Assembly: GCA_963805825.1 (NCBI GenBank)
Contig: CAWDVO010000022.1
Location: 79,641-143,640 of the forward strand
Direction of reading: 5' to 3'
DNA: 64,000 nt
DNA from: Candidatus Brocadiaceae bacterium
GTDB lineage: Bacteria > Planctomycetota > Brocadiia > SM23-32
The translations under genes were made by a program, and so were the position numbers. The notes beneath the pieces were generated by a model. It ran no database searches, had not been told where the DNA came from, and saw nothing but the letters and a program-made list of their open reading frames with translations. Below, one piece after another: positions 1 to 64,000 of this stretch. How positions within the stretch are numbered: position 1 is the first letter of the stretch; the number at the start of each line of letters is the position of its first letter.

Positions 1-797
1 TCACGTCGGCCGAAGTGAAGCCTCCGCACCCACAGATAGAAGGCCAAGGCAAGGTACACCAGGCAACCCACCAGGAACACCAGGAGACCGGGGACGACGC
101 CGCGTATCCCTGATACGAGGAGCCACGCAACCGTGAGGCCGACCAGGACCAGCGTGGCATACCATGCGGGGCGCAGCCGGAGCCAGAGGCCGACGGCCAA
201 TGCGAGTTGGACCACGGCCAATGTGCCACGAAACAATGCCCAGGGCAACGTCAGCGTAGTCGCGGTCGCCAGACTGTGCATCCCGCCGAGACCCATGAGC
301 ACGCAGATGATCCACAGTCCGGGCAGGTGCTTGGGGCTTGGTTGAGCCGCCCCAGCCGGCGAGGCAGTCGGTCGCACCGCCAGCGCCTCCTCGCCGGCCC
401 CAGCAGTAGGCGACGGTTTCGCGCGCCGCTTCGGGCTGACCATCCACCAGGCCCAACTGGCGAGGGATACTGTCGCCAGGATCGCGAGTGGGAGGGCAAC
501 GACCAGAAAAGGCATCGTATGCCAGTCGACCGAATCTGGACCGCTGGTGAGCGTGAAGGCAATCGACAGCGCGGCTATCATCGCCCATGAGACGCCGACC
601 GCGACTGCGGCCTGCATGGCCAGAGGCCGACGCTTCACTGCCGCAGCCATGCAGGTCCCCCAGACCAGGGCCAGCACACAGAGCCCCACGAGCCAGCCGT
701 ATTCGTCGGGAACCAGGGCGCCCACAAGAAACCCGATGCCCCCGACAACACCCCCGATGGCGAAAGCACTTCCAAAGGCTTTCAGAATTCTCTTCAT
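1..797 (-). CDS. hypothetical polytopic membrane protein, partial (C-terminus lies beyond window start)
   Basis: Manual minus-strand translation from ATG (complement of 795-797) gives MKRILKAFGSAFAIGGVVGGIGFLVGALVPDEYGWLVGLCVLALVW... and stays open to position 1. It is absent from the ORF track only because no stop lies inside the window. Several long hydrophobic TM-like stretches; GAGGA Shine-Dalgarno about 7 nt upstream. The listed 1..588 ORF is a different, R/G-rich frame. Confidence 0.45.
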   Translation of the reverse strand, partial: MKRILKAFGSAFAIGGVVGGIGFLVGALVPDEYGWLVGLCVLALVWGTCMAAAVKRRPLAMQAAVAVGVSWAMIAALSIAFTLTSGPDSVDWHTMPFLVVALPLAILATVSLASWAWWMVSPKRRAKPSPTAGAGEEALAVRPTASPAGAAQPSPKHLPGLWIICVLMGLGGMHSLATATTLTLPWALFRGTLAVVQLALAVGLWLRLRPAWYATLVLVGLTVAWLLVSGIRGVVPGLLVFLVGCLVYLALAFYLWVRRLHFGRR

Positions 798-1399
798 GTC
801 GTCCTCGTCGAATCAGTGCTACTCAGCTTCAGCCTGCTGCGAAGCCAGCAAAGGCCTGCCAGGCCATCGGGTCTCGCTCCTCATTGGGCTTGGGTGCCAA
901 CTTCAGCTCATTATGCGGCCAAGCAAGAAGAAGCGCAAGGCCGGTGTTGCTGCGAGCCAATGCAGGAGCAGAGCCGGGGCCGGATACATGCCGTTTTTTG
1001 GCAGTTTGACGAGCAATGTCCACATGTGTAACTTTCTGCCAACGCGCTTCCAATAGCCCTTGCGCCACCGAACCCCGATCGCGCAGAATGCTCCCTGACA
1101 ACTGAAAACGGGCGACAGTCGGGCGGCCGATCACCGCCTGGCTGTGGAGCCAGAGAAAGACCAAGGCCGTCTGGGGCCAGACCCCCAGGCGGCCTTTTTT
1201 CTTTGGCGAATCGCCCCGGAACGCACACGGGAGCAACCCGATGACGGACGAGCTGGACGACCAGATCAGGGAGAACGCGGCCCAGCCCCGGCGCGCGAGC
1301 GCCGACGGCGTCGAGGCCGAGCAGCACTCCCTGAGCGAGCAGATCGAGGCTGACCGCTACCTGGAGTCGAAGGACGCCATGCGGCAGGGGCGGCAGGGT

Positions 1400-1428
1400 T
1401 TGCACCCGCCCCCTCACCCCGCTATACT
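1400..1428 (+). promoter_or_regulatory. sigma70-like promoter (TTGCAC - 17 nt - TATACT) upstream of the SNF transporter
   Basis: TTGCAC at 1400-1405, 17-nt spacer, TATACT at 1423-1428, about 40 nt before the transporter start. Seen directly in the sequence; no experimental support. Confidence 0.3.
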
Positions 1429-1468
1429 GTGCCGCCGCACGCACTTACCACTCTTGGCGAGGATGCGT

Positions 1469-3067
1469 ATGGCGGCACGTGAACGCTGGGGTAGCAAACT
1501 CGGCATCATCCTGGCCGTGGCCGGCAGCGCGGTCGGGCTCGGCAATTTCCTGCGCTTCCCGGTGCAGGCGGCCCGCAACGGCGGCGGGGCGTTCATGATC
1601 CCCTACTTCGTCGCCCTCATCCTCCTGGGCCTGCCGCTGGTCTGGATCGAGTGGACCGTCGGCCGCTTCGGCGGCGGGTTCGGCCACAGCACCGCCCCCG
1701 GCATGTTCCACAGCCTGTGGAACAAGAACCGCTTCATCAAGTACTTCGGCATCGTCGGCATCGTCGGGCCGCTCATCATCTACATCTATTACATCTACAT
1801 CGAGTCCTGGCTGCTGGGCTACAGCTACTTCGCCCTGGCCGGCTCCTACAAGGACTCCCTGACGCCGGACGGCATGCTGGCCTTCCTGCGCAACTATCAG
1901 GGCGTCACCCCCGGCGCCGGGCTGGAGAAGGCCTACATCTTCTTCGCCATCACGTTCGTCGTGAACGTCGCCATCGTCTACTTCGGCATCCAGCGCGGCA
2001 TCGAGCGCGTCTGCAAGCTCGCCCTGCCCGCCCTGTTCGTGCTCGGCGTCGTCCTGATGGTGCGCGTGCTGACGCTCGGCGCGCCCGACGCCTCCCAGCC
2101 GGACCGGAGCGTCATCAAGGGCCTGGCGATGCTCTGGACGCCGGACTGGTCGGCGCTGAAGAACGCCCACGTCTGGCTGGCCGCCGCCGGGCAGGTCTTC
2201 TTCACGCTGAGCGTCGGCATGGGCGTCATCCTCACCTACGCCAGCTACCTTACCCCGCGCGACGACATCGCCCTGTCCGGGCTGACGGCCGCATCGGCCA
2301 ACGAGGTGGCGGAGGTCGTCCTGGGCGGCAGCATCGTCATCCCGGCCGCCTGCGCCTTCTTCGGCGTGGTGGGCACGACGGCGCTGGCCGAGGGCGGCGC
2401 CTTCAACCTGGGCTTCGTCACCATGCCGCTGGTGCTCGGTAAGCTGCCGGCGGGCGCGTTCTTCGGCTTCATCTGGTTCGCCCTGCTCTTCCTGGCGGGC
2501 GTCACCTCCTCCATCTCGCTGGCGCAGCCGGCCATCGTGTTCCTGGAGGACGAGTTCAACATGAGCCGGCGCGAGGCGGTCGGCGCGTTCGCCGGCGCCA
2601 CCCTGCTGCTCACGCAGCCCGCCATCCTGTTCCTCGGCCACGGCGTGCTGGACGAGCTGGACTTCTGGGGCGGGACGGTCCTCATGGTCGTCTTCGCGGC
2701 CATCGAGGCGGTCCTGTTCGGATGGGTCTTCGGCATCGACAAGGCGTGGGACGAGCTGCACGTCGGCTCGGACATCACCATCCCGCGCATCTACCGCTAC
2801 GTCGTCAAGTTCATCACGCCCGTGGTGCTGCTCGGGATCCTGGGTTGGTGGTTCTACCAGGACTGGCTGCCCGTGATCATGCTCAAGAAGACGGCGCCGG
2901 AGGACGTGCCCTACATCATCTGGACGCGCCTGATGCTGCTGTTGCTGGTGGAGGCGCTGATCTTCATGGTCTGGGTGGCGTGGAAGCACCGGACCGAGCG
3001 AGGCGAGGAGCAGGCCCAGACGCTCCAGCCGCAGCCCTCAGAGGGAGGCGCCGACGATGCCCATTAG
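1469..3067 (+). CDS. sodium-dependent transporter, neurotransmitter:sodium symporter (NSS/SNF, SLC6-like) family
   Basis: ORF 1241..3067. Sequence from MAARERWGSKLGIILAVAGSAVGLGNFLRFPVQAARNGGGAFMIPYFVALILLGLPLVWIEWTVGRFGG matches the SNF family N-terminal signature (GLGNxWRFP, EW..GR). 11-12 TM helices apparent. Start chosen at ATG 1469 (GAGG 6 nt upstream); ATG 1463 or the far-upstream 1241 are less likely. Confidence 0.85.
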   Translation: MAARERWGSKLGIILAVAGSAVGLGNFLRFPVQAARNGGGAFMIPYFVALILLGLPLVWIEWTVGRFGGGFGHSTAPGMFHSLWNKNRFIKYFGIVGIVGPLIIYIYYIYIESWLLGYSYFALAGSYKDSLTPDGMLAFLRNYQGVTPGAGLEKAYIFFAITFVVNVAIVYFGIQRGIERVCKLALPALFVLGVVLMVRVLTLGAPDASQPDRSVIKGLAMLWTPDWSALKNAHVWLAAAGQVFFTLSVGMGVILTYASYLTPRDDIALSGLTAASANEVAEVVLGGSIVIPAACAFFGVVGTTALAEGGAFNLGFVTMPLVLGKLPAGAFFGFIWFALLFLAGVTSSISLAQPAIVFLEDEFNMSRREAVGAFAGATLLLTQPAILFLGHGVLDELDFWGGTVLMVVFAAIEAVLFGWVFGIDKAWDELHVGSDITIPRIYRYVVKFITPVVLLGILGWWFYQDWLPVIMLKKTAPEDVPYIIWTRLMLLLLVEALIFMVWVAWKHRTERGEEQAQTLQPQPSEGGADDAH

Positions 3068-3155
3068 CGGCTGGATATTCATGGGCGTGAGCTGGGCCGT
3101 CATCCTGACGCTCTTCGTCTACTGCTTCAGCCGCACGCTGCGGGGCGACGGCTGA
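3057..3155 (+). CDS. small single-TM membrane peptide (32 aa) overlapping the transporter stop; possible small subunit of the NSS transporter
   Basis: ATG 3057 overlaps the transporter TAG (3065-3067). Translation MPISGWIFMGVSWAVILTLFVYCFSRTLRGDG*. Strong SD GAGGGAGG 8 nt upstream. Below the ORF-track length cutoff. Small companion peptides such as MetS are known for some bacterial NSS transporters (established knowledge; homology not tested). Confidence 0.4.
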   Translation: MPISGWIFMGVSWAVILTLFVYCFSRTLRGDG

Positions 3156-3295
3156 CGGGGCTGCCCGTCCGGGGCGTCCGTGCTGAAGCCCAGGCCGCCC
3201 CGGTAGAAGCGGATCGAGACGGCCGTGTCCCGGACGCCGAGGGAGATGATGCTGATGCGCGGCTCCGTGCCGCCCCTCCTGCCGCCCGCCCCCGC

Positions 3296-6200
3296 TCAGA
3301 CCAGCGGGCCGACCTGGAAGTCGCCGTCGACGTACGGGATGTCGCCCGGCCCGATCTTCGTCTTGCCGATGGCGATCTTGCCGAACTGCACGGCGTAGAT
3401 GCCGAAGGCGTCGCCGCCGTTGTCCGTCTCGACCGCGCCGATCTTGGCGCCGCTCAGCAGGCCGTAGACGTCCATCTCGGCACCAGCGAGGAAGGTGCCT
3501 CCGCCGCCCTTGCCGCCGCTCATCTGCACCTTGCCGGCGTCGCTGTAGACGGTGAGCTTGCCGCCGAAGTCGGCGCCCTTGAGCGCCAGGCTGCTCAGCG
3601 CGCCGTAGATGGACACGTTCGCGTCGACGGTCAGCGTTCCGCCGCCCTTGGGGCTGGCCGCGGACAACTTGCCCGCGTCCCCGAAGATGTTGAGCACGCC
3701 GCTGAAAACGCCGCCGGTGAGCGTGAAGCCCGCCAGCGAGCCGTCGATGGTCATAGTCGAGTCGAAGCTGCCGCCCAGGGCGAACTTGCCGCCGTTGCCG
3801 GACGCCTTGAGGTCGCCCGTCAGGCCGCCGGTCTTGCTGCCGAAGGAGCTGAAGGACAGCCTCTTCTTCGGGTCGGCCCCGTTGATGAAGACGTCGCCCG
3901 CCATGTTGCCGACGAAAGACACCTTGCCGACCGCGCCGTCCGTGAACAGCGCCGTGGCGTCCGCGGTGTCGCCGTCGCCGTCGATGTCGGGGGCGAACGT
4001 CACGCCGCCCATCGTCTTGCCGTTCAGGTCGTAGCCCGTCATGCCGCTATTGAGCGCCAGACCCTTGATCGCGCTCTGGGACGTGATGAAGGCGATGTCA
4101 CCGACGGCGCCCTTGCGGCCGTCCTTGATCGTGCCGACCGACGTCGCCCCGTGGATGATGATGCCGAGCCCGCCCATCGCCTGCGTGCCGCCCAGGCCGA
4201 TGGAACTGACCGAGCCGTCCTTGCCGAACTTGACGCTGATGTCGGCCAGGGAGACGTCCACCGGACCCGACACGTCGTAGATGGAGACGGTCGTGTTGCC
4301 CTGAGTGAAGACGCCGATGAAGCCCTCCTCGACGGAGACGGGTGTGGCCGACGCCGCCGTGTTGTTCGCCTCGTTGGTCTCGGTCACCTGGTCACCGACA
4401 TCGGCGTAGGCGATCCAGTAGTAGGTCCCGCCGGAGAGACCGCCGACCGTGCTCAGGTCGATGGGCACCTGGTAGGGCTGCGAGGCGCCGCCGGCCAGGC
4501 TGGCGTCGTTCATCGTGGTGACCAGCGTGTCCCCCGCGTCCCAGGTCTGGTCCGTGCTCAGGTAGACGCCCAGTTCGGATGCCCCGCTCGGGTCGGCGCC
4601 CGTGTTGTTCAGGGTCAGGCTCACGGTCCCCTGCCCCTCCGTCCCGATTTGCGTCGGGCCGGAGACGCCGCTGACGGTCAGGTCCACCTGCTGCGGCGGT
4701 TCGAGCGTCACCGGCAGCGTGGCGGCGGCCCAGTTGTTGTCCTCGTTGCTCTCCGGCACCAGGCCGGTCGTGTCCGCGTAGGCGATCCAGTAGTAGGTGC
4801 CGGTGGAGAGGCCGCCGACGCCGCTCAGGTCGACGCTCACCTGGTAACCCGTCGAGCTGTCGGCCGCCTGGTTCGAGATGGTCCGGCTGGCCACGAGCGT
4901 GTCGCCGGAGTCCCACGTCTGGTCCGCGCTGAGGTAGATGCCCAGGTTGAAGGCGCCGCTGTCCGCCGTGCCGGTGTTGTGGACTGTCGCGTCGACCGTG
5001 TCCTGCCCGTCGACCGCCATCTGCGCCGGGCCGGAGACGTCGCTGACGGTCAGGTCGGCGGTCGCCGCGGGCTGGGTGATCTTCGCCAGGAAGCCGTCCT
5101 GGTTCAGGGAGTAGTCGTTGTTGTGGCCGACGAGGTCGGAGGAGGTCGTCAGCCCGGCCACAAACGCGTTGTCCGACGAGTCGACGGCAGCGCCGTATGC
5201 CTGCTGCCCCTGCGCACCGCCCAGGAAGATGGCCCACTGCTGGGAGCCGCCGGAGGAGACCTGCGCGGCGAAGGCGTCCTGGAAGCCGTCGTAGGTGCCG
5301 ACGCTGCCGGTAAAGTCCGACGAGTAGGTCCAGCCGGTCACGACGGCGCCGTCCTGGGAGTTCACCGCGATGCCCTGGCCGAAGTCGCCGTTCGTGCCTC
5401 CCAGGTAGGTGGACCAGGTCAACGCGCCGGCGTTGGTGAGCTTCGCGACGAAGATGTCCTCGAAGCCGCCCTGGTAGTCGTTGTTCGCGCCCACCATGTC
5501 ATCGGACGGCGTCTGGCCGCTCACCAGGAGGTTGTCGTTGGAGTCGACGGCGACGCCCTGCCCGTAGTCGTCGCCGCTGCCGCCCAGGTAGGTCGACCAC
5601 TGCACGGCGCCGGCGGAGGAGAGCTTGGCCGCGAAGGCGTCATCCAGCCCGCCCAGGTAGTCGTTGGTCTTGTTCTGGAGGTCGGTCGAGTCGGTCCATC
5701 CGGATACGAGAGCGTTGTCATTGCTGTCCACGGCGACGCCGCTCCCCCACTCGTCGCCTGTGCCGCCGAGGTAGGTCGCCCACTGGACGTCGCCGCTGGA
5801 GTCCACCTGCGCCACAAAGGCGTCGCGATGGTCGCCCTGGAAGCTGTTGGTCGCGCCGTCCAGGTCGGTCGAGTCGATCATGCCGGCGATCAGGGCGTTG
5901 TCATTGGAGTCCACTGCGATGCCGTCACCCTCGTCGTCCAGGCTGCCGCCCACGTAGGTCGCCCAGTTCAGCGTGCCGCTGGAGGAAAGCTGCGCCACGA
6001 AGGCGTCCTGCGCGCCGCCCTCGTAGGTGTTGGTGATCATGGCGAAGTCGTCGGTGGACTGCGTCAGCCCCGTTATCAGCGCGTTGTCGGCCGAGTCGAC
6101 GGCAATGGCGTCCGCCTCGTCGTAGGCGCCGCCCCCCACGTAGGTCAGCCATTGGAGTTCGCCGGCCGAGTCCACCTGCGCCACGAAGGCGTCCCCGCCC

Positions 6201-7087
6201 CCGATGGGGTCATTGGTGTTGCCGGGCAGGTCGTCGGAGGTGGCGTAGCCCGCCACGTCGGCGTTGTCATTGGAGTCCACGGCCACGCCGTAGGCCACGT
6301 CGTCGTAGCTGCCGCCCAGGTAGGTGCTCCACGCCACGGACGGGTCGATGATCAGCTCCTGCGTCGCGTCGTACTGGCCCGTGACCTGGAAGGAGTAGGT
6401 CGTCGAGTTCACGAGCACGAACTGCCCTGCCACGCCGACCTTCTGCCCCTCGATGACCTGGTAGATGTCGGGCGCCTGGTCGACCAGCTCGCCGGCGGCC
6501 GTCTGCACGTGCAGCGAGCCGTCGTCCGCCATGGAAAGTCCGTCGACGCCGCTGTAGCTGACCTGTATCTGGCCGTAGTCTGCCCCCGGCGCCACGTCGA
6601 ACTCATACTTCAGCCCGCCCGGCTGACCGTTCACCTGCAGGTCGATCCCGTCGTAGAGCCCGGCGTACTCAACGCCCGCGTAGCCGGAGACGCCCGTGCG
6701 CCACGTCGACTGGTCGCCGACGTAGTAGTTGAATGCCGCCCCCGAGGGATCGACGCCCACCGGCGTCACCGCGGCGGCGCCGACGAACGTGGCCGCGAAG
6801 TCCGCCGACTGCGCGTCCGCCCCGCTGCCGTCCCGGAGCCGGAAGAGCGGGCCGGCGTCCGTCATGGAGACGCTGAGGCCGTGGTCCTGGAAGCCGTAGC
6901 GCACGGAGGCGTCCGCCCACTGGCCCTGGTTTTCGATGAAGAGGGGAGATAGCGCGTCGAACAGGTCCAGCGCCGGCGTCGGCGTCCCGTTCAGCAGGAT
7001 GCGCGGCTCCAGGACCTCCAGACTCAGGACCATCTGCGCGGACTTCGGCACGTCGTTGAGACATGACATGATGCGGCTCCCACCCAA
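3296..7087 (-). CDS. large secreted repeat protein: N-terminal LEPR-XLL motif, multiple SBBP beta-propeller repeats, two CARDB-like domains, Gly-rich C-terminal region
   Basis: 1263-aa ORF. N-terminus contains LEVLEPRILLNG (the LEPR-XLL motif typical of Planctomycetes). About 8 repeats of the pattern DAFVAKLSSAGAxQWSTYLGGSGDDxGxGVAVDSNDNxLVSGxT.S.D (SBBP). Two copies of VDLTVSGVSGP...NTGTA...YYWIAYAD...NEDNN (CARDB-like). The 933-aa antisense ORF 4151..6952 is a GC-shadow. Confidence 0.8.
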   Translation of the reverse strand: MGGSRIMSCLNDVPKSAQMVLSLEVLEPRILLNGTPTPALDLFDALSPLFIENQGQWADASVRYGFQDHGLSVSMTDAGPLFRLRDGSGADAQSADFAATFVGAAAVTPVGVDPSGAAFNYYVGDQSTWRTGVSGYAGVEYAGLYDGIDLQVNGQPGGLKYEFDVAPGADYGQIQVSYSGVDGLSMADDGSLHVQTAAGELVDQAPDIYQVIEGQKVGVAGQFVLVNSTTYSFQVTGQYDATQELIIDPSVAWSTYLGGSYDDVAYGVAVDSNDNADVAGYATSDDLPGNTNDPIGGGDAFVAQVDSAGELQWLTYVGGGAYDEADAIAVDSADNALITGLTQSTDDFAMITNTYEGGAQDAFVAQLSSSGTLNWATYVGGSLDDEGDGIAVDSNDNALIAGMIDSTDLDGATNSFQGDHRDAFVAQVDSSGDVQWATYLGGTGDEWGSGVAVDSNDNALVSGWTDSTDLQNKTNDYLGGLDDAFAAKLSSAGAVQWSTYLGGSGDDYGQGVAVDSNDNLLVSGQTPSDDMVGANNDYQGGFEDIFVAKLTNAGALTWSTYLGGTNGDFGQGIAVNSQDGAVVTGWTYSSDFTGSVGTYDGFQDAFAAQVSSGGSQQWAIFLGGAQGQQAYGAAVDSSDNAFVAGLTTSSDLVGHNNDYSLNQDGFLAKITQPAATADLTVSDVSGPAQMAVDGQDTVDATVHNTGTADSGAFNLGIYLSADQTWDSGDTLVASRTISNQAADSSTGYQVSVDLSGVGGLSTGTYYWIAYADTTGLVPESNEDNNWAAATLPVTLEPPQQVDLTVSGVSGPTQIGTEGQGTVSLTLNNTGADPSGASELGVYLSTDQTWDAGDTLVTTMNDASLAGGASQPYQVPIDLSTVGGLSGGTYYWIAYADVGDQVTETNEANNTAASATPVSVEEGFIGVFTQGNTTVSIYDVSGPVDVSLADISVKFGKDGSVSSIGLGGTQAMGGLGIIIHGATSVGTIKDGRKGAVGDIAFITSQSAIKGLALNSGMTGYDLNGKTMGGVTFAPDIDGDGDTADATALFTDGAVGKVSFVGNMAGDVFINGADPKKRLSFSSFGSKTGGLTGDLKASGNGGKFALGGSFDSTMTIDGSLAGFTLTGGVFSGVLNIFGDAGKLSAASPKGGGTLTVDANVSIYGALSSLALKGADFGGKLTVYSDAGKVQMSGGKGGGGTFLAGAEMDVYGLLSGAKIGAVETDNGGDAFGIYAVQFGKIAIGKTKIGPGDIPYVDGDFQVGPLV

Positions 7088-7456
7088 GAGTCACAAGACT
7101 GCGGCTGTCGAAACGTACAATGTCCCCGTCGGCTCGTGCCCTGCGGCACACGCGGGACCAACAAGAACGCGAAGCGCCCCCGGCAGGAACTACAGGTTGC
7201 CCGTCCGGTACCCGTCCCCCACTACGCAGCGCCCCCAACGTCCCAAGAAGCTCGATACATCGACGTTAGCGGACGCCGGCGGACATGTCAAGGCTTCGTG
7301 CGCGCCGCATCACGAGTTTCCGGTGAGCGCCGCGCGCCCGGTCCCCTTTGACGCCGCCCCGTGCCTGGGGCATAATGCCCCTCCACGGGGAACGCCGGTT
7401 CGGCACATGGCCGGCGGCCGAGCCGTGGGGACTGGGTCGAGGAGGGCTGTCCCGCG

Positions 7457-8314
7457 ATGGGCAATGTCTGGGTGGCGCTGGGGCTGACCGTCTTCGCCGG
7501 CATGGCCACCGGCATCGGCAGCGCCATCGCCTTCTTTGCCCGCAGGACGAACTACCGCTTCCTCTCGGTGGCCACCGGTTTCTCGGCCGGCGTCATGCTC
7601 TACGTCTCGTTCGTCGAGATACTGCGCAAGGGCGCCGACGCGCTCACGGCGGCCTACGGGGACCGATGGGGCCCCTGGGTCAACGTCGCCGCCTTCTTCG
7701 GCGGCATCGTCCTGATCGGCCTGATCGACGCCCTGATCCCATCCGCCGAGAACCCGCACGAGACGCACTCCCCCGGTGAGATGGCCCCGCTGCGCACCGC
7801 GTCCGCCCCGCCGGACGAGCGCGACCACCCGCCGCACGACGCGAAACTGATGCGCATGGGCCTCTTCACTGCGCTGGCCATCGGCATCCACAACTTCCCC
7901 GAGGGGCTGGCGACCTTCCTGGCGGCCCTGGAGGACCCGGGGGTCGGCGTGGCCATCGCCCTGGCCATCGCGCTGCACAACATCCCCGAGGGCATCAGCG
8001 TGTCCGTGCCCATCTACTACGCCACCGGCAGGCGTGGGAAGGCGTTCGTCTGGTCCGTGCTCAGCGGCCTGGCCGAGCCGGTGGGCGCCGTGCTGGCCTA
8101 CGCGGCGCTTCGGTTCCTGATGGGCGGCGAGGCGGGCTTCGTGCCGCCGCAGATGATCGGCACGCTCTTTGCCGGGGTGGCCGGCATCATGGTCTACATC
8201 AGCCTGGACGAACTCCTGCCCACCAGCCGCGCCTACGGCAAAGGCCACGACAGCCTGCTGGGCCTGATGACGGGCATGGCCGTCATGGCCCTGAGCCTGC
8301 TGCTGATGAGGTGA
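7457..8314 (+). CDS. zupT: ZIP-family zinc transporter ZupT
   Basis: 285 aa: [27 protein letters not shown]...[10 protein letters not shown]...[19 protein letters not shown], with a His-rich cytoplasmic loop (HETHSPGEM...HPPHD). Classic ZupT/ZIP architecture. Confidence 0.85.
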
Positions 8315-8904
8315 CGCAGCCCCTTCGGGCCTTACCGTGCATACCTGCGGAGCCTTCCAAGCTGCCCGTTGTGACGGGGCGGCCGGGGCGCCGGCTCCGC
8401 CGCCCACGCCGACGGGCATGGTATGTGCCGGGAAGCCAGGCGCCTGACCCGGGGAATACAAAGAAGGCCCTACCCGCGGCACAGCCGGTGAGGAACCCAA
8501 CCCATCGCCGTCCCATCGACACATCTCTTGCGAGTGGCTATGCCGTCGGACTACAATGCCTCGCTCACAGTTGGTTTGCAGGACGAACACCCGGCCGTTC
8601 CGGGTGGGCGCCGTCCCGGAGGGGGATGGGCCCAACAGATGGTGTTCTACTGAGATGGTCTGGAGAGTTGGCGAACCGAGCCGCAGCCCGAGCGGCTCCG
8701 GATCCGGTCGGTTTCTGCCGAAGTGCCCGCTGTCCGCGGGCAGCGCCGGCGTCGCGCTCCGCAACGCGACGCCCCCCGTTCCCCTCGGCCCCGCCCCGAC
8801 GCACCAATCACCAGCAGGCCTCTGCCCCCGCCCCTCGAAGGAGATCGTGCGCTCTTGCCATTCACGAGGGACAGCTCCCGGCGGCCATCGCCAAGGGGGG
8901 CAAC

Positions 8905-9432
8905 ATGGGAGTTGAGGCCAATGCTGACTCCGGCGACGTCCTGGCCCTCAAGAGGGAAGGCACGCTGCGGGCGAGCGCGATAGGTTCGTGCGTGGTGGTG
9001 GCCGCATACGACCCGGACAGCGGCGTGGGCGGGATGGCGCACGTGATGCTGCCGGGCGCCCCCTGCGGTCCGCGCCACCCGAGGAAGACGATCTACGCCG
9101 AACCGGCGGTGGAAGAGATGATCGGCCGGATGTCGGCCCTCGGTGCGGAGCAGGAGCGCATACGCGCCTGCCTGGTCGGCGGCGGCAACCTGCTGGGTCC
9201 GGGCCACGAGGCCCCCGGCGTCCAGACCGTTGAGTCCCTGAGAGGCACCCTCGACGGACGGGGGATACCGATCATGGCGGAGGACGTCGGCGGAACGCAG
9301 AGGCGCAGTTGCATGATGGACGTGGCCTCCGGACGTGTCGCATACACGGTGGGCGGTTCGGAACAGAAGGAACTCTGGCGGTCCGGCTCCGGCCGGAAGA
9401 CGCCCGGTGACGGTAGTAAGGGGACAGCATGA
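8905..9432 (+). CDS. cheD: CheD-like chemoreceptor glutamine deamidase family protein (orphan)
   Basis: C-terminal 175 aa of ORF 8311..9432 from ATG 8905 (AAGGGGGG SD 5 nt upstream): MGVEANADSGDVLALKREGTLRASAIGSCVVVAAYDPDSGVGGMAHVMLP...CLVGGGNLLG...IPIMAEDVGGTQRRSCMMDVASGRV matches the CheD fold signature (SCV.V..YD...GG.AH.MLP ... GG..R). ATGA overlap with the downstream kinase start. Confidence 0.65.
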   Translation: MGVEANADSGDVLALKREGTLRASAIGSCVVVAAYDPDSGVGGMAHVMLPGAPCGPRHPRKTIYAEPAVEEMIGRMSALGAEQERIRACLVGGGNLLGPGHEAPGVQTVESLRGTLDGRGIPIMAEDVGGTQRRSCMMDVASGRVAYTVGGSEQKELWRSGSGRKTPGDGSKGTA

Positions 9433-12400
9433 AACAGAAGTCCAACGCGGAACTCGTCGAGGAACTCGAACAACTCCGGCGTCGCGTCGCCGACCTGGAG
9501 TCCGAGGGCGGTGCGCACCCGCCGCCCGGGGACGAGCCGGCCGGCAAGAACCGGTACCGCGAGGTCGTCCGAACCTCCATGGCCGGCTTCTGGCTCATCG
9601 ACATGGAGGGGCGGTTCCTCGACGTGAACGCCGCGTACTGCCGCCTGAGCGGCTACAGCCGCGAGGAACTCCTCCGGATGCGTATCCGCGACGTGGAGGC
9701 CATGGAGACGCCCGAAGAGACGGCGCGTCACATAACGGCGATTACCGAAGAGGGTTACGACCGCTTTGAGACAAAACACCGGCGCAAGGACGGGGCGACC
9801 GTCGACGTGGAGGTCAGCGCCAGCCTCTCGGACGTGGAGGACGGCCGGATCGTCGCCTTCGTGCGCGACATCACAAGGAGCAAACGGGCCGAGGAAGAAC
9901 TCACGGCAGCATACCAGCAGCTCCAGGCGAGCAATCAGCAACTGAAGGCCACCGAGCAGCAGCTCCGCGCCTCCAACCAACAGCTCGAGGCGAGCAACCG
10001 GCAGTTGCGTGCGGATGAAGAGGCGCTGCGCCGGAGCGAGACGCTCTACCGCCGCCTGGTCCAGCACCTCCCCCAGCGCATCTTCATCAAGGACCGCAAC
10101 TCGGTCTTCGTCTCCTGCAACGCCAACTTCGCCCACGACAGCGGACTTGAGCCGGAGCAGGTCATCGGGAAGGACGACTTCGCCCTCTACCCGCGCGAAT
10201 TGGCCGAGGCCTACCGGGCCGACGACCGCGCAGTGATGGAGGCGGGACAGCCGAAGGTCATCGAAGAGCCCGTCCCGGCGAGGGGAGAGACGCGCTGGGT
10301 ACACACGATCAAGGTGCCCTTCCACGACGAACGGGGGAACGTGATCGGCGTGCTGGGCATCTTCGAGGACGTCACGGAGCGCAGACAGGCCGAGGAGAGC
10401 GCCAGGCTGCTGGCGACGATAGTGGAGAGTTCCGAGGACGCCATCCTGAGCAAGACCCTCGACGGCGTCGTCACCTCGTGGAACGCCGGCGCCGAGAAGC
10501 TGTACGGCTACCCGGCAGAGGAGGCGGTCGGGCGCCGCATTGCCTTCCTGGTCCCTCCCGACAGGACGGACGAACTCCCCGAGATACTGAGGCGCCTGGC
10601 CAGGGGCGAGCTGGTGGAGCACCTCGAGACCGTCCGGGTGCGGAAGGACGGCACTGTAGTGGAGGTCTCCCTGACCGTCTCCCCGATCAAGGATGAGTCC
10701 GGGGGTGTCGTCGGCGCCTCGTCCATCGCCCGCGACATCACCGAGCGCAAGCGGCGCGAGGAGCGAAACCGCCTGACCCGCGAAGTGCTGGAAGAACTCA
10801 CCCGTCCGGGCACGGCGGCCGATTCGGCCCGCAGCGTCCTTAAGCTGATCGGGAAGGGGCTGGATTTCGAGGCGACGGGCATTCGCCTGCGCGACGGCGA
10901 TGACTACCCCTATTGCGAGACCAGCGGCTTTGACGACGAATTCGTGGAACTCGAGCGGCACCTGTGCGTGCGCGACCGGGCGGGGGACGTCGCGCGCGAC
11001 ACGAAGGGCAACCCCGTCCTCGAGTGCATGTGCGGCAACGTCATACTCGGCCGCGTCGACCCCAGCCTGCCTTTCTTCACCGAGGGCGGGAGCTTCTGGA
11101 CCAACAGCACGACGGAACTACTGGCGTCCACGACGGAAGCGGACCGCCAGGCGCGCACCCGTAACCGGTGCCACGGCGAAGGCTATGAGTCCGTGGCCCT
11201 CATCCCACTGCGGTCGGGCAGTGAGACCGTCGGCCTGCTGCAGCTCAACGATCACCGGTGGGGCAAGTTCACTCCGGAACTGGTCCAGTACCTCGAAGGG
11301 CTGGGCGTCACCATCGGCATTGCCCTCGCCCGCGAGAGGGCTCAGGAGGAACTCGAAGCCGTGGCCAGGTTCCCGTCCGAGGACCCCTCCCCCATCCTGC
11401 GCATCAGCGAGGACGGCAACCTGCTCTACGTGAACCCGAAAGGCGCGGAGCTGCTGACTCACTGGCGCCTGAAGGCCGGTCAGCCGGCCCCGCAGACGCT
11501 GCGCGACGTCGCCGACAGGGCGTTGACGGACGGGACGGCGCAGGCTGTCGAGATCGAGCACGACGGGCGGCTGTACCTGTTCGACGTCGTGCCGCTGGCG
11601 GGCGCCGGCTACGCCACTCTGTACGGGCGCGACATCACCGGACTCAGGCGGGCTGAGGACGCGCTGCGCCGCAGCGAGCGCAAGTTCCGCGCCATGGTGG
11701 AGAACGTGGGCATCGGCGTGGCCCTGATCGCCCCGGACATGCGCATCCTGGAGCTGAACCGCAAGATGCACGACTGGTTCCCGCAGGTCGACACGACGGC
11801 CTACCCGCCCTGCTACAAGGTCATCCAGCACCCTCCGCGCCAGGAGGCGTGCGAGGCCTGCCCGGTCCGGGCGACGCTGGACGACGGCCAGGTCCACGAG
11901 GCCACCAAGCGCCTCGCCACGCCACTGGGGGACCGCATCTTCCGCATCGTTTCCACTCCGGTGCGCAACGACCAGGGCGAAGTCACCGCCGCCATCCAGA
12001 TGATGGAGGACATGACGGACCACCTTTCCATGGAGGACCAGCTTCGCCAGGCCCAGAAGATGGAGGCCGTCGGCCAACTGGCGGGCGGAGTCGCCCACGA
12101 CTTCAACAACCTGCTGACGGGGATCGGAGGGTTCGTGGGCTTCGCGCGCGACGCCGTGGAACTGGGCTCCCCGGCCTACGACGACCTGGGTAAGGTGCTC
12201 GGCCTGGTGGACCGGGCGGCCGCCCTGACCCGCCAGCTCCTGGCGTTCAGCCGCCGGCAGATGCTCGAGCCGGTCGTCCTCGACGTTAACGAACTCCTGT
12301 CCGAGCAGGTCAAGCTGCTGAGGCGCCTGCTCGGGGAGGACATCGACCTGCAGTTCGCGCCGGCGCCCCAACTCCGGAACGTGTGTGCCGACCCCGGCCA

Positions 12401-13172
12401 GATCGAGCAGATAGTCCTGAACCTGGCCGTCAACGCCCGCGACGCCATGCCCACCGGCGGCCGGCTGATCATCGAGACCGCCGACGTCGAACTCAGCGAG
12501 GACTACGTGCGCGAGCACGCCGAAGCGACCGGCGGGCCGCACGTGATGATCGCGATGAGCGACACGGGCTGCGGCATGGACGCGGAGACCAGGCAGCGCA
12601 TCTTCGAGCCCTTCTTCACGACCAAGGAGCGCGGCAAGGGGACGGGGCTCGGCCTTGCCACGGTCTACGGCATCGTGAAACAGCACAACGGCAGCATCCA
12701 GGTCTACAGTGAGGAGGGCAAGGGAACGACGTTCAGGATCTACGTGCCCAGCGTCGGCCGGCAGGCGGAGGAACGGCCGACCCGCACCGAGTTCATCACG
12801 GGAGGGACGGAGACGATCCTGCTGGTGGAGGACGAGGAGGCCATCCGGGCGATCAGTTGCCGGCGTCTGGAACTGCTGGGCTACGACGTGCTCTGCGCCG
12901 CCGGACCCGACGAGGCCGAGCAAATGGCAGCCGAACACGGCGGCCCGCTCGACCTGCTGCTGACCGACGTCGTCATGCCGGGCCGCAACGGCCGTGAGCT
13001 GTATGAGTCGCTGCAGTCCAGGCAGCCCGGCCTCAAGGTGCTCTATATGTCAGGCTACACGGACAAGGCGGTCCTGCGCGACGGCCTGCTGGGCGAACAT
13101 GCGGGCATGCTCCAGAAGCCCTTTGGACAGCACGACCTGGCAGCCAAGGTGCGCCAGGCGCTGGACCGGTAG
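9429..13172 (+). CDS. hybrid sensor histidine kinase: coiled-coil, multiple PAS/PAC domains, Cys-containing GAF-like domain, HisKA, HATPase_c, C-terminal receiver
   Basis: 1247 aa. N-terminal coiled coil plus heptad repeats ([31 protein letters not shown]). Several PAS-like blocks. GAF-like region with CETSGF...CVRDRAG...ECMCGN...[17 protein letters not shown]-box [19 protein letters not shown]-boxes GCGMD and [18 protein letters not shown] domain [11 protein letters not shown]...[18 protein letters not shown]. Confidence 0.85.
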
Positions 13173-13174
13173 CC

Positions 13175-14560
13175 TCAAGCGCGCGTCATCTCCGCGCTCA
13201 ACTCCGGCTGCGGCAGGTAGGCCCCGTTCTCGCGCAGCGTCGTCACCAACCGCGCCGTGTCCAGCTCGCAAGCGGCCCGGCCCGTGGCCAGCGACTGCAC
13301 GGCCGCCGTGCCCGCGGCCTGGCCCATCATCGCCGCCGCCGGCATCACGCGGATGGAGCCGTGTACCTGCACGTCGCTGGAGTTGCAGCGCCCCGCCACC
13401 CACAGGTTCCGCCAGCCCTTCGGCACCAGGATGCCGTACGGTATGCCGTGGCACTCGCCCGGCCCCAGCCGGCCCGTCACGTCGCGCTCGCGCAGGTGGC
13501 GCTCCCACTCCTCGTCCGAGCAGTCGTAGATGTGGATGTCCACGAACTTGTTGAAGACACCGATCTGGTCCGGGAACTGCCGGCGCGCAAGGTAGTCGTC
13601 GACCGTCAGCTGGTACTCGCCCACGATGCGGCGCGACTCCCGCACGCCCATCAACGCCCCGGTGCCTACGCACTGCAGCCCCTCGCAGCCCGGAACGTGC
13701 TTCCGGAGGAACTCCACGAACTCCTGCACGAGCCGTCGCCCCTGCGCCATGCCCTCGCTCAGGTCCCGGCAGCGGCAGGCGTTCAGGCCGAAGACGTGCC
13801 CCCCGTTCAGGTAGCCCACGCCGCCGGAGACCGGGCTCATCCCGGGCAGATGGCGGTCGAACTGCGTGAACTCGCCCGCCGACAGGGCCCTGCAGTATTC
13901 GTTGTACACGTTGACGCCGCTCGCCCGCACCGCGGCCCAGTCGATGTTCGCGTGGAGGGACGCCAGGGTGGCCGGCATGATGTCCTCGGTGTCCCGCCCC
14001 GCTTCCCGGTAGGCCGCCCCGCAAAGCGCCGAGAGCACGGCGTCGCCGGTGGCGTCGATGAACGCGCGGGCGGGCACGTAGCGGTAGCCCTCGATGTTGT
14101 GCAGCACGACCCCGCCGACGCGGCCCTCCTCGGCCGCGGCGTCGGCGTCGATCACGCGCGTGAAGAAGCGCACCTCCACCCCGCTCCCGGCGGCCAGCTC
14201 GTCGAGGAGCAGCTTCAGCCCCTCGCCGCTGAACTGCGTCCAGCGGTGGTAGTGCTTCCGCCACGTGTCAGGCTGCACGCCCTCGGCCACGAAGCCGCGC
14301 TCGTGTAGCGTCTCGACCAGCTCGCGCATGAACCCGCCGACGAGCATCCTCTCGCCGTCGGCCATCGGGTCGAAGGCGTTGACCATGCCGGAGGTGCCCA
14401 TGCCGCCCAGGCACCCGGTCTGCTCGACCAGCAGCACGTCCGCCCCCAGCCGCGCCGCGCAGATGGCCGCCGCGCTCCCCGCCGGCCCGCCCCCGGCCAC
14501 GACGAGGTCATACTCCCGATCCACGGCGACATCGCGCACCAACTTGAAGGTCTCAGCCAT
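13175..14560 (-). CDS. FAD-dependent oxidoreductase (FAD_oxidored/PF12831-like)
   Basis: 461 aa: MAETFKLVRDVAVDREYDLVVAGGGPAGSAAAICAARLGADVLLVEQTGCLGGMGTSGMVNAF. Rossmann GxGxxG dinucleotide-binding motif. Antisense ORFs 13050..14264 and 13361..14308 are shadows. Confidence 0.75.
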   Translation of the reverse strand: MAETFKLVRDVAVDREYDLVVAGGGPAGSAAAICAARLGADVLLVEQTGCLGGMGTSGMVNAFDPMADGERMLVGGFMRELVETLHERGFVAEGVQPDTWRKHYHRWTQFSGEGLKLLLDELAAGSGVEVRFFTRVIDADAAAEEGRVGGVVLHNIEGYRYVPARAFIDATGDAVLSALCGAAYREAGRDTEDIMPATLASLHANIDWAAVRASGVNVYNEYCRALSAGEFTQFDRHLPGMSPVSGGVGYLNGGHVFGLNACRCRDLSEGMAQGRRLVQEFVEFLRKHVPGCEGLQCVGTGALMGVRESRRIVGEYQLTVDDYLARRQFPDQIGVFNKFVDIHIYDCSDEEWERHLRERDVTGRLGPGECHGIPYGILVPKGWRNLWVAGRCNSSDVQVHGSIRVMPAAAMMGQAAGTAAVQSLATGRAACELDTARLVTTLRENGAYLPQPELSAEMTRA

Positions 14561-15270
14561 CAGCTCTCTCTCCGTGTTGACGCGGCCCTGGCCCTCCCTG
14601 CAGCGCGGCCCATCATAGCCCCGTCGCCGGCGCCGAGCTCAACGCCCCTGCCCGTGGTCTCCGCGTCGACACCCCCGCCTTGCGCGGCACCTTCGGCACC
14701 CACCTCATCGGGACCTATGGAGGCAGTATTGCGCTCTTGCCCCCCTCCCGTGGACCCTGAGCCAGAAGCGCGCCTCGCCTCCGCGTAGCAGAAGCGCGTC
14801 TGGAAACTCAGGAAGCCATGCGGGCCGGGTTGCACGGGAGGCAGCCCGGTCTCCGCCCAGACCTCCTTGCTGAATCCCACGAACCCGCCCGTCTCCGCAC
14901 CCCGAAGCTCCCATTCGTCGCCCACCACCCGCTTGGTGAACTCGGCACTTTCGCCCGCTGTGGGGTTCACCGGCCCGACGTCGTCGAATTCCGCCGGCGG
15001 GTCCAAAGGACGACCGTTAACTTGGTTCACCATGAAGACGGGCAAGGCAGCCTTCTGCGGAAGCGGTGCCGTCCAGATCCCGCGCACGGTGGCGAGTTCG
15101 CCGAGCGGCAGGCCAAGTCTGCCGACAACCTTCACCCGCTCGGGGATATCGCTCCAGCGCACCACCCGTAGCTGCTCCTTCTGCCCACAGCCGGTTGAGA
15201 TCGACGCCAGAAGCACCAGCAGACACGCAGCAGCCAACCCAGCCAACATGCGTGAGGTGGGCAGGATCAT
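14560..15270 (-). CDS. putative lipoprotein of unknown function (signal peptide with LASISTGC lipobox); disordered Gly-rich tail
   Basis: 236 aa, MILPTSRMLAGLAAACLLVLLASISTGCGQ... Stop overlaps the oxidoreductase start by 1 nt (operon). The C-terminal 70 aa are low-complexity G/A/R-rich and may be partly spurious. Confidence 0.5.
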   Translation of the reverse strand: MILPTSRMLAGLAAACLLVLLASISTGCGQKEQLRVVRWSDIPERVKVVGRLGLPLGELATVRGIWTAPLPQKAALPVFMVNQVNGRPLDPPAEFDDVGPVNPTAGESAEFTKRVVGDEWELRGAETGGFVGFSKEVWAETGLPPVQPGPHGFLSFQTRFCYAEARRASGSGSTGGGQERNTASIGPDEVGAEGAAQGGGVDAETTGRGVELGAGDGAMMGRAAGRARAASTRRES

Positions 15271-15370
15271 TCCGGTGCCCTCCTGTGCTCGATTCCGCCG
15301 AACGCCGAGACCGGGCCCTGCCGCATAGCATACAAAGAGGACCGACGGTATGCCAACCAGGTCCTTGAGC

Positions 15371-15500
15371 CAGAACGGTCTCCCAGTTCATCCGGAGCCA
15401 CATGCGCCAGGCCCCGTTCTCGCCGGAGAGTCCACAGACTCCTGTCCATGGAAGAGAGCGCAGCCGCCTGCCGGAGACAACCGAGACGATGTCGTCGAAC
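15371..15500 (+). repeat. copy 1 (most diverged, with indels) of a ~150-bp intergenic repeat family
   Basis: GCCCCGTTCTCGCCGGAGAGTCCACAGACTCCTGTCCA aligns to copies 2 and 3 (GCCCCGTTTCTGCCGGAGCTTCCACAGACTCGAGTCCG and GCCCCGTTTCCGCCAGAGTTTCCACAGATTCCTGTCCA). A conserved minus-frame peptide motif VCG.SG.NGAW.M..W is present in all three copies. Confidence 0.5.
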
Positions 15501-15556
15501 TGGTCCATCGAAGCCATCAAGGCGCGCTGAACAGGTACATCGCCCAGCCCAGGCAG

Positions 15557-16270
15557 TCACGCCCCCATCGCAGGTAGCCGTCTCGGCCCTTGCGCGCGGT
15601 ATCGAGGAGTGCGTCCGAGTCCGGATCGTCGGGATGGGCTGCCGCGTACGCGTTCGGCAGCCTGCCACTGCAGTCCCTCGTACCTGTCCCAATCGTCCTC
15701 AGAGGAGACGATGGAGTACAGGAATGTAAGACCCAGGTCCACACCGGCCCGGACGTTGCTCGCGTGAGAGCCGAACGACTCGGCCTCCTGTCCGGTCAGC
15801 TTCAGGTATTCCGGCTCCGGGGGAACCTTCCAGAACGGCTCACCCGCGAGCACGAGACCGCCCGGCCTCACCATCTTGCTCAGGGCCTCGAGCGTTCTCT
15901 TGTGCCCCCCATAGACCCAGGAGGCGCCGATGCACGAGGCCATGTCCAGGCTCTCCTGTCGGTCCGGCTCATACTGGCCCCCGTCCATGTTCAGCAGATC
16001 GATACGATCCGTGAGCTGCCGGGCGGCGACGTTCTTCCGCGCTTCCTCGAAGGTGACGGGAGACAGGTCGAGCCCGGTGCCTGTCACCTCGTAGCGTTCC
16101 GCGACGAGGCAGAGAAACTCGGCCTTACCACAGGCCACGTCCAGGACCCGCCCCCCGTCAGGCAGGCGCAGGAGGTCGACGAGTTCCCTGGTCTTGGCCA
16201 GGCTCATCGGGTTCATGATCGTATGGTCGGTGTGGGTGATGCCGAAGTACTTCCACATGTCCATGTCCAC
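15557..16270 (-). CDS. class I SAM-dependent methyltransferase
   Basis: 237 aa; motif I VLDVACGKAE, post-I LDLS, motif II MVRPGGLVLAGE. The C-terminal 30 aa (R/G/P-rich) look like out-of-frame read-through, so a 3' frameshift is possible. Confidence 0.7.
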   Translation of the reverse strand: MDMDMWKYFGITHTDHTIMNPMSLAKTRELVDLLRLPDGGRVLDVACGKAEFLCLVAERYEVTGTGLDLSPVTFEEARKNVAARQLTDRIDLLNMDGGQYEPDRQESLDMASCIGASWVYGGHKRTLEALSKMVRPGGLVLAGEPFWKVPPEPEYLKLTGQEAESFGSHASNVRAGVDLGLTFLYSIVSSEDDWDRYEGLQWQAAERVRGSPSRRSGLGRTPRYRAQGPRRLPAMGA

Positions 16271-16374
16271 GGGTGGGTCCTTTCATCGTTGTCCGGCACT
16301 CGTCGCGACAGAGCCGCCGGAGTCGGCCGACCTCAAGTAGCCGTCGGCGCCGCCATCTTACCACCACCAGATCC

Positions 16375-16529
16375 TCATCCACCATGCCCCGTTTCTGCCG
16401 GAGCTTCCACAGACTCGAGTCCGTTCCTGGCGAGGCAGGCACGCTATGGCACGGAGCCGCCCGAGACGGAGGATAGGCGGGGTCCGCCTTCGCGCAAGGC
16501 TACGGCGGACGAAAGTCAGAAGCCCGCGG
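16375..16529 (+). repeat. copy 2 of the ~150-bp repeat family, followed at about 16595-16650 by a degenerate tRNA 3'-half-like segment
   Basis: About 85% identical to copy 3 over about 140 bp. Downstream GCGTGGAGCGG...GTGAAATTCGAAC...GACGTCCAGC is collinear with the GCGTGGAGCGGGCGAGGGGATTCGAACCCCCGACGTCCAGC segment after copy 3. Confidence 0.55.
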
Positions 16530-16715
16530 CCGGGGCGCAGATAAGGACTGCTGGCACGGCCGGACGCTGGATGGCACGAGAAAGCGTGGAGCGGTCGACG
16601 GGACTCGCCGGGCGGCGAGTGAAATTCGAACTTCATCCGCCTGCCGGCGGACCGCGACGTCCAGCGTCTTTCTCTTGGCGCCGTGATTGGTGCGCCTCCC
16701 CTTGCTCCCCGGGCT

Positions 16716-17048
16716 TCAGGGAGGCGAGCTGCCGTGACGCCTCTGTTCTGTGGCTCTGCGTTCCGAAACGAGGTACCACCCAAGCGCTGCGATGAACAGG
16801 ACGAAGGTGATACCGCCCCCGATGAGGACCTGATGGAGCCGGGACTGCGCTTCGTCGTAGACGGCTCTGTCCACCTGGTAGAGCTTTCCGTGGTTGTTGA
16901 TCACGTGCCGCCCGTCTTTCGTGACGTACGGCACGCCATGGCCGTAAGGCGCGACGAAGGTCCAGTATCCATACATGCCGAGCAGGCCCGGCAGTAGCGC
17001 CACCCACGCGAGCAACAGCAGGATCACGAAACGAGTCGGTGCTTTCAC
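16716..17048 (-). CDS. hypothetical small membrane protein (2 TM)
   Basis: 110 aa: MKAPTRFVILLLLAWVALLPGLLGMYGYW...GGGITFVLFIAALGWYLV. Hydrophobicity only; it sits in a repeat-rich, gene-poor stretch. Confidence 0.3.
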   Translation of the reverse strand: MKAPTRFVILLLLAWVALLPGLLGMYGYWTFVAPYGHGVPYVTKDGRHVINNHGKLYQVDRAVYDEAQSRLHQVLIGGGITFVLFIAALGWYLVSERRATEQRRHGSSPP

Positions 17049-17100
17049 TTCTGCCTGACCTCCAGAGGACCCACCGGCGACGCTCCTCCGTGTGCCCGAA

Positions 17101-17424
17101 TCAGTGCAAGAGGATGACCATCAGAAGAACGACCATGAACAGCGTTGATGAAATGGCCGAAAACAGGTAGAGCGGGAGCCACGCGTGGAGGTATTCGTCA
17201 ACGCCCATGCGGCGAATCCGGCCCGAGCTGCGCAGCAACGACCCGGCTCGGCGGTCGCCCTTCGCCCTTCTCTTTTGGACCCACGTCAAGTAGAGGTAGT
17301 AGAGCCACAACGATGCCCAAATGACTGCACATCCGGCAGCAAACGTGAGCAACATGTCGTGACGTGACATCCATATGACTGCACATCCAGCAGCGAACGT
17401 AAGCAACATGTCGTGAGGTGCCAT
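17101..17424 (-). CDS. hypothetical small membrane protein containing an internal 18-aa tandem duplication
   Basis: 107 aa with HDMLLTFAAGCAVIW repeated twice. Caused by a 54-bp tandem duplication at the DNA level. May be spurious. Confidence 0.2.
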   Translation of the reverse strand: MAPHDMLLTFAAGCAVIWMSRHDMLLTFAAGCAVIWASLWLYYLYLTWVQKRRAKGDRRAGSLLRSSGRIRRMGVDEYLHAWLPLYLFSAISSTLFMVVLLMVILLH

Positions 17425-17428
17425 CGGG
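17321..17428. repeat. 54-bp tandem duplication (2 copies, about 6 mismatches)
   Basis: ATGACTGCACATCCGGCAGCAAACGTGAGCAACATGTCGTGACGTGACATCCAT at 17321-17374, followed by ATGACTGCACATCCAGCAGCGAACGTAAGCAACATGTCGTGAGGTGCCATCGGG at 17375-17428. Confidence 0.7.
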
Positions 17429-17582
17429 AAGGCCCCGTTGCTGGTACCCGCGAGAAGTGACTGGACTTCGGTTAGGGCAGATGCCCATTCTCCTCAGTAT
17501 AGGCCCTTCATTGTGCTTCTGGCAAGCAGGCAGGGCGTGGCACCGCTGCGACTCGAAGGCCAAGACAGCTTCATCCAGAACT

Positions 17583-17707
17583 TCATCCACCATGCCCCGT
17601 TTCCGCCAGAGTTTCCACAGATTCCTGTCCAGCCCTGGCGCTGCTGGCACACTATGGCACGAAGGCGGCCGACACGGCGAGTTGGAGGAAGAGTCAGAAG
17701 CTCGCGG
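17583..17707 (+). repeat. copy 3 of the ~150-bp repeat family, immediately upstream of the tRNA-Gly 3'-half remnant
   Basis: TCATCCACCATGCCCCGTTTCCGCCAGAGTTTCCACAGATTCCTGTCCAGCCCTGGCG...CTATGGCACGAAGGCGGCCGACACGG...AGTCAGAAGCTCGCGG aligns with copy 2. Confidence 0.55.
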
Positions 17708-17755
17708 GGGTGGCCCACTTAGGCCACTGCTGTCACGTCCTGGCAGGTAATGGCG

Positions 17756-17806
17756 TGGAGCGGGCGAGGGGATTCGAACCCCCGACGTCCAGCTTGGGAA
17801 GCTGAC
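17756..17806 (-). tRNA. tRNA-Gly(CCC) 3'-half fragment (anticodon stem-loop through CCA), not a complete gene; att-site-like remnant
   Basis: Minus strand reads GTCAGCTTCCCAAGCTGGACGTCGGGGGTTCGAATCCCCTCGCCCGCTCCA. It matches E. coli tRNA-Gly(CCC) 3' half (AGCTTCCCAAGCT...GGGTTCGATTCCCTTCGCCCGCTCCA) nearly base for base. No complementary 5' acceptor strand (GCGGGCG) or D-arm upstream, so the cloverleaf cannot be completed. Confidence 0.6.
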
Positions 17807-18227
17807 GAGCGATGCCCCTAAGACACGACACAGGGCAGGCTTACAACTTACGTGCATGCCGTTTCCGCCCCCGTTTCCGCAACGCTTTGGGGTAACCGTT
17901 GGTCAGCGTGACGAGCGCGTCGGATGAGGAGGCCTGAATCGGTTTGGGCCCGGTCAGATGACCGCCCGCCAGGCACAGGTACAGGCGTCAAACTTGATTG
18001 CGATCAGCTGCTCCGAGCGCCTGGCAGTCACGACGCTCGGGCAACTGGCAGGTCAGACTGTCCGGGTTGCACAAGCAGAGCCGAAGGCTTGATCGCAACC
18101 CTTGCGCTGCAGAGACAGGCGGCCTCAAGGGAGCTTTGGCCCCAACTCTGTGCTCCGTGCCGGACCCGCGCGCGTCATAGGTCTGGGCGTCCCGCCACTT
18201 CCACCGGCTTCGTAGGCTCCTTGAGCA

Positions 18228-19640
18228 GGAGATACTCTTGAATGTTGTTGACGGAGGGAGGTGAGCGTATCTTTCGGGGAATGTCGCATTCGTTTCCCTG
18301 AGAGGCTCTCGCCAGAGGGCCAAGGAAGGATACGCTCGATGGGCAAGGATAGCGTGGTGGAGCTGCGAAAGCGAGTGGAAGCCGAGTCCAGGTCCACCCT
18401 GGACGAGACCCTGAGGCGGGGAGCCGAGCGCATGCTCCAGGTGGCGATCGAGGCGGAGGTGGCCGGCTATGTCGAGCGCCACGCCGCCCTGGTTGACGAC
18501 GAGACGGGCCGCCGCCTGGTGGTCCGAAACGGCCATCAGCGGGAGCGCACGATCCAGTCAAGCCTCGGCGAGGTACTGGTCACCAAGCCGCGCGTGCACG
18601 ACCGGCGTGAGGGCGAAGGGTTCACCAGCAGCATCCTGCCTCCCTACCTGCGTCGCACGCCGGCGCTGGAGGCGCTGATCCCCATCCTCTACCTGAAGGG
18701 CGTCTCGACCAACGACTTCCCCGAGGCGCTCTCGGCCATCCTGGGCCAGAATGCGGCCGGGCTCTCGGCCAGCACCGTGAGCCGCCTGAAAGACGTGTGG
18801 CAAAGGGAGCACGAGGAATGGGCGGGGCGCGACCTTACGGGCAAGCGCTACGTCTACTGGTGGGCGGACGGCGTCCACTTCAAGGTGCGCCTCACGGACG
18901 AGCGCCCGTGCCTGCTGGTCATCGTGGGCACGCTCGAAGACGGCACGAAGGAGCTGGTGGCCATTCAGGACGGGGAGCGGGAGAGCACTCTTTCCTGGCG
19001 GGAGCTCTTGAGGGAACTGAAGCGAAGGGGCATGGCCCAGGCCCCTGCCCTGTGCGTTGCGGACGGCGCCCTGGGCCTGTGGGCGGCGATGGCCGAGGAA
19101 CTGCCGGCGGTCAAGGAGCAGCGCTGCTGGGTGCACAAGACGGCCAACGTGCTCGACAAGATGCCGAAGAAGGTGCAGCCGGCCGCCAAACGCCTCATCC
19201 AGGAGATGTACATGTCGTCCACCAGGGCAGCCGCGCTGGAGGCTTACGAGGAGTTCCTGGCGCTCTACGAGGCGAAGCACCCGAACGCCTGCGCGTGTCT
19301 GAAGAAGGACAAGGACGTGCTCTTCACCTTCTACGACTTCCCGGCCGAGCACTGGAGACACTTGAGGACGACCAACCCGATCGAGAGCACCTTTGCCACC
19401 GTGCGGCACCGCAGCCGCCAGACGAAGGGATGCGGCTCGCGAGCGGCCACCTTGGCAATGGTTTTCAAGCCGGCGCGGGAGGCCGAGAAGACCTGGCGTA
19501 AGCTCAACGGCTACGAGCTGATCGCGAAGGTCATCCGGGGTGTGCGATTCGAGGACGGTGTGGAGGCGCGAGAGGCCGCGTAAACGGAGAGCCCGAAGGG
19601 TGCGCCAACACCTCCATCAACAACATTTGACAGTATCTCC
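18228..19640 (+). mobile_element. IS256-family insertion sequence, complete, with imperfect ~30-bp terminal inverted repeats and flanking direct repeat
   Basis: Left end GGAGATACTCTTGAATGTTGTTGACGGAGG (18228-18257). Right end CCTCCATCAACAACATTTGACAGTATCTCC (19611-19640), about 26/30 complementary. Flanked by direct repeat CTCCTTGAGCAGG (18217-18229 and 19637-19649), consistent with an 8-9 bp TSD partly overlapping the IR ends. Confidence 0.8.
18339..19583 (+). CDS. IS256-family (Mutator-like) transposase
   Basis: MGKDSVVELRKRVEAESRSTLDETLRRGAERMLQVAIEAEVAGYVERHAALVDDETGRRLVVRNGHQRERTIQSSLGEV...WWADGVHFKVR...LVAIQDG...CWVHKTANVL is characteristic IS256 transposase sequence, about 414 aa. The track ORF starts at 18261; the in-frame ATG at 18339 was chosen. 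Confidence 0.85.
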   Translation: MGKDSVVELRKRVEAESRSTLDETLRRGAERMLQVAIEAEVAGYVERHAALVDDETGRRLVVRNGHQRERTIQSSLGEVLVTKPRVHDRREGEGFTSSILPPYLRRTPALEALIPILYLKGVSTNDFPEALSAILGQNAAGLSASTVSRLKDVWQREHEEWAGRDLTGKRYVYWWADGVHFKVRLTDERPCLLVIVGTLEDGTKELVAIQDGERESTLSWRELLRELKRRGMAQAPALCVADGALGLWAAMAEELPAVKEQRCWVHKTANVLDKMPKKVQPAAKRLIQEMYMSSTRAAALEAYEEFLALYEAKHPNACACLKKDKDVLFTFYDFPAEHWRHLRTTNPIESTFATVRHRSRQTKGCGSRAATLAMVFKPAREAEKTWRKLNGYELIAKVIRGVRFEDGVEAREAA

Positions 19641-20626
19641 TTGAGCAGGGCCAGTGCCCGGTACAGGATCGGGTCTTCGCGAGGCAGTTCCAGAGGAGTG
19701 GTGGGGACGTGCACGTCAGGCTGTATCCCGCGCCCCTCGAAGCACGTCCCGTCCAGAAGCAGCGCCTGCCAGCAGGGCAACATGACGGTGACGCCGTTAC
19801 AGAGCGCGTAGGGCTGCGGGTTGCCAGAACTGCCGTATGAGGTCTCGCCCACGAGTACCAGCCGCGCACTCGCCTCATCATCAATAAGAAAGCCTCACTA
19901 CTGCTCCTGGTCGCCTGCCCCATGAGCACCGCGGTCTGGGCGCCGTAGTGCGGCCGGCCCCGTGTCGGCGCCAGCACTCTGTCCCATGGTGTGCTGAAGC
20001 CCGAACTGGCGCACGGGTCGCGTAGCTTGTGCCGCGCATAGACGACAGGCTCTCGCACAAAGCACCCAGCGAAGTGTTTGGCCACATCCTCCGAGCCGCC
20101 GCCATTGCTGCGCACGTCGACAACCAAGCCGCCCCCTTGCGAGAAGTTGTTGAGAGCCTCGAATGCGGGCTCCAACTCGAGGACTCTGTCCGCAGACCAA
20201 GTGCCTATCATGACGTACCCGATACCGTCTCCGAATCTGCCGACATAAACGCAAGGACTCGGGTGCGACCACTCGGCGGCGGCCCGCCTAAGAGTCTCAA
20301 GGTTGTAGTTGGGGACCACGTCCGGAGCGAAGCTCAGGAACGTCTCGCCGTCGACCTTCAGCGAGATGTGGGGGTCTCTGGCGTGCCCCAGGAGCAGGGC
20401 CGCCGCCCTCGCGAAGGCGTAGGGGGAATCAGCCCAAAGCAGGGACGCTGAATGCTCTTCGAAAAGACCGGCCCAGTCCAGGGAGTGAAGGCGATAGTAA
20501 GAGTATGAGTAATCAACTATGTCCTTCAGTTGGGCGGCGGCCGCCGTGTTGCGGGCACGACATCGGGCGATGTCGCGAAAGGAGGCAACCACTGCCCCGA
20601 TGCGGGTCCGGAGGTACCTGGCAGCA

Positions 20627-21058
20627 TCATTCATCCGAAATCCGGATCTGCCCCTCGAGGGATCTTACCAGATCTCGCCTAAACTCGGCGGCCGCCTTGC
20701 ACTTGCCGTGCCACAGCCAGTCGTGGAAGTGGAACTTCTCTGGACATTCCGGATTACTACACGCACGTACAGGGAAGTCCCGACAGACCTTGGGCCGCAC
20801 GTCATAGATTACGCAGAATGCCTTGCCATCGCGATGGTCCAGAAACGGGCACTCCTCTTTGCGCCACGGCTCATCCCCGTTGTCCGGATCGATCAGACGC
20901 CCACAGCACGGACAGATGTCCTTGAGCACGTCTTCCCTGCCGAGAGAGCGCCATCGTTCAATGTCGTCGCGGTGCACCATGTTGCGCAGCCATGCACCAC
21001 CTTTGCAGCACGACCCGCAGCGCTGGCATTTCCATGACAAGTCTGCCTTCGTTCTCAT
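20627..21058 (-). CDS. YkgJ-family CxxCxxCC (PF03692-like) zinc/iron-chelating cysteine-cluster protein
   Basis: 143 aa: MRTKADLSWKCQRCGSCCKGGAWL... with C-x2-C-x2-CC plus further Cys/His (CPCCGRL, CPF, CSNPEC). 8-nt overlap with the downstream S41 start; 24 nt after the B12-rSAM stop. Confidence 0.6.
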   Translation of the reverse strand: MRTKADLSWKCQRCGSCCKGGAWLRNMVHRDDIERWRSLGREDVLKDICPCCGRLIDPDNGDEPWRKEECPFLDHRDGKAFCVIYDVRPKVCRDFPVRACSNPECPEKFHFHDWLWHGKCKAAAEFRRDLVRSLEGQIRISDE

Positions 21059-21082
21059 TGCGGGGCGCTCCAGTGAGTTAGG

Positions 21083-22837
21083 TCACACCATGACAATGGC
21101 AGCTAAGTTGTCTTCACACTTCCTGTAGGTTCGCATGCACAGAGCTGCTGCCCGGTCGCGACCGCCAGGGTCACCGGCACTCAACCGGTCAGCGATCTGC
21201 TCGAAGGTAAGCTTCCCCGCGAAGTAGCGGTAGCACTCCCTTTCCTCCGCGGTGAGTTCGAACGCTTTCGGCGAACGCTCGTTGATGACAAAAGAGTCGT
21301 TCCAGGCGGAAAGGGTGTTCCCGTCAGCTCGCACGGGCGCGCACGCCATCAGACGTTCTGCCAACACTTCGGACAGAAAGCGATGGTCCTTGCGGCGCCT
21401 ACGTGTGACGATGTCCTCCACGTGGCGAAAGCGCCAGAGCTGCCTGACAATGAGGGACAACATCTGGCGTTCGGACGCAAGTACCACGAACTCCTTGAGT
21501 TCTGCAGCCGTTAGGAACGAGCATGCCTTGTCGAAGCTGTATCTCGATACCTCGTCCTTGAACAGGGTGACGAGCTGCTCGACCTGATCGCGCGACAGCT
21601 CGGAATTCCCCCCAAAGCAGTCCCTCGCAACAGTCCCCGTCACAAAGTCGTCATCCAGAAGCTCAAGGCCCCACGCTTCGGCGTTCTCCCTGAACTCTGT
21701 GCCGGGGAAAGGCGTAAGGGCCGAGACCTCAAGTTCAATCCGCCCGGGCGCCAAGTCCACAAGGCGCTTGGCGAACTCTATGTCACCGCGCACGTCTTCC
21801 TCCGTCTGCCCGGGTAAGCCGCATATAAAGGCCCCAAACACCGTAGGCACGGCAGCTTCGCTGCACTGGCTCACGACGGCCGTGATCTGCTCGACTCGCG
21901 TCTGCTTGTTCATCCGATCCAGCAGCGCCTGGCTGCCCGATTCGATGCCGATCTGCAGGCGCACAAGCCCTGACGCCTTCATCCGCCGGACTAGCTCAGG
22001 GTACTTCGCCAAGACGTTCACCCGGCCTTCGCAGTAGAACCCGAAGCGCGACTTGTCCGGGAACAGGCGGTCCATGATGTCGCAAACGGAATGGACCCGC
22101 TCGGGCGAGACAGTGAAAGTGTCATCGGCGAAGCTCAGATACAGCGCCCCCGCTGCATACCTGTTCTCGAAACGCCGCAGCTCGGCCTCGACCTGAGCCA
22201 TGCCAAGGGGCCGGTACCCGTGAGTCTTCCGGCCCTCACTGCAGAAGTGACAGGCATAGAGGCAGCCACGAGATGTCACTACGGAGGCCATATAGGGCGC
22301 GTCTTCGTCCAGCAATGAGTAATCCGGCAACGGAATGCACGCCACGTCTGAATATGGCCCGAAGTCCACCGGGGTCGACCGCGTCTTGCCATCCTGGACG
22401 TAAGTCAGGCCAGGTATCGCCGGCAAAGTGCCCTCGTCTTCGAGGAGATACCGGGCCAGCAGCAGCATGGGGTACTCTCCCTCCCCCCGCACCACGATGC
22501 GCCTTTCGGTGGCGTATGGCTCTGCCATGCAGGTCACGTGGGGGCCGCCCAGCACCACCGTGACTTGCGGGAACTCCGCCAAGACACTGTCACTCAAGCG
22601 CACGACACGGAAGATGTTGTCGCTGTCGCAGGTGAAACCCACGAGGCAGCGCTCTGTCCCGTCGACGGCTTGCTCGACATCAGGCCACGAGAGGTCATCG
22701 AGCTGTAGGTCGAACACAATTGTCGGAATGCCGTGGTCGCGCAGGACGCTACCGAGGTACAAGAGGCCAAGCGGTGGGCGTATGGCCCCACCACGACTAG
22801 GAAAGCGCACCGGCGCATTGACCAGTATTACCTGCAT
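21083..22837 (-). CDS. B12-binding (class B) radical SAM enzyme
   Basis: N-terminal cobalamin-binding-like domain (MQVILVNAP...GLLYLGSVLRDHGIPT...VVLGGPHVT) followed by radical SAM core CLYACHFC (C-x3-C-x2-C) and TIM-barrel motifs (LQIGIESGSQALLDRMNK). Start at internal ATG 22837 chosen to avoid a 78-bp overlap; the track start is 22924. Confidence 0.7.
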   Translation of the reverse strand: MQVILVNAPVRFPSRGGAIRPPLGLLYLGSVLRDHGIPTIVFDLQLDDLSWPDVEQAVDGTERCLVGFTCDSDNIFRVVRLSDSVLAEFPQVTVVLGGPHVTCMAEPYATERRIVVRGEGEYPMLLLARYLLEDEGTLPAIPGLTYVQDGKTRSTPVDFGPYSDVACIPLPDYSLLDEDAPYMASVVTSRGCLYACHFCSEGRKTHGYRPLGMAQVEAELRRFENRYAAGALYLSFADDTFTVSPERVHSVCDIMDRLFPDKSRFGFYCEGRVNVLAKYPELVRRMKASGLVRLQIGIESGSQALLDRMNKQTRVEQITAVVSQCSEAAVPTVFGAFICGLPGQTEEDVRGDIEFAKRLVDLAPGRIELEVSALTPFPGTEFRENAEAWGLELLDDDFVTGTVARDCFGGNSELSRDQVEQLVTLFKDEVSRYSFDKACSFLTAAELKEFVVLASERQMLSLIVRQLWRFRHVEDIVTRRRRKDHRFLSEVLAERLMACAPVRADGNTLSAWNDSFVINERSPKAFELTAEERECYRYFAGKLTFEQIADRLSAGDPGGRDRAAALCMRTYRKCEDNLAAIVMV

Positions 22838-22845
22838 AGACACGA

Positions 22846-24078
22846 TCAGTTCGCTTTCCGCATGACACGAACGGCCAGCAGCACTGAAAGCCCAACCACG
22901 ACGACTGCTGCGCCCAGTCCCCACGGCAGCCAGTTCCCGGCCGGCGCAACTGGGACAGCGGCAACCGGCGCAGCACGGGGTTCTCGGACTTCAGCCGGCC
23001 CGCCCTCGGGCGTGTGCGTGAAGGACTTCGCTGGCAGCGCCGCTGGGGCACCGGCACCGGCAGAGGAGCTAGCAACCTCCAGGAGCGCGCCAGGGCGTGG
23101 CTCCAGGACCGCGTCTGTCCTGTCTCTTGCCGCGGCCAGGAGTTGCTTTGCTGTGCCGGCCATGTGGTGGGTGGGGAACCGGGCCAAGTAGGTCTCGAAC
23201 CATCGCGCTGCCTCCGAGTATAGTCCCGCATGGAACGCCGTCTCCCCAAGCCGGTAATAGAGGGCCGCCAATGCCGGATCGACCCGGTTGTCGCGCAGTT
23301 CCGATTCGGCGACAACGTCAAACTCATACAGCCGCAAGCTGCCAGGCTCCTGCACGATCCCGGGTGTCTCCAGCGGGAAGAAGTAGGCGGCCCGACATAT
23401 CCAATCCCTGTTCCTATAGGACCGGATCAGCTGCCGCTCCCCTTCCATGAAGCCCGCTCGATCGCTCTTGTATTTCGTGAGGTAAACTTCGAGCAGTTGG
23501 CCCAGGAACAGCGATTGCTGCACTTGCCAGTCCTCCGTTCCGCCCTGCGATGCCTCTTCCAGCAAAGCGTTCCCCGCCGACAGAATGCTCAATGCCGTGC
23601 TGTCTGAACCAAGTCGGACTGCAGTCCGGGCATTTTGCAACAGCATGCGCCCCGCAGAACCGCACTCCTGCGACAGAGCAGTCCCCCCTCCCTCCACCAG
23701 GCCGGCAACGGTCTTGCTGCATTCAGCCAGTTCAGCAATGTGCTTCTGACGTAGCGCAGCCAAAGCGGCCCCGCTGGCTGCTGCCGTCTGGAGGTCACGG
23801 ACATGGTCGAGCTGCGCCGCCAGCTCCCCATACTGCAGCAATTTCAGATGCTGCACCGTCTCGTCCTGCGTTCCGCCGGTCGAAAGTTCGCCGATCTTCG
23901 TCATTTGGCGGGTAATGAGTTCTGCCGCCTCGCCAAGACGTCCGCCTGCGATCAGTTCGACAGACTGTCTCCGGGTCTGGAACATCTGCCCCACAAGCTC
24001 TCTCGCGGTCTCGGCGGATGCCGTTACGCAGAGCGACACGACTACCGCGATGGCTACAGGAATGCACCGCCGTTTCAT
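22846..24078 (-). CDS. membrane-anchored periplasmic protein with N-terminal signal peptide, TPR-like helical region and C-terminal TM anchor
   Basis: 410 aa. MKRRCIPVAIAVVVSLCVTASA signal. TPR-like YYRLGETAFHAGLYSEAARWFETYLARFP. C-terminal WLPWGLGAAVVVVGLSVLLAVRVMRKAN. Confidence 0.55.
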   Translation of the reverse strand: MKRRCIPVAIAVVVSLCVTASAETARELVGQMFQTRRQSVELIAGGRLGEAAELITRQMTKIGELSTGGTQDETVQHLKLLQYGELAAQLDHVRDLQTAAASGAALAALRQKHIAELAECSKTVAGLVEGGGTALSQECGSAGRMLLQNARTAVRLGSDSTALSILSAGNALLEEASQGGTEDWQVQQSLFLGQLLEVYLTKYKSDRAGFMEGERQLIRSYRNRDWICRAAYFFPLETPGIVQEPGSLRLYEFDVVAESELRDNRVDPALAALYYRLGETAFHAGLYSEAARWFETYLARFPTHHMAGTAKQLLAAARDRTDAVLEPRPGALLEVASSSAGAGAPAALPAKSFTHTPEGGPAEVREPRAAPVAAVPVAPAGNWLPWGLGAAVVVVGLSVLLAVRVMRKAN

Positions 24079-24094
24079 CTGTCACCTCCTCCTT

Positions 24095-25045
24095 CTACGC
24101 TGTGAAACAGACGGCAACTATCGCGCTCCCAATCACGCCTGTCGTCAGATTCGCGACCGTCGGGTCATCGTCCGCGCCGCAGCTATGAGTATAACACGAG
24201 TCGAAGTCAATGCCAAGTAAACAGCCGTCACTCGGACCGCATACGTTTGAAGTCCCACATGTGTTGCTTGCAGGCTTCCCGCACGTGTTCGTTGGCTCAC
24301 AGAAGTCCTTCTCGCAGTAATTCGTAACGTTGCAGGAATTCTTGAGTTCACACTCGTTGTCGTCCATGCAGACGTTCTCATCGTCGCATGAGTTCAGTCC
24401 CCAGCAGTGATCTCGAGTCGCGCAGGCATTAGCAGCTTCACAGTTGTCCGTGCCACCGCACAGATCATAGTCACACTGATCTGTCGAGGAACACGTGTCC
24501 GTTCCACTACAAGCGTTAGTGCCCGCGCAGATGTCTGACACGCAATTGTCATTGACCCAGCATGTATTGTAGCCCTTGCATCCGTCGCTGCTCTGGCAGT
24601 AATCGGTCGCGCAGTTGTTGCTGCTGCCTGTGCATGTGTCATATGCCTGGCAGTGATCGTCCTTCCCGCAGTCATTACGTCCCTGACAATAGTCACCGCT
24701 GGCACACGAGTCGTTCGTGTTGCACGTGTTCGTGACAGTGCAGGTGTTGCTCGTCGTACAATTATCCGTCGTCTCGCATGTGTTGTAAGTGCAGTTGTTT
24801 GTGCCGGAGCACACATTGGACGCGTTACATGTGTTCGTCGTACACGTCTTCGTTACCAAACACGTGTCAGAGCTGGTGCACGTGTTTGAGCCGCACGTAT
24901 AGGTTGGAGTACAGTTACAGTCTGCATCGGCTGCCCTCGGAGCCACGCCGCTGCCAACCAGCATGAGCCCTCCGACAGCCAGCGCCGTCTGCCCTACTGA
25001 GACGAGGAAACGCCGCCGACTACTCCGGTTCTCGTTCCGCTCCAT
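24095..25045 (-). CDS. Tat-signal cysteine-repeat protein: about 43 Cys arranged as about 40 consecutive C-x4/5 repeats rich in T/N/D/S; candidate substrate of the adjacent radical SAM/SPASM enzymes
   Basis: 316 aa. MERNENRSSRRRFLVSVGQTALAVGGLMLVGSGVAPRAADA is a twin-arginine signal. Then CNCTPTYTCGSNTCTSSDTCLVTKTCTTNTCNASNVCSGTNNCTYNTCETTDNCTTSNTC... continues for about 260 aa with Cys every 5-6 residues. About 18 C-x3-D and several C-x3-N motifs. Ends in a hydrophobic tail TVANLTTGVIGSAIVAVCFTA. Confidence 0.7.
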   Translation of the reverse strand: MERNENRSSRRRFLVSVGQTALAVGGLMLVGSGVAPRAADADCNCTPTYTCGSNTCTSSDTCLVTKTCTTNTCNASNVCSGTNNCTYNTCETTDNCTTSNTCTVTNTCNTNDSCASGDYCQGRNDCGKDDHCQAYDTCTGSSNNCATDYCQSSDGCKGYNTCWVNDNCVSDICAGTNACSGTDTCSSTDQCDYDLCGGTDNCEAANACATRDHCWGLNSCDDENVCMDDNECELKNSCNVTNYCEKDFCEPTNTCGKPASNTCGTSNVCGPSDGCLLGIDFDSCYTHSCGADDDPTVANLTTGVIGSAIVAVCFTA

Positions 25046-25125
25046 AAGTCACCTCCCTTTGGCATTTGGCTCAGCCTTGGCCGAGGCAGCGGTGCTGGCC
25101 GCGACCGATGCTGTTACTCAGTGGC

Positions 25126-26322
25126 TTACCATGTCCAGTGAAAGACCCAATCATGCAGCTGACTGTAGAAGGGGGGATCACTCTCACTTAGCCAGGCGAG
25201 ATGGCTCGCGATGGAAGCATGGACCACCCTCATCGCCTTACAATACCCAGAACCGGGGTCGAACAGGTCACCGTTGGTCTGCCAATTTGCTGCCGGGCAC
25301 CCACCGCCGCAGAACACTGCTGCCTCGCAGTTCGAGCAGTCTGACTTCAGGTCCTTGCGCACATCCACGGTCAGGAAGGCCCCCCGGCGATCGGGATGCC
25401 AGCCGCCGCCGGTATGGCCAATCAGCCATTCTTCTCTGGCTTCGATACCATTGAACCTATGGCATGGCCAGAGAAAGCCCTCGACGTCGACATGCAAGAG
25501 GCCCCGGCCCGCCCCGCAGGGCGCCGGCTGCATCGGCTGTCCATCACGCTGTACATACCTGTCCAGCCAGGTAAGCGAGTAGAACCTGCCTGCATTCTTC
25601 ATGCGTTCGGTGTGGATCCGCAGCACTTCCCGAGTTTGCTGAGCGAGCACCTCAAGTCGGTCAGCCGATTCCCACGCCGCAGAATGAGCAAGGTCGAACG
25701 CCACCTTCAGAAAGCCCTTGTCCAAGAAGTACGCGAAGCTCTCCGCCATCCGGTCCACCGTTTCCGGCACAACCGTGCTTCGAGCATGCGTTGTCCTCCA
25801 CGCCTTGAAGATACGCCGGAGGTTGCGCTCAACGGTCGCCGAGCTTCCCGTGCCGTCGGGATAGACGCGGGCGGCGTCCTGGACCTCTGGCACCCCGTCG
25901 ATCGACGAATGGATGCCTATATGCCAGAAGCGGAACAGCTCAAGATGCTCTTCAGTGAAGCGCGTCAGATTCGACGTGATGCCCACCGTCAGTTCTTTGT
26001 CGCGCTGACGACAGTAGTTGACGGCGAACGGCATCCAGTCTCGCAATGTGTCGAAGGCACACATCGGTTCGCCGCCCAACACCGAGATGTGCAGTTGTTC
26101 AGCGTCGCCCGAGTGCTTCACAAGCCATCGCACCATCTGCTTGGCGGTCTCCATGCTCATCCGGCGACGGAGCATGTCTCCCTTGAAGCAGTACGTGCAC
26201 CGAAGGGTGCATTCCTCCGTGAAGTCGACATCGAGCGACCTCACGGGCATCTCAAGAGGCGAGGGCCCTGTCTCCGGGAACGCTATGCGTTTCTTGAACA
26301 GAGTGCTCTCAAACGTTGGCAT
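25126..26322 (-). CDS. radical SAM / SPASM-domain enzyme (anSME/PapB/QhpD-like peptide-modifying family)
   Basis: 398 aa. CTLRCTYC (C-x3-C-x2-C) at residues about 38-45. C-terminal SPASM motifs CGAGRG...WPCHRF...CSNCEAAVFCGGGC...YCKAM. Confidence 0.75.
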   Translation of the reverse strand: MPTFESTLFKKRIAFPETGPSPLEMPVRSLDVDFTEECTLRCTYCFKGDMLRRRMSMETAKQMVRWLVKHSGDAEQLHISVLGGEPMCAFDTLRDWMPFAVNYCRQRDKELTVGITSNLTRFTEEHLELFRFWHIGIHSSIDGVPEVQDAARVYPDGTGSSATVERNLRRIFKAWRTTHARSTVVPETVDRMAESFAYFLDKGFLKVAFDLAHSAAWESADRLEVLAQQTREVLRIHTERMKNAGRFYSLTWLDRYVQRDGQPMQPAPCGAGRGLLHVDVEGFLWPCHRFNGIEAREEWLIGHTGGGWHPDRRGAFLTVDVRKDLKSDCSNCEAAVFCGGGCPAANWQTNGDLFDPGSGYCKAMRVVHASIASHLAWLSESDPPFYSQLHDWVFHWTW

Positions 26323-26977
26323 CTGCGTGCTCCATGGCAGCCGGCGACACGGCCATGTGTTCCAGGCGCACTTGCCCCTTGCTGCAGACCCAATGGCTGC
26401 GGGTGCCCGGCCGGGCTGTGGGCTCGTGCTGAGAGGTGAGGTCCGAGAGGAAGCCCTCCATAAGGGACTTCCGCATCTGGCATCTCAGCGCGAATGCACG
26501 GTCGTCGCTGGCAGCCGCAGGGCCGCCCCCAGCCAGCAGGTGGCATTCGCCGCCACAGAAGTAACGGAGCGCGCACTCCCCGCACTCAGTCCTCAGGGAT
26601 GGGGCCTGGTCTGCCGGTTCGAGCAGGGACCTCCAGCGCTCCTCTGACTGCGGTGCCAGTTGTGACGGTCTTCGGCGGCATTCCCATAAACAGCGCCCAA
26701 CGCGGCCGTCGCCATGCACGTAGACCGCCAGCCCGCACGCAGCCCGGCATCCGTGACAGTTCGGGTAAGCCCCGAGCCGCTTTCGCAGCAGTTGGTACAG
26801 TGTGTTCTGCGTCAGCGGAGGCCTGTCGCTGCCAACAACGTGGTCAAGTATCTGCTGGATCTGATCGGGCGCGGGCAATTGAAGCTCGGTACGCCGCTGC
26901 CGGTATCTCTGGCGTGCGAAGAGGTATGCTAAGAGAATAGAGGAAGCTCTCCCCCCACCTGTCCCAGAGCGTATCAA
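26309..26977 (-). CDS. Cys-rich protein with SPASM-like motifs but no recognisable radical SAM core
   Basis: 222 aa with NCHGCRAACGLAVYV...CLWEC...CGECALRYFCGGEC. Overlaps the 287-aa gene by 134 bp and the rSAM start by 14 bp. Could be a stand-alone accessory protein or the 3' half of a frameshifted gene. Confidence 0.4.
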   Translation of the reverse strand: MIRSGTGGGRASSILLAYLFARQRYRQRRTELQLPAPDQIQQILDHVVGSDRPPLTQNTLYQLLRKRLGAYPNCHGCRAACGLAVYVHGDGRVGRCLWECRRRPSQLAPQSEERWRSLLEPADQAPSLRTECGECALRYFCGGECHLLAGGGPAAASDDRAFALRCQMRKSLMEGFLSDLTSQHEPTARPGTRSHWVCSKGQVRLEHMAVSPAAMEHADANV

Positions 26978-27707
26978 GCGCCTCGCGAAGAACGCCGGAT
27001 GTGCGTCGGCTCAACACGAAAACGACGTTCAACAGAAAACCCCGTTCGATAAGGTAGTCGAGCCCTGATAGATGCTCTTCGCGCAGGATGCCACTGAGGA
27101 AGAGGCTCATGCGCACGTTCGGAACAATGAACATGCTGAGCTTCTTCACATCGGAAACCGCCACCTGCAAAGGCATGTCAAGGTAGTATGTGATTGGCCT
27201 CTGCGGCCCTCCGCCGAACGCACGACGGATGAAGGAGACCACAGGGACCAGTCTGTCATACAGCGACTTGCGGGCGTCAACACGGTTACAGATGAACTTA
27301 ACGTTGATTGGAGGCCCGCCAGGAAAGATGTCCCTGCATGCTTGCGCGCACGCCTCCAGCGAACGAAGCACCTGGCGCCGATTTGTCTGCGTGGTATCGA
27401 TGCGGATTGTCAGCGGGTCCGGACCGCGACTGTCTTGAGCGTCGCGTGTGCCGTTACAGGGAGCTGAGTCCCCGTCATGCTCAGGAACTATGATCCGATG
27501 GTCAGAGAGGAAGGAAATGAGGCCAGTCGCCAAGCTACCCAGATCACCAGCGCGTAGTGAACTCAACAGCGCTTCCGCCTCGCTGCCGCGGGCCACGGAT
27601 AGCGACAGGATGGAATTCCGACTGATTGAACAAGTAGCAAGTGCCGTCCGCGCTGTGGTAGGCCACGAGCCGGCCGGCTGTTCGGAAATGCTTCGCCGCG
27701 GACTCAC
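26844..27707 (-). CDS. hypothetical protein, first gene of the radical-SAM operon
   Basis: 287 aa, no recognised motif (one C-x3-C, CAQACRDIF). Start at 27707 lies 28 bp from the terminal IR of the IS427-like element. Confidence 0.4.
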   Translation of the reverse strand: MSPRRSISEQPAGSWPTTARTALATCSISRNSILSLSVARGSEAEALLSSLRAGDLGSLATGLISFLSDHRIIVPEHDGDSAPCNGTRDAQDSRGPDPLTIRIDTTQTNRRQVLRSLEACAQACRDIFPGGPPINVKFICNRVDARKSLYDRLVPVVSFIRRAFGGGPQRPITYYLDMPLQVAVSDVKKLSMFIVPNVRMSLFLSGILREEHLSGLDYLIERGFLLNVVFVLSRRTSGVLREALDTLWDRWGESFLYSLSIPLRTPEIPAAAYRASIARARSDPADT

Positions 27708-27735
27708 ATGGCGACGACTTGTCTTGAACTCTCAT

Positions 27736-28750
27736 AGGGCTCTGTAGAAAACCTACGGATCGGTAGTTAGAGGATCATGAGGTCGTGTGTCAGGACGCGG
27801 ACATAGCACTCGGCGTGACGCATGGCCCGCTTGCGCGCTCTGAGGCTGTCGCCCAGCCGCCGCTTGTGCTGGCTGATGGCGCTCTCGACGTGCGAGCGTT
27901 GGGCGGCCTTGCGCACCGGGAAGTGGCTCTTCATCTGACGCCTGTAAGGGCCCTTCGGCCTCACCTGCGGCCGTCCTCGGTCGTTGATGGGGATGATGGT
28001 GCAGGCGATGCCCAGCTCTTCCCTGCACAGACGGTGATGGGCCTCCGAGTCGTAGGCCGCGTCGGCGTAGAGGGTGTGGATGCGGAGCCGGCCTGCGGCC
28101 GCCCGCACCAGCGGCGGCAACAGGGGCGACTCGTTGCCCGGGCCGGCCCGCGCCAGGGCAGAGGCAAACATGTGCGTGCTGTGCTCGCAGAGCAGGGCCA
28201 GGCGCGGGAAAGGCGTGTAGCTCGAGGTGCGCCGTCCCGTGCGGCGCAGGTAGTAGGGGCTCACATGCCCGCTCTCCAGTCCCGTGGCGTCGACGGAGAC
28301 CTCGGCCTGCTGCGGTATCAGTCCGCGCTGTGCCGCGCGGGCGAGAGCAGCATCGAACAGAGGTCCCCAAAGCCCCTTTTTTCCAGGCGCTGCTGGGCCT
28401 TCTGCACGGTGGTGAGATGGGGGAGCTTCTTCAGGTGCAGGGCGTCTCTGAGCGCAGGCAGGTCGGCCAGCAGCTGCACCATGCCCCGCCAGTCGGTCTT
28501 GAAGAACTGCCGCAGCACCATGATGGCGAAGAGCTGGGAGAGCGTGAAATCGTGGCGCGAGCTGCTGCTGCCATAGCGTGGCAGGCCCTCCTCGCCGAGG
28601 GCGAGGGCCTCCTGGGCGAGGGCCAGCGGGGACTTGCTCATGCTGCGCGAACTGGGCATCGGCCGGCTCCCGTAGGGAAGTCTCTGTGGCCATAGCTGCT
28701 TTACTTGTGCCCATTCGCCGACCCCTAAGTCAAGTTTTCTACAGAGCCCT
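27736..28750 (-). mobile_element. IS5-family (IS427-group-like) insertion sequence, 1015 bp, perfect 17-bp terminal inverted repeats AGGGCTCTGTAGAAAAC, flanked by CTCAT direct repeat
   Basis: Left AGGGCTCTGTAGAAAAC at 27736-27752. Right GTTTTCTACAGAGCCCT at 28734-28750 is the exact reverse complement. CTCAT at 27731-27735 and 28751-28755. Two overlapping transposase ORFs inside. Confidence 0.75.
27767..28659 (-). CDS. IS5-family transposase, orfA and orfB joined by a putative -1 frameshift at an A6G run
   Basis: orfA (about 114 aa from ATG 28659): ...SSRHDFTLSQLFAIMVLRQFFKTDWRGMVQLLADLPALRDALHL (DUF4096/InsH N-terminal-like). orfB in the -1 frame has a DDE domain ...VSVDATGLESGHV...LYADAAYDSEAHHRLCREELGIACTIIPINDRG. 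Slippery site CTGGAAAAAAGGGG on the minus strand (A run = complement of 28377-28382). Confidence 0.7.
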
Positions 28751-29006
28751 CTCATAGGACAAACCCTTCGGGCAGAGCCACACACCTACGCAATGTCGCA
28801 GCCGTTCACGTGATCTCCGGCCTCCTGTCCGCGTGCACGTTGTCCAAGAGCAAAGGAGTACAGCCGCACGTACGCCGACTGGTGTCTAGCTCAGCGATGG
28901 ACCTATCGACACAGCCTGCGTTCGCTATGCGCCTCGGGCAGCTTCGTGCTGTCCACCTTCCCACCTGTCCTTGCCATACACTTGCACCAAGGTCGCGGCT
29001 CAGAAC

Positions 29007-29276
29007 CTAAGTGACTATAGAACCACCCGCATCACGCTCTCGCTCTGGTTTGCCCGCATTCTCATCCAACCGGACGGCGTCCATGACCTCCTTCTCGACC
29101 TGCTCCTTGAGGCCCTGCGCCTCGCCGACGCCTCTCTTGAACTCAACGACGCTGCTGCCCAGCGAGCGAGCTATCTTCGGCAACCGCGTGCCGAAGAGCA
29201 GCAAGACTATTCCTCCGATGAGGATCAGTTCCCATGTTCCAAGCGGACCAACTACGGCGATGACAAAGGACCCCAT
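29007..29276 (-). CDS. tatA: twin-arginine translocase subunit TatA/TatE
   Basis: MGSFVIAVVGPLGTWELILIGGIVLLLFGTRLPKIARSLGSSVVEFKRG matches the TatA TM helix plus amphipathic helix signature (LLLFG..KLP...LG....FK). Start may be 29294 (MKEDSGM...). Confidence 0.7.
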   Translation of the reverse strand: MGSFVIAVVGPLGTWELILIGGIVLLLFGTRLPKIARSLGSSVVEFKRGVGEAQGLKEQVEKEVMDAVRLDENAGKPERERDAGGSIVT

Positions 29277-29290
29277 GCCACTGTCCTCCT

Positions 29291-29542
29291 TCACACCTTT
29301 ATGTTGTCAACGTCGAACTGCTGGATGACCAAGGTTGCGCCCAAGTCACTGGCGACCTTCTTCATCTCGTCTTTCAGGCGGGCACACTCCGGGCATGACT
29401 CGCCCGAAAAGGCGCAGGCGTGGATGACCGGCTTGGCTAGCGGGTCGCAGCGACCGGAAGAAGACGCGCATACGACGAACAGAGCCACAGCAGCGCTCAG
29501 GGCCAGGAAGCGGGCCGCTGTTCTGTCGTGGCTTCTCCGCAT
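29291..29542 (-). CDS. small secreted thioredoxin/glutaredoxin-like protein with CPEC motif
   Basis: 83 aa. Signal-like MRRSHDRTAARFLALSAAVALFVVCASS, then CAFSGESCPECARLKDEMKK...ATLVIQQFDVDN. A C-x2-C in a thioredoxin-like context; low-confidence fold call. Confidence 0.4.
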   Translation of the reverse strand: MRRSHDRTAARFLALSAAVALFVVCASSSGRCDPLAKPVIHACAFSGESCPECARLKDEMKKVASDLGATLVIQQFDVDNIKV

Positions 29543-29556
29543 ACCTGCGTTCTCGT

Positions 29557-32052
29557 TCAGCGGTTTGGCCTGCCGTTGCCGCTTGCATTAGCTGTCAGCC
29601 GGTCAACCAGCGGGCCTGCCTTCTTAGCATATTCGGAATCGGGATAGCGACGCTGCAACTCTCTGAGTGCTGAGGCCGCCTCGTCGTAGCGTTGATGCGT
29701 CAGCAGCAGGTAGCCAAGCGTGTACTGAGCCTTGCTGGCTGCGGCCGCATCTGAGTCCCGAGCCGCCACTGCCCGTAGCACTTGGGCCGCCCGGTCCATA
29801 TCGTCCTGGTTGGCGTAGCAGAGCGCGAGCAGTATCTCTGCGTTCGCCGTGTTGACGACTGCTTTGTGCCGCTCAATGGCCCCCTGAAGCGACTTGGCCG
29901 CCTTGTCGTAAGCACCTTCGAGATAGTGGTACTGGCCCGTCAGGAAATCTGCTTCGACTGCCTCCTTCGACTCAGGAAACTCCTTGATGAGCTTCTCGCA
30001 CTCACCTACGGCTGCACCGTAGCTTTTCCACTCAGATGCTGTCAATCTCGCCACCTGCAGCTGGGCCGCAGCAGCACACGTTGCATCGGGATAGCAGTCG
30101 ACCAGCCGCCTGAACGAGTCCACCGCCTTGCCTGTCTCCGTCATCTGGGCGTATGCGTCTCCCTCTTTCTTCAAGCAGGCTGCCGCTGCTCCACTTTCGG
30201 TTGCCCTGTCAGCAGCCAGTTCGTACAAGGCTGCGGCTTCACCGAAACGCTTCACCTGAGCAGAGAAGTCGCCGAACTCCTCGATCTGTGCCGCTGTGCG
30301 GAGAGCGTCTGGAAGGCTCTCCATGCGCTGGGTGAGTTCCGTCGGATTGCGCAGCAGCAACATCTGGCCAAGCGCGAAGTCCGCCAGGGCGGTGCGGGCA
30401 GCATCGCTCTGAAGACCCTTGCCGGTCTCCTTCAGTTGAGCCAGCAGATCCTCCTCCACCGACGTGTAGACGCTCTGTTCGAGCAGCTTCAGAAAACGCC
30501 TCGTCTCTGTGTCCAGACCAGCGTGCTCCGAGAGTCCCCTCGGCAGGCTCGCCTGGGCCGCTCGGAACCAGCGTTCAGCCTGGAGGCGGACATCGGCCGG
30601 GTGCGTCTTCCCGCCTGAGGGCCCGGATGCTGCCTTCGCCATACTAGCCGCCGCTCTCTTGTCCAGAACCACCCAGTCAGCAATGAACGAGGTCCATGCC
30701 ATGTCCTTGCGCCATCGTTGCCCGACCAGCGCACGGAAACGCGGAAGCGCCGCAGCCAAGGCTTCTCTAGGCTGGCCGGCATCCAGCAGGCTTTCGACCC
30801 GCTCGATGCTCGTGTCTGCTGTGCCGTCCTCGGGAGATGTCCCCTGGTCTACGGGAGCAAGCCAGGCCGCGTATCCGTTGATGCTCTCCTCCAGCCGGGT
30901 GTAGTCGACGACTGACCTCGCGGCGTCGAGGGCCTCCTGAGGTCGAGCCACCTGCGACATGGCCGAGACTGCATAGTCTCTGGCCTGGCCGAAGTGTCCC
31001 ATCGCGCAAGCTATCTCTCCCATCAGGAGCTTGCCCTGCCAGGCTTCCCGCGGAGATTCCAGGGCAGCCTTCTCTGCCTCACCCAGAGCTTCCGCATAGT
31101 TCCGCTGCGCCAGAAGCTTCCTCACCCGCGCAAAGATATCCGATGCAACAACGACGGATGTTGTCGAGGCACTGCCGTCCTCCAGCCCACGACCTTTCAA
31201 CGACAGCGCAAACCCCTGCAACGCCCGCTCGCCGTCTGCTGCCCGGAACTTGCCTGAGGCGAGTATCTGCAGAAACTCTTTGCCCGCCTTCTCGAACTCA
31301 CCCGTCCAAAGCAGCTCATCCCCGACGCGGAACGCCGCAGTCATGTCATCAGGTGTGACGGGACGTACCCTAAGCGCTTCGGAAGGTTCATCAATGTCCA
31401 GTCCGAGGCGACGGGGAGGCGGGCCACTGGAACCGCCCAGCTCCGAGGGGCCGGAGTCCCCCATCATCTGCAGACGACCTCTGGCGTGCCTCCGGGCGAA
31501 CTCGTTCTCCGGGTAACGGGAGAGCAACCACTCGAAATGCTGCCGCGCAGCATCCCTGCGTCCGGCCCAGAGCAGGAGGTCACCCGCAGCACACTCGCTC
31601 CGCACGATTTCATCCGGACTCTGTGCCCCAGCTATGGCCATCTGCAGCTTGACCATCTGCTCGTTGAAGCGTTTCTCGGCGCTTCGGTACTGGTCAGCTG
31701 CGGCGACGGCCTGTGACAGGTAGCCGGCCTGGTTCACGTGACGCATGGCAATATCGAGCGCCCCTTGCGCATCCGCCATGGCCTCCGCGAACCGGCCTTG
31801 GAGGTGGTAGACGTCCGCCAACGCAAGCCTTGCCTCGGCCTCGGATGCGGGGAATCGCTTCAGTACCTCGCCAAGGAGTGCTTCGGCATCGTTGAAGCGC
31901 TTCTCGGCAGCGCGCGAAGCGGCCACGTCCAGAAGGGCCCTGGCCTCCTGCTCTTCGCCCCCACCTGCCCGCGCTGTCAGCGCCCCCCCGGCAACGCAAG
32001 CCAGTGCCACAGCATACTGCAGGAATCTCGTCTTGACACGCAAGTGCTTCAT
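29557..32052 (-). CDS. secreted TPR-repeat protein
   Basis: 839-aa ORF (track start 32076). Signal peptide MKHLRVKTRFLQYAVALACVAGGALTARA from ATG 32052. Many TPR-like A/L/Y-rich helical repeats. Confidence 0.65.
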   Translation of the reverse strand: MKHLRVKTRFLQYAVALACVAGGALTARAGGGEEQEARALLDVAASRAAEKRFNDAEALLGEVLKRFPASEAEARLALADVYHLQGRFAEAMADAQGALDIAMRHVNQAGYLSQAVAAADQYRSAEKRFNEQMVKLQMAIAGAQSPDEIVRSECAAGDLLLWAGRRDAARQHFEWLLSRYPENEFARRHARGRLQMMGDSGPSELGGSSGPPPRRLGLDIDEPSEALRVRPVTPDDMTAAFRVGDELLWTGEFEKAGKEFLQILASGKFRAADGERALQGFALSLKGRGLEDGSASTTSVVVASDIFARVRKLLAQRNYAEALGEAEKAALESPREAWQGKLLMGEIACAMGHFGQARDYAVSAMSQVARPQEALDAARSVVDYTRLEESINGYAAWLAPVDQGTSPEDGTADTSIERVESLLDAGQPREALAAALPRFRALVGQRWRKDMAWTSFIADWVVLDKRAAASMAKAASGPSGGKTHPADVRLQAERWFRAAQASLPRGLSEHAGLDTETRRFLKLLEQSVYTSVEEDLLAQLKETGKGLQSDAARTALADFALGQMLLLRNPTELTQRMESLPDALRTAAQIEEFGDFSAQVKRFGEAAALYELAADRATESGAAAACLKKEGDAYAQMTETGKAVDSFRRLVDCYPDATCAAAAQLQVARLTASEWKSYGAAVGECEKLIKEFPESKEAVEADFLTGQYHYLEGAYDKAAKSLQGAIERHKAVVNTANAEILLALCYANQDDMDRAAQVLRAVAARDSDAAAASKAQYTLGYLLLTHQRYDEAASALRELQRRYPDSEYAKKAGPLVDRLTANASGNGRPNR

Positions 32053-32136
32053 GGAACCGCCTTCGCACCAGAACACAGAGCACCACGGACATCACGCCAC
32101 ACCAATGCCACCTCCGTCCAGAACGCTTCGCGCGGT

Positions 32137-34188
32137 TCACTTCGAATCGACGGTCACGGAAAACCGGTAGACTCGCTCTTCGCCCTGCTGAAGCTTCACG
32201 GCCTCGCCGACCCCGAAGGCAAAGTTGCTCCCACCCCAGACCCGCTCGTCAACGACATGCGACATCGCGGGCAGCCGCATGGTGACCGCCTCTCCGGTAC
32301 GGCTCTGGAACCTGCATTCGTCCGTCCATTTCGGAGTCACCAAATGCTTCCCCGGCACGGGTTCCTGTGGCAGGACGAGATTACGTTCCCCCCTGTCATA
32401 CAACATGGTGGTGCCGGCAAAGACTTCTGCCGGGAACCGAGCGCTCATGCTGACACTGCTGACATCGACCGCCGTCAGCGCCTTCCACCGCCACTCCAGG
32501 TCCAGGCTTCTGCCGAGAGGAGTCACCCTCAAGGTATACTCGAGCGACTGTTCGCCGTCCGTTCGCTTCCCTCTGAAGACAACCGAGCCATCGTCGTTGA
32601 TGTCAAAGGCCTCGTCCTCAGCCCGAAAGTTCTGGTAACGGTCGTCCTTTATGACAAGTGACTGGATCGACGTCACGAGTTTCTCACTATCTCCCCATAC
32701 GCCCATACATTGGCCGGGCTGAACGAAGCGCGCCGCCCCCGTCTGCCAGCGGACCGCTACGCTCTCGTCTTTTGCGAATGCTCCCGATGGACCCGCCAGA
32801 GTCAAGGCGGGCTCGTCGGTCCACCTGCCCTGCCGTACTTCGTCGCTAGTCGGAACGAAGATCCGGCCGTCCAGCGCAGGCACCACGAATCTTGAGCTAA
32901 CCGCGTCGCTGCTAACATCGCGATAGCTTTTCCCCAGATCCACCCGTATGTCCCACGCCGTTGGGTTCACGATTACGATGCCTCCCTCGAATTCGCGGCG
33001 CCAAGTCCCATCAAGCTCAGGTCCGGATGGAGCGATAGGGTATCTCAATGGAACGTCGTATTCAGGGTACCACATCGCCCGACCCCGCCACCGCGAGTTG
33101 ATGTCGGCTGTTCCCAGGTCGAAGCTAAAGTATCCATCGCCCATGAGGGTCGTGGCCAACCCGAACCGCATCCGACGGAGTACGCCAGGCTCATCGCCCA
33201 TAGCGGCCAAGGTGCTTCCGCCGGCCGCCCCTACGGCAGCTGCCTTCCCTGCTTGGCCAGCAGTGGCGCCGAGGACGGTGACGCTCGGTTTGTGGGGGGT
33301 GTCCGTCCACTCCTTGTACACGCGCATGAGGTAAGCCCAGTCCCACATTCCTGCGAGGAAGGTATCAATGGCGTCATCCGCCAACACCGCCCCATTCAAC
33401 TGTTCATGGCCGAACGAGCCATTGGTTTGCGCCAGGAACAGGGTGCCATCGCCGATCGCTTCACGCAGTCTCTCGACAAGCTCCTTCTTGGCCGCGTCTC
33501 GAGGGGCTATCACGTCTGCTCTCACGTCGTCTTCGCCGTCTTGATCCGCATCGATTGTGAATGGCTGGCCCGTAGTGATTTCACAGGCCTGAAGGTCGAG
33601 ACCCGGCATCATGGAGTCAAGGAAGACTCCGTCGAGTCCCCGCTCCTTGATACCTTTGCTTGCTCTCGCCACGAGCCAGGCAATCGCCTCCGCCTTGTTC
33701 GTGTCGAGCATGTAGCGGCCAGGCCACGCCGAAATCCTCTCGCCCGTGACCTGCCGGAGCCAGACGTCGTCCGCCGGAGCGGCTGTGATGCTCGGTGCCA
33801 ACTCCGTCGGCGTGGGGTATGCATACTCACCGTTCCCCGCGCGGTCCAACACCAGGATGTGGGGGTTGAGCGCCCTCAGCTGCCCGATCCGCTCCCTCAG
33901 TGCAGGCCACGAGTTGGGGTCGCTCCAGGGGCCGTATACGCCGATCAGAACGTCGTATTTCGCCAGGTCTTTGATGGCGACCGGTTCGCCGGTGATGTAC
34001 TTACATTCCTGGCTTCCGGGGTACATCCACACGCCCTCAACGTAGGCAATCCGCGGGAAGGGAGGACCTGACCGCGAGGCATCATCGGCAAAGCAGAGCG
34101 AAAGGGGAAGAAAGAACAGCGTCATCAGCACCAAGAGACGGGAATAGACAACGGACCCAGACATCGGGCAGCTCCTTTCGGACGGCAT
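32137..34188 (-). CDS. secreted TIM-barrel glycoside-hydrolase-like protein (function tentative)
   Basis: 683 aa. Signal peptide (LVLMTLFFLPLSLCFA). Motifs LVLDRAGNGEY...GVFLDSMMPG...WDWAYLMRVYKEW resemble GHL/GH114-like polysaccharide hydrolases. Assignment from motif memory only. Confidence 0.4.
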   Translation of the reverse strand: MPSERSCPMSGSVVYSRLLVLMTLFFLPLSLCFADDASRSGPPFPRIAYVEGVWMYPGSQECKYITGEPVAIKDLAKYDVLIGVYGPWSDPNSWPALRERIGQLRALNPHILVLDRAGNGEYAYPTPTELAPSITAAPADDVWLRQVTGERISAWPGRYMLDTNKAEAIAWLVARASKGIKERGLDGVFLDSMMPGLDLQACEITTGQPFTIDADQDGEDDVRADVIAPRDAAKKELVERLREAIGDGTLFLAQTNGSFGHEQLNGAVLADDAIDTFLAGMWDWAYLMRVYKEWTDTPHKPSVTVLGATAGQAGKAAAVGAAGGSTLAAMGDEPGVLRRMRFGLATTLMGDGYFSFDLGTADINSRWRGRAMWYPEYDVPLRYPIAPSGPELDGTWRREFEGGIVIVNPTAWDIRVDLGKSYRDVSSDAVSSRFVVPALDGRIFVPTSDEVRQGRWTDEPALTLAGPSGAFAKDESVAVRWQTGAARFVQPGQCMGVWGDSEKLVTSIQSLVIKDDRYQNFRAEDEAFDINDDGSVVFRGKRTDGEQSLEYTLRVTPLGRSLDLEWRWKALTAVDVSSVSMSARFPAEVFAGTTMLYDRGERNLVLPQEPVPGKHLVTPKWTDECRFQSRTGEAVTMRLPAMSHVVDERVWGGSNFAFGVGEAVKLQQGEERVYRFSVTVDSK

Positions 34189-34356
34189 GTCAAGACACCT
34201 CCTTTAGCCGACTGAGCCCATCACGTCAACGTCTCCCTGTAGCAGACTACCCATAGCTTGGCGGCATACCTACTCTAAGTGCCAGAATTGCACCTTCCAT
34301 CACGGGGCCGCGGCCTTACGTGGCCATTTCCGCGCCCGAGCATCCCGTCCGGCTGT

Positions 34357-35631
34357 TCACCGCAACTTCTGGAGTAGTTCCGAAGCCCGCTTGGCAGCCG
34401 GGCTGTCGGGAAAACGCTGCCCGATCTGCTCAAAGAGTTCGCGGGCTCGGGCGTAGTCACCTGCGGCAAGAGCGCTGGTTCCCTGCCAGAAGAGCACCGG
34501 TGCGACGACCTCATTGTCAGGGTACTGTCTCACAAGCCGTTCAGCCACATCCTTCCCCGCCTCTGCGTCTCCGGTCTTGACCAGCGCCCACCACTTCAGG
34601 TAAAGCAGCTGCGCCTGTCTGGGTCCAGCCTTCGCATGCTGCAGAAGCGGCTCCACGCCATGGAGCACGGCCCCCGCTTGCCCCTGCTTGGACATGGCTA
34701 TGAGACGAATGTATGCAGCGTCGGAACCCGGGACTGCTCCGTTCGCATGGTCCGGCGAGTCCTGCTCGACCAGGTCGTAGTTCCCCGCCCTCAGGGCAAC
34801 CGCCATGCCCTGGAGCCGCAGTCGGTCCGCCGTCGCCTGGTCCGAGACAGCATGCGACGCTGCATATTGGAGTAGCCCATACGCTACGTCAGGTCGGAAG
34901 TGCGCCTCCATTTCTGCACTCGTGTCGGTGGAGTATCGGACGATGTCAAGGGTCTTTCCAGAGCGGCTTGCCGACCAGGATGCTATGCGGAAAGCGGGTC
35001 CAACAAGACCGAGGTCCTCCAGGCAGAACTGCGACATCGTCCGGGCCTGGTCGGCAGAGGGCCTCAGAGTGTCCATCACGCGGTTCCAGTCCACGGCTGA
35101 TGGGTCACCCAGGTAGTGCAGGATGGGCAGCACGAGCGCCCACTCAAGCGGATCCGCAGACTTGTCGGTCTGCGCGGGCACAGATCGGGTGGCGGCGAGA
35201 ACGTCATCCGCCATCGCCTGCATCTGTTTGTGGTAGTGCGGTGACAAGCGCCCTTGACTGGGCACGCCGGCAAATTCGGCGGCCCGGCTCAGAACGAGGT
35301 AGGCGGCCGACGGCGCCAGACCGGCCGACCTCCTGTGCCCGGCCTTCACGAGGCTGCTGTCAGTGAAGAGGCCGGCCTCGAGCCCGGCATCCAGGGACGA
35401 GACCGCCCTCTCATTCAGCGCAGACAGTATGCGGTCCCGGACCACGGCAGCCATCGACACCCGGCGCTCTGCTGCCGCATCTCCAGGTATCTGGATCCTC
35501 CCCCACTCCCAGCCCTGCCCCCCCCTCAGTTGCCATCCGGCCCTGCCCATCAACTCGCGTGCTGACAGGTCCGGGTCGTGTCCCACCGACGGCGCTCCCC
35601 GCCTTCCCGAAATCAACGATGAGGGCTTCAC
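34357..35631 (-). CDS. hypothetical protein with C-terminal TPR-like motif
   Basis: 424-aa ORF, C-terminal AGDYARARELFEQIGQRFPDSPAAKRASELLQKL. Start uncertain. Confidence 0.45.
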   Translation of the reverse strand: MKPSSLISGRRGAPSVGHDPDLSARELMGRAGWQLRGGQGWEWGRIQIPGDAAAERRVSMAAVVRDRILSALNERAVSSLDAGLEAGLFTDSSLVKAGHRRSAGLAPSAAYLVLSRAAEFAGVPSQGRLSPHYHKQMQAMADDVLAATRSVPAQTDKSADPLEWALVLPILHYLGDPSAVDWNRVMDTLRPSADQARTMSQFCLEDLGLVGPAFRIASWSASRSGKTLDIVRYSTDTSAEMEAHFRPDVAYGLLQYAASHAVSDQATADRLRLQGMAVALRAGNYDLVEQDSPDHANGAVPGSDAAYIRLIAMSKQGQAGAVLHGVEPLLQHAKAGPRQAQLLYLKWWALVKTGDAEAGKDVAERLVRQYPDNEVVAPVLFWQGTSALAAGDYARARELFEQIGQRFPDSPAAKRASELLQKLR

Positions 35632-35672
35632 CCGATTGGACGGCGACGGCTTCTATGCGCAGCATCCCCGCG

Positions 35673-37415
35673 TCATATCTCCAGTCTTGCCGAGGCAATT
35701 CCTCGGTACAACGTGCGCACCTTCGAGGGGAGAAGGTCGGCCGGTAGCCTCAGCTCAATCTGAACGGCCTCCTTGACCGGTTCCGGCCACACTGTGTAGA
35801 CGCCGCCGACCTGCGCGCGGCGCATCCTCTCGGTGTCGAGCAGCACGACGATGGCAGCGCTGTCCCCCACGAGCAGCGCACGGGCGCCGATCCTGCTGCT
35901 GGACGAACTCGCCCACTCGACCGGGCAAGCTCGGCATAGCAGGGGCTTCAGGGCCTGCAGCTCCAGGTTGAGGCGGGCAAACCTCGACTGCTCAAGGAGG
36001 TCCAGGGGGGGGTTGCCGACCGACCGGTAGATGATCCCTCGCGAGCCGGCCGCAAGGGACACGTACACCGTGAAGCGCGTGTCATCCACCGATGGAACGT
36101 GGTCACCATAGTCCTGGAAATATGGATCAGGTCCCAGCCCCTCCGTCGTCATGAAAGGACGCGGGCGGCATGCCAGGCGCGACTGGCTCCTCAGCCAGAA
36201 AAACGGGTGCAGGGCGGTGCGATAGGACGCCGGTGAGCTGGGGTCATTCAGGGGATACAGGGCCCGGTCGATGTTGAAGGAGCTGACGTCTGCGAGGGCC
36301 CCGAACTGGTAGTACGCCTGCGGCGCTCCCGCCCGGCAAATGTGAATGGTGTGGACCTTGTTCTGGTGCGCAAGGTATATTGCATTGCTCTGTTTCATGA
36401 ACTTCGCCGCCGCTTCACTCGCAGTCCCGTGAGCGTGGGCGATGCAGTTGATGATCTGCACGTAGGGGTCCGGATAGGGATTGCCGAAGGCGATGGGGCT
36501 GAATATCCTGTTGCCAACCGGGTCCAGGTGCGGGGCAACCGCAAAGGGGAGCGCCCCCCCGACCACGGGAAACATGGCCTGCGCACGTACGAATGCAGGG
36601 GCGCTTGTCTCGTGCTGGCCATCGGTTGCGCGCACGCACACATAGGCATACGAAGCAACTTCAGGGGCTTCCGCAAGGTGCTGGACGACGCAGCCAGTCT
36701 CACCTGGATGCAGGGGGCTGTTCACCAGGGCGGGGACGTCGGGCACGGGTTCTCCGTTGAACTCGACGGTCTCCAGACTCCAATCCCTGTCGGACTGATT
36801 CGTCACGTAAACGTCGAGTTCGTGCAGGTCCTGGGAAAAGCCCACCGACTCAACCCTCAGTGGGGAGAGAGCGCAAGTCCCTTGATACCCCGTGAGCGAA
36901 GTGCCCTGCCTGGAGACTGCCACCTCGAATCTGCCCGAGGTCGGTAGCCCGTCCACCGGTTTCAGGCACAACTCCCCGACCTGGGCAGGCGGGAGAACTG
37001 GGGGAAGCAGATGAAGCCAGACGAGGGGAAGGTCTCGCGTGGCGCCCCGCGCACCGTCCACGACCTCCAGGTCTGCTGTCAGGTCGTCGACCGGACTGTC
37101 CGATTCATTCCGTACGAAGAGTCGCAGGAGTCCGGCGGTCCACTCGCCTTGCGGCTCATATTGCACATCGACCACCTCCAATGTGGGGCCCTCGGAGTCC
37201 TCCTCGGCCGCGTAGGCCAGGACTGGGAGCACGGACAGGCAGACAGCCCATGCGAGCACGACTATGCTTCGCGGCTTCATTAATGCCAACGGACGACGGT
37301 CTTGGTGGCGACGGAATGACATACGAGTACCTCCTTGGAGCCGGACCGCTTGTATGCCGTCATGACGACCACAACGGCTCACCTTGCCCCGCGCCAAGCA
37401 GGGACAGGTATTCAC
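35673..37415 (-). CDS. secreted hypothetical protein
   Basis: 580-aa ORF. Internal signal peptide MKPRSIVVLAWAVCLSVLPVLAYA suggests the true start is near 37280. No recognised domain. Confidence 0.5.
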   Translation of the reverse strand: MNTCPCLARGKVSRCGRHDGIQAVRLQGGTRMSFRRHQDRRPLALMKPRSIVVLAWAVCLSVLPVLAYAAEEDSEGPTLEVVDVQYEPQGEWTAGLLRLFVRNESDSPVDDLTADLEVVDGARGATRDLPLVWLHLLPPVLPPAQVGELCLKPVDGLPTSGRFEVAVSRQGTSLTGYQGTCALSPLRVESVGFSQDLHELDVYVTNQSDRDWSLETVEFNGEPVPDVPALVNSPLHPGETGCVVQHLAEAPEVASYAYVCVRATDGQHETSAPAFVRAQAMFPVVGGALPFAVAPHLDPVGNRIFSPIAFGNPYPDPYVQIINCIAHAHGTASEAAAKFMKQSNAIYLAHQNKVHTIHICRAGAPQAYYQFGALADVSSFNIDRALYPLNDPSSPASYRTALHPFFWLRSQSRLACRPRPFMTTEGLGPDPYFQDYGDHVPSVDDTRFTVYVSLAAGSRGIIYRSVGNPPLDLLEQSRFARLNLELQALKPLLCRACPVEWASSSSSRIGARALLVGDSAAIVVLLDTERMRRAQVGGVYTVWPEPVKEAVQIELRLPADLLPSKVRTLYRGIASARLEI

Positions 37416-39301
37416 CGGTAGCCGAGCGAGCGCAGTTGTTCGATGAGTTCGCTGGACGGCCTGCCCGGATTCACGAACGAACCCTCGTTATCCTCCAACA
37501 ACTTCTGGTTCTCCCGTATGGTTTCCTGGATACGGGTCAGCATCTGCCGTGAGACCTCAGGCTCCAGAGAATACAGGTTACGGGTCTCGGCCGGGTCAGT
37601 CTCCAGGTTGAACAGCCTCCTTGGCGCCAACTGCCCGTACCAGACGCTCGAGCCCACGTCCGCAGGGCCCGCCGACGACTCGTCGGAGGAAGGCGTGTAG
37701 ATCAGCTTCCATCTTCCTGACGTGTAGGCCTTCCGGTCCGGCCCCCAGTCTGGGCCCTCGCTGTACGCCCACCCGTAGTCCTCGCTACTCGCGCTGCCCT
37801 GCAGCAGAGGCATCAATGAGGTCGCCTGGACCGTAGGCGGCACCTGCACGTGGGCGATGTCCAGTACGGTCGGCATGAGGTCCATATTCTGGATGCGCGT
37901 TTCGATGACCTTGCCAGCCGGTACACCCGGCCCAACGAGGATCATCGGCACGTGCAACAGGGTCTGGTAGAGACACTGCCCATGCTCGCCGACCGGGCTG
38001 CCCTCCTTGTCGTAAACGTCCCTGAAGTCGTCTCCATGATCGGCAAACACAACCACGACTGTCCTGTCGAGCAATCCGAGAGCCTCCAGCTCCTGCCAGA
38101 GCTTCTGCACGTAGTCGTCCACGTACCGTATGCCGCTGTCGTAGTTCCGAATGGCCGTCTCCTGACGATCCTCCTCAGGACCGACGAAGACCCTTCGGGT
38201 GTAGGGAGAATGCACCTCGTAGGTATGAAAGAAGAGAAGGAACCGCTCGTCCCGATGTTGCTCCAGCCACCGTACCGCCGCATCATACACCGGAGGCACC
38301 TTCCCCCAGCCGGGAGTTGTCTGATAGGCGTCGAAGCCTTGGGCAAGTCCTCTCTCGGGGACCGTCGCTCCCCCGCCCGTCACCCCCATCGTGTTGTATC
38401 CGTGCGCGGATAGGAGACGCGCCAGGGTCACAGCGCGGGAGTTGAAGGTCGCCGGGCCGTCTCTCTTCCCACTCCAGTTGCACAGCGGATATTGCCCGGT
38501 GAACACGGAAAAAAGGGATGGTGACGTCCAGGGCGCCTGGCTGTTGCAGGCTGCGAACCGCGTCCCGCCCTTCGCCAATCGGTCCAGGAACGGGCTGGTC
38601 TGGCGCCAGTAGCCGTAGCAGCCGAGGTGGTCGGCACTCAGGGTATCGAGGCAGATCAGGACCATGTTCGGCCGTTCGGCCGAAGCGCGCCCGTAAGGGC
38701 CCGCAAGGCTGACGGCGACCTCATAGGCCTTCCCGGGCAGGACCTCCGACCTGACGAAGAGTTGACCCCGTTCTCCGGCGTGCCCTGACAGGTCCAGACG
38801 AGTCGTCCCCCAAGCCGGAACGTTCGCATCGACGCGCAGTCGGGCAATGGGGAACACTTCGCCCTTCTCGGTCATGTACTCAACGTCGCACTCCACGAAC
38901 CCACCCGCGTTAGCGCCCGAAGCACCCAGGAGAGAGAGTTCATAGAGCGATGCGTCAGGCGTTGGTTCCACCTCGCGCTTCCACACGGGTCCATCCTCGG
39001 TCAGAAGGCCCAGGACCGGGCGAGACAGCCTGTCAACCGTAGCCAGCCCCAGGGCCGGGAGGTAAGTCACAGGGCTCTTGGCCGTCTCCTGCAGGTCCCC
39101 ATCGAACGAGTGCAGCTCCAGCTTGGTCGGCAGATCGGCCTGACCTCTGGCCGTCGCCCCGCAGGCCAGGAGGGCCACTACCAAAACGCACGTGAACCAC
39201 CCGGCTGTGTGTCCCCGCCAGTCGATGCCCGTCCCCACCATCCTGCCAATCCCGCCCATGTCGTTCACTCCGCCAGTGTCATCCGCCATCGCGCACGGCA
39301 C
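37412..39301 (-). CDS. sulfatase-like hydrolase/transferase (alkaline phosphatase superfamily) lacking the canonical C/S-x-P-x-R formylglycine motif
   Basis: MVLICLDTLSADHLGCYGYWRQTSPFLDRL...NSQAPWTSPSLFSVFTGQYP. Sulfatase N-terminal fold, but T-S-P-S-L replaces C-T-P-S-R. N-terminal TM/signal segment. Confidence 0.6.
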   Translation of the reverse strand: MPCAMADDTGGVNDMGGIGRMVGTGIDWRGHTAGWFTCVLVVALLACGATARGQADLPTKLELHSFDGDLQETAKSPVTYLPALGLATVDRLSRPVLGLLTEDGPVWKREVEPTPDASLYELSLLGASGANAGGFVECDVEYMTEKGEVFPIARLRVDANVPAWGTTRLDLSGHAGERGQLFVRSEVLPGKAYEVAVSLAGPYGRASAERPNMVLICLDTLSADHLGCYGYWRQTSPFLDRLAKGGTRFAACNSQAPWTSPSLFSVFTGQYPLCNWSGKRDGPATFNSRAVTLARLLSAHGYNTMGVTGGGATVPERGLAQGFDAYQTTPGWGKVPPVYDAAVRWLEQHRDERFLLFFHTYEVHSPYTRRVFVGPEEDRQETAIRNYDSGIRYVDDYVQKLWQELEALGLLDRTVVVVFADHGDDFRDVYDKEGSPVGEHGQCLYQTLLHVPMILVGPGVPAGKVIETRIQNMDLMPTVLDIAHVQVPPTVQATSLMPLLQGSASSEDYGWAYSEGPDWGPDRKAYTSGRWKLIYTPSSDESSAGPADVGSSVWYGQLAPRRLFNLETDPAETRNLYSLEPEVSRQMLTRIQETIRENQKLLEDNEGSFVNPGRPSSELIEQLRSLGYR

Positions 39302-39995
39302 CGCCGCTGTCCGTCACCTTCTCCGCTCCCGACCTCTGGCTCGAGTCCAGGCTCCTGGCGGTGGAGGGCTGGGGTGTGTAGCCGGTGAGTTCGGAACTCA
39401 GCCGCACCTGCTGGAACTCGAGCCACTCCCGCCACTCGGGGCGCTTCTCACGAGGTAGGGCAGACTCCACCAGGTCCAGGGTCTCCTTAGTTTGCTCCCC
39501 CATCCGGACATACGTGCGAACGAGATTGCCCATCACCAGAGCGTTCCCAGGTGCCAGGCGCAGGGCGGTACGGTACGCCTCCGCGGCTTCACGTAGCTGG
39601 CCGCCCCTCTCGAGCACCAGGCCCATGTTGTAGTACGGCTCATATTGCCTGAGCACGGAAGCCGCGGCGTCAAACGACACGGCCGCAGAGTAATAGTCAT
39701 GCAGCCGGTAGTACACAACGCCCAGGTCGTTCTGGGCGGTACCGTAGTAGGGGTCGTTCTGCAGCGCCAGTCCGAAGAGACGCTTGGCCTCTTCAAGCCG
39801 CCCCTCCGTCAACGCCCGTGAACCATCGGCGTACAGTCTCTGCGCCCGCTCCTTCGCCTGGTTGCTCTCCAGAAGGAGGGCATCTATGCCCTTCGGGGCA
39901 CCCCGGCTCGCTGCACAGCCGTCCGAAAGGAACCCGAGCACAGCCATGAAGCCGAACGCCAGCAGAAGCAGCGGTTCGCGAGATGGTCCGGTCAC
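39279..39995 (-). CDS. TPR-repeat lipoprotein, possible secretin pilotin (PilF/Tgl-like)
   Basis: 238 aa. Lipobox GFLSDGC. TPR repeats (AKRLFGLALQNDPYYGTAQNDLGVVYYRL...). Immediately downstream of the secretin with a 4-bp overlap. Confidence 0.5.
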   Translation of the reverse strand: MTGPSREPLLLLAFGFMAVLGFLSDGCAASRGAPKGIDALLLESNQAKERAQRLYADGSRALTEGRLEEAKRLFGLALQNDPYYGTAQNDLGVVYYRLHDYYSAAVSFDAAASVLRQYEPYYNMGLVLERGGQLREAAEAYRTALRLAPGNALVMGNLVRTYVRMGEQTKETLDLVESALPREKRPEWREWLEFQQVRLSSELTGYTPQPSTARSLDSSQRSGAEKVTDSGGAVRDGG

Positions 39996-42155
39996 TTGGC
40001 ACCTCCTATGGCGATAGGGTCGCTCGTCGGATAGCCGCTGCTGACCCCTGCTGCTTCGGCGTTCTTCTCGCTGACGTGCTTGAGGACCTCGAACTGGCGG
40101 TCCCTGACGATCGTCAAATGAACGAACGCATATACTGTCACGTTGGTTCTGCTGTTCGACCTGTTCTGGAACAGGAGCCCCAACAGAGGCACGCGTCCGA
40201 GCAGAGGGACCCGATCGATGGAGTGACGCACATCGCTGTTTCGCAATCCCCCGATGATGATGGTGTGACCATCGGGCACGACCGCCACGCTTTGTATCGA
40301 GTCGGTGGCCCGCGGCGGCGGCACGTTCGGGGTCGGCGGTTCGTCGGTGAAGGTGTTCATCGTCAAGAGGTCCTCCAGGCGAATGGAGTTCGATTCGCTG
40401 ATGTGGGGAATGAGCTCAAACGATGTGCCCGCCGTCGCATAGCCGCCGAAGGTGGTCGTTGAGACTGTCTGTCCCTCATTGATCGATGTGAATGGCTGTT
40501 CCTGCACGCTGTCGATGACACCATGTGCGTTGTCGTTGACGAGCAGCTTGGGCGCGCTGCTGATCGTGGCGTCGCCGCTCGATTCTAGTGCGTGAATTAT
40601 CAGCGGAACGTCGTCCGGACGAACTATCGCTGTAGTCAGGCCGGACCGCACGAGGGGCACCCTGGCGCCTGTTGCGGGGTCTAGCGTGGAGAGGCCGAAG
40701 GCTGTGAAGAGAAGGTGCCCCGTGCCATGGGCGCCCGGCAAGTCGGAAGATTCGACTTCCACCCCAAGTGAGAAATCGTCCGTGGCCGCTATCTGCACTA
40801 TGATGGCCTCGATGAGCACCTGCGCTTTCGGCCTGTCGAGCTCCGCAATCAGCCGGCCGATCTCCTCCTGCTGCCTCGCCGTGGCCCGCACGATGACGGC
40901 ATTCGCCTCCTCATCGGGACCTGACGGCCGGGCGCTCCGCCACAACCCCCGCTTCGGGCGTTTCAGCCCCTTGGCCGGCTGTCCCCGGCGTCGGCTGCTC
41001 GGGCGGCGAAGGCGTTGCCGGTGCCGTTGTCTCGCCCTTTGGAGTGCCGGGCTGGTACTGAACGCCTCGAAGGCTGACGCCTCGCGAGCCGGTGGTCGCA
41101 ACGCCTCGGCCTACACCGGCTCCCGTCCGCCCCGCCTCCGTGGTATCGAGAAAAAGGTCCGATATGACCTGGGCGACCGATGCCGGCGCCGAGTTCTCCA
41201 GCCTGTAGACGCGAACACCGCTCGGCACTTCCCGGATCGGCACGTCTACCTGGCGCAGGAACTCCTGAATGCGGTCCTGGTCTTCCTGCGTTCCGGTTAC
41301 GATAATCGTGTTGCCCTGCTCACCCAGGGACACTGCCAGGCGGGGCTCCCCCTTCTCCTGTCTCCCCTCCGCCAACCCGAAATGGGTCAGCAAGTTATCG
41401 TAGACCTCTTTCGCGTCGAGGTTCACGATCTGGTAGTTGCGGACCTGAACTGACCGGGGCTGGTCGAGTTGCCGGGCGAGCTCAGCGAGCTGGGCAACGG
41501 TCTGGTCACTGCCTCTAAGTACGAGGCTGTTGCTCTGGGCGCTCGCGAAGAGCGAGAGAGCTGAACCTGCCGATTCGCCAGTGGGGTAAAGCCCCTTGAG
41601 TTTGTCGGCGAGGTCCTGTGCGGAAGCCCGATGCAGCTGAACCACTCGGATGGCCGGCGCAGCGGACGGCACATCCAGTAACGCAATCACCCTCTTGGCC
41701 TCCGTCAGTGCTCCCGCCGTGTCGTAGATCACGAGGTCGCCGGACTGCGGTTCAGCTACGACCTTCCCCTGCTTGCTCAGGAACGGTTGGACCACGGGCG
41801 CCAACTTGACAGGATCGAGATGCTGCAGTTCCACCACGGCCTTCTCGACGCCGTAGCGTTGCTGGTATTCCTCCCAGCTCATGACGTTGACCGCGTCGCC
41901 CTCTACCACGTAGGTTGCTCCAGAGGCGTCCACGGCGCGCCGCAAGAGTTCCATCGGGTCGATGTCTCGGCCCCAGACGCCCACGCGGGCCTTGACCTCC
42001 GGACTCACGAAGATGCTCAGGCCGGTCGTATCAGATACCACCTTGCAGACGGCCCGGATGTCGGTGTCGGTGAACTCCACCCTCGGGATTGGCGCGAAGG
42101 TGCGTGTGTTCGCCTGACCGGCCGAGGCCCCAGGCGCGCCGGTCACTTCCGCCAT
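39992..42155 (-). CDS. gspD: secretin GspD/PilQ family, apparently frameshifted (two overlapping ORFs 40911..42155 and 39992..41101)
   Basis: N-part carries secretin N-domains. C-part carries ANAVIVRATARQQEEIGRLIAELD... and the secretin C-domain VPLLGRVPLLGLLF...TNVTVYAFVHLTIV. The 190-bp overlap lies in different frames. Confidence 0.65.
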
Positions 42156-42295
42156 GCCTGATGCCGCAATGAAGGCGAGTACCGACGAGCCCGACAGTGC
42201 ACTGTTTCGCGGAACCGCGCATCGCTTCCAGCAGACCTGTCATGCCGCCATTCGTCATTTGCCGACTCCTACGGCGATGCGCAGTTCGAGACGTT

Positions 42296-42844
42296 CTACA
42301 TGGTGAACGTCACCTGTTGTCCCGCCACCTCCAGCACAACACTGCCAGCCCCGACATCGACGACGGTGAAGTCGTCTACCATGTCACCTTCGGCGTAGAG
42401 CCCAAGTGTTCCCTTCCCGCCCTTCTCGACCTCGAAATAGGCCGCTCGTTTTCCTCCCACATTGGCGATCCCGCAGAGGGTCAGGCGCTTCTTTGCGTCT
42501 GCAATCGCATCGGCAACTGCCGTCGTCGGCGGTCCGGGAGATGGCAAGACAAAGAGCTTCCGGCCGCCGATGTGGCTCCTGTAGTCGCCGACACCTGCAG
42601 CCGCACTCCTTACAGCAGGCGAAGGTCCCGTCAACGCAGAGGTCGCGGCAGGGGGCTCGAGAGGTCTTGTCAGGCGCCAGAGCCGGAAGACGGCAAGACC
42701 TGTAACGACCGTCAGGGCGACAAGAAGCACAAGGTTGCCGCGCCGCCACTGGCGGCATATCCTGGCCCAGTCGGCTTCCGTCAGGCTTAGGCCAAGACGG
42801 GGCATTCCAGGCCATATCTGTCCTGGGCGGCCTCTGGCTCTCAT
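42296..42844 (-). CDS. single-TM periplasmic protein, PilP/GspC-like (tentative)
   Basis: 182 aa. TM LVLLVALTVVTGLAVF. C-terminal beta-rich domain. Assignment mainly by position between the PilO-like gene and the secretin. Confidence 0.35.
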   Translation of the reverse strand: MRARGRPGQIWPGMPRLGLSLTEADWARICRQWRRGNLVLLVALTVVTGLAVFRLWRLTRPLEPPAATSALTGPSPAVRSAAAGVGDYRSHIGGRKLFVLPSPGPPTTAVADAIADAKKRLTLCGIANVGGKRAAYFEVEKGGKGTLGLYAEGDMVDDFTVVDVGAGSVVLEVAGQQVTFTM

Positions 42845-43395
42845 CCATGCCCCTCCAGGTGTATGGCGGGTTCCAAGACGGTGATAGCGCTGACCAACAC
42901 CACTGCGCGCAGCACCTCGTAACTGCCGCTGGCGCGCAGGACCATCTCTTCAACGCGGAAGCTCTCTTTGGCCCTGACCAGAGAATCCATGAAACCGGCG
43001 ATCGGTATGACGCCCCCCTCAAGCTCCAGCCGGAACCTGAACCGTCGGTAGAAGCTTCCTTCCTCAACCGGGTAGACACGGACGCCCCTGTCTGTGACCC
43101 CATGGGCCTTCATCGTGCCGGTCACCGTCTGGAGCAGCTGTGCGATCTGCTCCTCGTCACTTCCTTTCTGCTGTGTGATCGCGCCGACCGCCCTGTATTG
43201 CTGCTCCACCTGTCGTTTCTGCCTCAGGCTTGCCTGGTGCTGAGCGAGTTCCGTTTCCAGGTCCGTTACCTGTGCGTGCAAATCGGTCCAACGGCGCAGA
43301 ACAGGACGGAGAGCCCAGCCCCAGCCGAAATGGATCAGCACGGCCACGCCGACAAGGACCACGAGGTATTTCTCGCGCTGGCTCAGCTTTCTCAC
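42841..43395 (-). CDS. GspM/PilO-like bitopic assembly protein
   Basis: 184 aa. N-terminal TM YLVVLVGVAVLIHF, a coiled coil, then a periplasmic domain. Confidence 0.45.
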   Translation of the reverse strand: MRKLSQREKYLVVLVGVAVLIHFGWGWALRPVLRRWTDLHAQVTDLETELAQHQASLRQKRQVEQQYRAVGAITQQKGSDEEQIAQLLQTVTGTMKAHGVTDRGVRVYPVEEGSFYRRFRFRLELEGGVIPIAGFMDSLVRAKESFRVEEMVLRASGSYEVLRAVVLVSAITVLEPAIHLEGHG

Positions 43396-43528
43396 GGTCG
43401 GGTTTGTCCCTTCTCCTGGGGACGTAAACTGGCCTCACACGTGTACGTGAACTCGGTCAGCGTGCTCCCGCTTCTGCTTACGGGGTGCGTCCCGTGGATG
43501 GTGACCTTGCTCAACACGTCGGACTCCA

Positions 43529-44864
43529 TCAGTTTCCCGAGATAGGATACGCCAAGTCCGTAGACTCCGCCTGCCCGGTGATCGATACCTCCGAACCAGT
43601 CGTCTTGAGTTCCGTGACGTAGATGCCCTGTGGGGTCCTCTGGTACAGCTCGGCCATAACCGCCAGCGGTAGGTCCCTGTCGGCGAGATGGCTCTGCACC
43701 AGAGCCAACTGCTGTCGCTTCCGGCTCACCGACAGAGCGGTCTCCTTAATGGGATCGATCTGCTCGTGCAGGGCCGCTATGCGCTGCCGGATGCCGCGGA
43801 CCTCAAAGGCAAGGGTGACGCCGCAGACAACGGCCAGCGCTGTGCAGAGCGCCGCAGTGGCAAGTGCAAGCGCCCCCACTCTTCTGCGCCTTTCGCGCCT
43901 GCGAAGGGATGTCGGTCTCAGGTCCGCTGACGCCAGTGCGGGCACGCCCCCAGAGGCCGCCGCACCAGCGGCACGCGCCACGCTCGCGCACATCTCCTGC
44001 GGGACATCGCCGGCACCTCCCCTGAGCGGCGCTGCACATCGGACAACCGGCACGTCGCCGCCCGTTTCCGCTCGCTCGGTCGGGGAAACATGTTTGCGCC
44101 AGCATCCCCTTACCGCTGCCACCAGCCCGTCCTGCAAGCTCTCTGGCACGATGATCAGTATCTGCTGAGGCACTATCTTCAGGCGTTCTGCCGCGAGCAG
44201 ACAACCCTCGACGACCTGCCTGCTGACCTTTCCGCCGGCGGCGGGCCCGCTCTCCCACACAGCGCTCCGAAGGTACACCACAGCACCATCTCCTGGTGGC
44301 CACCAGTTCCATGGAGGTGGCGTCGACCAGCACGGCCAACACGGTCTCGCCGCCGTGTCCAGAGATGTCCGCGAACGCTCCCATCCACGCAACGACGGCG
44401 GCCGGGCTGGGCAGCAACGCCTCCGGCACCAGGCCGACCTCCGTGAGGGGGCGGACGAAGGACTCTGCCAGCTGCTCAGAACTCAGGAAAGCGCAGACAT
44501 CGGAGTAACCGGGCTTCTGCACCACGTCCTTGAAGGCAAAGCCGAACAGGCTATCCCCATCGAACAGCGGCGCATCCGAAAGCTCGAACGCAAGCATGGA
44601 ACGGATCTCGTCCGTCTCAGTGCTCGGCAGTTCACACTGCCTGACGGCGAGCACCTTCCGCGGGAAGACCACGCGCAGGTTCCCCCAGGGTACGCGCTTT
44701 GAGCGCAGGTCCCCGAGAAGGGCCGCTGGCGACTCGGCGCAGAGCACTTCCGGCTCCCCGGCGTTCTTCCACAGGACGGCCACTGCTCCTCCGTTGGAGC
44801 AGACGTCTATGCCGACCGCCGTGGGCCGTCTGCTGAACACCATCCTGGCGGGATCCTTTCTCAT
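43529..44864 (-). CDS. GspL-like (PilM actin-like N-domain + PilN-like TM/periplasmic domain), apparently frameshifted
   Basis: ORF 43803..44864 starts well (MVFSRRPTAVGIDVCSNGGAVAVLW...GHGGETVLAVLVDATSMELVA), then degenerates into an R/C/G-rich tail. ORF 43529..44392 carries the plausible continuation ...GDGAVVYLRSAVWESG...LKIVPQQILIIVPESL...TM VGALALATAALCTALAVV...PilN-like. Confidence 0.5.
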
Positions 44865-45950
44865 TGACTTCCGGCAGCGCCATGGTACGCGGACGCACGC
44901 GGATCACCCCATGCCTCCTTCCGGAGGATGGGCGTGAGACGACCGCCTGACCTTTGCACAACAAGCTCGACTTCGTATCGGTGCCGGCCGTTGCTTCCGG
45001 CTGCTGCCGACGTGATGCTGAAGAACTGCGAACGCACGGTGCAGGAACCAGCGATGACGCTGCGTTCGACGTCGGTGAGGCCGGGGATGCGGGAAAGGTC
45101 GTCCCAGGATCGCACAATGCTGTCATCGACAGTAGCCGGCACTCCGTCCGTGCCGCGCCGCCACTTGATCACCTCAGCCGCCGCCTGCTCTCCAAGGCCC
45201 GCAATGTGACTTAGGACTTCGAGAGAGGCGGTGTTGACGTTCACTCGACCGTCCCCATAGGTCGTCACCAGATCACGAAGCCCCATTCTCAGCTTGCCAT
45301 CACCATCGTCGAGAGGGTAGCTCCGAGCCCCGTCGTTCTCATTGTCGTCGAGCAGGCCGTTTCTGTTTGCGTCCTCGCCGTAGTACGCCACGGAATCGAC
45401 TCCTTCGACAAGCAGCAGTTCCACGGGGTGCTCGGGAGCGGCGTGCTTGGGACTTGGACGGCACTCCTTCCCGCTCATATGCGCCGGCCGAAGCCCCCCC
45501 CTCATCGGGACCCATCCACTCCAGTATGGCGGCGGCCATGTCCGCGTCCCCGCCACACAGGTCCCTGAGGTCCTCGGCCGATATCCCCAACAGGTTCAAC
45601 TTGCTCTCCTCGTCGACACAGGTCACTTCGATGGACCGTCCTGCGGCCTCTGACTGGTTGTCGGCGCTCCCCCACAGCAGGCTGTCGACGACGAGCCGAG
45701 AATGCCACGGCTCCGCTAGGTAGTCGGCATCGTCGTTGTCGGCCCTCAGCCGTGCACACGCAAGCGTGATCCCCGCTTCCGCCAGTTCACGCAGACTCGC
45801 CTGTTCGTAACGGTACTGCGCCACCCGCAGTTCGAGGCGGGAACGATGGGCGATGCCAAGAACGAAGAGGGACAGGCCGGACAGGACCACAAGCATCACG
45901 ATCAGCACGAAACCCGAGTCGCCCCGTCCACCTGGTGTCTGTCTGCGCAT
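44861..45950 (-). CDS. gspK: minor pseudopilin GspK, apparently frameshifted (ORFs 45339..45950 and 44861..45556)
   Basis: N-part GFVLIVMLVVLSGLSLFVLG...KLNLLGISAEDLRDL. C-part ...RVNVNTASLEVLSHIAGLGEQAAAEVIKWR (helix-hairpin-helix typical of GspK). The 218-bp overlap contains a C7 homopolymer at about 45491-45499. Confidence 0.55.
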
Positions 45951-45961
45951 CGTGTCGCCAT

Positions 45962-46612
45962 CTACGGCGTTTCAATCGCCGTCGCCACAGGAAATGTTGA
46001 TCGCAGGCTGATGACATCGCTTCGCCGAGGCCTGCGGCCGGCCCGGACAGACAACTCGATTCGGACCGCTTCGGGGATTGCGCCTTTCCGGTCCCATGAG
46101 TCCATCCACTGGGGCGAACCGCTCCCCTGACCGAGGTACTCTACATGCCACTCTTCGACGCCCGACAATACGCGGTCACCGGCGATAGCCGAAATGGGCT
46201 TACTGCCTGCAAAGAACTGGCGCGTACGCTCCACGGTCCCACCTCCTTCGGCAAGTCCCTGTCCCGGATCCAGCTTGTACGCCACATGGGTCAGCGCAGA
46301 AGCCGCTTTGACTGAAGGGTCCACCATGGAGGCTGTGGTAAAGAACGCCAGGCCATTCTGGTCTCCAACGAACGGCGCCTCATCTCCGGACTGCACTTTG
46401 ATCGCGCAACGAAGCTCCACACCCATCCTGTCGACAAACACCCGCCCGGCTGTCAGAGCCGAAAGCCGCGACTCTGTCCTGTCGCCTGATTCCACCAGCG
46501 TCCCGAAGCAGTGGTAGAGTCCGAGCATGAGAACACTGGCCATCGCACTGGCCACCAGGACCTCCAAGAGCGTGAAACCGGCGGTCCGCTTCTCCCCATG
46601 CTGCCTCATCAT
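45962..46612 (-). CDS. gspJ: pseudopilin GspJ-like
   Basis: Prepilin-type N-terminus RTAGFTLLEVLVASAMASVLMLGL. 216 aa. Confidence 0.5.
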   Translation of the reverse strand: MMRQHGEKRTAGFTLLEVLVASAMASVLMLGLYHCFGTLVESGDRTESRLSALTAGRVFVDRMGVELRCAIKVQSGDEAPFVGDQNGLAFFTTASMVDPSVKAASALTHVAYKLDPGQGLAEGGGTVERTRQFFAGSKPISAIAGDRVLSGVEEWHVEYLGQGSGSPQWMDSWDRKGAIPEAVRIELSVRAGRRPRRSDVISLRSTFPVATAIETP

Positions 46613-47013
46613 TACGGTGTTCCCCCGACAAGACCAAGACCCGCCAGAAGGGAGGTCAACCGTGCGGCGTTCGTCGTGCCGCCTTCGTCCCAGGAGACCT
46701 CCACTTCGGCCCTGAAGAGGTCTTCATCCGGCACGGGCTGCACCACTGTCCGCCACCTGAACCTGCTGTATTCTCCCTCATACGCGCCATCCGCGGCGCC
46801 CAGGGTCTGCGGGCCGAGCGAGCGCAGTTCGGCCATCTTCTCTGACGCAAGCAGCACGCCAATGGAAGAGTTCTCCGCCCGCCGAGCCGCGGCCAGGCTG
46901 GTTCGGAAGGCGAACAGGACCGCCATCAGGGAAACGGAAAGAATCACCAGTGCCAGCACCGCCTCCAGCAGCAGGTAGCCGCTCCGGGAACCAACGGTCC
47001 GCACGTGGTTCAT
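46612..47013 (-). CDS. gspI: pseudopilin GspI-like
   Basis: SRSGYLLLEAVLALVILSVSLMAVL prepilin-like N-terminus. 133 aa. Confidence 0.5.
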   Translation of the reverse strand: MNHVRTVGSRSGYLLLEAVLALVILSVSLMAVLFAFRTSLAAARRAENSSIGVLLASEKMAELRSLGPQTLGAADGAYEGEYSRFRWRTVVQPVPDEDLFRAEVEVSWDEGGTTNAARLTSLLAGLGLVGGTP

Positions 47014-47537
47014 GGCCCCGCTCCGCTGTCGTTCGGCACGACATCCACAACGCCGGGCAGAGAGCCTATTCTTACGGTCAGGCTCTCGGTCCTGTACCCC
47101 AACTGCACCTGTCCGCTCGCGCCACTACCGTCCGGATAGAAGACGAGAGAACCCGTGCTGGAAGTCCCGTCCATGCCCACAAGGTCCTTCCTCTGCAGCA
47201 CGACGCCTTCAGGCAAGGACACCTCCCCCGGGTGGACGCCTGGCAAGAGCGCAAACGTGGGAACGACAGGATCAGGGGCGTACTCCACTCGATAGGCTCC
47301 CGTGGCGTCACGAAAGAGAACTCGCGTGACCACACCATCCATGATCGCCCTGGACTGGGCGTACCTGATGTCCGCAGCCAGGCTTGCAGCGGCCTCACGA
47401 AGGCCCATGGTCCCGAACGAGCGCCGCACCTGCGGAACGGCAGCGGCGGCCAGGATGGACACAATGGCCACGACGAGCAGCAGCTCCAGAAGAGTGAAGC
47501 CGTCTCTGCTACTCGGTCGGCATGTTCGATATGTCAT
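47010..47537 (-). CDS. gspH: pseudopilin GspH-like
   Basis: RDGFTLLELLLVVAIVSILAAAA prepilin N-terminus. Start placed at the internal ATG. Confidence 0.5.
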   Translation of the reverse strand: MTYRTCRPSSRDGFTLLELLLVVAIVSILAAAAVPQVRRSFGTMGLREAAASLAADIRYAQSRAIMDGVVTRVLFRDATGAYRVEYAPDPVVPTFALLPGVHPGEVSLPEGVVLQRKDLVGMDGTSSTGSLVFYPDGSGASGQVQLGYRTESLTVRIGSLPGVVDVVPNDSGAGP

Positions 47538-47955
47538 CTGCGGTGCCAAGTTGCCCATCCGCTCCAGGACTTGCCAGTTCGTACATGGTCGGGTACGCGG
47601 CACGAGGGTACCGGTATTCGTAGGCGTTGCCCCAGGGGTCCAGAGGGACCTTTGGCGTCTTCAGGTATGGGCCCTTCCAGCCCTGCGCGCCCGCCGGGGC
47701 CTCTACAAGGGATCCCAACCCCTGCTCGGTGGTCGGATACACGCCACAGTCCTGTTCGTACACGTCAAGGGCAACCCCCAGCGCCCCAAAGACATCTTGT
47801 TTGGCAGCAGCAATGCGCGCCTCGGTGGCACGTCCGGCAAGGCTCGGTATCACCGTTGCTGCCAGGATGCCAATGATTACGACAACGAGGAGAATCTCGA
47901 GCAGCGTGAACGCGGCCCTCCGCCCTCTTCGCGACTGACGACCGGTTTGGCTCAT
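47509..47955 (-). CDS. gspG: major pseudopilin GspG
   Basis: 148 aa: RRAAFTLLEILLVVVIIGILAATVIPSL...AKQDV...GVYPTTEQGL..L...P......GWKGPYL...DPWGN.Y.Y is the classic GspG signature. Confidence 0.8.
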   Translation of the reverse strand: MSQTGRQSRRGRRAAFTLLEILLVVVIIGILAATVIPSLAGRATEARIAAAKQDVFGALGVALDVYEQDCGVYPTTEQGLGSLVEAPAGAQGWKGPYLKTPKVPLDPWGNAYEYRYPRAAYPTMYELASPGADGQLGTADDISNMPTE

Positions 47956-47984
47956 CTGTTCTCTGCCTTTCCGTCCAGTTGATG

Positions 47985-49187
47985 CTAGCCCACGAGCGCG
48001 CTCGCGCGGAAGACGGGGAGAAGTATGGCTGCGACAACGAAGGCCACCATCCCCGCCAGCACTATGATCAGCCCCGACTCAACCAGTTGCGCCAGCCCAC
48101 TCGCAGCTGCCTCGACCTCCTGCTGATAGAACGACGCCACATTCAGAAGCATCCTGTCGAGTGACGCCGATTGTTCGCCCACGGCGACCATGTTCACCAA
48201 CGAATCAGGGAACCCCTCCTGCTCTCGCAGCGCCTCCGCCACGCTGACGCCCTCACTCACCCTGTCCCGGACCTTGATCACCTGCTCCGCGATCACTGCA
48301 TTCCCGACCGTCTCAGCCGCAACACCGAGGGCCGGCAGCACCCGGACGCCGCTCGAACAGAGGCTGCCGAAAGTCCCCGCAAAGCGGGCTGTCTCGACGC
48401 GCCTGATGAGCCGGCCAAAGTAAGGCGTGCCCAACAAGAGCCCGTGCCAAAGCCTCCTGCCCGAGCCCTGCCGCGTCGCACGGTACAGCCCCACAGCTGC
48501 CAGGAAGAGCGCGGGGCCGGCATATGGACCGTAGCTCTGGGCAGACCGGCTCGCACTCAGAAGCATCCGCGTGGCCAGGGGCAAGCGTTGCCCGTAGGAG
48601 GCGAAGAGCACCTGGAACTTCGGGACGACCACGACGAGAAGCAGAGATACTACTATGACGCCTACGACGAACAGGAACACCGGATAGAGCAATGCCGAAC
48701 GCATCCTGACTCGGGCTGCCTGCTGCCTCTCGGCCGTGTCAGCAAGCTGGCCGGCGGCCTCCGCCAGGCGCCCGGTGAGTTCTCCCGCCGATAGGATGCT
48801 GGCGCTCACCGGACCGAATGTCCCTCCAAGCTCCCTCACGGCCGAAGACAGTGACACTCCGCGCGAGACTGACTCGTGCAGCATCTGCACGGCCCGGCGA
48901 ACGTGCGTGCTCTCACACTGGGAGGCCGTGCTCTGTAGGGCCTGCACGAGGGGAAGCCCCGCTGTCAGCAGGCTCTCCAACTGGCGCCAGAACACCGCCG
49001 CATCCCTCGTCTTCGCCCTGCCCAACTTACTCGGCTTGCCGAAGGCCCCCGTCGGCTCCGCAAGTTCAAGGATGCTCAGGTCCATGCCCTTGAGCACCGC
49101 GATGGCGTGCGCCCGGTCCGCCGCGTCTACGGTGCCGGCCACTATCCGCTCCGGCCCCTTCTTCGCCCTATATGCGAACGATGGCAC
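47985..49187 (-). CDS. gspF: T2SS/T4P inner-membrane platform protein GspF/PilC family
   Basis: 400 aa. Duplicated GspF domains (LLTAGLPLVQAL, LLYPVFLFVVGVIVVSLLLVVVVPKF). 3 TM. Confidence 0.75.
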   Translation of the reverse strand: MPSFAYRAKKGPERIVAGTVDAADRAHAIAVLKGMDLSILELAEPTGAFGKPSKLGRAKTRDAAVFWRQLESLLTAGLPLVQALQSTASQCESTHVRRAVQMLHESVSRGVSLSSAVRELGGTFGPVSASILSAGELTGRLAEAAGQLADTAERQQAARVRMRSALLYPVFLFVVGVIVVSLLLVVVVPKFQVLFASYGQRLPLATRMLLSASRSAQSYGPYAGPALFLAAVGLYRATRQGSGRRLWHGLLLGTPYFGRLIRRVETARFAGTFGSLCSSGVRVLPALGVAAETVGNAVIAEQVIKVRDRVSEGVSVAEALREQEGFPDSLVNMVAVGEQSASLDRMLLNVASFYQQEVEAAASGLAQLVESGLIIVLAGMVAFVVAAILLPVFRASALVG

Positions 49188-49202
49188 TGCACGCGCTCCG
49201 CC

Positions 49203-50921
49203 CTATTGGTCGTCAGACTGCGTAACCCTCAGGACCTCTTCGACCGTTGTGACGCCCTTCCTCACCTTCTCCCAGCCGGCCTGGCGAAGGGTCCTCATGC
49301 CTTCGGCCAGGGCCGCCCGCAGGATTTCCGTGGAGGGGCTCCGCTGGAGCGTAAGCTCCCGTATTCGCTCTGAATTCACCAGTGTCTCGTAGATCGCCGT
49401 CCTTCCACGGTAGCCCGTGAGCCGGCAGTATTCGCATCCCCTGCCGGTGTACAGGACATCAGTGCCGGCAGTCTGCTCTGGGGTGCCAAACGCCTCCAAC
49501 TCCTGTTCCCGAGGGGTGTAGGCTTGCCGACAGCGGGGGCAGATAGTGCGCACGAGACGTTGGCTGATGGTGGCCAGAAGGGAGCTCGAAATCAGATACG
49601 GCTCAATGTCCATGTCGAGCAGCCGGGTCACGGCACCGGCGGCGTCGTTCGTATGTATCGTGCTGAAGACGAGGTGTCCGGTGAGCGCCGTGCGTATGGT
49701 GATCTGTGCCGTCTCCGGGTCGCGAATCTCGCCGATCAGCATCACGTCGGGATCGTGCCTCAACATAGACCTAAGCGCCCGCGCGAACGTGAACCCGATG
49801 TGGGGAGCGACCTGCATCTGCTGGACGCCCTCCATCAGGTACTCGACGGGGTCTTCGATGGTGATCACCTTCTTGTCAGAGGAGTTGACCCTGTTCAGAC
49901 AGGCATACAGCGTCGTGGTCTTGCCACTTCCGGTGGGCCCCGAAACAAGGACGATACCGTGCGGCTTCTTGAGCAGATCCCCCACTTTCTCCAGATCAGG
50001 CGTGTCCAGTCCGAGGGAGGGCAGGTCGTCGAACACCGGCCTGCGAGGGAGGATTCGCAGGTTGACCGCCTCGCCCCAGGATACGGGAAGGACCGACACG
50101 CGCAGGTCGAACTCCTCATCTCCCGTCCTGACGTGCGTCCGGCCGTCTTGGGGCAAGCGCTTTTCCGCGATGTCGAGGTTGGACAGCACCTTGATGCGGG
50201 AGATGATGGCATTCCGGAAGTGCTTGGCGCCGCGCGGAACACCCGCCTCCCGCAGCATGCCGTCAACGCGGTAACGTACCCGCAGTTCGCTTTCGTACGG
50301 TTCGAGATGGATGTCGGTCGCACGCTCGCGGATGGCATCGAGGATGATCTGATTCACAAGCTTGACGACAGAGGCCTTCTGGACCTCGCTCTCTTCCTCC
50401 AGGGTGCCCTGGACCGCTGCAGAGTCCTCAACGATGAGTTGGCCCTCTTCATCACCGATCAGCCCCTCGATCGTCTCGGCACCGACACCGTAGACGCCTC
50501 TGGAAGTCTTGGTGATGGCATCCTTGCAGGCCAAGGCCAGGCGCACGTCGCAGCCCAGTACCAGCGATACCTCATCCAGCACGTCGCTTCTGAACGGGTC
50601 GTCAAACGCGACCTGGAGGCGCCCTCCTTCAAGCGAGAGGGGGAGGATCCCGTAGCGCTCCGCCACCTTCGCGGGGACCCGTTGCACGGACTGCGGATCG
50701 ACGGTGCCAGGGGACGGCTCGACGTACTCAAGCCCCAACTGGGCTGCTGCACGACGCAGGAGCTTCGCCTCCTGGACCAGACCCAGGTTGACGAGGAGTT
50801 CCTTCGGCGACTTCCCAGATGAAGCTGCTTCCGCTTCGACTGCTGCCAGTTGATCCTTCGGGATCCCAAGCAAGTCGTCTCCAAGTATGCTACGAGACCA
50901 TGCGTTGACGCCGACGTTCAT
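49203..50921 (-). CDS. gspE: T2SS/T4P assembly ATPase GspE/PilB family
   Basis: 572 aa. N1/N2 domains. Walker A GIVLVSGPTGSGKTTTLYA. His box GHLVFSTIHTND. Tetracysteine CPRC...CEYC. Confidence 0.85.
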   Translation of the reverse strand: MNVGVNAWSRSILGDDLLGIPKDQLAAVEAEAASSGKSPKELLVNLGLVQEAKLLRRAAAQLGLEYVEPSPGTVDPQSVQRVPAKVAERYGILPLSLEGGRLQVAFDDPFRSDVLDEVSLVLGCDVRLALACKDAITKTSRGVYGVGAETIEGLIGDEEGQLIVEDSAAVQGTLEEESEVQKASVVKLVNQIILDAIRERATDIHLEPYESELRVRYRVDGMLREAGVPRGAKHFRNAIISRIKVLSNLDIAEKRLPQDGRTHVRTGDEEFDLRVSVLPVSWGEAVNLRILPRRPVFDDLPSLGLDTPDLEKVGDLLKKPHGIVLVSGPTGSGKTTTLYACLNRVNSSDKKVITIEDPVEYLMEGVQQMQVAPHIGFTFARALRSMLRHDPDVMLIGEIRDPETAQITIRTALTGHLVFSTIHTNDAAGAVTRLLDMDIEPYLISSSLLATISQRLVRTICPRCRQAYTPREQELEAFGTPEQTAGTDVLYTGRGCEYCRLTGYRGRTAIYETLVNSERIRELTLQRSPSTEILRAALAEGMRTLRQAGWEKVRKGVTTVEEVLRVTQSDDQ

Positions 50922-52015
50922 GTCGCATACCGATAGCTAGTGCGCTTCTGCGGCTCTCTCTCGCCTCCGAGTGGGCCGGAAGACGCGTATTGACTACTGT
51001 GAATGGGCGCCCTCAAAACACCTATTGCCATACCTTCTGCTTTGTAGTAACATGATGGGCCTTTCGATCCTGACCGTGGTCTCGGCCAGCGAGCCCAGCC
51101 GCGACAGAGGGGTATGGGTGCGTCGTGTGAAGCAGGCCCGCTGGCCCTTCCGCCACAAGAGCCGCATGTGACGCGCCCAGCGCCCTCGTTCGAAGCCTGT
51201 CCACTTAGTGAGCACTCTCGGCGGCGTGTCACGCGGCAGGCTACACCCCCAGGGCTACCCCGAAACCACTGCGGAGCCCCCCGCGAACGAGGCCCACGCA
51301 GCGGGCGCGGAAGGCCCCGGCCGCCCAGATCGGCGGGCATCTGGACACCAGGACAAGCCCCTCCGCAGGGCCGCGCATCTTTCCTTGGCGCTGTCCCCAT
51401 GGGACGGCAAGGGCGGCCCTGCAACGTAGCGTCATGAACTCCCCATCGCGCCCGAGAACCAGGCCGCCCTTCTTGTGCGGCTGACTCGCGCATCCGGGGA
51501 CGGCGAGTAGCCCGGCGGCGGCTACCGAACATAGCTCCGCCGTTGACGCTCAAAGGGTCAGGCCGACAGGGGAAGAAGAGACAAGGGCCAGTACGCCTGG
51601 AGGCGGCAGAGGGGGATAGGGTGCACCGCCTGAGCCAGCATAGCTGGCCCCTGTTTCGGTGGGAGGACTCGTCGTATGACTTCTCTGGCGCATTTCGCGA
51701 CAGACGGAACTCCTGGGTCAGAGACTTCTTCGATGCGGCCTGATGTAACGGCGGTTCGTGCCGCCAAGGTGCACCGTACGGATCTCTCGCATTGGTGCTT
51801 AGTGAAGCGGGGCGGCGAAACGTCACGCGCTGAGTTGGACGACCACGCCAGAGGCAAACACCTTGCCCATTCTCTCTGCCGCGCACAAGTCACCAGTGGC
51901 CACCGGTGGAGACTGAGCGGACAATCGGAAACGCTGCCTCTCATACGGACGACCGCGCAAGCGACATGGCTGGTGTCGTAGCGAACGTTGCAGGCTCCAC
52001 ACGGCCAGAACGCAG

Positions 52016-53764
52016 TCAGCGATTCGCCGCCTCGGGAGTTCTCTGATCGAACAGCTTTACCTCACCGTCCCCGACCTCAAGGATCAGGTCGCAAGCGTCT
52101 CGCGGCGGAAGGCGATGGCCCGCAACAAGGATCGTCCGCTTGCCCGTCAGCGCCTCCAGGGCCCGCCAGAGCTGCGCTTCTGTGAGGCGGTCGACGTTGG
52201 CGAAGGGCTCGTCGAGGAGCAGAATGGGGCTTTCCTTCAGAAAGGCCCTCGCCAGGGTCAGACGGTGAGCTTGGCCGGCCGACAGACTCACGTGCTCGGA
52301 TTCCAGATGGCTGTCCAATCCGTCGGGCAGATCCTCGACGAACTCATGGGCGCACGCAAGCTCAAGTGCTTGCACGACTTCTGCAGCGGAGGCAGATGGT
52401 CGCCCATAGAGCACGTTCTCCATTACCGTCCCTGAGAAGAGGGTGGCCTCCTGCGGCGCGACGCTGACGAGACTCCGGACCTGACGGGGCGAAAGACGCG
52501 AGAGCGGCTCGTCTCCGAAGAAGACGTCGCCGGTGTGGCACTCGCAAAGGGCACTGCAGAGCCTGAAGATAGTGGTCTTTCCCGCACCGCTGGCCCCGAT
52601 GAGCACGGCCAGGCGCCCGGCAGGCACCTCGAAGTCTGCGTCGCTCAGGACGGCGGCGGCCGTTCCATAGGAAAACGTGACGTGCGAGAACCTGACGCCA
52701 AGCGCACGCGTGGAGGACGTCCGGCGCGGCAGTGCCCTCGTGCTCTCCTGGGGTTGCCGCAGGAACTGCAGCACCCGGTCCCCGGGAGCCAGCCCTGCGA
52801 TGAGCCGTTGGAGTATGGACGCGAACGCCAGGAACGGGGAGGCAACCATGCCAAAGTACATGGAGAATGCGACCGCGGACCCCAGCGTCATCGAGCCCCG
52901 AATGACCATGAGCCAGCCGGCGCACATCAGCACGAACGGCGGCCCGGACTCCAGGAACCACTGGATCTGGCTGAGCGTTCGCTCCCGTCGCCAGAGCCGA
53001 AAGTCCGCACGAATGGCAGGCTTCGCCTCGGCCGCGTAGCGGTGGAACTCCCTGGTCTCTTGGCCGAAGAGCTTCGCAAGAGGGAGAAGACGGATCGCCT
53101 CGAGGAGAACTCCGCTCGCCCTCGCGCGGACGTCGCGGAGGTCGCGGCGCAGAGGGAGGAGCCTGCCGCTGGAGAAGACACGGAACAGGCAAAGGGCAGG
53201 CAGCAGCATCAGGTACGGCACTGCCAGATCCCATCTGAGCCTCACCATGATGAACGCGGCGATGACCAGCGTACAGCCGTTGTTCAGCAGAGAAGGGAAG
53301 ATCGAGAGGATCATCTCCGCCACCGCCTCAAGGTCCGACATCATGCTGAAAGTGTGTTCGCCCGGACGTTTCGCCTGGATCCCCGATAGCGGCAGAGAAC
53401 TCAGGTGACGGAAGTAGGCCACTCGAAGCCGCCACTTCACCCACGAGGACAGGTACAGGGAGAGGTATGACTGCAGGAGCCTCAGGCCCTGTATGACGAG
53501 CAGCGCACCGGCACAGACCCCGATGAACAGGTAGAAAAGGGGGAGGTCCCTGCGGGCCAGGATGTCGTCGATGATGTACTTGCTTACGAACGGGGTGAGC
53601 GCCTGGACCGCACTGCCCAGACCGCCCAAGAGGACGACAAAGGCAAGTTTGCGGCGGTAGGGCCGCAGATGGGGCATGAAGGCCCGCACCATGCGAACCG
53701 ACGAGGTCAGGGCTGCTATGGTGCCACTCGTTGCAGTCACTCGATGTGCGGGCTCCGGAGACAA
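52016..53764 (-). CDS. ABC transporter, fused permease-ATPase exporter (type I ABC exporter)
   Basis: 582 aa. 6 TM N-terminal domain. Walker A GASGAGKTT. Signature LSAGQAHRLTLARAF. Walker B ILLLDEP. Confidence 0.8.
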   Translation of the reverse strand: MSPEPAHRVTATSGTIAALTSSVRMVRAFMPHLRPYRRKLAFVVLLGGLGSAVQALTPFVSKYIIDDILARRDLPLFYLFIGVCAGALLVIQGLRLLQSYLSLYLSSWVKWRLRVAYFRHLSSLPLSGIQAKRPGEHTFSMMSDLEAVAEMILSIFPSLLNNGCTLVIAAFIMVRLRWDLAVPYLMLLPALCLFRVFSSGRLLPLRRDLRDVRARASGVLLEAIRLLPLAKLFGQETREFHRYAAEAKPAIRADFRLWRRERTLSQIQWFLESGPPFVLMCAGWLMVIRGSMTLGSAVAFSMYFGMVASPFLAFASILQRLIAGLAPGDRVLQFLRQPQESTRALPRRTSSTRALGVRFSHVTFSYGTAAAVLSDADFEVPAGRLAVLIGASGAGKTTIFRLCSALCECHTGDVFFGDEPLSRLSPRQVRSLVSVAPQEATLFSGTVMENVLYGRPSASAAEVVQALELACAHEFVEDLPDGLDSHLESEHVSLSAGQAHRLTLARAFLKESPILLLDEPFANVDRLTEAQLWRALEALTGKRTILVAGHRLPPRDACDLILEVGDGEVKLFDQRTPEAANR

Positions 53765-53921
53765 GGGTTGGCGGCCCTATCGCGCAGCTTCGATCTCTGG
53801 CACCTGATCGCCGGATGGCATGGGAATCCACCCCTGCGCCGCATCGAAGCCGACATGCACTTACCGCCTGCAGGTTGGCGCGGGAGGGTCGACTGACACC
53901 TGCTGTCGAAGGGGACTTCTC

Positions 53922-55448
53922 TCACTGCAGCGGGGCCTCATAACGCGGAGCCTTGGGGCAGGCCGGATGGGGCGCAAAACGGGTGCCATAGGCCTTATAC
54001 TGCAGCATCAGGCATCCCCCCTTCAGCACCTGGCATCTGTCGAACTCCTCGCACTCTGAGCAAGGAGTGCCGGCGTAGTCCGCATGGCGGGCCTCCTTGA
54101 ACCGTCGCATCGTTTCCGACTGCCAGACATCCACCAAACTGCAATTGGTCACGTTCCCGACGATGAACTCGTCATCCTGAGGCGACTGCTCACACATCGT
54201 CACTCGGCCGTCGGGCGCAACGATGATGGTCTCTCTGCCTGCTCCACACCTGGGGAAGTCGCGGAACGCCGCCGACCGCTCGCCCTCGTCCATGTCCAGG
54301 TAGTCGGACCGGCACTCGAACTTGATCTTGCCCTCCGGGTACTCCTGCTGAAGGATGGCGACCTGCTCCCGCAGCCACCTCTTCTGCACCTCCGTCAACA
54401 GCAACCCTTCGCGATGGCGGTGGGCCGACCTGAAGGCCGACGCGATCTTCATGTCGCGCAGAGGGAGCGTGTGCAGCAGAGCGACCAGTTCGCGGACGTG
54501 CGAATGGGTATCCTGAACGAGGATGCTGTTCGTCCTGCATGCAATCCCCGCCTCCGCGCAGTTCGTGATTGACTCCAGCGTCCGACGGAAATGCCCTTTC
54601 CTACCCACCACGCGGTCGAACAACTCGGGGTACGGGGCGTCGAACCCGAACTGCATGGTCCGGATGCCGGCGTCGTAGAGCTCCCGAGCGCGGGACTTCG
54701 ATACGTACGCTTTGGTCGACAGGTCGACGCTGAGCCCCTTCGAGACCGCATAGCCGAGCAGTCCAGTGATGCCCTTGCGGCAGAGAGCGTCCCCGCCGTC
54801 GACGTTCACTGAGCATACCCCGATAGCCGCGGCCTCGTCCATGAGTCCCTTGACCCTCTGGTCGGAAAGTCGTGCCGACGCGGGGACCGGTCTTCGCGTG
54901 GCGTAGCAGTAGACGCAGTCCGTCTGACAGACGTCCGTGGGCATCCAGAGCATCGTGATGGGGGCATCGAGTTCGGCCGTGAGTCGCACCTCTGCACCAG
55001 GTATCACGTAATCCCGAGGGTTGTAAGCCCTGAAAGGGCGTGACGGATAGACTTCCCGGCTGAACAGGCCCGGCGCCGCAGGGCCGAAGGCGTCCACGGT
55101 GGCCAGCGCTTTCCTCACCTTGAAGTCGTTCAGCTCCTTGCTCCCGCCGCAGTGCTCCCGCAGGAGTGCCGAGACGTCATCGAGCGTGCGGGAGCCGTTC
55201 AAACACGCAACGACAACCGCCAGGCCGGGGTTGAGCCGACGCGACCAGACGTCAAGGAAGGTCGCCCCGTAAAAGACCACCTGCGCACGGTCCCGGCGCA
55301 GCCGAGCCTGCTCGGAGATGGCGAGTCGGGTGTCACCCCGCATGCCGAACGCGCGGTGCTGCTCTTCCAGCGAACTCAGGCACCCTTGCTCGGTCCATGC
55401 CCTGAAGAGCTCCTCGTCGATCGTGGGTTCAGCGGTTCGTTCGTCCAA
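53922..55448 (-). CDS. radical SAM / SPASM-domain peptide maturase with about 170-aa N-terminal extension (possible RRE-like substrate-binding domain)
   Basis: 508 aa. CQTDCVYCY (C-x3-C-x2-C) at about residue 180. SPASM CEQS...CSECEEFDRCQVLKGGC. Confidence 0.75.
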   Translation of the reverse strand: MDERTAEPTIDEELFRAWTEQGCLSSLEEQHRAFGMRGDTRLAISEQARLRRDRAQVVFYGATFLDVWSRRLNPGLAVVVACLNGSRTLDDVSALLREHCGGSKELNDFKVRKALATVDAFGPAAPGLFSREVYPSRPFRAYNPRDYVIPGAEVRLTAELDAPITMLWMPTDVCQTDCVYCYATRRPVPASARLSDQRVKGLMDEAAAIGVCSVNVDGGDALCRKGITGLLGYAVSKGLSVDLSTKAYVSKSRARELYDAGIRTMQFGFDAPYPELFDRVVGRKGHFRRTLESITNCAEAGIACRTNSILVQDTHSHVRELVALLHTLPLRDMKIASAFRSAHRHREGLLLTEVQKRWLREQVAILQQEYPEGKIKFECRSDYLDMDEGERSAAFRDFPRCGAGRETIIVAPDGRVTMCEQSPQDDEFIVGNVTNCSLVDVWQSETMRRFKEARHADYAGTPCSECEEFDRCQVLKGGCLMLQYKAYGTRFAPHPACPKAPRYEAPLQ

Positions 55449-55512
55449 TGTGTCCGCTTCCTAAACTGGCCAATGGAGAACAGACCTGAGGAAGGAGGCG
55501 CCTCCACGGCGC

Positions 55513-56610
55513 TCACTCATCCGAGGAGCGGACCCCGTTGACGGTGAGGTCGGTGAACCATTCCTCGCCCCGCAGTTGATAGCCCATGTAGTACCGCACA
55601 GTGTGCTCAGGGTAGTAGATGCCGCCCACGTTCCGGTACTGGATAGCCATCGCATCGTAGATGGACGGCTCCCCGGATTTCGCGTTGACCTGCCTGGCCA
55701 CGACGAAGTCGGCCATCCCGGTCTCGTGACTGAACCAGAACCCCTTCTCCAGTTCGGGAGGGGCGTCCACCAGCATCGTGATGACGTCGTATTCGGTGGC
55801 CCTGGCACCGGCAGTGAAGGCCTCAAGGCCCGGCAGCTTCAGGTCCATCCGCCGGCCCTGGTCGATGCCGTCCCCATACTTCAGAAGCACGGCAACCTGC
55901 AGTAAGCTCTCCCCGTCCAGGTAGGCTGGCACCCAGCTCTCGCCCACCCCGAGGGTGCCGTTGCTTGTCTTGCCGGCGGGTGTGATAAGCTCCGACACAT
56001 CTCTTCCCTCGCTGATGGAGCCTTCCATTCTGAAGTACGCCGGTGACCGCGTCGCCTCGACGGCAACGGACCAGTTGTCCGCAGCGGCACGTGATTGCAT
56101 TGCAGCGCTCGTCGGGGTGTCCTCGGCTGCGGTTACAACTCTCCTGTGGTGGAGGGAGAGCGAGCCGATGTGCGAGAAGTTGCGTTCATACCGGAGGAGT
56201 ATGGGCTCCGCCTTCGCGAAGTCCTCTTTCGAGAAGCCCTCCGGGACACCGTCGAAACGAGGTCGGCGCCACACCGTGGGGACCGGCTCGGAGACCGTGC
56301 CGTCGACAAGACCGGGCAGTTCGATCCCCACCGCATCTGACAGAGGAGCGGGACCAGGATGTGGCTGCTCCGGGGCTCCGGGACGTAGGGCGTGCGTGTC
56401 ATCCGTCTCGCGACCCGCCGGCACCTGCTGTTCACTCTCCACAGGCACCGGGCCACGCACACTGCTTTGTGGCGCGAAAGAGAACAGGTAGAACAGAAAG
56501 AAGACGATCGCCAGGCAGACACCGCCAGCCAACAAAACCCTTGCCCTCACCTTGCCCTCCACGTCAGCAGGAATCTCCTCGGGCTCCGCCGCGCACCGTA
56601 CGCTCTCCAT
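55513..56610 (-). CDS. bitopic membrane protein with large periplasmic domain, paralogous to the C-terminal domain of the anti-sigma factor at 57251..59137
   Basis: 365 aa. TM LLAGGVCLAIVFFLFYLF. Periplasmic ...ELITPAGKTSNGTLGVGESWVPAYLDGE...EYDVITMLVDAPPELEKGFWFSHETGMADFVVARQ...YRNVGGIYYPE aligns with EIVTPVGKISNGYFGAGESAIPAYLDGE...RYDVIALTAKTSGAVSEYWFNEATGMLDYCVARY...YQDVGGILYLE. Confidence 0.6.
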   Translation of the reverse strand: MESVRCAAEPEEIPADVEGKVRARVLLAGGVCLAIVFFLFYLFSFAPQSSVRGPVPVESEQQVPAGRETDDTHALRPGAPEQPHPGPAPLSDAVGIELPGLVDGTVSEPVPTVWRRPRFDGVPEGFSKEDFAKAEPILLRYERNFSHIGSLSLHHRRVVTAAEDTPTSAAMQSRAAADNWSVAVEATRSPAYFRMEGSISEGRDVSELITPAGKTSNGTLGVGESWVPAYLDGESLLQVAVLLKYGDGIDQGRRMDLKLPGLEAFTAGARATEYDVITMLVDAPPELEKGFWFSHETGMADFVVARQVNAKSGEPSIYDAMAIQYRNVGGIYYPEHTVRYYMGYQLRGEEWFTDLTVNGVRSSDE

Positions 56611-56864
56611 GTGTATCAGCCGTCAACGCGACCAAAGCCGTCAGCCTAGCGCGCTGTGTTCGCCTCAAGCCGAACCGATACAGCTGCCGCAACTGCACGT
56701 GCCAGCGCTGCCGGCTAAGCGAGCAACCGCTGCGTACGGGGGAGGTGGTTCGCTCTCGGCAGCCAAGTTCGGCGAGACGGGTGCCTCGGAATCTCGCGGT
56801 CCGTGCCGTACCAAGCGGGGTACCGTCTCGGGCCACTGCCCTCCCCCAGAACAAACGCGCCATG

Positions 56865-57146
56865 TCAGTCAGCCTGTCCTCGAGACAGATGGCTGCAGTC
56901 ACCGACCGCACACACAGAAACCATCGCGTCCCCGCCCGAGCCGTTGGTGCAAGCGCCGTCAATACAGGCGTGCGAAGGCACGCCGCAGGCACTGCCGCCG
57001 CAGGACACCCTGCCGGCGCACACCAGTGTATTGCAGCCGAAGTTGAGCGGGCAGAGAGATGGACACGTGGTGCTGTCAGCGGCTCCGCCCAAAGCACTCA
57101 GTCCCAGGTCCACAAAGAGGCCTCCCAGCAATTGATCGAGTGTCAC
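56865..57146 (-). CDS. Cys-rich small peptide (93 aa, 11 Cys), candidate radical SAM/SPASM precursor (SCIFF/ranthipeptide-like); GTG start
   Basis: Translation (GTG)TLDQLLGGLFVDLGLSALGGAADSTTCPSLCPLNFGCNTLVCAGRVSCGGSACGVPSHACIDGACTNGSGGDAMVSVCAVGDCSHLSRGQAD*. Strong SD GAGGGGAGGAAG 5-6 nt upstream of GTG (complement of 57144-57146). The ORF track shows it as an M-initial ORF. Confidence 0.55.
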   Translation of the reverse strand: MTLDQLLGGLFVDLGLSALGGAADSTTCPSLCPLNFGCNTLVCAGRVSCGGSACGVPSHACIDGACTNGSGGDAMVSVCAVGDCSHLSRGQAD

Positions 57147-57250
57147 TCGCTTCCTCCCCTCTTGGCGCTCGCATGGAGATGGTCAGAACCGACGCCTGTC
57201 ACCGTTCTGCCGCAGGTTCCGGCTGCGCGGGCGTACCGTTCACCACCAGG

Positions 57251-59137
57251 CTAGTTATGGTGTCTTCGCGCTTTATTTCTTCCGAATAGTTGCACCAGGC
57301 CCATCGCTTCCAGGTACAGGATGCCTCCCACATCCTGGTAACCGAAGGCCAATGCCTCGCGCAACGCTCCTTTCCCGCCGTCGACTGCCGGGTAGCGGGC
57401 GACGCAGTAGTCCAACATGCCCGTCGCTTCATTGAACCAGTACTCCGAAACGGCGCCTGACGTCTTCGCCGTCAGGGCGATCACATCGTATCTCGAGGCT
57501 GCCTGAGAGCTGACGTACTCCTCAAGCCCCGGCAGGTCTTCGGTCATTGCGACTCCTGTCTGCACGCTGTCCGCTCGCCCCATCAGGTCGCTCACATTGA
57601 AGCGCAGCTCTCCGTCCAGGTAGGCGGGGATGGCGCTCTCACCTGCGCCAAAGTACCCGTTACTGATCTTGCCCACCGGCGTAACGATCTCGCTTATCGG
57701 CGCGCCTCTTCCGTCCTGGCCCAACATCTGGAGGAAGAGCGGTTGGCGAGTGGCCTCGACGTCCAACACGAAGCTCATGTCGTCCAGAGGGCCGCGACTG
57801 CCGCTCCCGCTGAAGTGGGCCGCTTCTTGCCGGCGCTGGAACGATACGGACGATATTCTCGCGAAGTTCGCGGCATAGCGGGATAGCGTGCTCTTGGCTG
57901 TCCGCAGGTCCGAACGAGACAACTCCTCGGACGGCCCCAGCCGCGGCCTGCTCCACGCGAGCGGCTGCAGATCCCCTATCTCCTTATCCACGAAATCCGA
58001 CAGGACTCCGCCCTCTACCGGTTCCGTCTGCGTCACAGTGTCGCCGGCTGTCGACGAGGGCGCTGGCTTGCTGGCACCAGCAGCGGGTGGCCGGGGCAGG
58101 GTTCTTCGTAACAGGAACTCAGCGAGAGCGTTCGCGTCCTCGAGATGCGCTGTCCAGCTGACTTCGGACGAAACATCCGCCTGGGCCGACGGTATAAGTC
58201 TGTCGGTGCCAAGAACACTGGCCATCCCACCGGCAAGCACATGGGTCCAGTCGGATGGCTTGGTGGATGCCGCAACGCGTGCGCTTCCCCGCAGAAGGAA
58301 CACGTCTGTCTGTGCCGGAGCTGCCCGAACGTCCAAGATGGTGCCAGTGACGCCGACAACCGCATTGTCCGTCCTGATGCTGAAGGGGTGCCCGGGGACC
58401 ACCTCCAGATAGACCTCGCCTGCCACGAGTTGGACGGCGACGCCCGCCGGACCAAGCCTCCCGTCCGCCGGGTGCGCTGCTATGCGAGTGAACACAGCCC
58501 TGCTGTGCGCATTGAGGATGGCCCGGTGCTTCCCATCGAGCAGTATTTCCTGTGCGTCGTCCCCGGTGCTGATGTCGTTACCCCTGACAGCCACCCTCTC
58601 TCCAGACGACGTCAGGAGCGCGACGAAATCGCCCTCCCCCCCCTGCTCCGGTGCATCCGCACTTACAGTCGGAGTCGGACGCGGAGCCAGGAACCCACCG
58701 TGAGTGATAATCAGCAGAGCAGTTCCCACCGCCAGCAGCAGGGAAGCTGCCACGGCAAGCGCAACGTGTGGTCGGCGCCAGATGGTGCGTGCGGAGGGGT
58801 CTCCACTGACCTCAGCCTTCCCCCTCCCTGTCGCGCCGGATTCTCCGGCGGCCCTCTCCCTCCAGCCGCCCGCCGCGGCGTGCCCTGCCTCAACTCCGGT
58901 ACGGCGCGCCAGCGCACGTAGGGTCCTGGGATGGAGGCTTCCCCACCTCGTCCGAAGGAACGGGACCAGTCTGGCCGTCTCCTCGTAGTCGGTGCGACAA
59001 ACGGGGCACACCTCCAGGTGGCTCTCAAGCGCCTCCCTGTCGGCCTGTGTGAGGTCCGGGTCAGACTCGATGTACAATGACAGCAGCAGCTGTGCCTCAC
59101 AGCACTTCAGCGTCCGCTGGTCTTCGTTACTGCCCAA
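57251..59137 (-). CDS. anti-sigma factor: N-terminal ZAS zinc-finger, TM helix, FecR-like domain and extra C-terminal domain shared with the 365-aa protein
   Basis: 628 aa. H-x3-C-x2-C (HLEVCPVCRTDYEE). TM ALAVAASLLLAVGTALLII. FecR-like GEVYLEVVPGHPFSIRTDNAVVGVTGTILDVR. Confidence 0.7.
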   Translation of the reverse strand: MGSNEDQRTLKCCEAQLLLSLYIESDPDLTQADREALESHLEVCPVCRTDYEETARLVPFLRTRWGSLHPRTLRALARRTGVEAGHAAAGGWRERAAGESGATGRGKAEVSGDPSARTIWRRPHVALAVAASLLLAVGTALLIITHGGFLAPRPTPTVSADAPEQGGEGDFVALLTSSGERVAVRGNDISTGDDAQEILLDGKHRAILNAHSRAVFTRIAAHPADGRLGPAGVAVQLVAGEVYLEVVPGHPFSIRTDNAVVGVTGTILDVRAAPAQTDVFLLRGSARVAASTKPSDWTHVLAGGMASVLGTDRLIPSAQADVSSEVSWTAHLEDANALAEFLLRRTLPRPPAAGASKPAPSSTAGDTVTQTEPVEGGVLSDFVDKEIGDLQPLAWSRPRLGPSEELSRSDLRTAKSTLSRYAANFARISSVSFQRRQEAAHFSGSGSRGPLDDMSFVLDVEATRQPLFLQMLGQDGRGAPISEIVTPVGKISNGYFGAGESAIPAYLDGELRFNVSDLMGRADSVQTGVAMTEDLPGLEEYVSSQAASRYDVIALTAKTSGAVSEYWFNEATGMLDYCVARYPAVDGGKGALREALAFGYQDVGGILYLEAMGLVQLFGRNKARRHHN

Positions 59138-59335
59138 CGGAATGGGCTCCCTTCGGGATTTGCACCTTGATGTAGCTTAGTGACGGGTGGGGGGCCGGTG
59201 TCACGAACTTGCCTGGTCCCCCGGCCCAAAATCCGGCGGGTCTACCGGGTGTCCGTACGCACCCCAGCCCTCCGGCGAGACAGGGGGGTCCCGCTCTTCA
59301 CGAACGAACCGAGAGGCCATGCGCGGGTACCTCCC

Positions 59336-59932
59336 TCAGCGCCATAGGGTCATCCCCGTGATCAGGAAGACGGCAGTCCCCCTTAGCAGTTCTCGGAGGG
59401 CTTTACGGGCCCTGTACAATCGGTTGCGGAACTGGTTGGGGTTACAGTCGGCCATCTCAGCAGCCTCCCCAACCGGGATCTCCAACACATGGACCAGTTC
59501 AAAGGCCTCACGCTGCTCGGGCGTCAAGTGAGACTTGGCACGTTCGATGGCCGCGGCCGTTTCCTCTGCTTCCAGGCCCCTGCTCTCATCGGTCCGTCGT
59601 CCTTCCACTTCATACTCGACATCATCGAATGAGACCGCCGCTCTGCGGTGTCGACCACGCACATTCTCTCGGAGGACGTTCTTCGCGATGCCCAGAACAT
59701 AGGTCTTCACCGACGAATCGCCGCGAAAGCGCTCTCTGTGCTCCCACAGCCGCACAAAGACCTCTTGCACAAGTTCTGGCAGGTCGCTCCGACTAACGCC
59801 AACGGCGCGACTGCTGAGGAAGTCGCGCACAACAGGAGAATAGACCCGGTAGATGTCCTCAAACGACCCGTCAGGACACCGGTCGGCGCTCCCCAAAGTG
59901 CGGTCTCCCTCATTGTCGGCTGGAGGTGCCAT
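59336..59932 (-). CDS. ECF (sigma-24-type) RNA polymerase sigma factor
   Basis: 198 aa. Region 2 FEDIYRVYSPVVRDFL...VQEVFVRLWE. Region 4 LTPEQREAFELVHVLEIPVGEAAEMADCNPNQFRNRLYRARKAL. Confidence 0.8.
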   Translation of the reverse strand: MAPPADNEGDRTLGSADRCPDGSFEDIYRVYSPVVRDFLSSRAVGVSRSDLPELVQEVFVRLWEHRERFRGDSSVKTYVLGIAKNVLRENVRGRHRRAAVSFDDVEYEVEGRRTDESRGLEAEETAAAIERAKSHLTPEQREAFELVHVLEIPVGEAAEMADCNPNQFRNRLYRARKALRELLRGTAVFLITGMTLWR

Positions 59933-60378
59933 AGGCCTCTCTCCCGAACATCAGGGCCACGCGCTGTTGCGGACTGACCTCGTGTACGAGCGACAGATAG
60001 ACCGGTTGCACTCAGTTGAGGGCAGCACAGCCTGTCTGTCTCAGGACTCAGCCCACTTCCCGGTTCTGTCCTACACAATTCTCCCGAAGATGCACTGGCA
60101 GCAGTATAGGCGTTTGGCCGTCGGAGTCAAGACTCCCTCCGTCCCCACTTGCAGAGCCACAGTCTGCTTCCCACGAAGTCGAACGGGGTGCGCTCCATGG
60201 AACGGTGTCCCGACGAGATCCCTCGTTCCGGCCGTTACGGAGGCATCTGAGCTTGACGGGCATGCATCGGTCGGCCTCTCCGCCTCAGGCGAAGCGTGAT
60301 GAACCGGCCCCGAATGGCACAAATACACGGGTAGTATGCGTGGCGGTATGGCCTTCCCTTGGCCAGTGAGGTGGAGCG

Positions 60379-60699
60379 ATGGTGGGCAAGCCCCCGAGGC
60401 AGCTTGCCGGGCGTTTGCGTCGTGGGTCGCACGCTTGGCTTCTGCCTGCATTCGGCGTTCTTGGTTGCAGTCTACTGCTGGACCGGCCTGCGCTTGCCTA
60501 CATCGATCCCGGCACGGGAGGGGCCGTCTTCGGTTCGCTGGTGCCCCTGATCGGACTCTTGAGCGCTTTCGTGGCTTCGATCTGGGGCATGCGTCGCTTC
60601 TTCCCCAGTGCTCTTCGTGCCTTTGTTCGGCGTCACCCGGTCTGGCTAGGTGCCGCTGCCGCTTTGTCTATAATGGCTGTCCTGTTGGCGCTGGGGTGA
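60379..60699 (+). CDS. hypothetical small membrane protein
   Basis: 106 aa, 3 hydrophobic segments. SD GAGGTGGAG 5 nt upstream of the ATG. Confidence 0.4.
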   Translation: MVGKPPRQLAGRLRRGSHAWLLPAFGVLGCSLLLDRPALAYIDPGTGGAVFGSLVPLIGLLSAFVASIWGMRRFFPSALRAFVRRHPVWLGAAAALSIMAVLLALG

Positions 60700-60709
60700 G
60701 CCGGGGCTA

Positions 60710-61860
60710 GTACCTGGTTGCGTTAGTTTGCGTATGTTGGATTGAGGGCCTTCGGGCCCACGTTCCGCTTCGTCCACTCGAAGGGGGCGGCCTGTTCGTT
60801 ATGCGCTTCGACATAGGCATCTATCGCCTGGCGCACCTGGCGAGTGTGCGTGAAGCTGCGCGGCTTCAGGGCGTGCCGCGTCAGCAGGCTGAACCATATC
60901 TCGATCTGGTTCAGCCACGAGGCGTGCGTCGGGGTGTAGTGGAAGCGCACGTTCTTGTGCCGGGCCAACCAGCCGTCGTGTCGGGGCTTGTGGGTGCTCA
61001 GGTTATCGAGGATCACGTGGACCTCCTCGTCGGGGTGGTCGGCGAGCAGCTCGTTCATGAACTCCAGGAACTCCCTGCGGCGTCGGCGCCGGAAGTGGCC
61101 TGCCTTGACCAGGCCCGTGGCGACCTCCAGGGCGGCGAAGAGCGTGGTGGTGCCGTGCCGCTTGTACTCGTGGCTGTAGCCCGTCATGGCCTTGCCGTTG
61201 GGCAGCCGAAGCCACCCTTGCGCGCGCTCCAGAGCCTGGATGTGGGGCTTCTCGTCCACGCACAGGACCAGAGCATTCTGGGGCGGATCCAGATAGAGCC
61301 CCACGATGTCGGCGGCCTTGCGGGCGAACTCCGGGTCGGTGCTCACGCACCAGGAGCGGCGCCTCTGCAGGTGGATGCCGTGGCGGCGCAGCACGCGCCA
61401 GACCTGGTCGGCGCTCACGTCGCCCAGCCGCTTTGCCAGCAGGCTGCCCGTCCAGGTGGCGTAGCCCTTGGGCGGGGGGCTGTCGAGCGCCTCCAGGATG
61501 CGCCGCTCGGCCGCCTGTCTGTAGCGGGCGGGTTTGCCCGAGCGCGGGGCGTCCGAGAGCCCCGCCAGGCGCTCGGCGGCGAAGCGCGTGCGCCACTTGG
61601 AGACGCGCGCGGCCCGCGTGCCGAGTTCCCGGGCGACCTCTTCGTTGGTGGCCCCGTCGGCCAGGCGCAGGATCATGCGCGCCCTCTCTGCCGCCCGATG
61701 CTCGCTGGTGCCGCAGCGCACCCAGGACTGGAGCACCGTGCGTTCCTCCTCGCTCAACGAGATCTCCGTCCCCTTCACCATGCCATCGTCCCCTTTCTCA
61801 GCCCATTCGGACCTCGGCCAGGGACGATTATATCATACGCTAACTAACGCTGGCAAGTAC
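60710..61860 (-). mobile_element. IS630-family insertion sequence (1151 bp) with ~30-bp terminal inverted repeats and TA target duplication
   Basis: Left TA(60708-9)-GTACCTGGTTGCGTTAGTTTGCGTATG. Right CATACGCTAACTAACGCTGGCAAGTAC-TA(61861-2). About 25/30 of the IR is complementary. Confidence 0.75.
60723..61781 (-). CDS. IS630-family (Tc1/mariner-like) transposase
   Basis: 352 aa. HTH N-terminus (LSEEERTVLQSW...ATNEEVARELG). DDE_3 core (LVLCVDEK...HVILDNLSTHK...YTPTHASWLNQIE). Confidence 0.8.
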   Translation of the reverse strand: MVKGTEISLSEEERTVLQSWVRCGTSEHRAAERARMILRLADGATNEEVARELGTRAARVSKWRTRFAAERLAGLSDAPRSGKPARYRQAAERRILEALDSPPPKGYATWTGSLLAKRLGDVSADQVWRVLRRHGIHLQRRRSWCVSTDPEFARKAADIVGLYLDPPQNALVLCVDEKPHIQALERAQGWLRLPNGKAMTGYSHEYKRHGTTTLFAALEVATGLVKAGHFRRRRRREFLEFMNELLADHPDEEVHVILDNLSTHKPRHDGWLARHKNVRFHYTPTHASWLNQIEIWFSLLTRHALKPRSFTHTRQVRQAIDAYVEAHNEQAAPFEWTKRNVGPKALNPTYAN

Positions 61861-62140
61861 TAGGACGATTCCCCGGGCCAATCTATGTATCATGCGAATG
61901 GACCGAGCACAAGACAGATCTGAAGCCTCCGGGAGGCCTTTCGCTCCAGAGCAGTGCAACCCGCGGCGAAGAGCGCAGAGGGGCAGAGGGTGTCTTGACA
62001 CGTCTTCTGCTGGAGCATGTCGCGCGGTTGACACATCAGATGGCGCCACTACGAGAGACGGCACTCTCACCAGGCGAACGCTCCTCAGACGGGCGGCCCT
62101 CATAGGCGGCGCCGCCCTCTGGTTGAGGTGGGGTGGCCCG

Positions 62141-64000
62141 ATGGCGGCCGGACACGGACCGACAGGCAGAAGGAACGCGCCACGGAAAGTGGTCTTGTGC
62201 GGGATCGACGGACTGGATCCCGCAGTGCTCACGCTCTTACGGGAAGAGGGAGCCGTCCCCAACATCGACCGCTTGTGGCGGGAGGGAAGCGGCGGCCCCC
62301 TGGCAACCGCCACCCCTGCCCAGAGCCCGGTTGTGTGGACGACGCTGGCCACCGGTGTCAACCCGGGTATGCACGGGGTGTTCGACTTCATCCACCGCGA
62401 TCCCGAGACCCTCCTTCCCTACCTCTCCATCTGCCAGGAAGACCCGGGCCGGGGTGCGCCCCGCTATCGTGTGCCTCGCCAGGCCCCTGCGTTCTGGAAC
62501 GTGCTGACAGACGCGGGGGTCCCGGTCACAGCCCTCCGATGGCCCGTGACCTTCCCCCCAGAGGTGATCAACGGCCGCATGTTGTCCGGGCTCGGGACCC
62601 CCAGCCTGCGCGGCACACTGGGGCACTATGCCGTCTACACCGACTCCCCCAGCGATCTGCCCGACGCCCTGCCTGAACACGTCATAGAGGTCGAGTTGCG
62701 CGACGGCAAGTACGTGGCCGACATCCAGGGGCCGTTGGTTCGCCACCTGACAGGAGTGCGTGCTTCCACCCTCCGGCTTACGGTCAGACCGACGACCGAT
62801 GGCGTGTCGGTCGACTTGGACCAGCAGAATGCCGTTCTCAGAGAAGGGCAATGGAGCGACTGGATGCCGGTCCACTTTTCAACGGGGGTCCTGAGCAAAG
62901 TCCAGGGAATGGTCAAGTTCCGGCTGATGCGGCGCCAAGGGCCCCTTATCTTGTACATGACGCCTATCGAACTTGACCCGCGGGCCACCGCGATGCCGTT
63001 GGCCGCACCAAGTGGCTACGGCGCAGAGCTGGCTGCCGCCATCGGGGCATACCATACCCTTGGGATGCCGGAGGACACGAAGGCGCTGAACGAAGGGGCG
63101 CTCAGCGATGAAGCCTTTCTTGAGCAGTGCAGGGAGATACATTCCGAACGTGTGGCGATGTTCTGGCATGAGTTCGGTAGGATGCGAGAGGGAGTGCTGG
63201 CCTGCGTCTTCGACACCAGCGACCGCATCCAACACATGTTCTGGCGGCAGAACGACCTGGGCCCGGACCTGGAGATCCGCAGCCTAAGTCCCGCAATACA
63301 CGAGCATTACGTAGCGCTGGACCGCTTCCTTGGCCAGGTGATGGCGGCTACCGACTCCGAGACCGCCCTCCTCGTCTTCTCCGACCATGGCTTCACGCGG
63401 TTCCACACGTGCTTTGACCTGAACGCATGGCTCGTGGACCGGGGCTACATGAGCCTGAAGCGGGCGCCGTCAGGGACCGCAGACCAAGGGAACGCCCTCT
63501 TCTACCTGGTGGACTGGGAGCGGACGGTGGCATACGCCTGCGGTTTCTCGGGACTCTACCTCAATCTGCGTGGCCGGGAAAAGCACGGCATCGTGGGCGG
63601 GAATGATGCCGATGGATTGGTGCAGAAGCTCCAGGAGGACCTCCTCTCATACAAGCTCGACGGACTGCAGACCTGTCCCGTGCTGCAGGCAGCGTCAAGG
63701 CGTGAGCTGTATTCGGGGCCGGAGGCAGTTTCGAGCCCCGACATCGTGGTCGGCACGGCGCCGGGATACCGAATGGACTGGCAGGCCACCATCGGAGGCG
63801 TCGGTCCGAACGTTGTCAGGCCGAACCAGCAGAAATGGTCCGGAGACCACATTGTCGCGCCAACGTGCGTCCCGGGTACGCTGTGCTCGAACCTGCAGCT
63901 TGACCTGCAAGACGCCACGGTATATGACATCCTACCGACCGTCCTTTCCCTGCTCGGTATTGCGCCGAGCGCCGGTCTTCCGGGCAGGTCCCTGGTTCGG
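62141..64000 (+). CDS. alkaline-phosphatase-superfamily type I phosphodiesterase / nucleotide pyrophosphatase-like protein, 3'-partial
   Basis: Manual translation MAAGHGPTGRRNAPRKVVLCGIDGLDPAVLTLLREEGAVPNIDRLWREGSGGPLATATPAQSPVVWTTLATGVNPGMHGV...SDHGF... is open to the window end, so it is missing from the ORF track. GAGGTGGGG SD upstream. Confidence 0.6.
   Translation, partial: MAAGHGPTGRRNAPRKVVLCGIDGLDPAVLTLLREEGAVPNIDRLWREGSGGPLATATPAQSPVVWTTLATGVNPGMHGVFDFIHRDPETLLPYLSICQEDPGRGAPRYRVPRQAPAFWNVLTDAGVPVTALRWPVTFPPEVINGRMLSGLGTPSLRGTLGHYAVYTDSPSDLPDALPEHVIEVELRDGKYVADIQGPLVRHLTGVRASTLRLTVRPTTDGVSVDLDQQNAVLREGQWSDWMPVHFSTGVLSKVQGMVKFRLMRRQGPLILYMTPIELDPRATAMPLAAPSGYGAELAAAIGAYHTLGMPEDTKALNEGALSDEAFLEQCREIHSERVAMFWHEFGRMREGVLACVFDTSDRIQHMFWRQNDLGPDLEIRSLSPAIHEHYVALDRFLGQVMAATDSETALLVFSDHGFTRFHTCFDLNAWLVDRGYMSLKRAPSGTADQGNALFYLVDWERTVAYACGFSGLYLNLRGREKHGIVGGNDADGLVQKLQEDLLSYKLDGLQTCPVLQAASRRELYSGPEAVSSPDIVVGTAPGYRMDWQATIGGVGPNVVRPNQQKWSGDHIVAPTCVPGTLCSNLQLDLQDATVYDILPTVLSLLGIAPSAGLPGRSLVR

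Follow-up and report, generated by a model that had tools for sequence, protein, structure and literature searches.

A locus in the analysed window, a 64,000-nucleotide stretch of a Candidatus Brocadiaceae contig, probably represents a tandem array of attachment-site (att) junctions of tyrosine-integrase elements that target tRNA-Gly(CCC) in its 3′ part; we put the probability of this reading at roughly three in four. It reveals no new mechanism, and the locus belongs to a known kind of att-site hotspot. Glycine tRNA genes are a common type of bacterial hotspot for the insertion of mobile elements. Serial site-specific integration at a tRNA-Gly gene, as proposed in the original prediction for this DNA, is supported by the anatomy of the site, by a switch of the neighbouring element between two strains, by the link of an integrase family to tRNA genes, by a matching layout of the arms and by a change in base composition.

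A tRNA-Gly(CCC) 3′ half without its 5′ half

Direct base-by-base reading, together with a partial match to the Rfam tRNA model (21 bits vs a cutoff of 29), confirmed that positions 17756-17806 on the minus strand, referred to here as core 3, correspond to positions 26–76 of a tRNA-Gly(CCC). Core 3 comprises the anticodon stem-loop (G26, stem TCAGC/GCTGG, loop TTCCCAA with the anticodon CCC), the variable loop (ACGTC), the T-arm (GGGGG-TTCGAAT-CCCCT), the 3′ strand of the acceptor stem (CGCCCGC), the discriminator T and CCA. The 5′ half is absent, and the DNA upstream of the fragment (catcgctc) is neither a D-arm nor the 5′ strand of an acceptor stem. Intact tRNA-Gly(CCC) genes in L023, L138, L115, L107 and other loci are 91–96% identical to core 3, with 95.7% identity over 46 nt for the gene of a Planctomycetales MAG (L023). 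The core is thus the part of the tRNA from the anticodon stem onward, and this anticodon-stem-to-3′-end position is reportedly one of the sublocation classes of tRNA att sites distinguished by Williams in 2002.

The claim that no intact tRNA exists at the locus also held. ARAGORN returned 0 tRNAs for the 64-kb window, an Rfam scan of the window gave no match at the gathering threshold, tRNA included, and neither the 27-mer of core 3 nor its T-loop occurs a second time within the window, where the only other partial tRNA is the degraded core 2 described below. At the proximal end of the island no intact tRNA was found in the window or in the sister-strain contig L083, and the missing tRNA-Gly gene would lie beyond the window or have been lost.

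An arm-type motif pair, GCGGAAACG-GGG-GCGGAAACGG, is located 62–74 nt upstream of core 3 (17857–17882, minus strand) and is read as a P-arm-like flank. Because such motifs sit upstream of the fragment, the arrangement suggests a junction between elements (P-O-P′) and not what is left of a tRNA gene once resident at precisely this place. An IS256-family insertion sequence (18227–19641, plus strand) with 31-nt inverted repeats and the target duplication TTGAGCA(GG) lies 420 bp from core 3 and is also present in L083. Splitting of the tRNA by this element was considered and rejected; the element inserted simply, duplicating its target, and the DNA beyond it contains no 5′ half.

Arm copies and a degraded second core

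Pairwise alignments confirmed three repeat copies in one orientation, all on the minus strand: copy 1 at 15387–15448, copy 2 at 16362–16586 and copy 3 at 17570–17755, with spacings of 975 and 1208 bp. Copies 2 and 3 align over 103 nt at 81.6% identity (E 1e-23) and over a further 95 nt at 68% (E 1e-4), while copy 1 aligns with copy 2 over 56 nt at 77% (E 3e-6) and with copy 3 over 62 nt at 79% (E 1e-9). The length of about 150 bp originally given for the repeat applies to copies 2 and 3 but not to copy 1, which has only about 60 nt.

From the comparison of the copies with one another and with the arms of related elements, the repeat is an attachment-site arm, the integrase-proximal (P′) one, and not a peptide gene, a MITE or an RNA. 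Copy 3 holds 32 nt identical to L083 (17724–17755), TGCCAG/TGACAG motifs, a tandem 12-nt repeat (CTGTGGAAACT/CTGGCGGAAACG) at about 17597–17620 and a second tandem repeat (TGGTGGATGAAG/TTCTGGATGAAG) at 17569–17592. In copy 2 the tandem repeat lies at about 16389–16412, and a 29-nt hairpin is inserted at 16483–16509. Copy 1 consists of the distal, tandem-repeat part only and has no core. A degraded tRNA copy next to copy 2, noted before at 16595–16650, is real but spans 16587–16665 (minus strand). This core 2 retains GCTGGACGTCG, GTTCGAAT and CCCGTCGACCGCTCCA, but two inserted hairpins interrupt it, and the 5′ strand of the anticodon stem and the loop are gone; the 95-nt alignment at 68% covers its 3′ part and the spacer. 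Three arms in the window therefore stand against one good and one degraded core. All four arm versions, the three in the window and that of L083, lose similarity at one point (…CTGGATGAA), a shared end that random deletion alone does not predict and that counts against our main reading.

The Trp-rich peptide motif pointed out earlier on the minus strand of all copies can be read in the letters. Its frame, however, has no conserved start, stops in copy 2 after about 20 codons and coincides with the tandem 12-nt repeats, which contain TGG, and for these reasons it is not evidence for a peptide but a by-product of the DNA repeats. An N-terminus of an XRE-type HTH protein ('SLWKLRQKRGM') was likewise dropped for the repeat, as the frame is not consistently open and the tandem DNA repeats together with the arm comparison account for the conservation.

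Cargo of the three units

The DNA between the repeat copies is mutually unrelated, and each of the three units (a, b and c) has the same orientation and carries no integrase; only unit a is flanked by two recognisable cores. No P-arm motif was found at the far ends of units a and b. Unit a (16716–17424, minus strand) contains two small membrane-protein genes at 17101–17424 and 16716–17048. Neither gave a match above the curated Pfam cutoff or any NCBIfam or PHROGs match, and for the former two sub-cutoff Pfam matches (ATP-synt_I, BPD_transp_2) were the only ones obtained. The start region of this gene is tandemly duplicated (54 bp, 17317–17424), and reading by eye revealed a sigma-70-like −35/−10 pair outside the repeat.

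Unit b carries a gene for a SAM-dependent methyltransferase (15518–16327, minus strand) with a +1 frameshift at 15649, including about 57 nt of the gene's own upstream DNA. Its DNA homology to an Armatimonadota locus (L003) spans 15451–16327 and ends exactly at the repeat borders; according to the alignment, 15451–15517 (minus strand) represents the beginning (~20 codons) of the gene next after the methyltransferase in L003, truncated here by copy 1. The methyltransferase occurs in many phyla and is widely transferred between them. Its neighbourhoods in other genomes show no synteny with the window and no such arms. Exact-protein look-ups for the methyltransferase and the FAD oxidoreductase of the window gave no match in collections that do not include the source genome, and the context of a homologue of the latter (L167) showed no useful synteny.

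Unit c contains a lipoprotein-like ORF (14560–15270, minus strand), whose signal peptide, lipobox and first ~160 codons look real and whose tail is of low complexity. Antisense to this tail, 18 codons at 14653–14706 (plus strand; RVDTPALRGTFGTHL vs VDLHALRHTFGTHL) may possibly be a remnant of an integrase box II; the scores are weak (tblastn E 0.086; E 0.013 with the family HMM on the six-frame window, where it is the best match). Apart from this scrap, neither an integrase nor an excisionase was found in the 64-kb window, and the cargo proteins had no informative Pfam, NCBIfam or PHROG matches. The units lack an integrase and are therefore read as decayed, tandemly accreted elements.

A different element at core 3 in a sister strain

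Contig L083 (ENA ERZ25039500 contig_13849, 45,293 nt) is 99% identical to the window over 17569–25547. It is 100% identical through core 3 and 32 nt beyond, shows about 74% identity over the rest of the arm and is then unrelated, so that two 99%-identical strains diverge starting 33 nt past core 3. Beyond the shared DNA, L083 carries the fourth, diverged arm, different cargo, a tyrosine integrase (PF00589, 2e-18; phrog_1, 2e-44) and an excisionase (TIGR01764, 2e-8). Integrase and excisionase lie 2.3–4.2 kb from the shared core, the integrase being 2.3 kb from the arm and not adjacent to it. Since a different element with both genes is joined to core 3 in such a close strain, core 3 looks still usable. 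The description of the hotspot as decayed thus fits the three units of the window, whereas the site itself is apparently still used in the sister strain.

The segment common to both strains (17807–25547, minus strand, 99%) encodes an S41 peptidase, a CxxCxxCC protein, a B12-radical SAM protein, a TPR protein and one other gene, and its far side in L083 is bounded by phage structural genes; the contig encodes portal, capsid and head-tail proteins. The suggestion that the IS256, S41 and radical-SAM genes belong to island-like DNA agrees with this common segment and its phage neighbours. On the other side, GC3 changes from about 0.76 to 0.96 at ~14.6 kb, where the array ends, with either class possibly being the host backbone, and tetranucleotide composition switches at the same place.

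Attachment-site layout in relatives of the integrase

An intact tRNA was present in about 60 of the 83 relatives of the L083 integrase, in almost all cases convergent and 200–300 bp beyond the integrase stop. Where a tRNA or tRNA core lies beside the integrase, the relatives nearest to the L083 protein (60–66% identity) use tRNA-Gly CCC/TCC. The three closest relatives of all (L084, L087 and L088, 64–75% identity) have no tRNA core within 0.7 kb past the integrase stop or in their whole loci. As, moreover, the L083 integrase lies 2.3 kb from the arm, it would be linked to core 3 by family association only.

In the relatives inspected, the arrangement between tRNA and integrase is conserved, with directly repeated motifs in the arm. 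Counted from the end of the tRNA, the tandem 12-nt repeat lies at +137/+149 in the window and at +139/+151 in L083; motif positions in six relatives gave +140 to +166, and among 16 relatives scanned for tandem repeats most had theirs at ~+135 to +150. An arm motif upstream of the core occurs in the attP-type loci L119 and L103 as well as in the window and L083, and is absent from attL-type loci with an intact tRNA. The upstream motifs are in direct orientation in the window and inverted in L119 and L103.

Proposed origin of the array and alternative explanations

According to our main reading, each unit would start with the recombination core, in which the tRNA is represented from anticodon stem through CCA. 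A P′ arm of about 180 nt on the integrase side, with its TGCCAG/TGACAG motifs and tandem 12-nt repeat, would come next, and then cargo. The 12-nt repeats are presumed to be sites for the N-terminal domain of the integrase or for the excisionase. By tandem accretion every newcomer would integrate into the core of its predecessor, and later deletion would remove integrase, excisionase and most other DNA. Three units of about 1 kb each would remain, with membrane-protein genes, the methyltransferase, and the lipoprotein plus a possible integrase scrap, and the array would end at about 14.6 kb. Besides the shared end point of the arms, this reading has against it that intact tRNA-Gly, integrase and excisionase are all missing from the 64-kb window, that the arms outnumber the cores, that the L083 integrase is tied to core 3 by its family alone, and that the upstream motifs are oriented otherwise than in L119 and L103.

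An unlikely alternative holds that core 3, flanked by arm motifs on either side, serves as a working attP-like (P-O-P′) dock inside a larger mobile element or prophage; an integrase like that of L083 would then move the units in trans as cis-mobilizable cassettes. In its favour, core 3 is intact and 100% identical in the two strains, which differ in the DNA beyond it, L083 combines phage structural genes with integrase and excisionase, all arm copies share one end point, cargo separates arm from integrase in L083 and perhaps also in unit c, and the methyltransferase cargo is present in many phyla. On the other hand, core 2 is too degraded for recombination, a core is absent from unit c and a P-arm motif from the far ends of units a and b, the window has no integrase, the methyltransferase is frameshifted and its loci elsewhere lack such arms. 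We give still less credence to a related, integron-like idea, in which the ~1-kb units would not be debris but the product of cassette-like gene capture on a tRNA att site: a resident integrase specific for tRNA-Gly would act in trans to capture and shuffle single genes, each between a tRNA-fragment core and a P′ arm. If true, this could partly account for the spread of methyltransferase-type cargo across phyla.

Local segmental duplication of a ~1.2-kb unit by unequal crossing-over or slippage at a broken tRNA gene, followed by gene replacement and without any site-specific recombination, would account for the clustering, single orientation and similar spacing of the copies. It is nevertheless very improbable: the copies are 18–30% diverged, although the two strains are 99–100% identical around them, the DNA between the copies is unrelated, the fourth arm is joined to an integrase-bearing element in L083, and the repeat has the layout of arms beside integrases in unrelated metagenomes. 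We attach hardly any probability to the repeat being a functional cis-RNA, a small Trp-rich leader peptide ahead of each downstream gene, or a MITE or REP element. Every copy does end 50–150 nt upstream of a minus-strand gene start, and all copies contain the Trp-rich frame; against this, neither start nor stop of the frame is conserved, the conservation is centred on the tandem 12-nt DNA motifs, the Rfam scan gave no match at the gathering score, and the promoter pair of gene 17101–17424 lies outside the repeat. A repeat scan detected no inverted repeats in or flanking the copies. Membership in an unrelated REP/MITE family, one of the possibilities that could have overturned the original prediction, was checked as well: the window has no copies beyond the cluster, exact-pattern scans for the repeat core gave 0 matches in genome, metagenome and viral contig collections, and blastn of the repeat against phages and plasmids matched in the tRNA part only.

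Comparison with known systems

The proposed tandem array of att junctions resembles tRNA att sites of tyrosine integrases (lambda-type attP) in its core, which begins at the anticodon stem and reaches the tRNA 3′ end, in the direct short arm motifs about 140–165 nt away, in the integrase-excisionase module of L083 and in the partial tRNA repeats that mark element ends. It differs in that the window has no integrase, that putative motifs flank the core on either side (P-O-P′) and that an intact tRNA is missing. CIMEs are decayed ICEs or IMEs that keep their att sites and have lost the integration genes (PMC5704250, citing Pavlovic 2004 and Bellanger 2011). Like CIMEs and other products of tandem accretion, the units lack an integrase, stand in tandem in one orientation with copies of att core and arm between them, and adjoin a site apparently still in use by another element; unlike CIMEs, they are very small (about 1 kb), have only one intact core and no conjugation or mobilization genes, and are known here from sequence alone. 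At the tycheposons of Prochlorococcus (bioRxiv 10.1101/2020.12.28.424599) and the ssrA islands of Dehalococcoides (PMC3146451), repeated integration at one tRNA or tmRNA pushes older elements inward; integrase fragments and partial tRNAs are left behind, and strains differ in their cargo. Here, in contrast, the host lineage (PVC-like and GC-rich) and the integrase family are others, and the seeding intact tRNA is unseen in the window. With integron cassette arrays the locus shares single-gene units in one orientation, a recombination-type repeat between them and one gene found across phyla, but its copies have no attC-like inverted repeats, its repeat has a tRNA fragment, and the L083 integrase scores 27 bits vs a cutoff of 265 for the integron-integrase model (TIGR02249).

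The locus thus appears as an integration hotspot that varies between strains of an uncultured, GC-rich bacterium, probably of the PVC group. It also provides an att layout for a family of tRNA-targeting integrases that is widespread and known mostly from metagenomes, namely a tRNA 3′ core and a P′ arm with 12-nt repeats about 140–165 nt away. This layout could help to annotate island borders and to tell attL-type from attP-type junctions in MAGs.

tRNA-Gly fragments at the locus

At 17756–17806 (minus strand) the 3′ half of a tRNA-Gly(CCC) gene without its 5′ half had been noted, and direct reading bears this out. The fragment (core 3) starts at G26 and comprises the anticodon stem TCAGC/GCTGG with the loop TTCCCAA (anticodon CCC), the variable loop ACGTC, the T-arm GGGGG-TTCGAAT-CCCCT, the acceptor 3′ strand CGCCCGC, the discriminator T and CCA; neither a D-arm nor an acceptor 5′ strand is formed by the sequence preceding it. 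Among intact tRNA-Gly(CCC) genes, that of a Planctomycetales MAG (L023) is 95.7% identical to core 3 over 46 nt, and others are 91–96% identical. No intact tRNA overlaps the locus: ARAGORN reported none in the whole 64 kb and Rfam gave no match at the gathering threshold, the tRNA model matching the fragment only partially (21 bits, cutoff 29). Neither a second copy of the core nor a canonical T-loop was found elsewhere in the window.

A degraded tRNA piece (core 2) does lie beside repeat copy 2, as noted, but spans 16587–16665 (minus strand) instead of 16595–16650. Still recognisable in it, interrupted by two hairpin insertions, are GCTGGACGTCG, GTTCGAAT and CCCGTCGACCGCTCCA. In the region of copy 2 three small GC-rich hairpin insertions missing from copy 3 were observed (16483–16509, 16601–16619 and 16636–16651), two of which have a common stem (TCCGCC…GGCGGA) that forms no further such hairpin in the window.

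Repeat copies

Three direct repeat copies (15387–15448, 16362–16586 and 17570–17755) lie on the same strand. Copies 2 and 3 match over 103 nt at 81.6% (E 1e-23) and over a further 95 nt at 68%, the latter stretch reaching as far as the tRNA piece. Only about 60 nt of copy 1 are shared (E 1e-9 against copy 3, 3e-6 against copy 2), so that number and orientation of the original observation hold, but not its uniform length of about 150 bp. Overall the observation is confirmed once a few coordinates and lengths are slightly adjusted.

The proposed W-rich minus-strand peptide is a translation of TGG-containing DNA repeats; its frame has no conserved start or stop, ending in copy 2 after about 20 codons, and the leader-peptide reading was rejected on this basis. 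A known RNA was likewise dismissed, Rfam giving nothing at the gathering threshold, and the locus fitted neither an integron nor a MITE/REP element. A comparable artefact occurs in relatives of the integrase described below, as 'LAPTLAPT' tails on over-extended ORFs. In L089, L094, L107, L115, L118, L125, L138, L139 and other loci the integrase ORF reads through the P′ arm into the antisense tRNA, giving tails such as …LAPTLAPT…GLEPSTSSLGS; gene calls extended in this way are probably artefacts of annotation.

A sister strain joins a different element to the same core

Through a 100%-identical partial match to the B12-radical SAM protein of the window, a contig of a sister strain was found (ENA ERZ25039500 contig_13849, here L083). 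It is colinear with window positions 25547–17569 at 99% identity, IS256 included. The two sequences agree base for base over the tRNA fragment and the 32 nt past the CCA, and at about 74% over the remainder of the arm, which in L083 represents a fourth, diverged version of the repeat. Similarity stops at …CTGGATGAA, the point where the three window copies also diverge from each other. Three unrelated genes follow, and then a tyrosine integrase (451 aa; PF00589 2e-18, phrog_1 2e-44) and an excisionase (HTH_17; TIGR01764 2e-8). Thus, two nearly identical strains join different elements to the same core. The three L083 genes (15180–17060), one of the TIGR04255 family and the others without family, may form a small module with an accessory or defence role.

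A second strain-specific junction (window 25547, L083 6923) lies inside a radical-SAM ORF (25126–26322). Beyond it L083 carries phage structural genes (portal, capsid, cement, head-tail joining). The segment from 17.8 to 25.5 kb (S41, CxxCxxCC, B12-radical SAM, TPR) is common to both contigs, which agrees with the suggestion that the IS256, S41 and radical-SAM genes reside on or next to an island. Window 1016–1393 is 93% identical to L083 306–684, where a terminator-like hairpin and the beginning of a gene for 63 aa lie immediately upstream of the phage portal gene; the window joins this beginning in frame to an SNF-family transporter ORF (1241–3067).

The repeats resemble integrase-proximal attachment-site arms

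The L083 integrase was compared with 83 fetched relatives. An intact tRNA is present in about 60 of these, almost always on the opposite strand and 200–300 bp past the integrase stop. An excisionase homologue is usually encoded at the same locus on the integrase strand, in most cases ahead of the integrase. Among relatives with a tRNA or tRNA core adjoining the integrase, those nearest to L083 target tRNA-Gly: L085 (66% integrase identity; core 95.7% identical to that of the window), L107 (64%) and L091 and L092 (60%), the latter three at tRNA-Gly(CCC), and L089, L090 and L094 at tRNA-Gly(TCC).

Between tRNA and integrase the relatives show a conserved order of terminator hairpin, TGACAG/TGCCAG-type motifs and a tandem 12-nt direct repeat (TTGGTGCAAGCG, two to three times) 140–166 nt from the tRNA end. 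Window copy 3 has CTGTGGAAACT/CTGGCGGAAACG at +137/+149, and L083 has CTGGCAGAAAC twice at +139/+151. Position and period are the same and the motif differs, as would be expected for arm-type sites co-evolving with their integrase. According to this layout, the window repeat corresponds to the integrase-proximal (P′) arm of an attachment site.

Relatives of attL type, with an intact tRNA, have no arm motif upstream of it, whereas attP-type relatives with only a core fragment beside the integrase (L119, L103) show it at −78 or −90. In the window and in L083 the motif occurs twice (GCGGAAACG), at −62/−74 and in direct orientation, unlike the inverted motif of L119 and L103. These motifs suggest that core 3 lies between element-type DNA on both sides (P-O-P′), the arrangement seen where two tandem elements meet or in an attP that has not recombined. 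Such a junction would account for the missing 5′ half, and an intact tRNA, if still existing, should sit beyond the window at higher coordinates.

Cargo, decay and composition

The cargo is encoded entirely on the minus strand and consists of two small membrane-protein genes in unit a (17101–17424 and 16716–17048), a SAM-dependent methyltransferase in unit b (15518–16270) and a lipoprotein-like ORF in unit c (14560–15270). A 54-bp tandem duplication (17317–17424, 89% identity) doubles the first 18 codons of the former membrane-protein gene (MAPHDMLLTFAAGCAVIW/MSRHDMLLTFAAGCAVIW). The methyltransferase carries a +1 frameshift at 15649. Its relatives (loci L003–L082; 70–91% amino-acid and 72–89% DNA identity) occur in MAGs labelled Armatimonadota, Pirellulaceae, Actinomycetes, Thermoleophilia, Lentisphaerae, Myxococcota and others, in contexts unrelated to one another and to the window. 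A tRNA or tmRNA lies within 3 kb in about 7 of 49 loci scanned, e.g. tRNA-Gly(CCC) at 650 bp (L023), tRNA-Asn at 570 bp (L026) and tmRNA/SmpB (L007), and the gene seems to be carried often on islands. DNA homology to the nearest locus (L003, 89%) covers window 15451–16327, stopping 3 nt short of copy 1 and some 40 nt short of copy 2, and takes in the first 20 or so codons of the gene next after the methyltransferase in L003, which copy 1 truncates in the window. Thus, the repeat borders are real junctions. IS256 (18227–19641), with 31-nt inverted repeats and a target duplication, is a simple insertion.

Neither an excisionase homologue nor, with the family HMM against all six frames, an integrase was detected in the window; the sole match was a box-II-like scrap of about 18–19 residues (RVDTPALRGTFGTHL; 14653–14706, plus strand, E 0.013), antisense to the low-complexity tail of the lipoprotein ORF. 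Core 2, moreover, has decayed, and unit c lacks a core altogether; units a, b and c thus appear to be integrase-less remnants.

GC3 is 0.89–0.96 in genes from 1241 to 14560 (except a doubtful ORF, 8311–9432, 0.74) and about 0.60–0.81 from 14.6 to 60 kb, except IS256. By tetranucleotide usage 1394–14560 groups with the L083 phage block (r 0.88) and the array with the 25–60 kb region (r 0.83–0.84). The array end is thus a real compositional boundary. GC3 is bimodal in the window, the high class matching the L083 phage genes (0.85–0.95); IS256 and an IS630-like transposase (60723–61781) also reach 0.89–0.96, and the high-GC3 block is bounded on its left by the phage-gene fusion at 1016–1393. Separately, a GspD-type secretin of a type II secretion operon (39992–42155, minus strand) is split into two overlapping ORFs (Secretin_N three times in one, Secretin in the other), which points to a frameshift, due either to a pseudogene or to an error in long-read sequencing.

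Interpretation

Judged by its sequence, the locus is of the tRNA attachment-site class: the core is the 3′ part of a tRNA and the arm architecture is like that of the integrase family. Only the sister strain has an integrase and an excisionase, and no intact tRNA was seen at the proximal end in the available sequence of the window and L083. Recombination by a tyrosine integrase at the tRNA 3′ core, followed by tandem accretion and decay, would be an ordinary mechanism for such a locus. A cassette-like system with units mobilised in trans is very improbable, since core 2 no longer functions and far-end arms are missing from the units.

The three integrase-less units can be likened to CIMEs in tandem accretion arrays (PMC5704250), and they are also reminiscent of tycheposon (10.1101/2020.12.28.424599) and ssrA islands (PMC3146451), with their partial tRNAs and fragmented integrases.

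Follow-up and report, generated by a model that had tools for sequence, protein, structure and literature searches.

Members of the IS256 family of insertion sequences are ~1.2–1.5 kb long, carry one transposase ORF and generate target duplications of 8–9 bp (ISfinder). In a published description of the family the duplications are of 8 bp, the terminal repeats are imperfect and of ~31 bp, transposition proceeds by copy-out/paste-in with a circular intermediate, and the length of ISCth4 is 1,503 bp (PMC7780238). In long-read sequencing, sites of methylation motifs are a major source of nanopore consensus errors (PMC6591954).

The locus analyzed here lies in a window of 64,000 nucleotides (the whole stretch of DNA that was analyzed) from a Candidatus Brocadiaceae bacterium, in which an IS256-family element is found near the 3' end of a gene for an S41 peptidase whose reading frame is also shifted in the assembly (Table 1). 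The explanation favored here, to which we give a probability of about 0.8, is that the IS256 insertion is tolerated and that the frameshift is a consensus error of the modification type.

Results

Table 1. Features of the S41 locus and its insertion sequence (positions in the window)
Feature	Position	Strand	Remarks
Displaced native S41 3' end	18175–18219	-	Glu333 + PTKPVEVAGRPDL; stop codon 18175–18177
Target-site duplication, left copy	18220–18228		CTTGAGCAG
IS256-family insertion sequence	18229–19639	+	1,411 bp; ends GAGATACT...AGTATCTC
Left terminal inverted repeat	18229–18257	+	29 nt, 25/29 identical to right one
Transposase gene	18339–19583	+	414 aa from ATG, uninterrupted
Right terminal inverted repeat	19611–19639	-	Adjoins S41 gene body
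Target-site duplication, right copy	19640–19648		CTTGAGCAG; codons Leu330-Leu331-Lys332 on minus strand
S41 gene, codons 260–332, shifted frame in window assembly	19640–19858	-	Rest of S41 domain and last helix
Frameshift site	19855–19859		One base missing between 19858 and 19859, beside GTAC 19855–19858
S41 gene, codons 1–258 and first two bases of codon 259 (TG-)	19859–20634	-	Pfam PF03572, homolog alignment
Upstream CxxCxxCC (PF03692) gene	20627–21058	-	ORF list, Pfam

The insertion sequence and its target duplication

The transposase is of the Mutator/IS256 type, matching Pfam PF00872 (Transposase_mut) at 3e-59 and 201 bits (cutoff 21) over profile positions 13–377 of 379, and scoring 303 bits against the NCBIfam IS256 equivalog NF033543 (cutoff 150); its open frame reaches upstream to a GTG at 18261. 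The element has the size and layout of the family (1,411 bp, a single 414-aa ORF), and its terminal repeats, of 29 nt with 25 identical, lie within the family range of roughly 25–40 bp and are likewise imperfect. The inverted repeats as reported by the search tool are 31 nt long and 87% complementary (18227–18257 and 19611–19641), and the repeat consensus pattern has two matches in the whole window, namely the two IS ends, where shuffled sequence gives an expectation of 0.00. When the GTDB species genomes were scanned with the IS ends, two loci were returned, both in other organisms.

An exact 13-nt direct repeat, CTCCTTGAGCAGG, occurs at 18217–18229 and 19637–19649, and the initial annotation had taken it as the target duplication. 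A full-length relative with 83% DNA identity (locus L005) starts with GAGATACT, ends with ATATCTC and is flanked by its own 9-bp duplication, GGCGCTGTA. Because these ends and this duplication calibrate the bounds, the element here extends from 18229 to 19639 and the target duplication, which is indeed present and perfect, is therefore the 9-bp CTTGAGCAG and not the 13-mer, whose remaining 3 + 1 bases are IS tips that match the target by chance. The element is an IS256-family IS with intact ends, an intact transposase and a 9-bp target duplication.

The insertion site

Read on the minus strand, the S41 ORF passes from ...RALALLKE directly into the IS, and excision in silico of the IS together with one repeat copy restores a single frame ending in ...LLKEPTKPVEVAGRPDL and a stop codon. 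The earlier description of an IS256 with intact ends, precisely placed near the S41 3' end, is upheld, and the reconstructed native tail is PTKPVEVAGRPDL. The IS interrupts the protein of 346 residues after residue 332/333, and the Pfam S41 domain (138–310) ends 22 residues before this point. Nearly all homologs (20 of 21) stop 1–8 residues past the LLKE position, and it is a non-conserved 13-aa tail that has been replaced by 41 IS-encoded residues.

In the mechanism proposed, an IS256-family element, moving by copy-out/paste-in if it behaves like its relatives, integrated after codon 332 of the 346-codon gene with duplication of 9 bp. Codon 333 is recreated by the IS tip, whose first three bases are GAG, and the fused product consists of residues 1–333 followed by 41 residues that the IS end encodes in antisense. 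Neither the S41 domain nor the terminal helix is affected, and because of this the insertion is probably tolerated. Tolerance would account for the presence of the IS in every available assembly of the population.

Three sister contigs carry the base that is missing from the window together with the same S41-side IS junction. The 374-aa fusion protein (P0001, ...LLKE-ILSNVV...) is encoded on three contigs with three accessions, and one of these (L001) crosses both junctions and the whole element with no difference near the junctions. Four assemblies agree exactly at the S41-side junction, and two of them do so at both junctions. The insertion had been called recent, a view with which the perfect duplication and intact transposase agree; the insertion is however common to all four assemblies and not private to this one.

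That the junctions are chimeric assembly artefacts, with the S41 gene uninterrupted in the organism, is hardly credible in view of these contigs. The short-read-like contigs L002 and L003 do end ~260 bp inside the IS, and the IS interior in L001 differs at 32 positions, so the element is repeated and hard to assemble; yet the same junction is found in three independent near-identical contigs, and it is therefore no assembly chimera. Canonical IS ends flanked by a perfect 9-bp duplication and the agreement of the S41-side junction in four assemblies, and of both junctions in two, also speak against a chimera, as does a scan of the JGI metagenomes with GTAGGCTCCTTGAGCAGGGCCAGT for the empty site expected in relatives, which gave no match; the native tail is a reconstruction.

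The S41 peptidase

As assembled, the S41 domain is split between two ORFs, with Pfam positions 2–110 in one and 117–165 in the other (19511–19852), and PF03572 is matched in two pieces of 39.8 and 18.3 bits. When the missing base is restored a single match of 75.4 bits (cutoff 24) is obtained that covers residues 138–310 and profile positions 2–165 of 165. The AlphaFold model of the IS-fused protein shows a confident, full S41 fold, with pLDDT >90 for residues 21–340 and <55 for the IS-encoded tail, and its best PDB matches in Foldseek are complete S41 proteases of 310–315 residues from Bacteroides and Parabacteroides.

Seven residues (S244, E247, D173, R175, N177, G179 and G180) are invariant across 22–33 homologs, this protein included, and both the nucleophilic Ser in ...SS(C/S)E... 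and the D-x-R-x-N-G-G-G oxyanion segment are present. The usual G-K position of the CtpA/Prc Ser-Lys dyad reads G-S-S here and in the homologs, such that the canonical Lys of the CtpA-type dyad is absent from the family at that position. His89 is invariant across the S41 homologs and is reminiscent of a tricorn-type Ser-His arrangement. The fused protease would presumably still be active.

Operon context

The S41 gene is the last gene of a radical-SAM / Cys-rich-protein cluster, and its start ATG overlaps the stop codon of the CxxCxxCC gene by 8 nt. Its link to the operon consists of this local synteny only (same strand, 8-nt overlap): S41 homologs with 44–50% identity lie in unrelated neighbourhoods, and no S41, CxxCxxCC, SPASM or Cys-repeat gene lies near the B12-radical-SAM orthologs (~52% identity). 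Used to scan metagenomes, the B12 radical SAM protein recovered only relatives of 23–24%, and a viral scan with the S41 profile only relatives of 23–27%. Conserved co-occurrence in relatives, the mark of a RiPP-type maturation protease, was not found. The earlier assignment as the operon's maturation protease thus keeps its gene order and 8-nt overlap, but the arrangement is preserved in no relative; the protease may act on the operon's Cys-rich protein. Rfam and ARAGORN searches gave no tRNA or other RNA at threshold, and a promoter and terminator scan of 17700–20700 gave nothing above shuffles.

Position of the frameshift

The base missing from the window is the third position of codon Cys259: the window reads TG-GTAC where L001 and L002 have TGCGTAC and L003 has TGTGTAC. 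With either C or T the codon encodes Cys, and all three sister contigs read through in frame. Their product aligns unbroken with ~20 homologs, and in this alignment the Cys of ...VPGCKLVG..., conserved in the homologs, is matched by the restored Cys259. The division of the S41 gene between two frames had been recognized correctly in the initial annotation, but the change had been placed at 19885–19895, ~30 nt from its actual position at 19858/19859; the placement was imprecise because both peptides quoted for it are open across the overlap. Placing the change of frame in the TTT run around 19889–19897, which would give ...EAFLIDDEASARLVLV..., is ruled out by P0001 and the homolog alignment, both of which read ...EAFLLMMRRVRGCVLVG... 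in this region.

The two frames are both open across ~30 codons around the frameshift, as they might be if the change of frame were a programmed ribosomal frameshift that regulates the protease. Programmed frameshifting is effectively ruled out by the sister contigs, which have the extra base and a single frame, and by the homologs, all of which are single-frame; nor does TGGTACT hold a slippery heptamer.

Differences among assemblies at GTAC

Over 5.9 kb five loci are discordant among the four assemblies (22475, 22004, 21480, 20920/1 and 19858/9), and all five lie in or beside GTAC or restore it. This region holds 13 GTAC sites, 1.3% of its positions qualify as GTAC-associated, and the binomial probability that at least 4 of 5 loci are GTAC-associated is ~1.5e-7. 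A one-base deletion is also seen in L001, at the GTAC site at 22475; the window reads G there and L002 reads A. Window and L002 differ over 6.2 kb by 3 substitutions and the frameshift gap.

The association of all five loci with GTAC points to a basecalling or consensus artefact, and from the aligned sequences the one-base deletion is most likely not biological. It would be a consensus error at GTAC such as modified bases produce in nanopore-type data, a connection with modification being suggested by the shared motif.

A second gene is split in the window, that of a T2SS secretin, with its N-domains in ORF 40911–42155 and the rest of Secretin_N and the Secretin domain in ORF 39992–41101; indels in the window assembly are therefore not unique to S41. 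The secretin frameshift does not adjoin GTAC. It was found through a screen for GTAC-adjacent frameshifts by ORF gain (at least 60 codons gained), which gave 10% vs 13% at random positions and in this GC-rich DNA is indistinguishable from them.

The window assembly is not grossly error-prone, as seen from the few differences from L002 and the many long intact ORFs.

Discussion

If the deletion were real, the S41 gene would be a pseudogene here, truncated after residue 258 with the sisters intact, and together with the IS would indicate relaxed selection. An IS is already tolerated by this gene, the window otherwise hardly differs from its sisters, and the broken secretin gene could reflect genuine pseudogenisation, all of which would suit a real deletion; we nevertheless consider it unlikely, as the absent base is exactly the one that varies (C or T) among the other assemblies, the site adjoins GTAC like every other discordance, where an independent real deletion would fall with a probability of ~1e-3 to 1e-2, and a deletion of the same type occurs at another GTAC site in L001. 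A broader version, in which the three-state site (C, T or absent) is biological, the window strain is a natural S41 knock-out and the GTAC sites in the 8-kb block are real hot spots, seems quite doubtful. Were it true, the knock-out strain would offer a comparison for the need of the protease in maturing the 316-aa Cys-rich Tat-signal protein, and the hot spots might arise, for example, from restriction pressure on a mobile block.

The GTAC differences could in principle also be real polymorphisms, reflecting for instance restriction-site avoidance on a mobile block, with the Cys259 site as a hot spot. Two of the loci, however, alter just the base that flanks an intact GTAC, at two loci a single-base deletion disrupts an essential reading frame, each time in one assembly, and L003 begins exactly beside one such site, as read-level ambiguity predicts. 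We therefore regard polymorphism as very improbable, even though three of the five loci (22475, 22004 and 20920/1) destroy GTAC in at least one assembly, GTAC is somewhat rarer in the window than expected (143 vs 210) and the flanks of the block differ in L001.

A tolerated insertion accompanied by a consensus error changes how the locus is to be read. The protease had been described as doubly disrupted, which the evidence does not support: the missing base is present in three sister contigs, and the insertion lies past the S41 domain and leaves the predicted fold whole. Nor does the evidence support a decay of the system, given that the missing base is likely an artefact and that the lost tail begins where most homologs already end. 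The alternative offered in the initial annotation itself, an assembly error with loss of only the last 13 residues, fits the evidence and is the better reading. The annotation of the S41 gene should be that of a gene intact except for its IS-replaced tail, in place of a doubly broken pseudogene, and from these data the radical-SAM / Cys-rich cluster is therefore not to be written off as decaying. The accumulation of assembly differences at GTAC is a sign that the organism probably modifies its DNA at this motif, and other single-base frameshifts in the window assembly, such as the one that splits the secretin, may be artefacts.

The pattern of differences resembles that of known nanopore errors at methylation motifs such as Dcm CCWGG, in which discordances likewise cluster at one short palindromic motif and likewise comprise single-base deletions as well as substitutions; GTAC is the motif in the present case where that of Dcm is CCWGG, and both modification and platform are putative.

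The protease itself is a cytoplasmic, PDZ-less S41 peptidase. It shares overall fold and size with the PDZ-less S41 proteins of Bacteroides fragilis (8vcb) and Parabacteroides merdae (4l8k), which match the fused model with Foldseek E values of 5e-25 to 4e-24 and target-normalised TM scores of 0.81–0.83 over ~315 columns; their profile match runs nearly end to end, while identity is just 21–23%. The closest relatives in sequence (~50%) are planctomycete proteins of 435–450 aa with a signal peptide and an extra N-terminal domain, both of which are absent from the gene analyzed here.

As for the element, IS256 (Staphylococcus/Enterococcus) and ISCth4 (Clostridium thermocellum) likewise have a single ORF for a Mutator-type DDE transposase in ~1.4 kb, with imperfect terminal inverted repeats of ~30 bp and a short target duplication of fixed length. 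The duplication reported for them is 8 bp, whereas it is 9 bp here, as in the L005 copy, and their targets are AT-rich whereas the target here is GC-rich. Identity of the transposase to the best annotated plasmid-borne IS256-family members does not exceed 58%, and the 83%-identical L005 copy is unannotated, in an alphaproteobacterial MAG. By the usual ISfinder convention the element would be an unnamed new member of the IS256 family, and its insertion into the S41 gene is a routine IS event.

The inserted element

The minus-strand S41 peptidase gene that closes the radical-SAM/Cys-rich-protein operon is interrupted near its 3' end by an IS256-family element, and a one-base break in the same reading frame is probably an assembly artefact. 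The sole long ORF between the repeats of the element (414 aa, ATG at 18339) matches Pfam Transposase_mut nearly end to end (E = 3e-59) and scores 303 bits against the NCBIfam IS256 equivalog (cutoff 150); its best annotated plasmid-borne relatives are IS256-family transposases at ≤58% identity over full length. A degenerate terminal-repeat pattern matched twice in 64 kb, both times at the element ends, with none expected from shuffles. Pfam, NCBIfam and repeat matches thus uphold the assignment to IS256, with intact inverted repeats, made in the initial annotation.

The ends cannot be read from the window copy alone because its inverted repeat and the 13-nt direct repeat share bases. Species-representative genomes scanned with the terminal repeat yielded a relative of full length at 173-1587 of an alphaproteobacterial MAG (L005; 83% identical over 1,419 nt). 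It starts GAGATACT and its last bases are ATATCTC, with a 9-bp duplication, GGCGCTGTA, on either side; a partial copy in a Brocadiaceae MAG (L004, 3311-3382) likewise starts GAGATACT. Applied to the window, the L005 ends delimit the element as tabulated and give a true target duplication of 9 bp, CTTGAGCAG (18220-18228 and 19640-19648), the leftover CTC and G of the 13-mer being IS tips that equal the adjoining target bases by chance. A direct repeat does therefore flank the element as annotated, with a duplication of 9 bp and not 13. The occurrence of a full copy and a partial end in such distant phyla indicates that this IS lineage has probably spread horizontally. Another transposase gene, unrelated to the first, lies at 27767-28714 (-), 1.4 kb past the SPASM gene of the operon; it has a Pfam DDE_Tnp_1 match, and among NCBIfam models it scores best with the IS5 family, though below the model cutoff.

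Features of the interrupted gene, its operon and the sites of disagreement (window positions)
Feature	Position	Strand	Detail
S41 gene start	20634	-	overlaps stop of CxxCxxCC-domain gene by 8 nt
IS256-family element	18229-19639		1,411 bp; ends calibrated on L005 copy
Direct repeat CTCCTTGAGCAGG	18217-18229 and 19637-19649		exact, 13 nt; repeat search of region
Inverted repeat	18227-18257 and 19611-19641		31 nt, 87% complementary; repeat search of region
Operon: SPASM radical SAM enzyme			best NCBIfam PapB ranthipeptide maturase, 217 bits, below cutoff 340
Operon: Cys-rich protein			316 aa; twin-arginine-like N-terminus; no Pfam or NCBIfam match
Operon: TPR protein			410 aa
Operon: B12 radical SAM enzyme
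Discordant locus	22475		G, A or absent
Discordant locus	22004		G or A
Discordant locus	21480		T or C
Discordant locus	20920-20921		GGAC, GTAC or TAAC
Discordant locus	19858/9		absent, C or T
Secretin 5' piece (ORF)	40911-42155	-	N0 and Secretin_N domains
Secretin 3' piece (ORF)	39992-41101	-	second half of Secretin_N, and Secretin domain

Effect of the insertion on the S41 protein

Once the element is excised in silico together with one copy of the duplication, the gene again reads ...YRALALLKEPTKPVEVAGRPDL* and stops at 18175-18177, which bears out a precise insertion after which the native tail resumes. The duplication corresponds to S41 codons 330-332 (Leu-Leu-Lys), and Glu333 is recreated by the IS tip GAG. 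The interrupted gene gains 41 further codons, read antisense through the IS end, and its product is exactly P0001, a 374-aa protein of public assemblies. This product is encoded on three near-identical contigs, L001 (ENA ERZ25039500), L002 (Logan ERR11523667) and L003 (Logan ERR11594398), at 99.1-99.9% identity to the window. L001 extends through the complete element and past its two junctions, matching the window at every position up to ~240 bp from each end; L002 and L003 reach across the junction on the S41 side. Since the junctions match in independent contigs, they are not the chimeras that the initial annotation had allowed for. All four assemblies carry the insertion, including some that disagree elsewhere. 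Within the element, L002 and L003 break off after ~260 bp, and L001 and the window show 32 differences between 19400 and 18470, as would be expected if the samples held other, diverged copies. An exact-match scan of JGI metagenomes found no empty site.

With the frame repaired, the Pfam S41 domain forms one unbroken match (residues 138-310), so the insertion lies 22 residues past the domain. When the protein is aligned with 21 others (20 homologs and the IS-fused P0001), homologs at 37-50% identity stop 1-8 residues beyond the LLKE position; the tail of 13 lost residues is lineage-specific. P0001 was modelled with AlphaFold from 33 sequences (mean pLDDT 90.2, pTM 0.86), with confidence >90 over residues 21-340, a final helix (322-340) that spans the junction, and low confidence limited to the IS-encoded tail (54 down to 35). 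Its best PDB matches, 8vcb and 4l8k, are complete 310-315-residue PDZ-less S41 proteases (target-normalised TM 0.81-0.83), in agreement with a profile search. Given the confident predicted fold and these matches, destruction of the fold by the insertion is unlikely; the IS event is real and precise, and clips only a tail that is probably dispensable.

The break in the reading frame

A frame break is indeed present in the window, at 19858/9 by alignment and not at 19885-19895 where it was initially placed. A switch at the T-run near 19890 is ruled out by P0001 and homologs, where the stretch reads ...SSSEAFLLMMRRVRGCVLVGETSYGSS...; the family consensus is ...SSCEAFLLMMKQVPGCKLVG..SYGSS.... At base level the window has TG-GTAC, L001 and L002 TGCGTAC, and L003 TGTGTAC; the missing base belongs between 19858 and 19859, at codon position 3 of Cys259. 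Gap placement is unambiguous, the C and T alternatives both encode the conserved Cys, and this is the sole gap versus L002 in 6.2 kb.

Leaving the IS interior aside, just five loci in 19640-25547 differ among the four assemblies, and each touches a GTAC: at two of them the motif's G is affected, one lies directly after and one directly before the motif, and the fifth is GTAC itself in two of the four assemblies. This region has 13 GTAC sites, and positions in or beside GTAC make up 1.3% of it; the binomial probability of at least four of five loci at such positions is ~1.5e-7. Were the S41 deletion a real, independent mutation, it would have to have struck by chance one of very few GTAC-type positions. 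Nanopore consensus errors, indels included, that cluster at one short palindromic motif are a base-modification signature (PMC6591954), and L001 for its part lacks one base at the GTAC site 22475, which truncates its B12 radical SAM call to 461 aa; the start of L003 directly adjoins the same site. On this sequence pattern the S41 frameshift is probably an assembly artefact (probability about 0.8), and the pattern suggests that the organism may modify GTAC and that the assemblies hold modification-linked errors. S41 inactivation is thus not demonstrated: the IS event of the original interpretation stands, and a "doubly disrupted" protease is not supported, with a tail that is probably dispensable and a frameshift that is probably artefactual.

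GTAC is mildly under-represented in the window (143 versus 210 expected). A type II secretion secretin gene (39992-42155, -) is frameshift-split at ~40915-40935, inside a Secretin_N domain; the break does not adjoin a GTAC, and is probably a second indel in the window assembly, consistent with the artefact reading of S41.

Gene cluster and flanks

That S41 is the operon's maturation protease, as first proposed, agrees with local synteny: the gene shares the operon strand, overlaps the CxxCxxCC gene at its start and comes last after four others. Conservation in relatives lends no support, the neighbourhoods of S41 homologs at 44-50% identity being unrelated to the operon and B12 radical SAM orthologs (~52% identity) having no other operon genes beside them, so the assignment stays one of local synteny. 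By alignment the protein lacks the signal peptide and N-terminal domain present in its closest relatives, and the absence of both fits a putative cytoplasmic role. The cluster is unusual (21083-26322, -; SPASM, Cys-rich, TPR, B12 radical SAM and CxxCxxCC genes), and the collections searched yielded no relative that carries this set of genes.

L001 shares with the window only the 8-kb block 17569-25547 (L001 joints 5088/5089 and 13076/13077). Phage head and tail genes (GC 0.684) adjoin 25547 in L001, where the joint cuts a phage ORF and the SPASM gene, which is full length and uninterrupted in the window; L002 ends at exactly 25547. Past 17569, L001 has three ORFs, a tyrosine integrase and an HTH_17 gene. 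The joints reflect either a real rearrangement or a chimeric contig. Three diverged repeat copies (71-79%; 15387-15448, 16362-16607 and 17570-17776) look like possible stacked attachment-site remnants; the latter two finish in what resembles a tRNA 3' part (17767-17818, -; 21 bits for Rfam tRNA, below gathering score), at which ARAGORN called no tRNA, and L001 similarity fades within the third. Composition steps sharply at ~15500, from GC 0.68 (third-position GC 0.89-0.96 in longer ORFs) over 1-15.5 kb to 0.61-0.64 (~0.7-0.8) over the remaining 48 kb; the step may mark the edge of an island, or two organisms wrongly joined at the repeat.

Comparison with known elements

The family is well known and the element an unnamed member of it; its insertion is an ordinary event. 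IS256 and ISCth4 make 8-bp target duplications (PMC7780238); the features of the window element fit this family, whereas its duplication is 9 bp.

Follow-up and report, generated by a model that had tools for sequence, protein, structure and literature searches.

The gene cluster described here lies on the minus strand of a 64,000-nucleotide stretch of DNA from a Candidatus Brocadiaceae bacterium, referred to below as the window. It comprises eight open reading frames in the order reported in a first-pass annotation: orf287, orf222, a radical SAM/SPASM (rSAM/SPASM) maturase, a Cys-repeat protein, a TPR-like protein, a B12-binding radical SAM enzyme (B12-rSAM), a CxxCxxCC protein and an S41 peptidase (Table 1). 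The genes are tightly spaced, the extremes being an overlap of 14 nt and a gap of 80 nt. Profile matches upheld the domains assigned earlier to the rSAM/SPASM, B12-rSAM, CxxCxxCC and S41 proteins. However, we count seven genes rather than eight, with orf287 and orf222 forming one frameshifted gene, and the S41 gene falls beyond the interval 20627–27707 in which it had been placed. As that annotation had suspected, no described cluster with such a composition was found in curated families or the searchable literature.

Table 1. Features of the cluster and its surroundings (window coordinates)
Feature	Position	Strand	Description
TatA-family protein	29007–29294	-	PF02416, E 1e-11; IS element between it and cluster
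IS element	27724–28762		DDE_Tnp_1 transposase 27767–28714, PF01609; 29-nt inverted repeats
orfX	26309–27707	-	orf287 (26844–27707) + orf222 (26309–26977)
rSAM/SPASM maturase	25126–26322	-	398 aa; PF04055 and TIGR04085 (SPASM, E 2e-12)
Cys-repeat protein	24095–25045	-	316 aa, 44 Cys; repeat statistics, hydropathy, homologues beside maturase
TPR-like protein	22846–24078	-	410 aa; sub-threshold TPR_2/TPR_16 matches
B12-binding (class B) radical SAM	21083–22837	-	584 aa from M30; ORF extends to 22924
CxxCxxCC (YkgJ-type) protein	20627–21058	-	143 aa; PF03692, 33 bits (cutoff 23)
S41 peptidase, short form	19642–20634 (ORF 19531–20634)	-	PF03572; no signal peptide
IS256-family element	18227–19641		31-nt inverted repeats; abuts S41 gene 3' end
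IS256 transposase	18261–19583	+	abuts S41 gene 3' end

The frames orf287 and orf222 differ in phase, overlap by 134 nt and match single proteins of 415–478 amino acids end to end in every relative. Because both halves align to single proteins in all relatives, we treat them as one gene, orfX, usually encoding about 450 amino acids and split here by a 1-nt frameshift near 26880–26890, a site read from the window sequence alone. The protein consists of a putative RRE/PqqD-like domain, a radical-SAM-fold barrel without CxxxCxxC, and a SPASM-type C-terminus; its Cx2Cx5Cx3C motif is present in the window copy and in four of five relatives. The orfX product and the maturase are homologous (94.5 % in hhalign). 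Judged by its sequence, orfX is a pseudo-radical-SAM paralogue of the maturase that is missing the SAM-cluster cysteines, and orf222, previously described as a separate SPASM-only Cys protein, is its C-terminal half. The RRE-like character of the N-terminus is suggested by the order of secondary structure elements only; Pfam PqqD does not match orfX, and the structure model is of low confidence (pLDDT 53) with the SPASM part outside it.

The maturase has invariant cysteines at C38, C42 and C45 (CxxxCxxC) and seven more in the SPASM region. Its top NCBIfam families are PapB (217 bits), nif11 rSAM, QhpD and the SCIFF maturase, and it scores under the trusted cutoff of every curated family, PapB included (340). 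A housekeeping role, for example as an anSME, raised earlier as an alternative, can be set aside, since the maturase reaches only 63 bits against the anSME cutoff of 349, compared with 217 bits against PapB. The closest solved structure is CteB (5wgg, E 8e-30), with residues 26–353 of the maturase aligned to residues 95–427 of the chain. Because this alignment begins at chain residue 95, the N-terminal RRE domain is missing.

The Cys-repeat protein, the candidate substrate, begins with a twin-arginine signal (SRRRFLVSV...APRAADA, with the motif SRRRFL) and ends in a hydrophobic Gly/Ala/Val tail (residues 296–316, from hydropathy). Nearly all of the protein consists of hexads, about 40 repeats of the form x-x-x-[N/D]-x-C that are rich in Thr, Ser, Asn and Asp and keep a strict period of six with no longer period. 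An N or D residue occupies position -2 of 38 of the 42 window cysteines considered (background N+D 0.23; binomial P ~4e-20), and this candidate acceptor is Asn as often as Asp. Across 20 substrates there are 254 Cys-Cys gaps of at least five residues that are not six residues long; N/D precedes the downstream Cys by two residues (-2) in 220 of these, but follows the upstream Cys by four (+4) in only 28. Members of the family share the Tat signal and [N/D]-x-C repeats, mainly hexads, with 16–67 Cys. The window protein matches no Pfam or NCBIfam family, its gene contains no tandem repeat detectable at the DNA level, no solved structure matches it in sequence, and its structure model shows no confident fold (pLDDT 36).

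Both PF02310 and PF04055 match the B12-rSAM past their cutoffs. Its best NCBIfam score, 110 bits for HpnJ (cutoff 578), places it in no subfamily, and matches in the PDB are AprD4, CysS, OxsB and TokK. Translation most likely starts at M30 (22837), as annotated in the related contig L095 (584 aa). Homologues 39–52 % identical are found at the equivalent position in L002, L005, L006 and L010. The coupling of two radical SAM classes stressed in the first-pass annotation does not define the system, as the B12-rSAM, like the TPR-like protein, is restricted to one clade. L008, L018 and the Hydrogenedentes version (L011) have no B12-rSAM, nor does any sister-clade locus, several of which have GT4 glycosyltransferases in its place. 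Its presence tracks with the hydrophobic C-terminal tail on the substrate, and we infer a clade-specific tailoring enzyme.

The TPR-like protein has hydrophobic segments at residues 3–25 (signal peptide) and 382–409 (C-terminal membrane anchor), and most of the protein is predicted to lie on the periplasmic side. Its homologues occupy the equivalent position in six loci (L002, L003, L005, L010, L014 and L021). In contrast, the CxxCxxCC gene, earlier counted as part of the system, is absent from all of the more than 90 related loci save the 99 % twins L094 and L095; it is lineage-specific and probably external to the conserved system.

The S41 peptidase aligns end to end, at 31–38 % identity, with genes of L066, L030, L042, L037, L010 and L006, and all sequences in that alignment retain the Ser motif, NGGG and His. 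Long forms of the peptidase carry a signal peptide and a Tricorn_C1 domain. In line with its inclusion in the first-pass annotation, an S41 peptidase recurs close to the system at about 10 loci, with homologues no more than 8 kb away in L006, L010, L030, L037, L042, L043, L051, L055 and L066; it is missing from some loci with long flanks. A TatA gene lies within the cluster in L005, L010 and L014, and nearby in L043 and L055. In L005 and L010 the tatA gene immediately follows that of the B12-rSAM; the window TatA shares 40–43 % identity with these two proteins and is possibly the counterpart of the cluster-linked TatA.

More than 90 related loci made up the comparison set, and the system occurs mainly in Planctomycetota, with a single branch belonging to Hydrogenedentes. 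The first-pass annotation had allowed for a fortuitous juxtaposition of these genes; however, orfX, the rSAM/SPASM maturase, the Cys-repeat Tat protein, the TPR-like protein and the B12-rSAM are syntenic in relatives. The conserved core consists of the [N/D]-x-C Tat protein, the PapB/CteB/QhpD-like maturase and orfX, near which S41 and TatA recur. Coupling was counted at loci in which the maturase gene has flanks of 2.5 kb or more on each side, requiring a same-strand ORF with at least 10 [ND]xC motifs no more than 3.5 kb away. Such an ORF accompanies the maturase in seven of eight close relatives, 14 of 15 loci of the next clade and two of 13 more distant rSAM/SPASM loci, counts that overstate independent support because the loci share kinship. 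An RR motif is present in 19 of 21 of these ORFs.

Several known systems resemble the cluster in part. PapB, the best curated match, is likewise a radical SAM enzyme with a SPASM domain, and its freyrasin precursor PapA has six CX3D motifs, in which PapB joins Cys to the Asp beta-carbon while tolerating CXnD with n = 0–6 (PMC9413430); the window hexads can also be read as C-x3-[N/D]. However, PapA is a short leader-core peptide with Asp acceptors, whereas the window substrate has 316 residues, about 40 motifs in the register [N/D]-x-C and a Tat signal, and the window adds a pseudo-rSAM partner, S41, a TPR-like protein and a B12-rSAM to a maturase that is below the PapB cutoff and without an RRE. 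QhpD, the third-best family match (171 bits, cutoff 453), is an rSAM/SPASM enzyme that acts in the cytoplasm on the protein subunit QhpC, in which it forms several thioethers between Cys and Asp or Glu, after which a serine protease (QhpE) trims the subunit before its export to the periplasm (PMC7876137). QhpC, however, carries three links and a quinone cofactor rather than a 40-fold repeat, its export uses an ABC transporter after leader removal rather than a Tat signal, and its protease is subtilisin-like rather than S41. No qhpA, qhpB, qhpG or qhpF gene is found at the window cluster.

CteB, of the SCIFF (thermocellin) system, is a thioether-forming SPASM enzyme with a Cys-rich substrate. 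It differs in its N-terminal RRE, residues 1–94 being unmatched in the window maturase, and SCIFF peptides have about 45 amino acids and six Cys (128 bits for the window maturase, cutoff 425). The curated Cys-every-fifth (CefA/CefB) and CXXX-repeat families (NF038108/NF038107, TIGR04115) also pair an rSAM/SPASM enzyme with periodic-Cys peptides, and a pentad-rich relative of the substrate in L027 nearly reaches CefA (26.5 bits, cutoff 30), while in L063 an RR-motif protein with CxxxC repeats lies next to a more distant maturase. The window maturase, however, reaches 65 of the 600 bits required for CefB and 114 of the 350 required for the CXXX-repeat family, its substrate matches neither CefA nor the CXXX-repeat family, and CefA-type models describe short peptides (65 positions for CefA). 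A search for publications under the name 'Cys-every-fifth' found none. NxxcB is a radical SAM enzyme that attaches Cys to an Asn lying upstream, at the beta-carbon (PMC9389541), the same orientation as [N/D]-x-C, although the spacing is NxxC rather than NxC and NxxcA is a quorum-linked peptide of streptococci with one motif. No NxxcB-like family is among the 25 best NCBIfam matches of the maturase.

Taken together, the comparisons give a little better than an even chance that the window cluster is one copy of a conserved system for the maturation and export of a Cys-repeat protein by a thioether pathway, with ranthipeptide/QhpC-type chemistry acting on a protein-sized repeat substrate. The chemistry, its register and the roles of orfX, B12-rSAM, S41 and the TPR-like protein are proposed from gene content and homology. 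In the cytoplasm, the maturase would join the sulfur of each Cys to a side-chain carbon of a nearby Asn or Asp, most likely the one two residues upstream, to yield dozens of small thioether rings. The catalytically dead orfX would provide the peptide-recognition domain that the maturase lacks and hold the substrate, possibly by its N-terminal or Tat-signal region. TorD and DmsD are proofreading chaperones that bind Tat signals and keep their substrates until maturation ends; orfX may play an analogous cytoplasmic role, although it differs from them in sequence and fold (radical-SAM barrel and SPASM) and its signal binding is hypothetical. The B12-rSAM would add a second modification in its clade, probably C-methylation. 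The cross-linked, already rigid protein would then be exported by Tat, with a dedicated TatA in relatives, and the membrane-anchored TPR-like protein and S41 serine peptidase may act on or with the product, which probably belongs to the envelope or cell surface. Chemistry known from peptide antibiotics would seemingly be extended to an entire exported protein.

Cysteines in every sixth position are also found in beetle antifreeze proteins, and beta-helices contain Asn ladders. The substrate resembles both, with its strict six-residue period and its composition, and the constant spacing between N/D and Cys could reflect a turn or a step of a ladder instead of a site of reaction. The protein might then be a beta-solenoid of structural, adhesive or ice-binding style, stapled by disulfides or built on a Cys/Asn ladder, in which most cysteines are free of thioethers and the activity of the radical SAM enzymes is limited to one or a few modifications (for example a single cross-link, an epimerisation or a methylation). 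We consider this unlikely. Disulfides normally form after Sec export, whereas Tat export with a dedicated TatA suits a protein fixed before export, and the substrate shows neither a match to solved structures nor a confident model. Moreover, the nearest relatives of known chemistry (PapB, QhpD, CteB) are all enzymes that form thioethers between Cys and side-chain carbons (PMC9413430, PMC7876137).

Two further readings appear quite improbable, and about equally so. Tat substrates are classically cofactor-loaded proteins, and 44 cysteines with adjacent Asp/Asn could bind metal or iron-sulfur clusters, as in a metallothionein-like protein or cluster carrier, with the SPASM proteins handling cofactors rather than cross-links; the cluster-binding SPASM cysteines retained in orfX when its SAM cluster is absent, and the putative metal-chelating CxxCxxCC protein of this lineage, would fit. 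However, metal sites typically contain CxC or CxxC pairs, which are missing from this repeat with its single Cys in every six residues, the CxxCxxCC gene is not shared across loci, and the maturase has an intact catalytic CxxxCxxC and is closest to cross-linking enzymes. Alternatively, the recurrence of S41, with tricorn-type long forms, and the short repeats with uniform reactive positions would be expected of a multi-core precursor that is cut by S41 into small thioether-cyclised peptides, the true products. Against this, no inter-repeat cleavage motif is conserved and the non-reactive positions vary freely, no peptide exporter is present, the protein as a whole bears a Tat signal and in this clade also an anchor at its C-terminus, and S41 is not found in every long-flank locus.

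Whatever the family does elsewhere, the window copy itself may be inactive because orfX and the S41 gene are frameshifted and an IS element separates the cluster from upstream DNA. At about 19859 the S41 gene lacks 1 nt that is present, as an extra C, in L095, a 99.94 %-identical contig with an intact 374-aa ORF, and the last codons of the window gene enter the IS256 end. The DDE_Tnp_1 element lies 17 bp upstream of the orfX start. Both IS elements bracket the cluster as context and are not members of the system. In a sister population, phage DNA is joined within the maturase gene at 25547. These features could describe a decaying remnant without present function in this genome, which we regard as doubtful, if a more serious prospect than any of the other alternatives. 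The indels may be assembly errors, given that 23 gaps open over 8 kb in L094, another contig of the same DNA. The remaining five genes are intact, and over the parts that L094, L095 and L001 cover, DNA identity is at least 99 % with no further decay.

We found all of the open reading frames (ORFs) listed in the first-pass annotation in the minus-strand region from 19.5 to 27.7 kb, where they had been read as an eight-gene, RiPP-like operon spanning 20627–27707. However, the gene count was wrong and the S41 peptidase gene lies outside that interval. The ORFs orf287 and orf222, counted as two genes, overlap by 134 nucleotides in different frames and jointly align over their full length with one uninterrupted protein of 415–478 amino acids, encoded in every relative directly upstream of the maturase gene. 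They are thus one gene, here called orfX, in which reading of the DNA places a one-nucleotide frame change near 26880–26890. By themselves orf287 has no Pfam or NCBIfam match and orf222 a weak SPASM match. Logan contig L001, with 100% identity to the window, ends at 26879, short of the frame-change site. A second frame change lies in the S41 gene at approximately 19859, where L095, a near-identical twin of the window (99.94% identity over 6.2 kb), carries one extra C and has an uninterrupted S41 ORF of 374 amino acids. The B12-binding radical SAM (B12-rSAM) protein probably starts at M30 (22837), which matches the start called in L095. Intergenic spacing in the cluster ranges from a 14-nucleotide overlap to an 80-nucleotide gap, and this tight arrangement is consistent with a single transcription unit. 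A scan for consensus promoters and terminators gave chance-level results, and Rfam gave no match over the whole window, including no cobalamin riboswitch.

Coordinates of the cluster genes and flanking elements in the window
Feature	Coordinates	Strand	Basis or remark
IS256-family element	18227–19641 (transposase 18261–19583)	plus (transposase)	31-nt inverted repeats
S41 peptidase	19531–20634	minus	PF03572
CxxCxxCC/YkgJ-type protein	20627–21058	minus	PF03692
B12-binding radical SAM enzyme	21083–22924	minus	Pfam and NCBIfam
TPR-like protein	22846–24078	minus	TPR matches below threshold only
Cys-repeat substrate, 316 aa	24095–25045	minus	no Pfam or NCBIfam match
rSAM/SPASM maturase	25126–26322	minus	Pfam and NCBIfam
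DDE_Tnp_1 IS element	27724–28762		29-nt inverted repeats
TatA gene	29007–29294		just beyond the DDE_Tnp_1 IS element

A single scan each of genomes and metagenomes, together with several look-ups of exact proteins, yielded more than 90 related loci, with Phycisphaerae, Planctomycetota and Candidatus Hydrogenedentes named in the locus records. These were grouped by similarity of the maturase, and among those with flanks of 2.5 kb or more on each side we scored a same-strand ORF with at least ten [ND]xC motifs within 3.5 kb. Such an ORF accompanies the maturase in seven of eight close relatives (at least 42% identity), the eighth (L008) carrying a shorter version with 16 cysteines, and in 14 of 15 loci of the next clade (31–36% identity). 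Among more distant rSAM/SPASM loci the figure is 2/13. Most of the [ND]xC ORFs from the close relatives and the next clade (19 of 21) also have an RR motif. A protein corresponding to orfX is present in every close relative with upstream sequence, and the sister clade has a divergent orfX-like protein that bears a SPASM-type motif. The synteny on which the first-pass annotation depended is therefore borne out for a core of orfX, the maturase and the [ND]xC protein, which are kept together.

The remaining genes are less widely distributed. The B12-rSAM enzyme and the TPR-like protein are confined to some of the close relatives (the window, L002, L005, L006, L010, L014 and L021). TatA directly follows the B12-rSAM gene in L005, L010 and L014 and is nearby in L043 and L055, and an S41 homologue is found no more than 8 kb away in L006, L010, L030, L037, L042, L043, L051, L055 and L066. 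The CxxCxxCC protein has no counterpart among the related loci save in L095 and L094, the other near-identical twin. The RiPP-like interpretation of the first-pass annotation is thus partly supported, but with one gene fewer, with the CxxCxxCC protein dropped from the system and with the B12-rSAM enzyme as a clade-specific accessory. In the sister clade, GT4 glycosyltransferases and, in one locus, a Wzy_C/O-antigen-ligase-like protein take the place of the B12-rSAM enzyme, which hints that the Ser/Thr/Asn-rich repeat proteins of that clade are glycosylated. Genes of the glycosyltransferase and ligase types are located in L042 (8932–10665 and 11921–13102), L066 (8254–9888) and L043 (10242–11636). 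Directly upstream of orfX are an ECF sigma factor-like region in L002 (1601–2386) and a FecR-type protein in L010 (8862–10004); similar sigma and FecR-like sequences in the window are 30 kb from the cluster (59375–59869 and 58187–58453).

The Cys-repeat protein, which we call the substrate, begins with MERNENRSSRRRFLVSVGQTALAVGGLMLVGSGVAPRAADA, in which a twin-arginine motif precedes a hydrophobic stretch and then an AxA-type site. By direct reading the candidate Tat features are SRRRFLVSV, a hydrophobic segment at residues 13–31 and APRAADA. The Tat model TIGR01409 scores 13–16 bits in relatives against a cutoff of 16.7 and does not match the window substrate. The signal is followed by a repeat region of about 250 residues in which cysteines are six residues apart in 30 gaps and five apart in 8, and the C-terminal 21 residues form a hydrophobic tail with many Gly, Ala and Val residues. 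Asn or Asp, each as frequent as the other, occupies position –2 of 38 of 42 cysteines, compared with a background N+D frequency of 0.23 (binomial P ~4e-20).

Within hexads, an N/D at –2 can be read equally as C-x3-[N/D], and gaps of other lengths separate the two descriptions. In 254 Cys–Cys gaps of at least five residues, other than six, from 20 homologous substrates, N/D is found at –2 of the downstream cysteine in 220 and at +4 of the upstream cysteine in 28. Because N/D keeps its place relative to the downstream cysteine, the conserved unit is [N/D]-x-C, and C-x3-[N/D] is disfavoured. The gene has no tandem repeat at the DNA level and the protein no period longer than the basic repeat, so the pattern is maintained at the protein level rather than by recent slippage.

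A sequence-database search with the substrate returned nothing, missing even the query itself, and a search of PDB sequences was likewise empty; composition filtering probably explains this, and homologues were gathered instead by their position beside the maturase and by tblastn. A single-sequence AlphaFold2 (AF2) model of the substrate has a pLDDT of 36. A pentad-rich relative in L027 scores 26.5 bits against CefA, whose cutoff is 30 and which does not match the window substrate. Locus L038 carries a pair of 140-residue [ND]xC-repeat ORFs (2893–3312 and 4184–4603), both with an RR motif, downstream of one maturase. In L063, some 1.6 kb upstream of the gene for a more distant rSAM/SPASM enzyme, there is an RR-motif CxxxC-repeat protein with 22 cysteines (5949–6497), and Tat-type signals may be common among the substrates of Cys-repeat maturases.

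The maturase has the general features of a radical SAM/SPASM enzyme, with 47 bits for PF04055 and 47 bits for TIGR04085 (cutoff 27). C38, C42 and C45 and seven C-terminal SPASM cysteines are invariant across 25 homologues. Its best curated NCBIfam families all fall under their cutoffs, and are headed by PapB (NF047865; 217.4 bits against 340), followed by the nif11-peptide rSAM family (185 bits), QhpD (TIGR03906; 170.7 against 453) and the SCIFF maturase (128 bits). CefB, the Cys-every-fifth enzyme, gives 65 bits against 600, and NxxcB is not among the 25 best NCBIfam matches listed. A QHNDH system was rejected because of the low QhpD score and the absence of qhp-type genes among the cluster ORFs and their Pfam and NCBIfam matches. 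The first-pass annotation had raised the case of a housekeeping anSME with a distant sulfatase, which we set aside since the maturase scores 63 bits against a cutoff of 349 for anSME (TIGR03942) and is linked to [ND]xC proteins instead. The nearest sulfatase gene in the window (PF00884, 37412–39301), about 10 kb off, is not syntenic with the maturase in relatives. Together with a secretin gene (39992–41101) it lies some 10–12 kb upstream of the cluster.

CteB is the best solved structure for the maturase. The alignment begins only at residue 95 of the CteB chain, and the maturase thus lacks the N-terminal RRE of CteB-type enzymes. Profile comparison relates orfX to the maturase from just past the SAM-cluster motif through the SPASM motif (hhalign 94.5%, E 7.6e-8). 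The CxxxCxxC motif is absent from orfX, and a Cx2Cx5Cx3C motif is retained in the window copy and in four of the five relatives compared, but lost in the Hydrogenedentes copy. An AF2 model of an intact orfX homologue, of low confidence (pLDDT 53), shows an N-terminal unit of three strands (4–33) and three helices (37–65), itself at a pLDDT of only 50–72, which may be an RRE/PqqD-like winged helix, followed by a beta/alpha barrel. The N-terminus had no match in Pfam, including PqqD (PF05402), at E values up to 1, and the orfX profile gave only noise against PDB sequences. The family is rare, with 23 representatives at E ≤1e-3 among 1.84 billion clustered proteins.

The B12-rSAM enzyme has the class B architecture, with 54.6 bits for PF02310 (cutoff 32.1) and 73.2 bits for PF04055. 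It fits no named subfamily, scoring 78 against 282 for the RiPP C-methyltransferase TIGR03975, 110 against 578 for HpnJ and 86 against 750 for ApyD; its nearest solved relatives are AprD4, CysS, OxsB and TokK. With its signal peptide and C-terminal anchor, the TPR-like protein would meet the product in the periplasm. The CxxCxxCC protein belongs to PF03692 (33.4 bits, cutoff 23) and the peptidase to PF03572 (39.8 bits, cutoff 24). An SS-ES serine motif, NGGG and a histidine are invariant across seven S41 homologues. The window S41 is missing about 200 N-terminal residues, as well as the C-terminal domains, relative to homologues of 821 and more than 1200 amino acids in L006 and L010. However, it aligns over its full length with S41 genes of 369–387 amino acids in a sister clade, and the view that it is a truncated remnant was set aside. 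Signal peptides are present in the long forms and absent from the short form.

The three nearest enzyme families of known chemistry, PapB, QhpD and CteB, all link the sulfur of cysteine to a side-chain carbon. PapB joins Cys to the beta-carbon of Asp in six CX3D motifs and also accepts CXnD spacings of n = 0–6 (PMC9413430). QhpD makes Cys to Asp/Glu links in the protein subunit QhpC in the cytoplasm, before trimming by a serine protease and export (PMC7876137). The product of CteB is a gamma-thioether, and in the NxxcB system an upstream Asn can serve as the acceptor (PMC9389541). With one Cys and one Asn or Asp per repeat in fixed register, the simplest reading is one thioether per repeat, and we infer by analogy a pathway of the ranthipeptide or QhpC type. 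The maturase would install one Cys–Asx thioether per repeat in the cytoplasm and orfX would provide substrate binding in trans for this RRE-less enzyme. The stapled protein would then be exported by Tat, and since it could not be threaded through Sec, such a route fits both the predicted Tat signal and the presence of a dedicated TatA in relatives. S41 may trim the C-terminus. The B12-rSAM enzyme occurs in exactly those loci whose substrate has a hydrophobic C-tail and not in the others, which is a lead to the tail as its possible target, although these loci are related and the evidence is weak. The Gly/Ala/Val-rich tail (24095–24160 in the window, with equivalents in L002, L005, L006 and L010) is seen only in loci with both B12-rSAM and TPR-like proteins. 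Ranthipeptide systems differ in that a short precursor has its leader bound by the RRE of the maturase, whereas here the substrate is a 316-amino-acid protein with a predicted Tat signal.

A more elaborate form of this pathway can be drawn, which we consider rather doubtful as a whole. It envisages a protein-sized "poly-ranthionine", with about 40 consecutive Asx–Cys thioether staples (up to ~65 in relatives) on a Tat substrate, forming a redox-insensitive and protease-resistant rod in the planctomycete envelope or at the cell surface. The Tat signal and N-terminal region would double as a RiPP leader, read by the catalytically dead rSAM paralogue as a hold-back chaperone, and clade-specific decoration would follow, with B12-dependent methylation of a membrane tail in one clade and glycosylation in another.

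There are also less likely readings of the repeat protein. The substrate could be a beta-solenoid of the disulfide or ladder type that carries few modifications, and its repeats presumably resemble those of beetle antifreeze protein. Still less probable are a metal- or cluster-binding Tat protein and a multi-core precursor that a tricorn-type S41 peptidase would cleave to release small cyclic peptides. Each of these is less consistent with the data than a thioether-stapled exported protein, fitting worse with the enzyme relatives, the motif spacing or the export signal.

A separate matter is whether the window copy is inactive, as it may be given its two frame changes and its flanking IS elements. 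The IS256-family element abuts the 3' end of the S41 gene, where the last few codons alone are replaced, and the DDE_Tnp_1 element sits 17 bp before the start codon of orfX. A sister population, in which the maturase gene is joined at 25547 to Mu-like phage head genes, also favours inactivity. However, the indels could equally be assembly errors, and L094, a contig of the same DNA, has 23 gap openings in 8 kb. The IS256/S41 junction is also found in L094 and L095, and the DDE_Tnp_1 element parts the cluster from the TatA gene and from any native promoter.

The system falls outside the NCBIfam families for PapB, QhpD, CefB, anSME and the SCIFF maturase. Neither the substrate nor orfX belongs to a Pfam or NCBIfam family, the nearest being the Cys-every-fifth peptide model. 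We found no published description in the searchable literature, which misses most subscription journals; genome-mining surveys probably already label such loci automatically as "ranthipeptide". If the proposed chemistry is true, the substrate would carry more cross-links than any other known ribosomal product, and radical chemistry of the RiPP type would serve to make an entire exported protein instead of a small peptide. Covalent rigidity acquired beforehand would be a reason for Tat export besides cofactor loading, and a pseudo-enzyme paralogue would give substrate recognition in trans. Planctomycetota have long been noted for cysteine-rich, unusually robust envelope proteins (PMC8567305), for which the stapled protein would be a new candidate. 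A simple, tolerant [N/D]-x-C rule in a relative of the promiscuous PapB could also be of use in peptide and protein stapling.

Two features of the surrounding DNA were also observed. The phage genes of the sister population (portal, capsid and head–tail joining) occupy 1–5512 of L094, which comes from another sample (ENA ERZ25039500), and an independent Logan contig, L095, stops at the identical base (its position 1), which suggests a phage insertion polymorphism within the maturase gene. The GC content of the window falls from 0.68–0.69 in 1–16000 to 0.58–0.65 in 16001–64000, with a minimum of 0.58–0.63 in the cluster region, and the step at about 16 kb could be an island boundary or a chimeric join.
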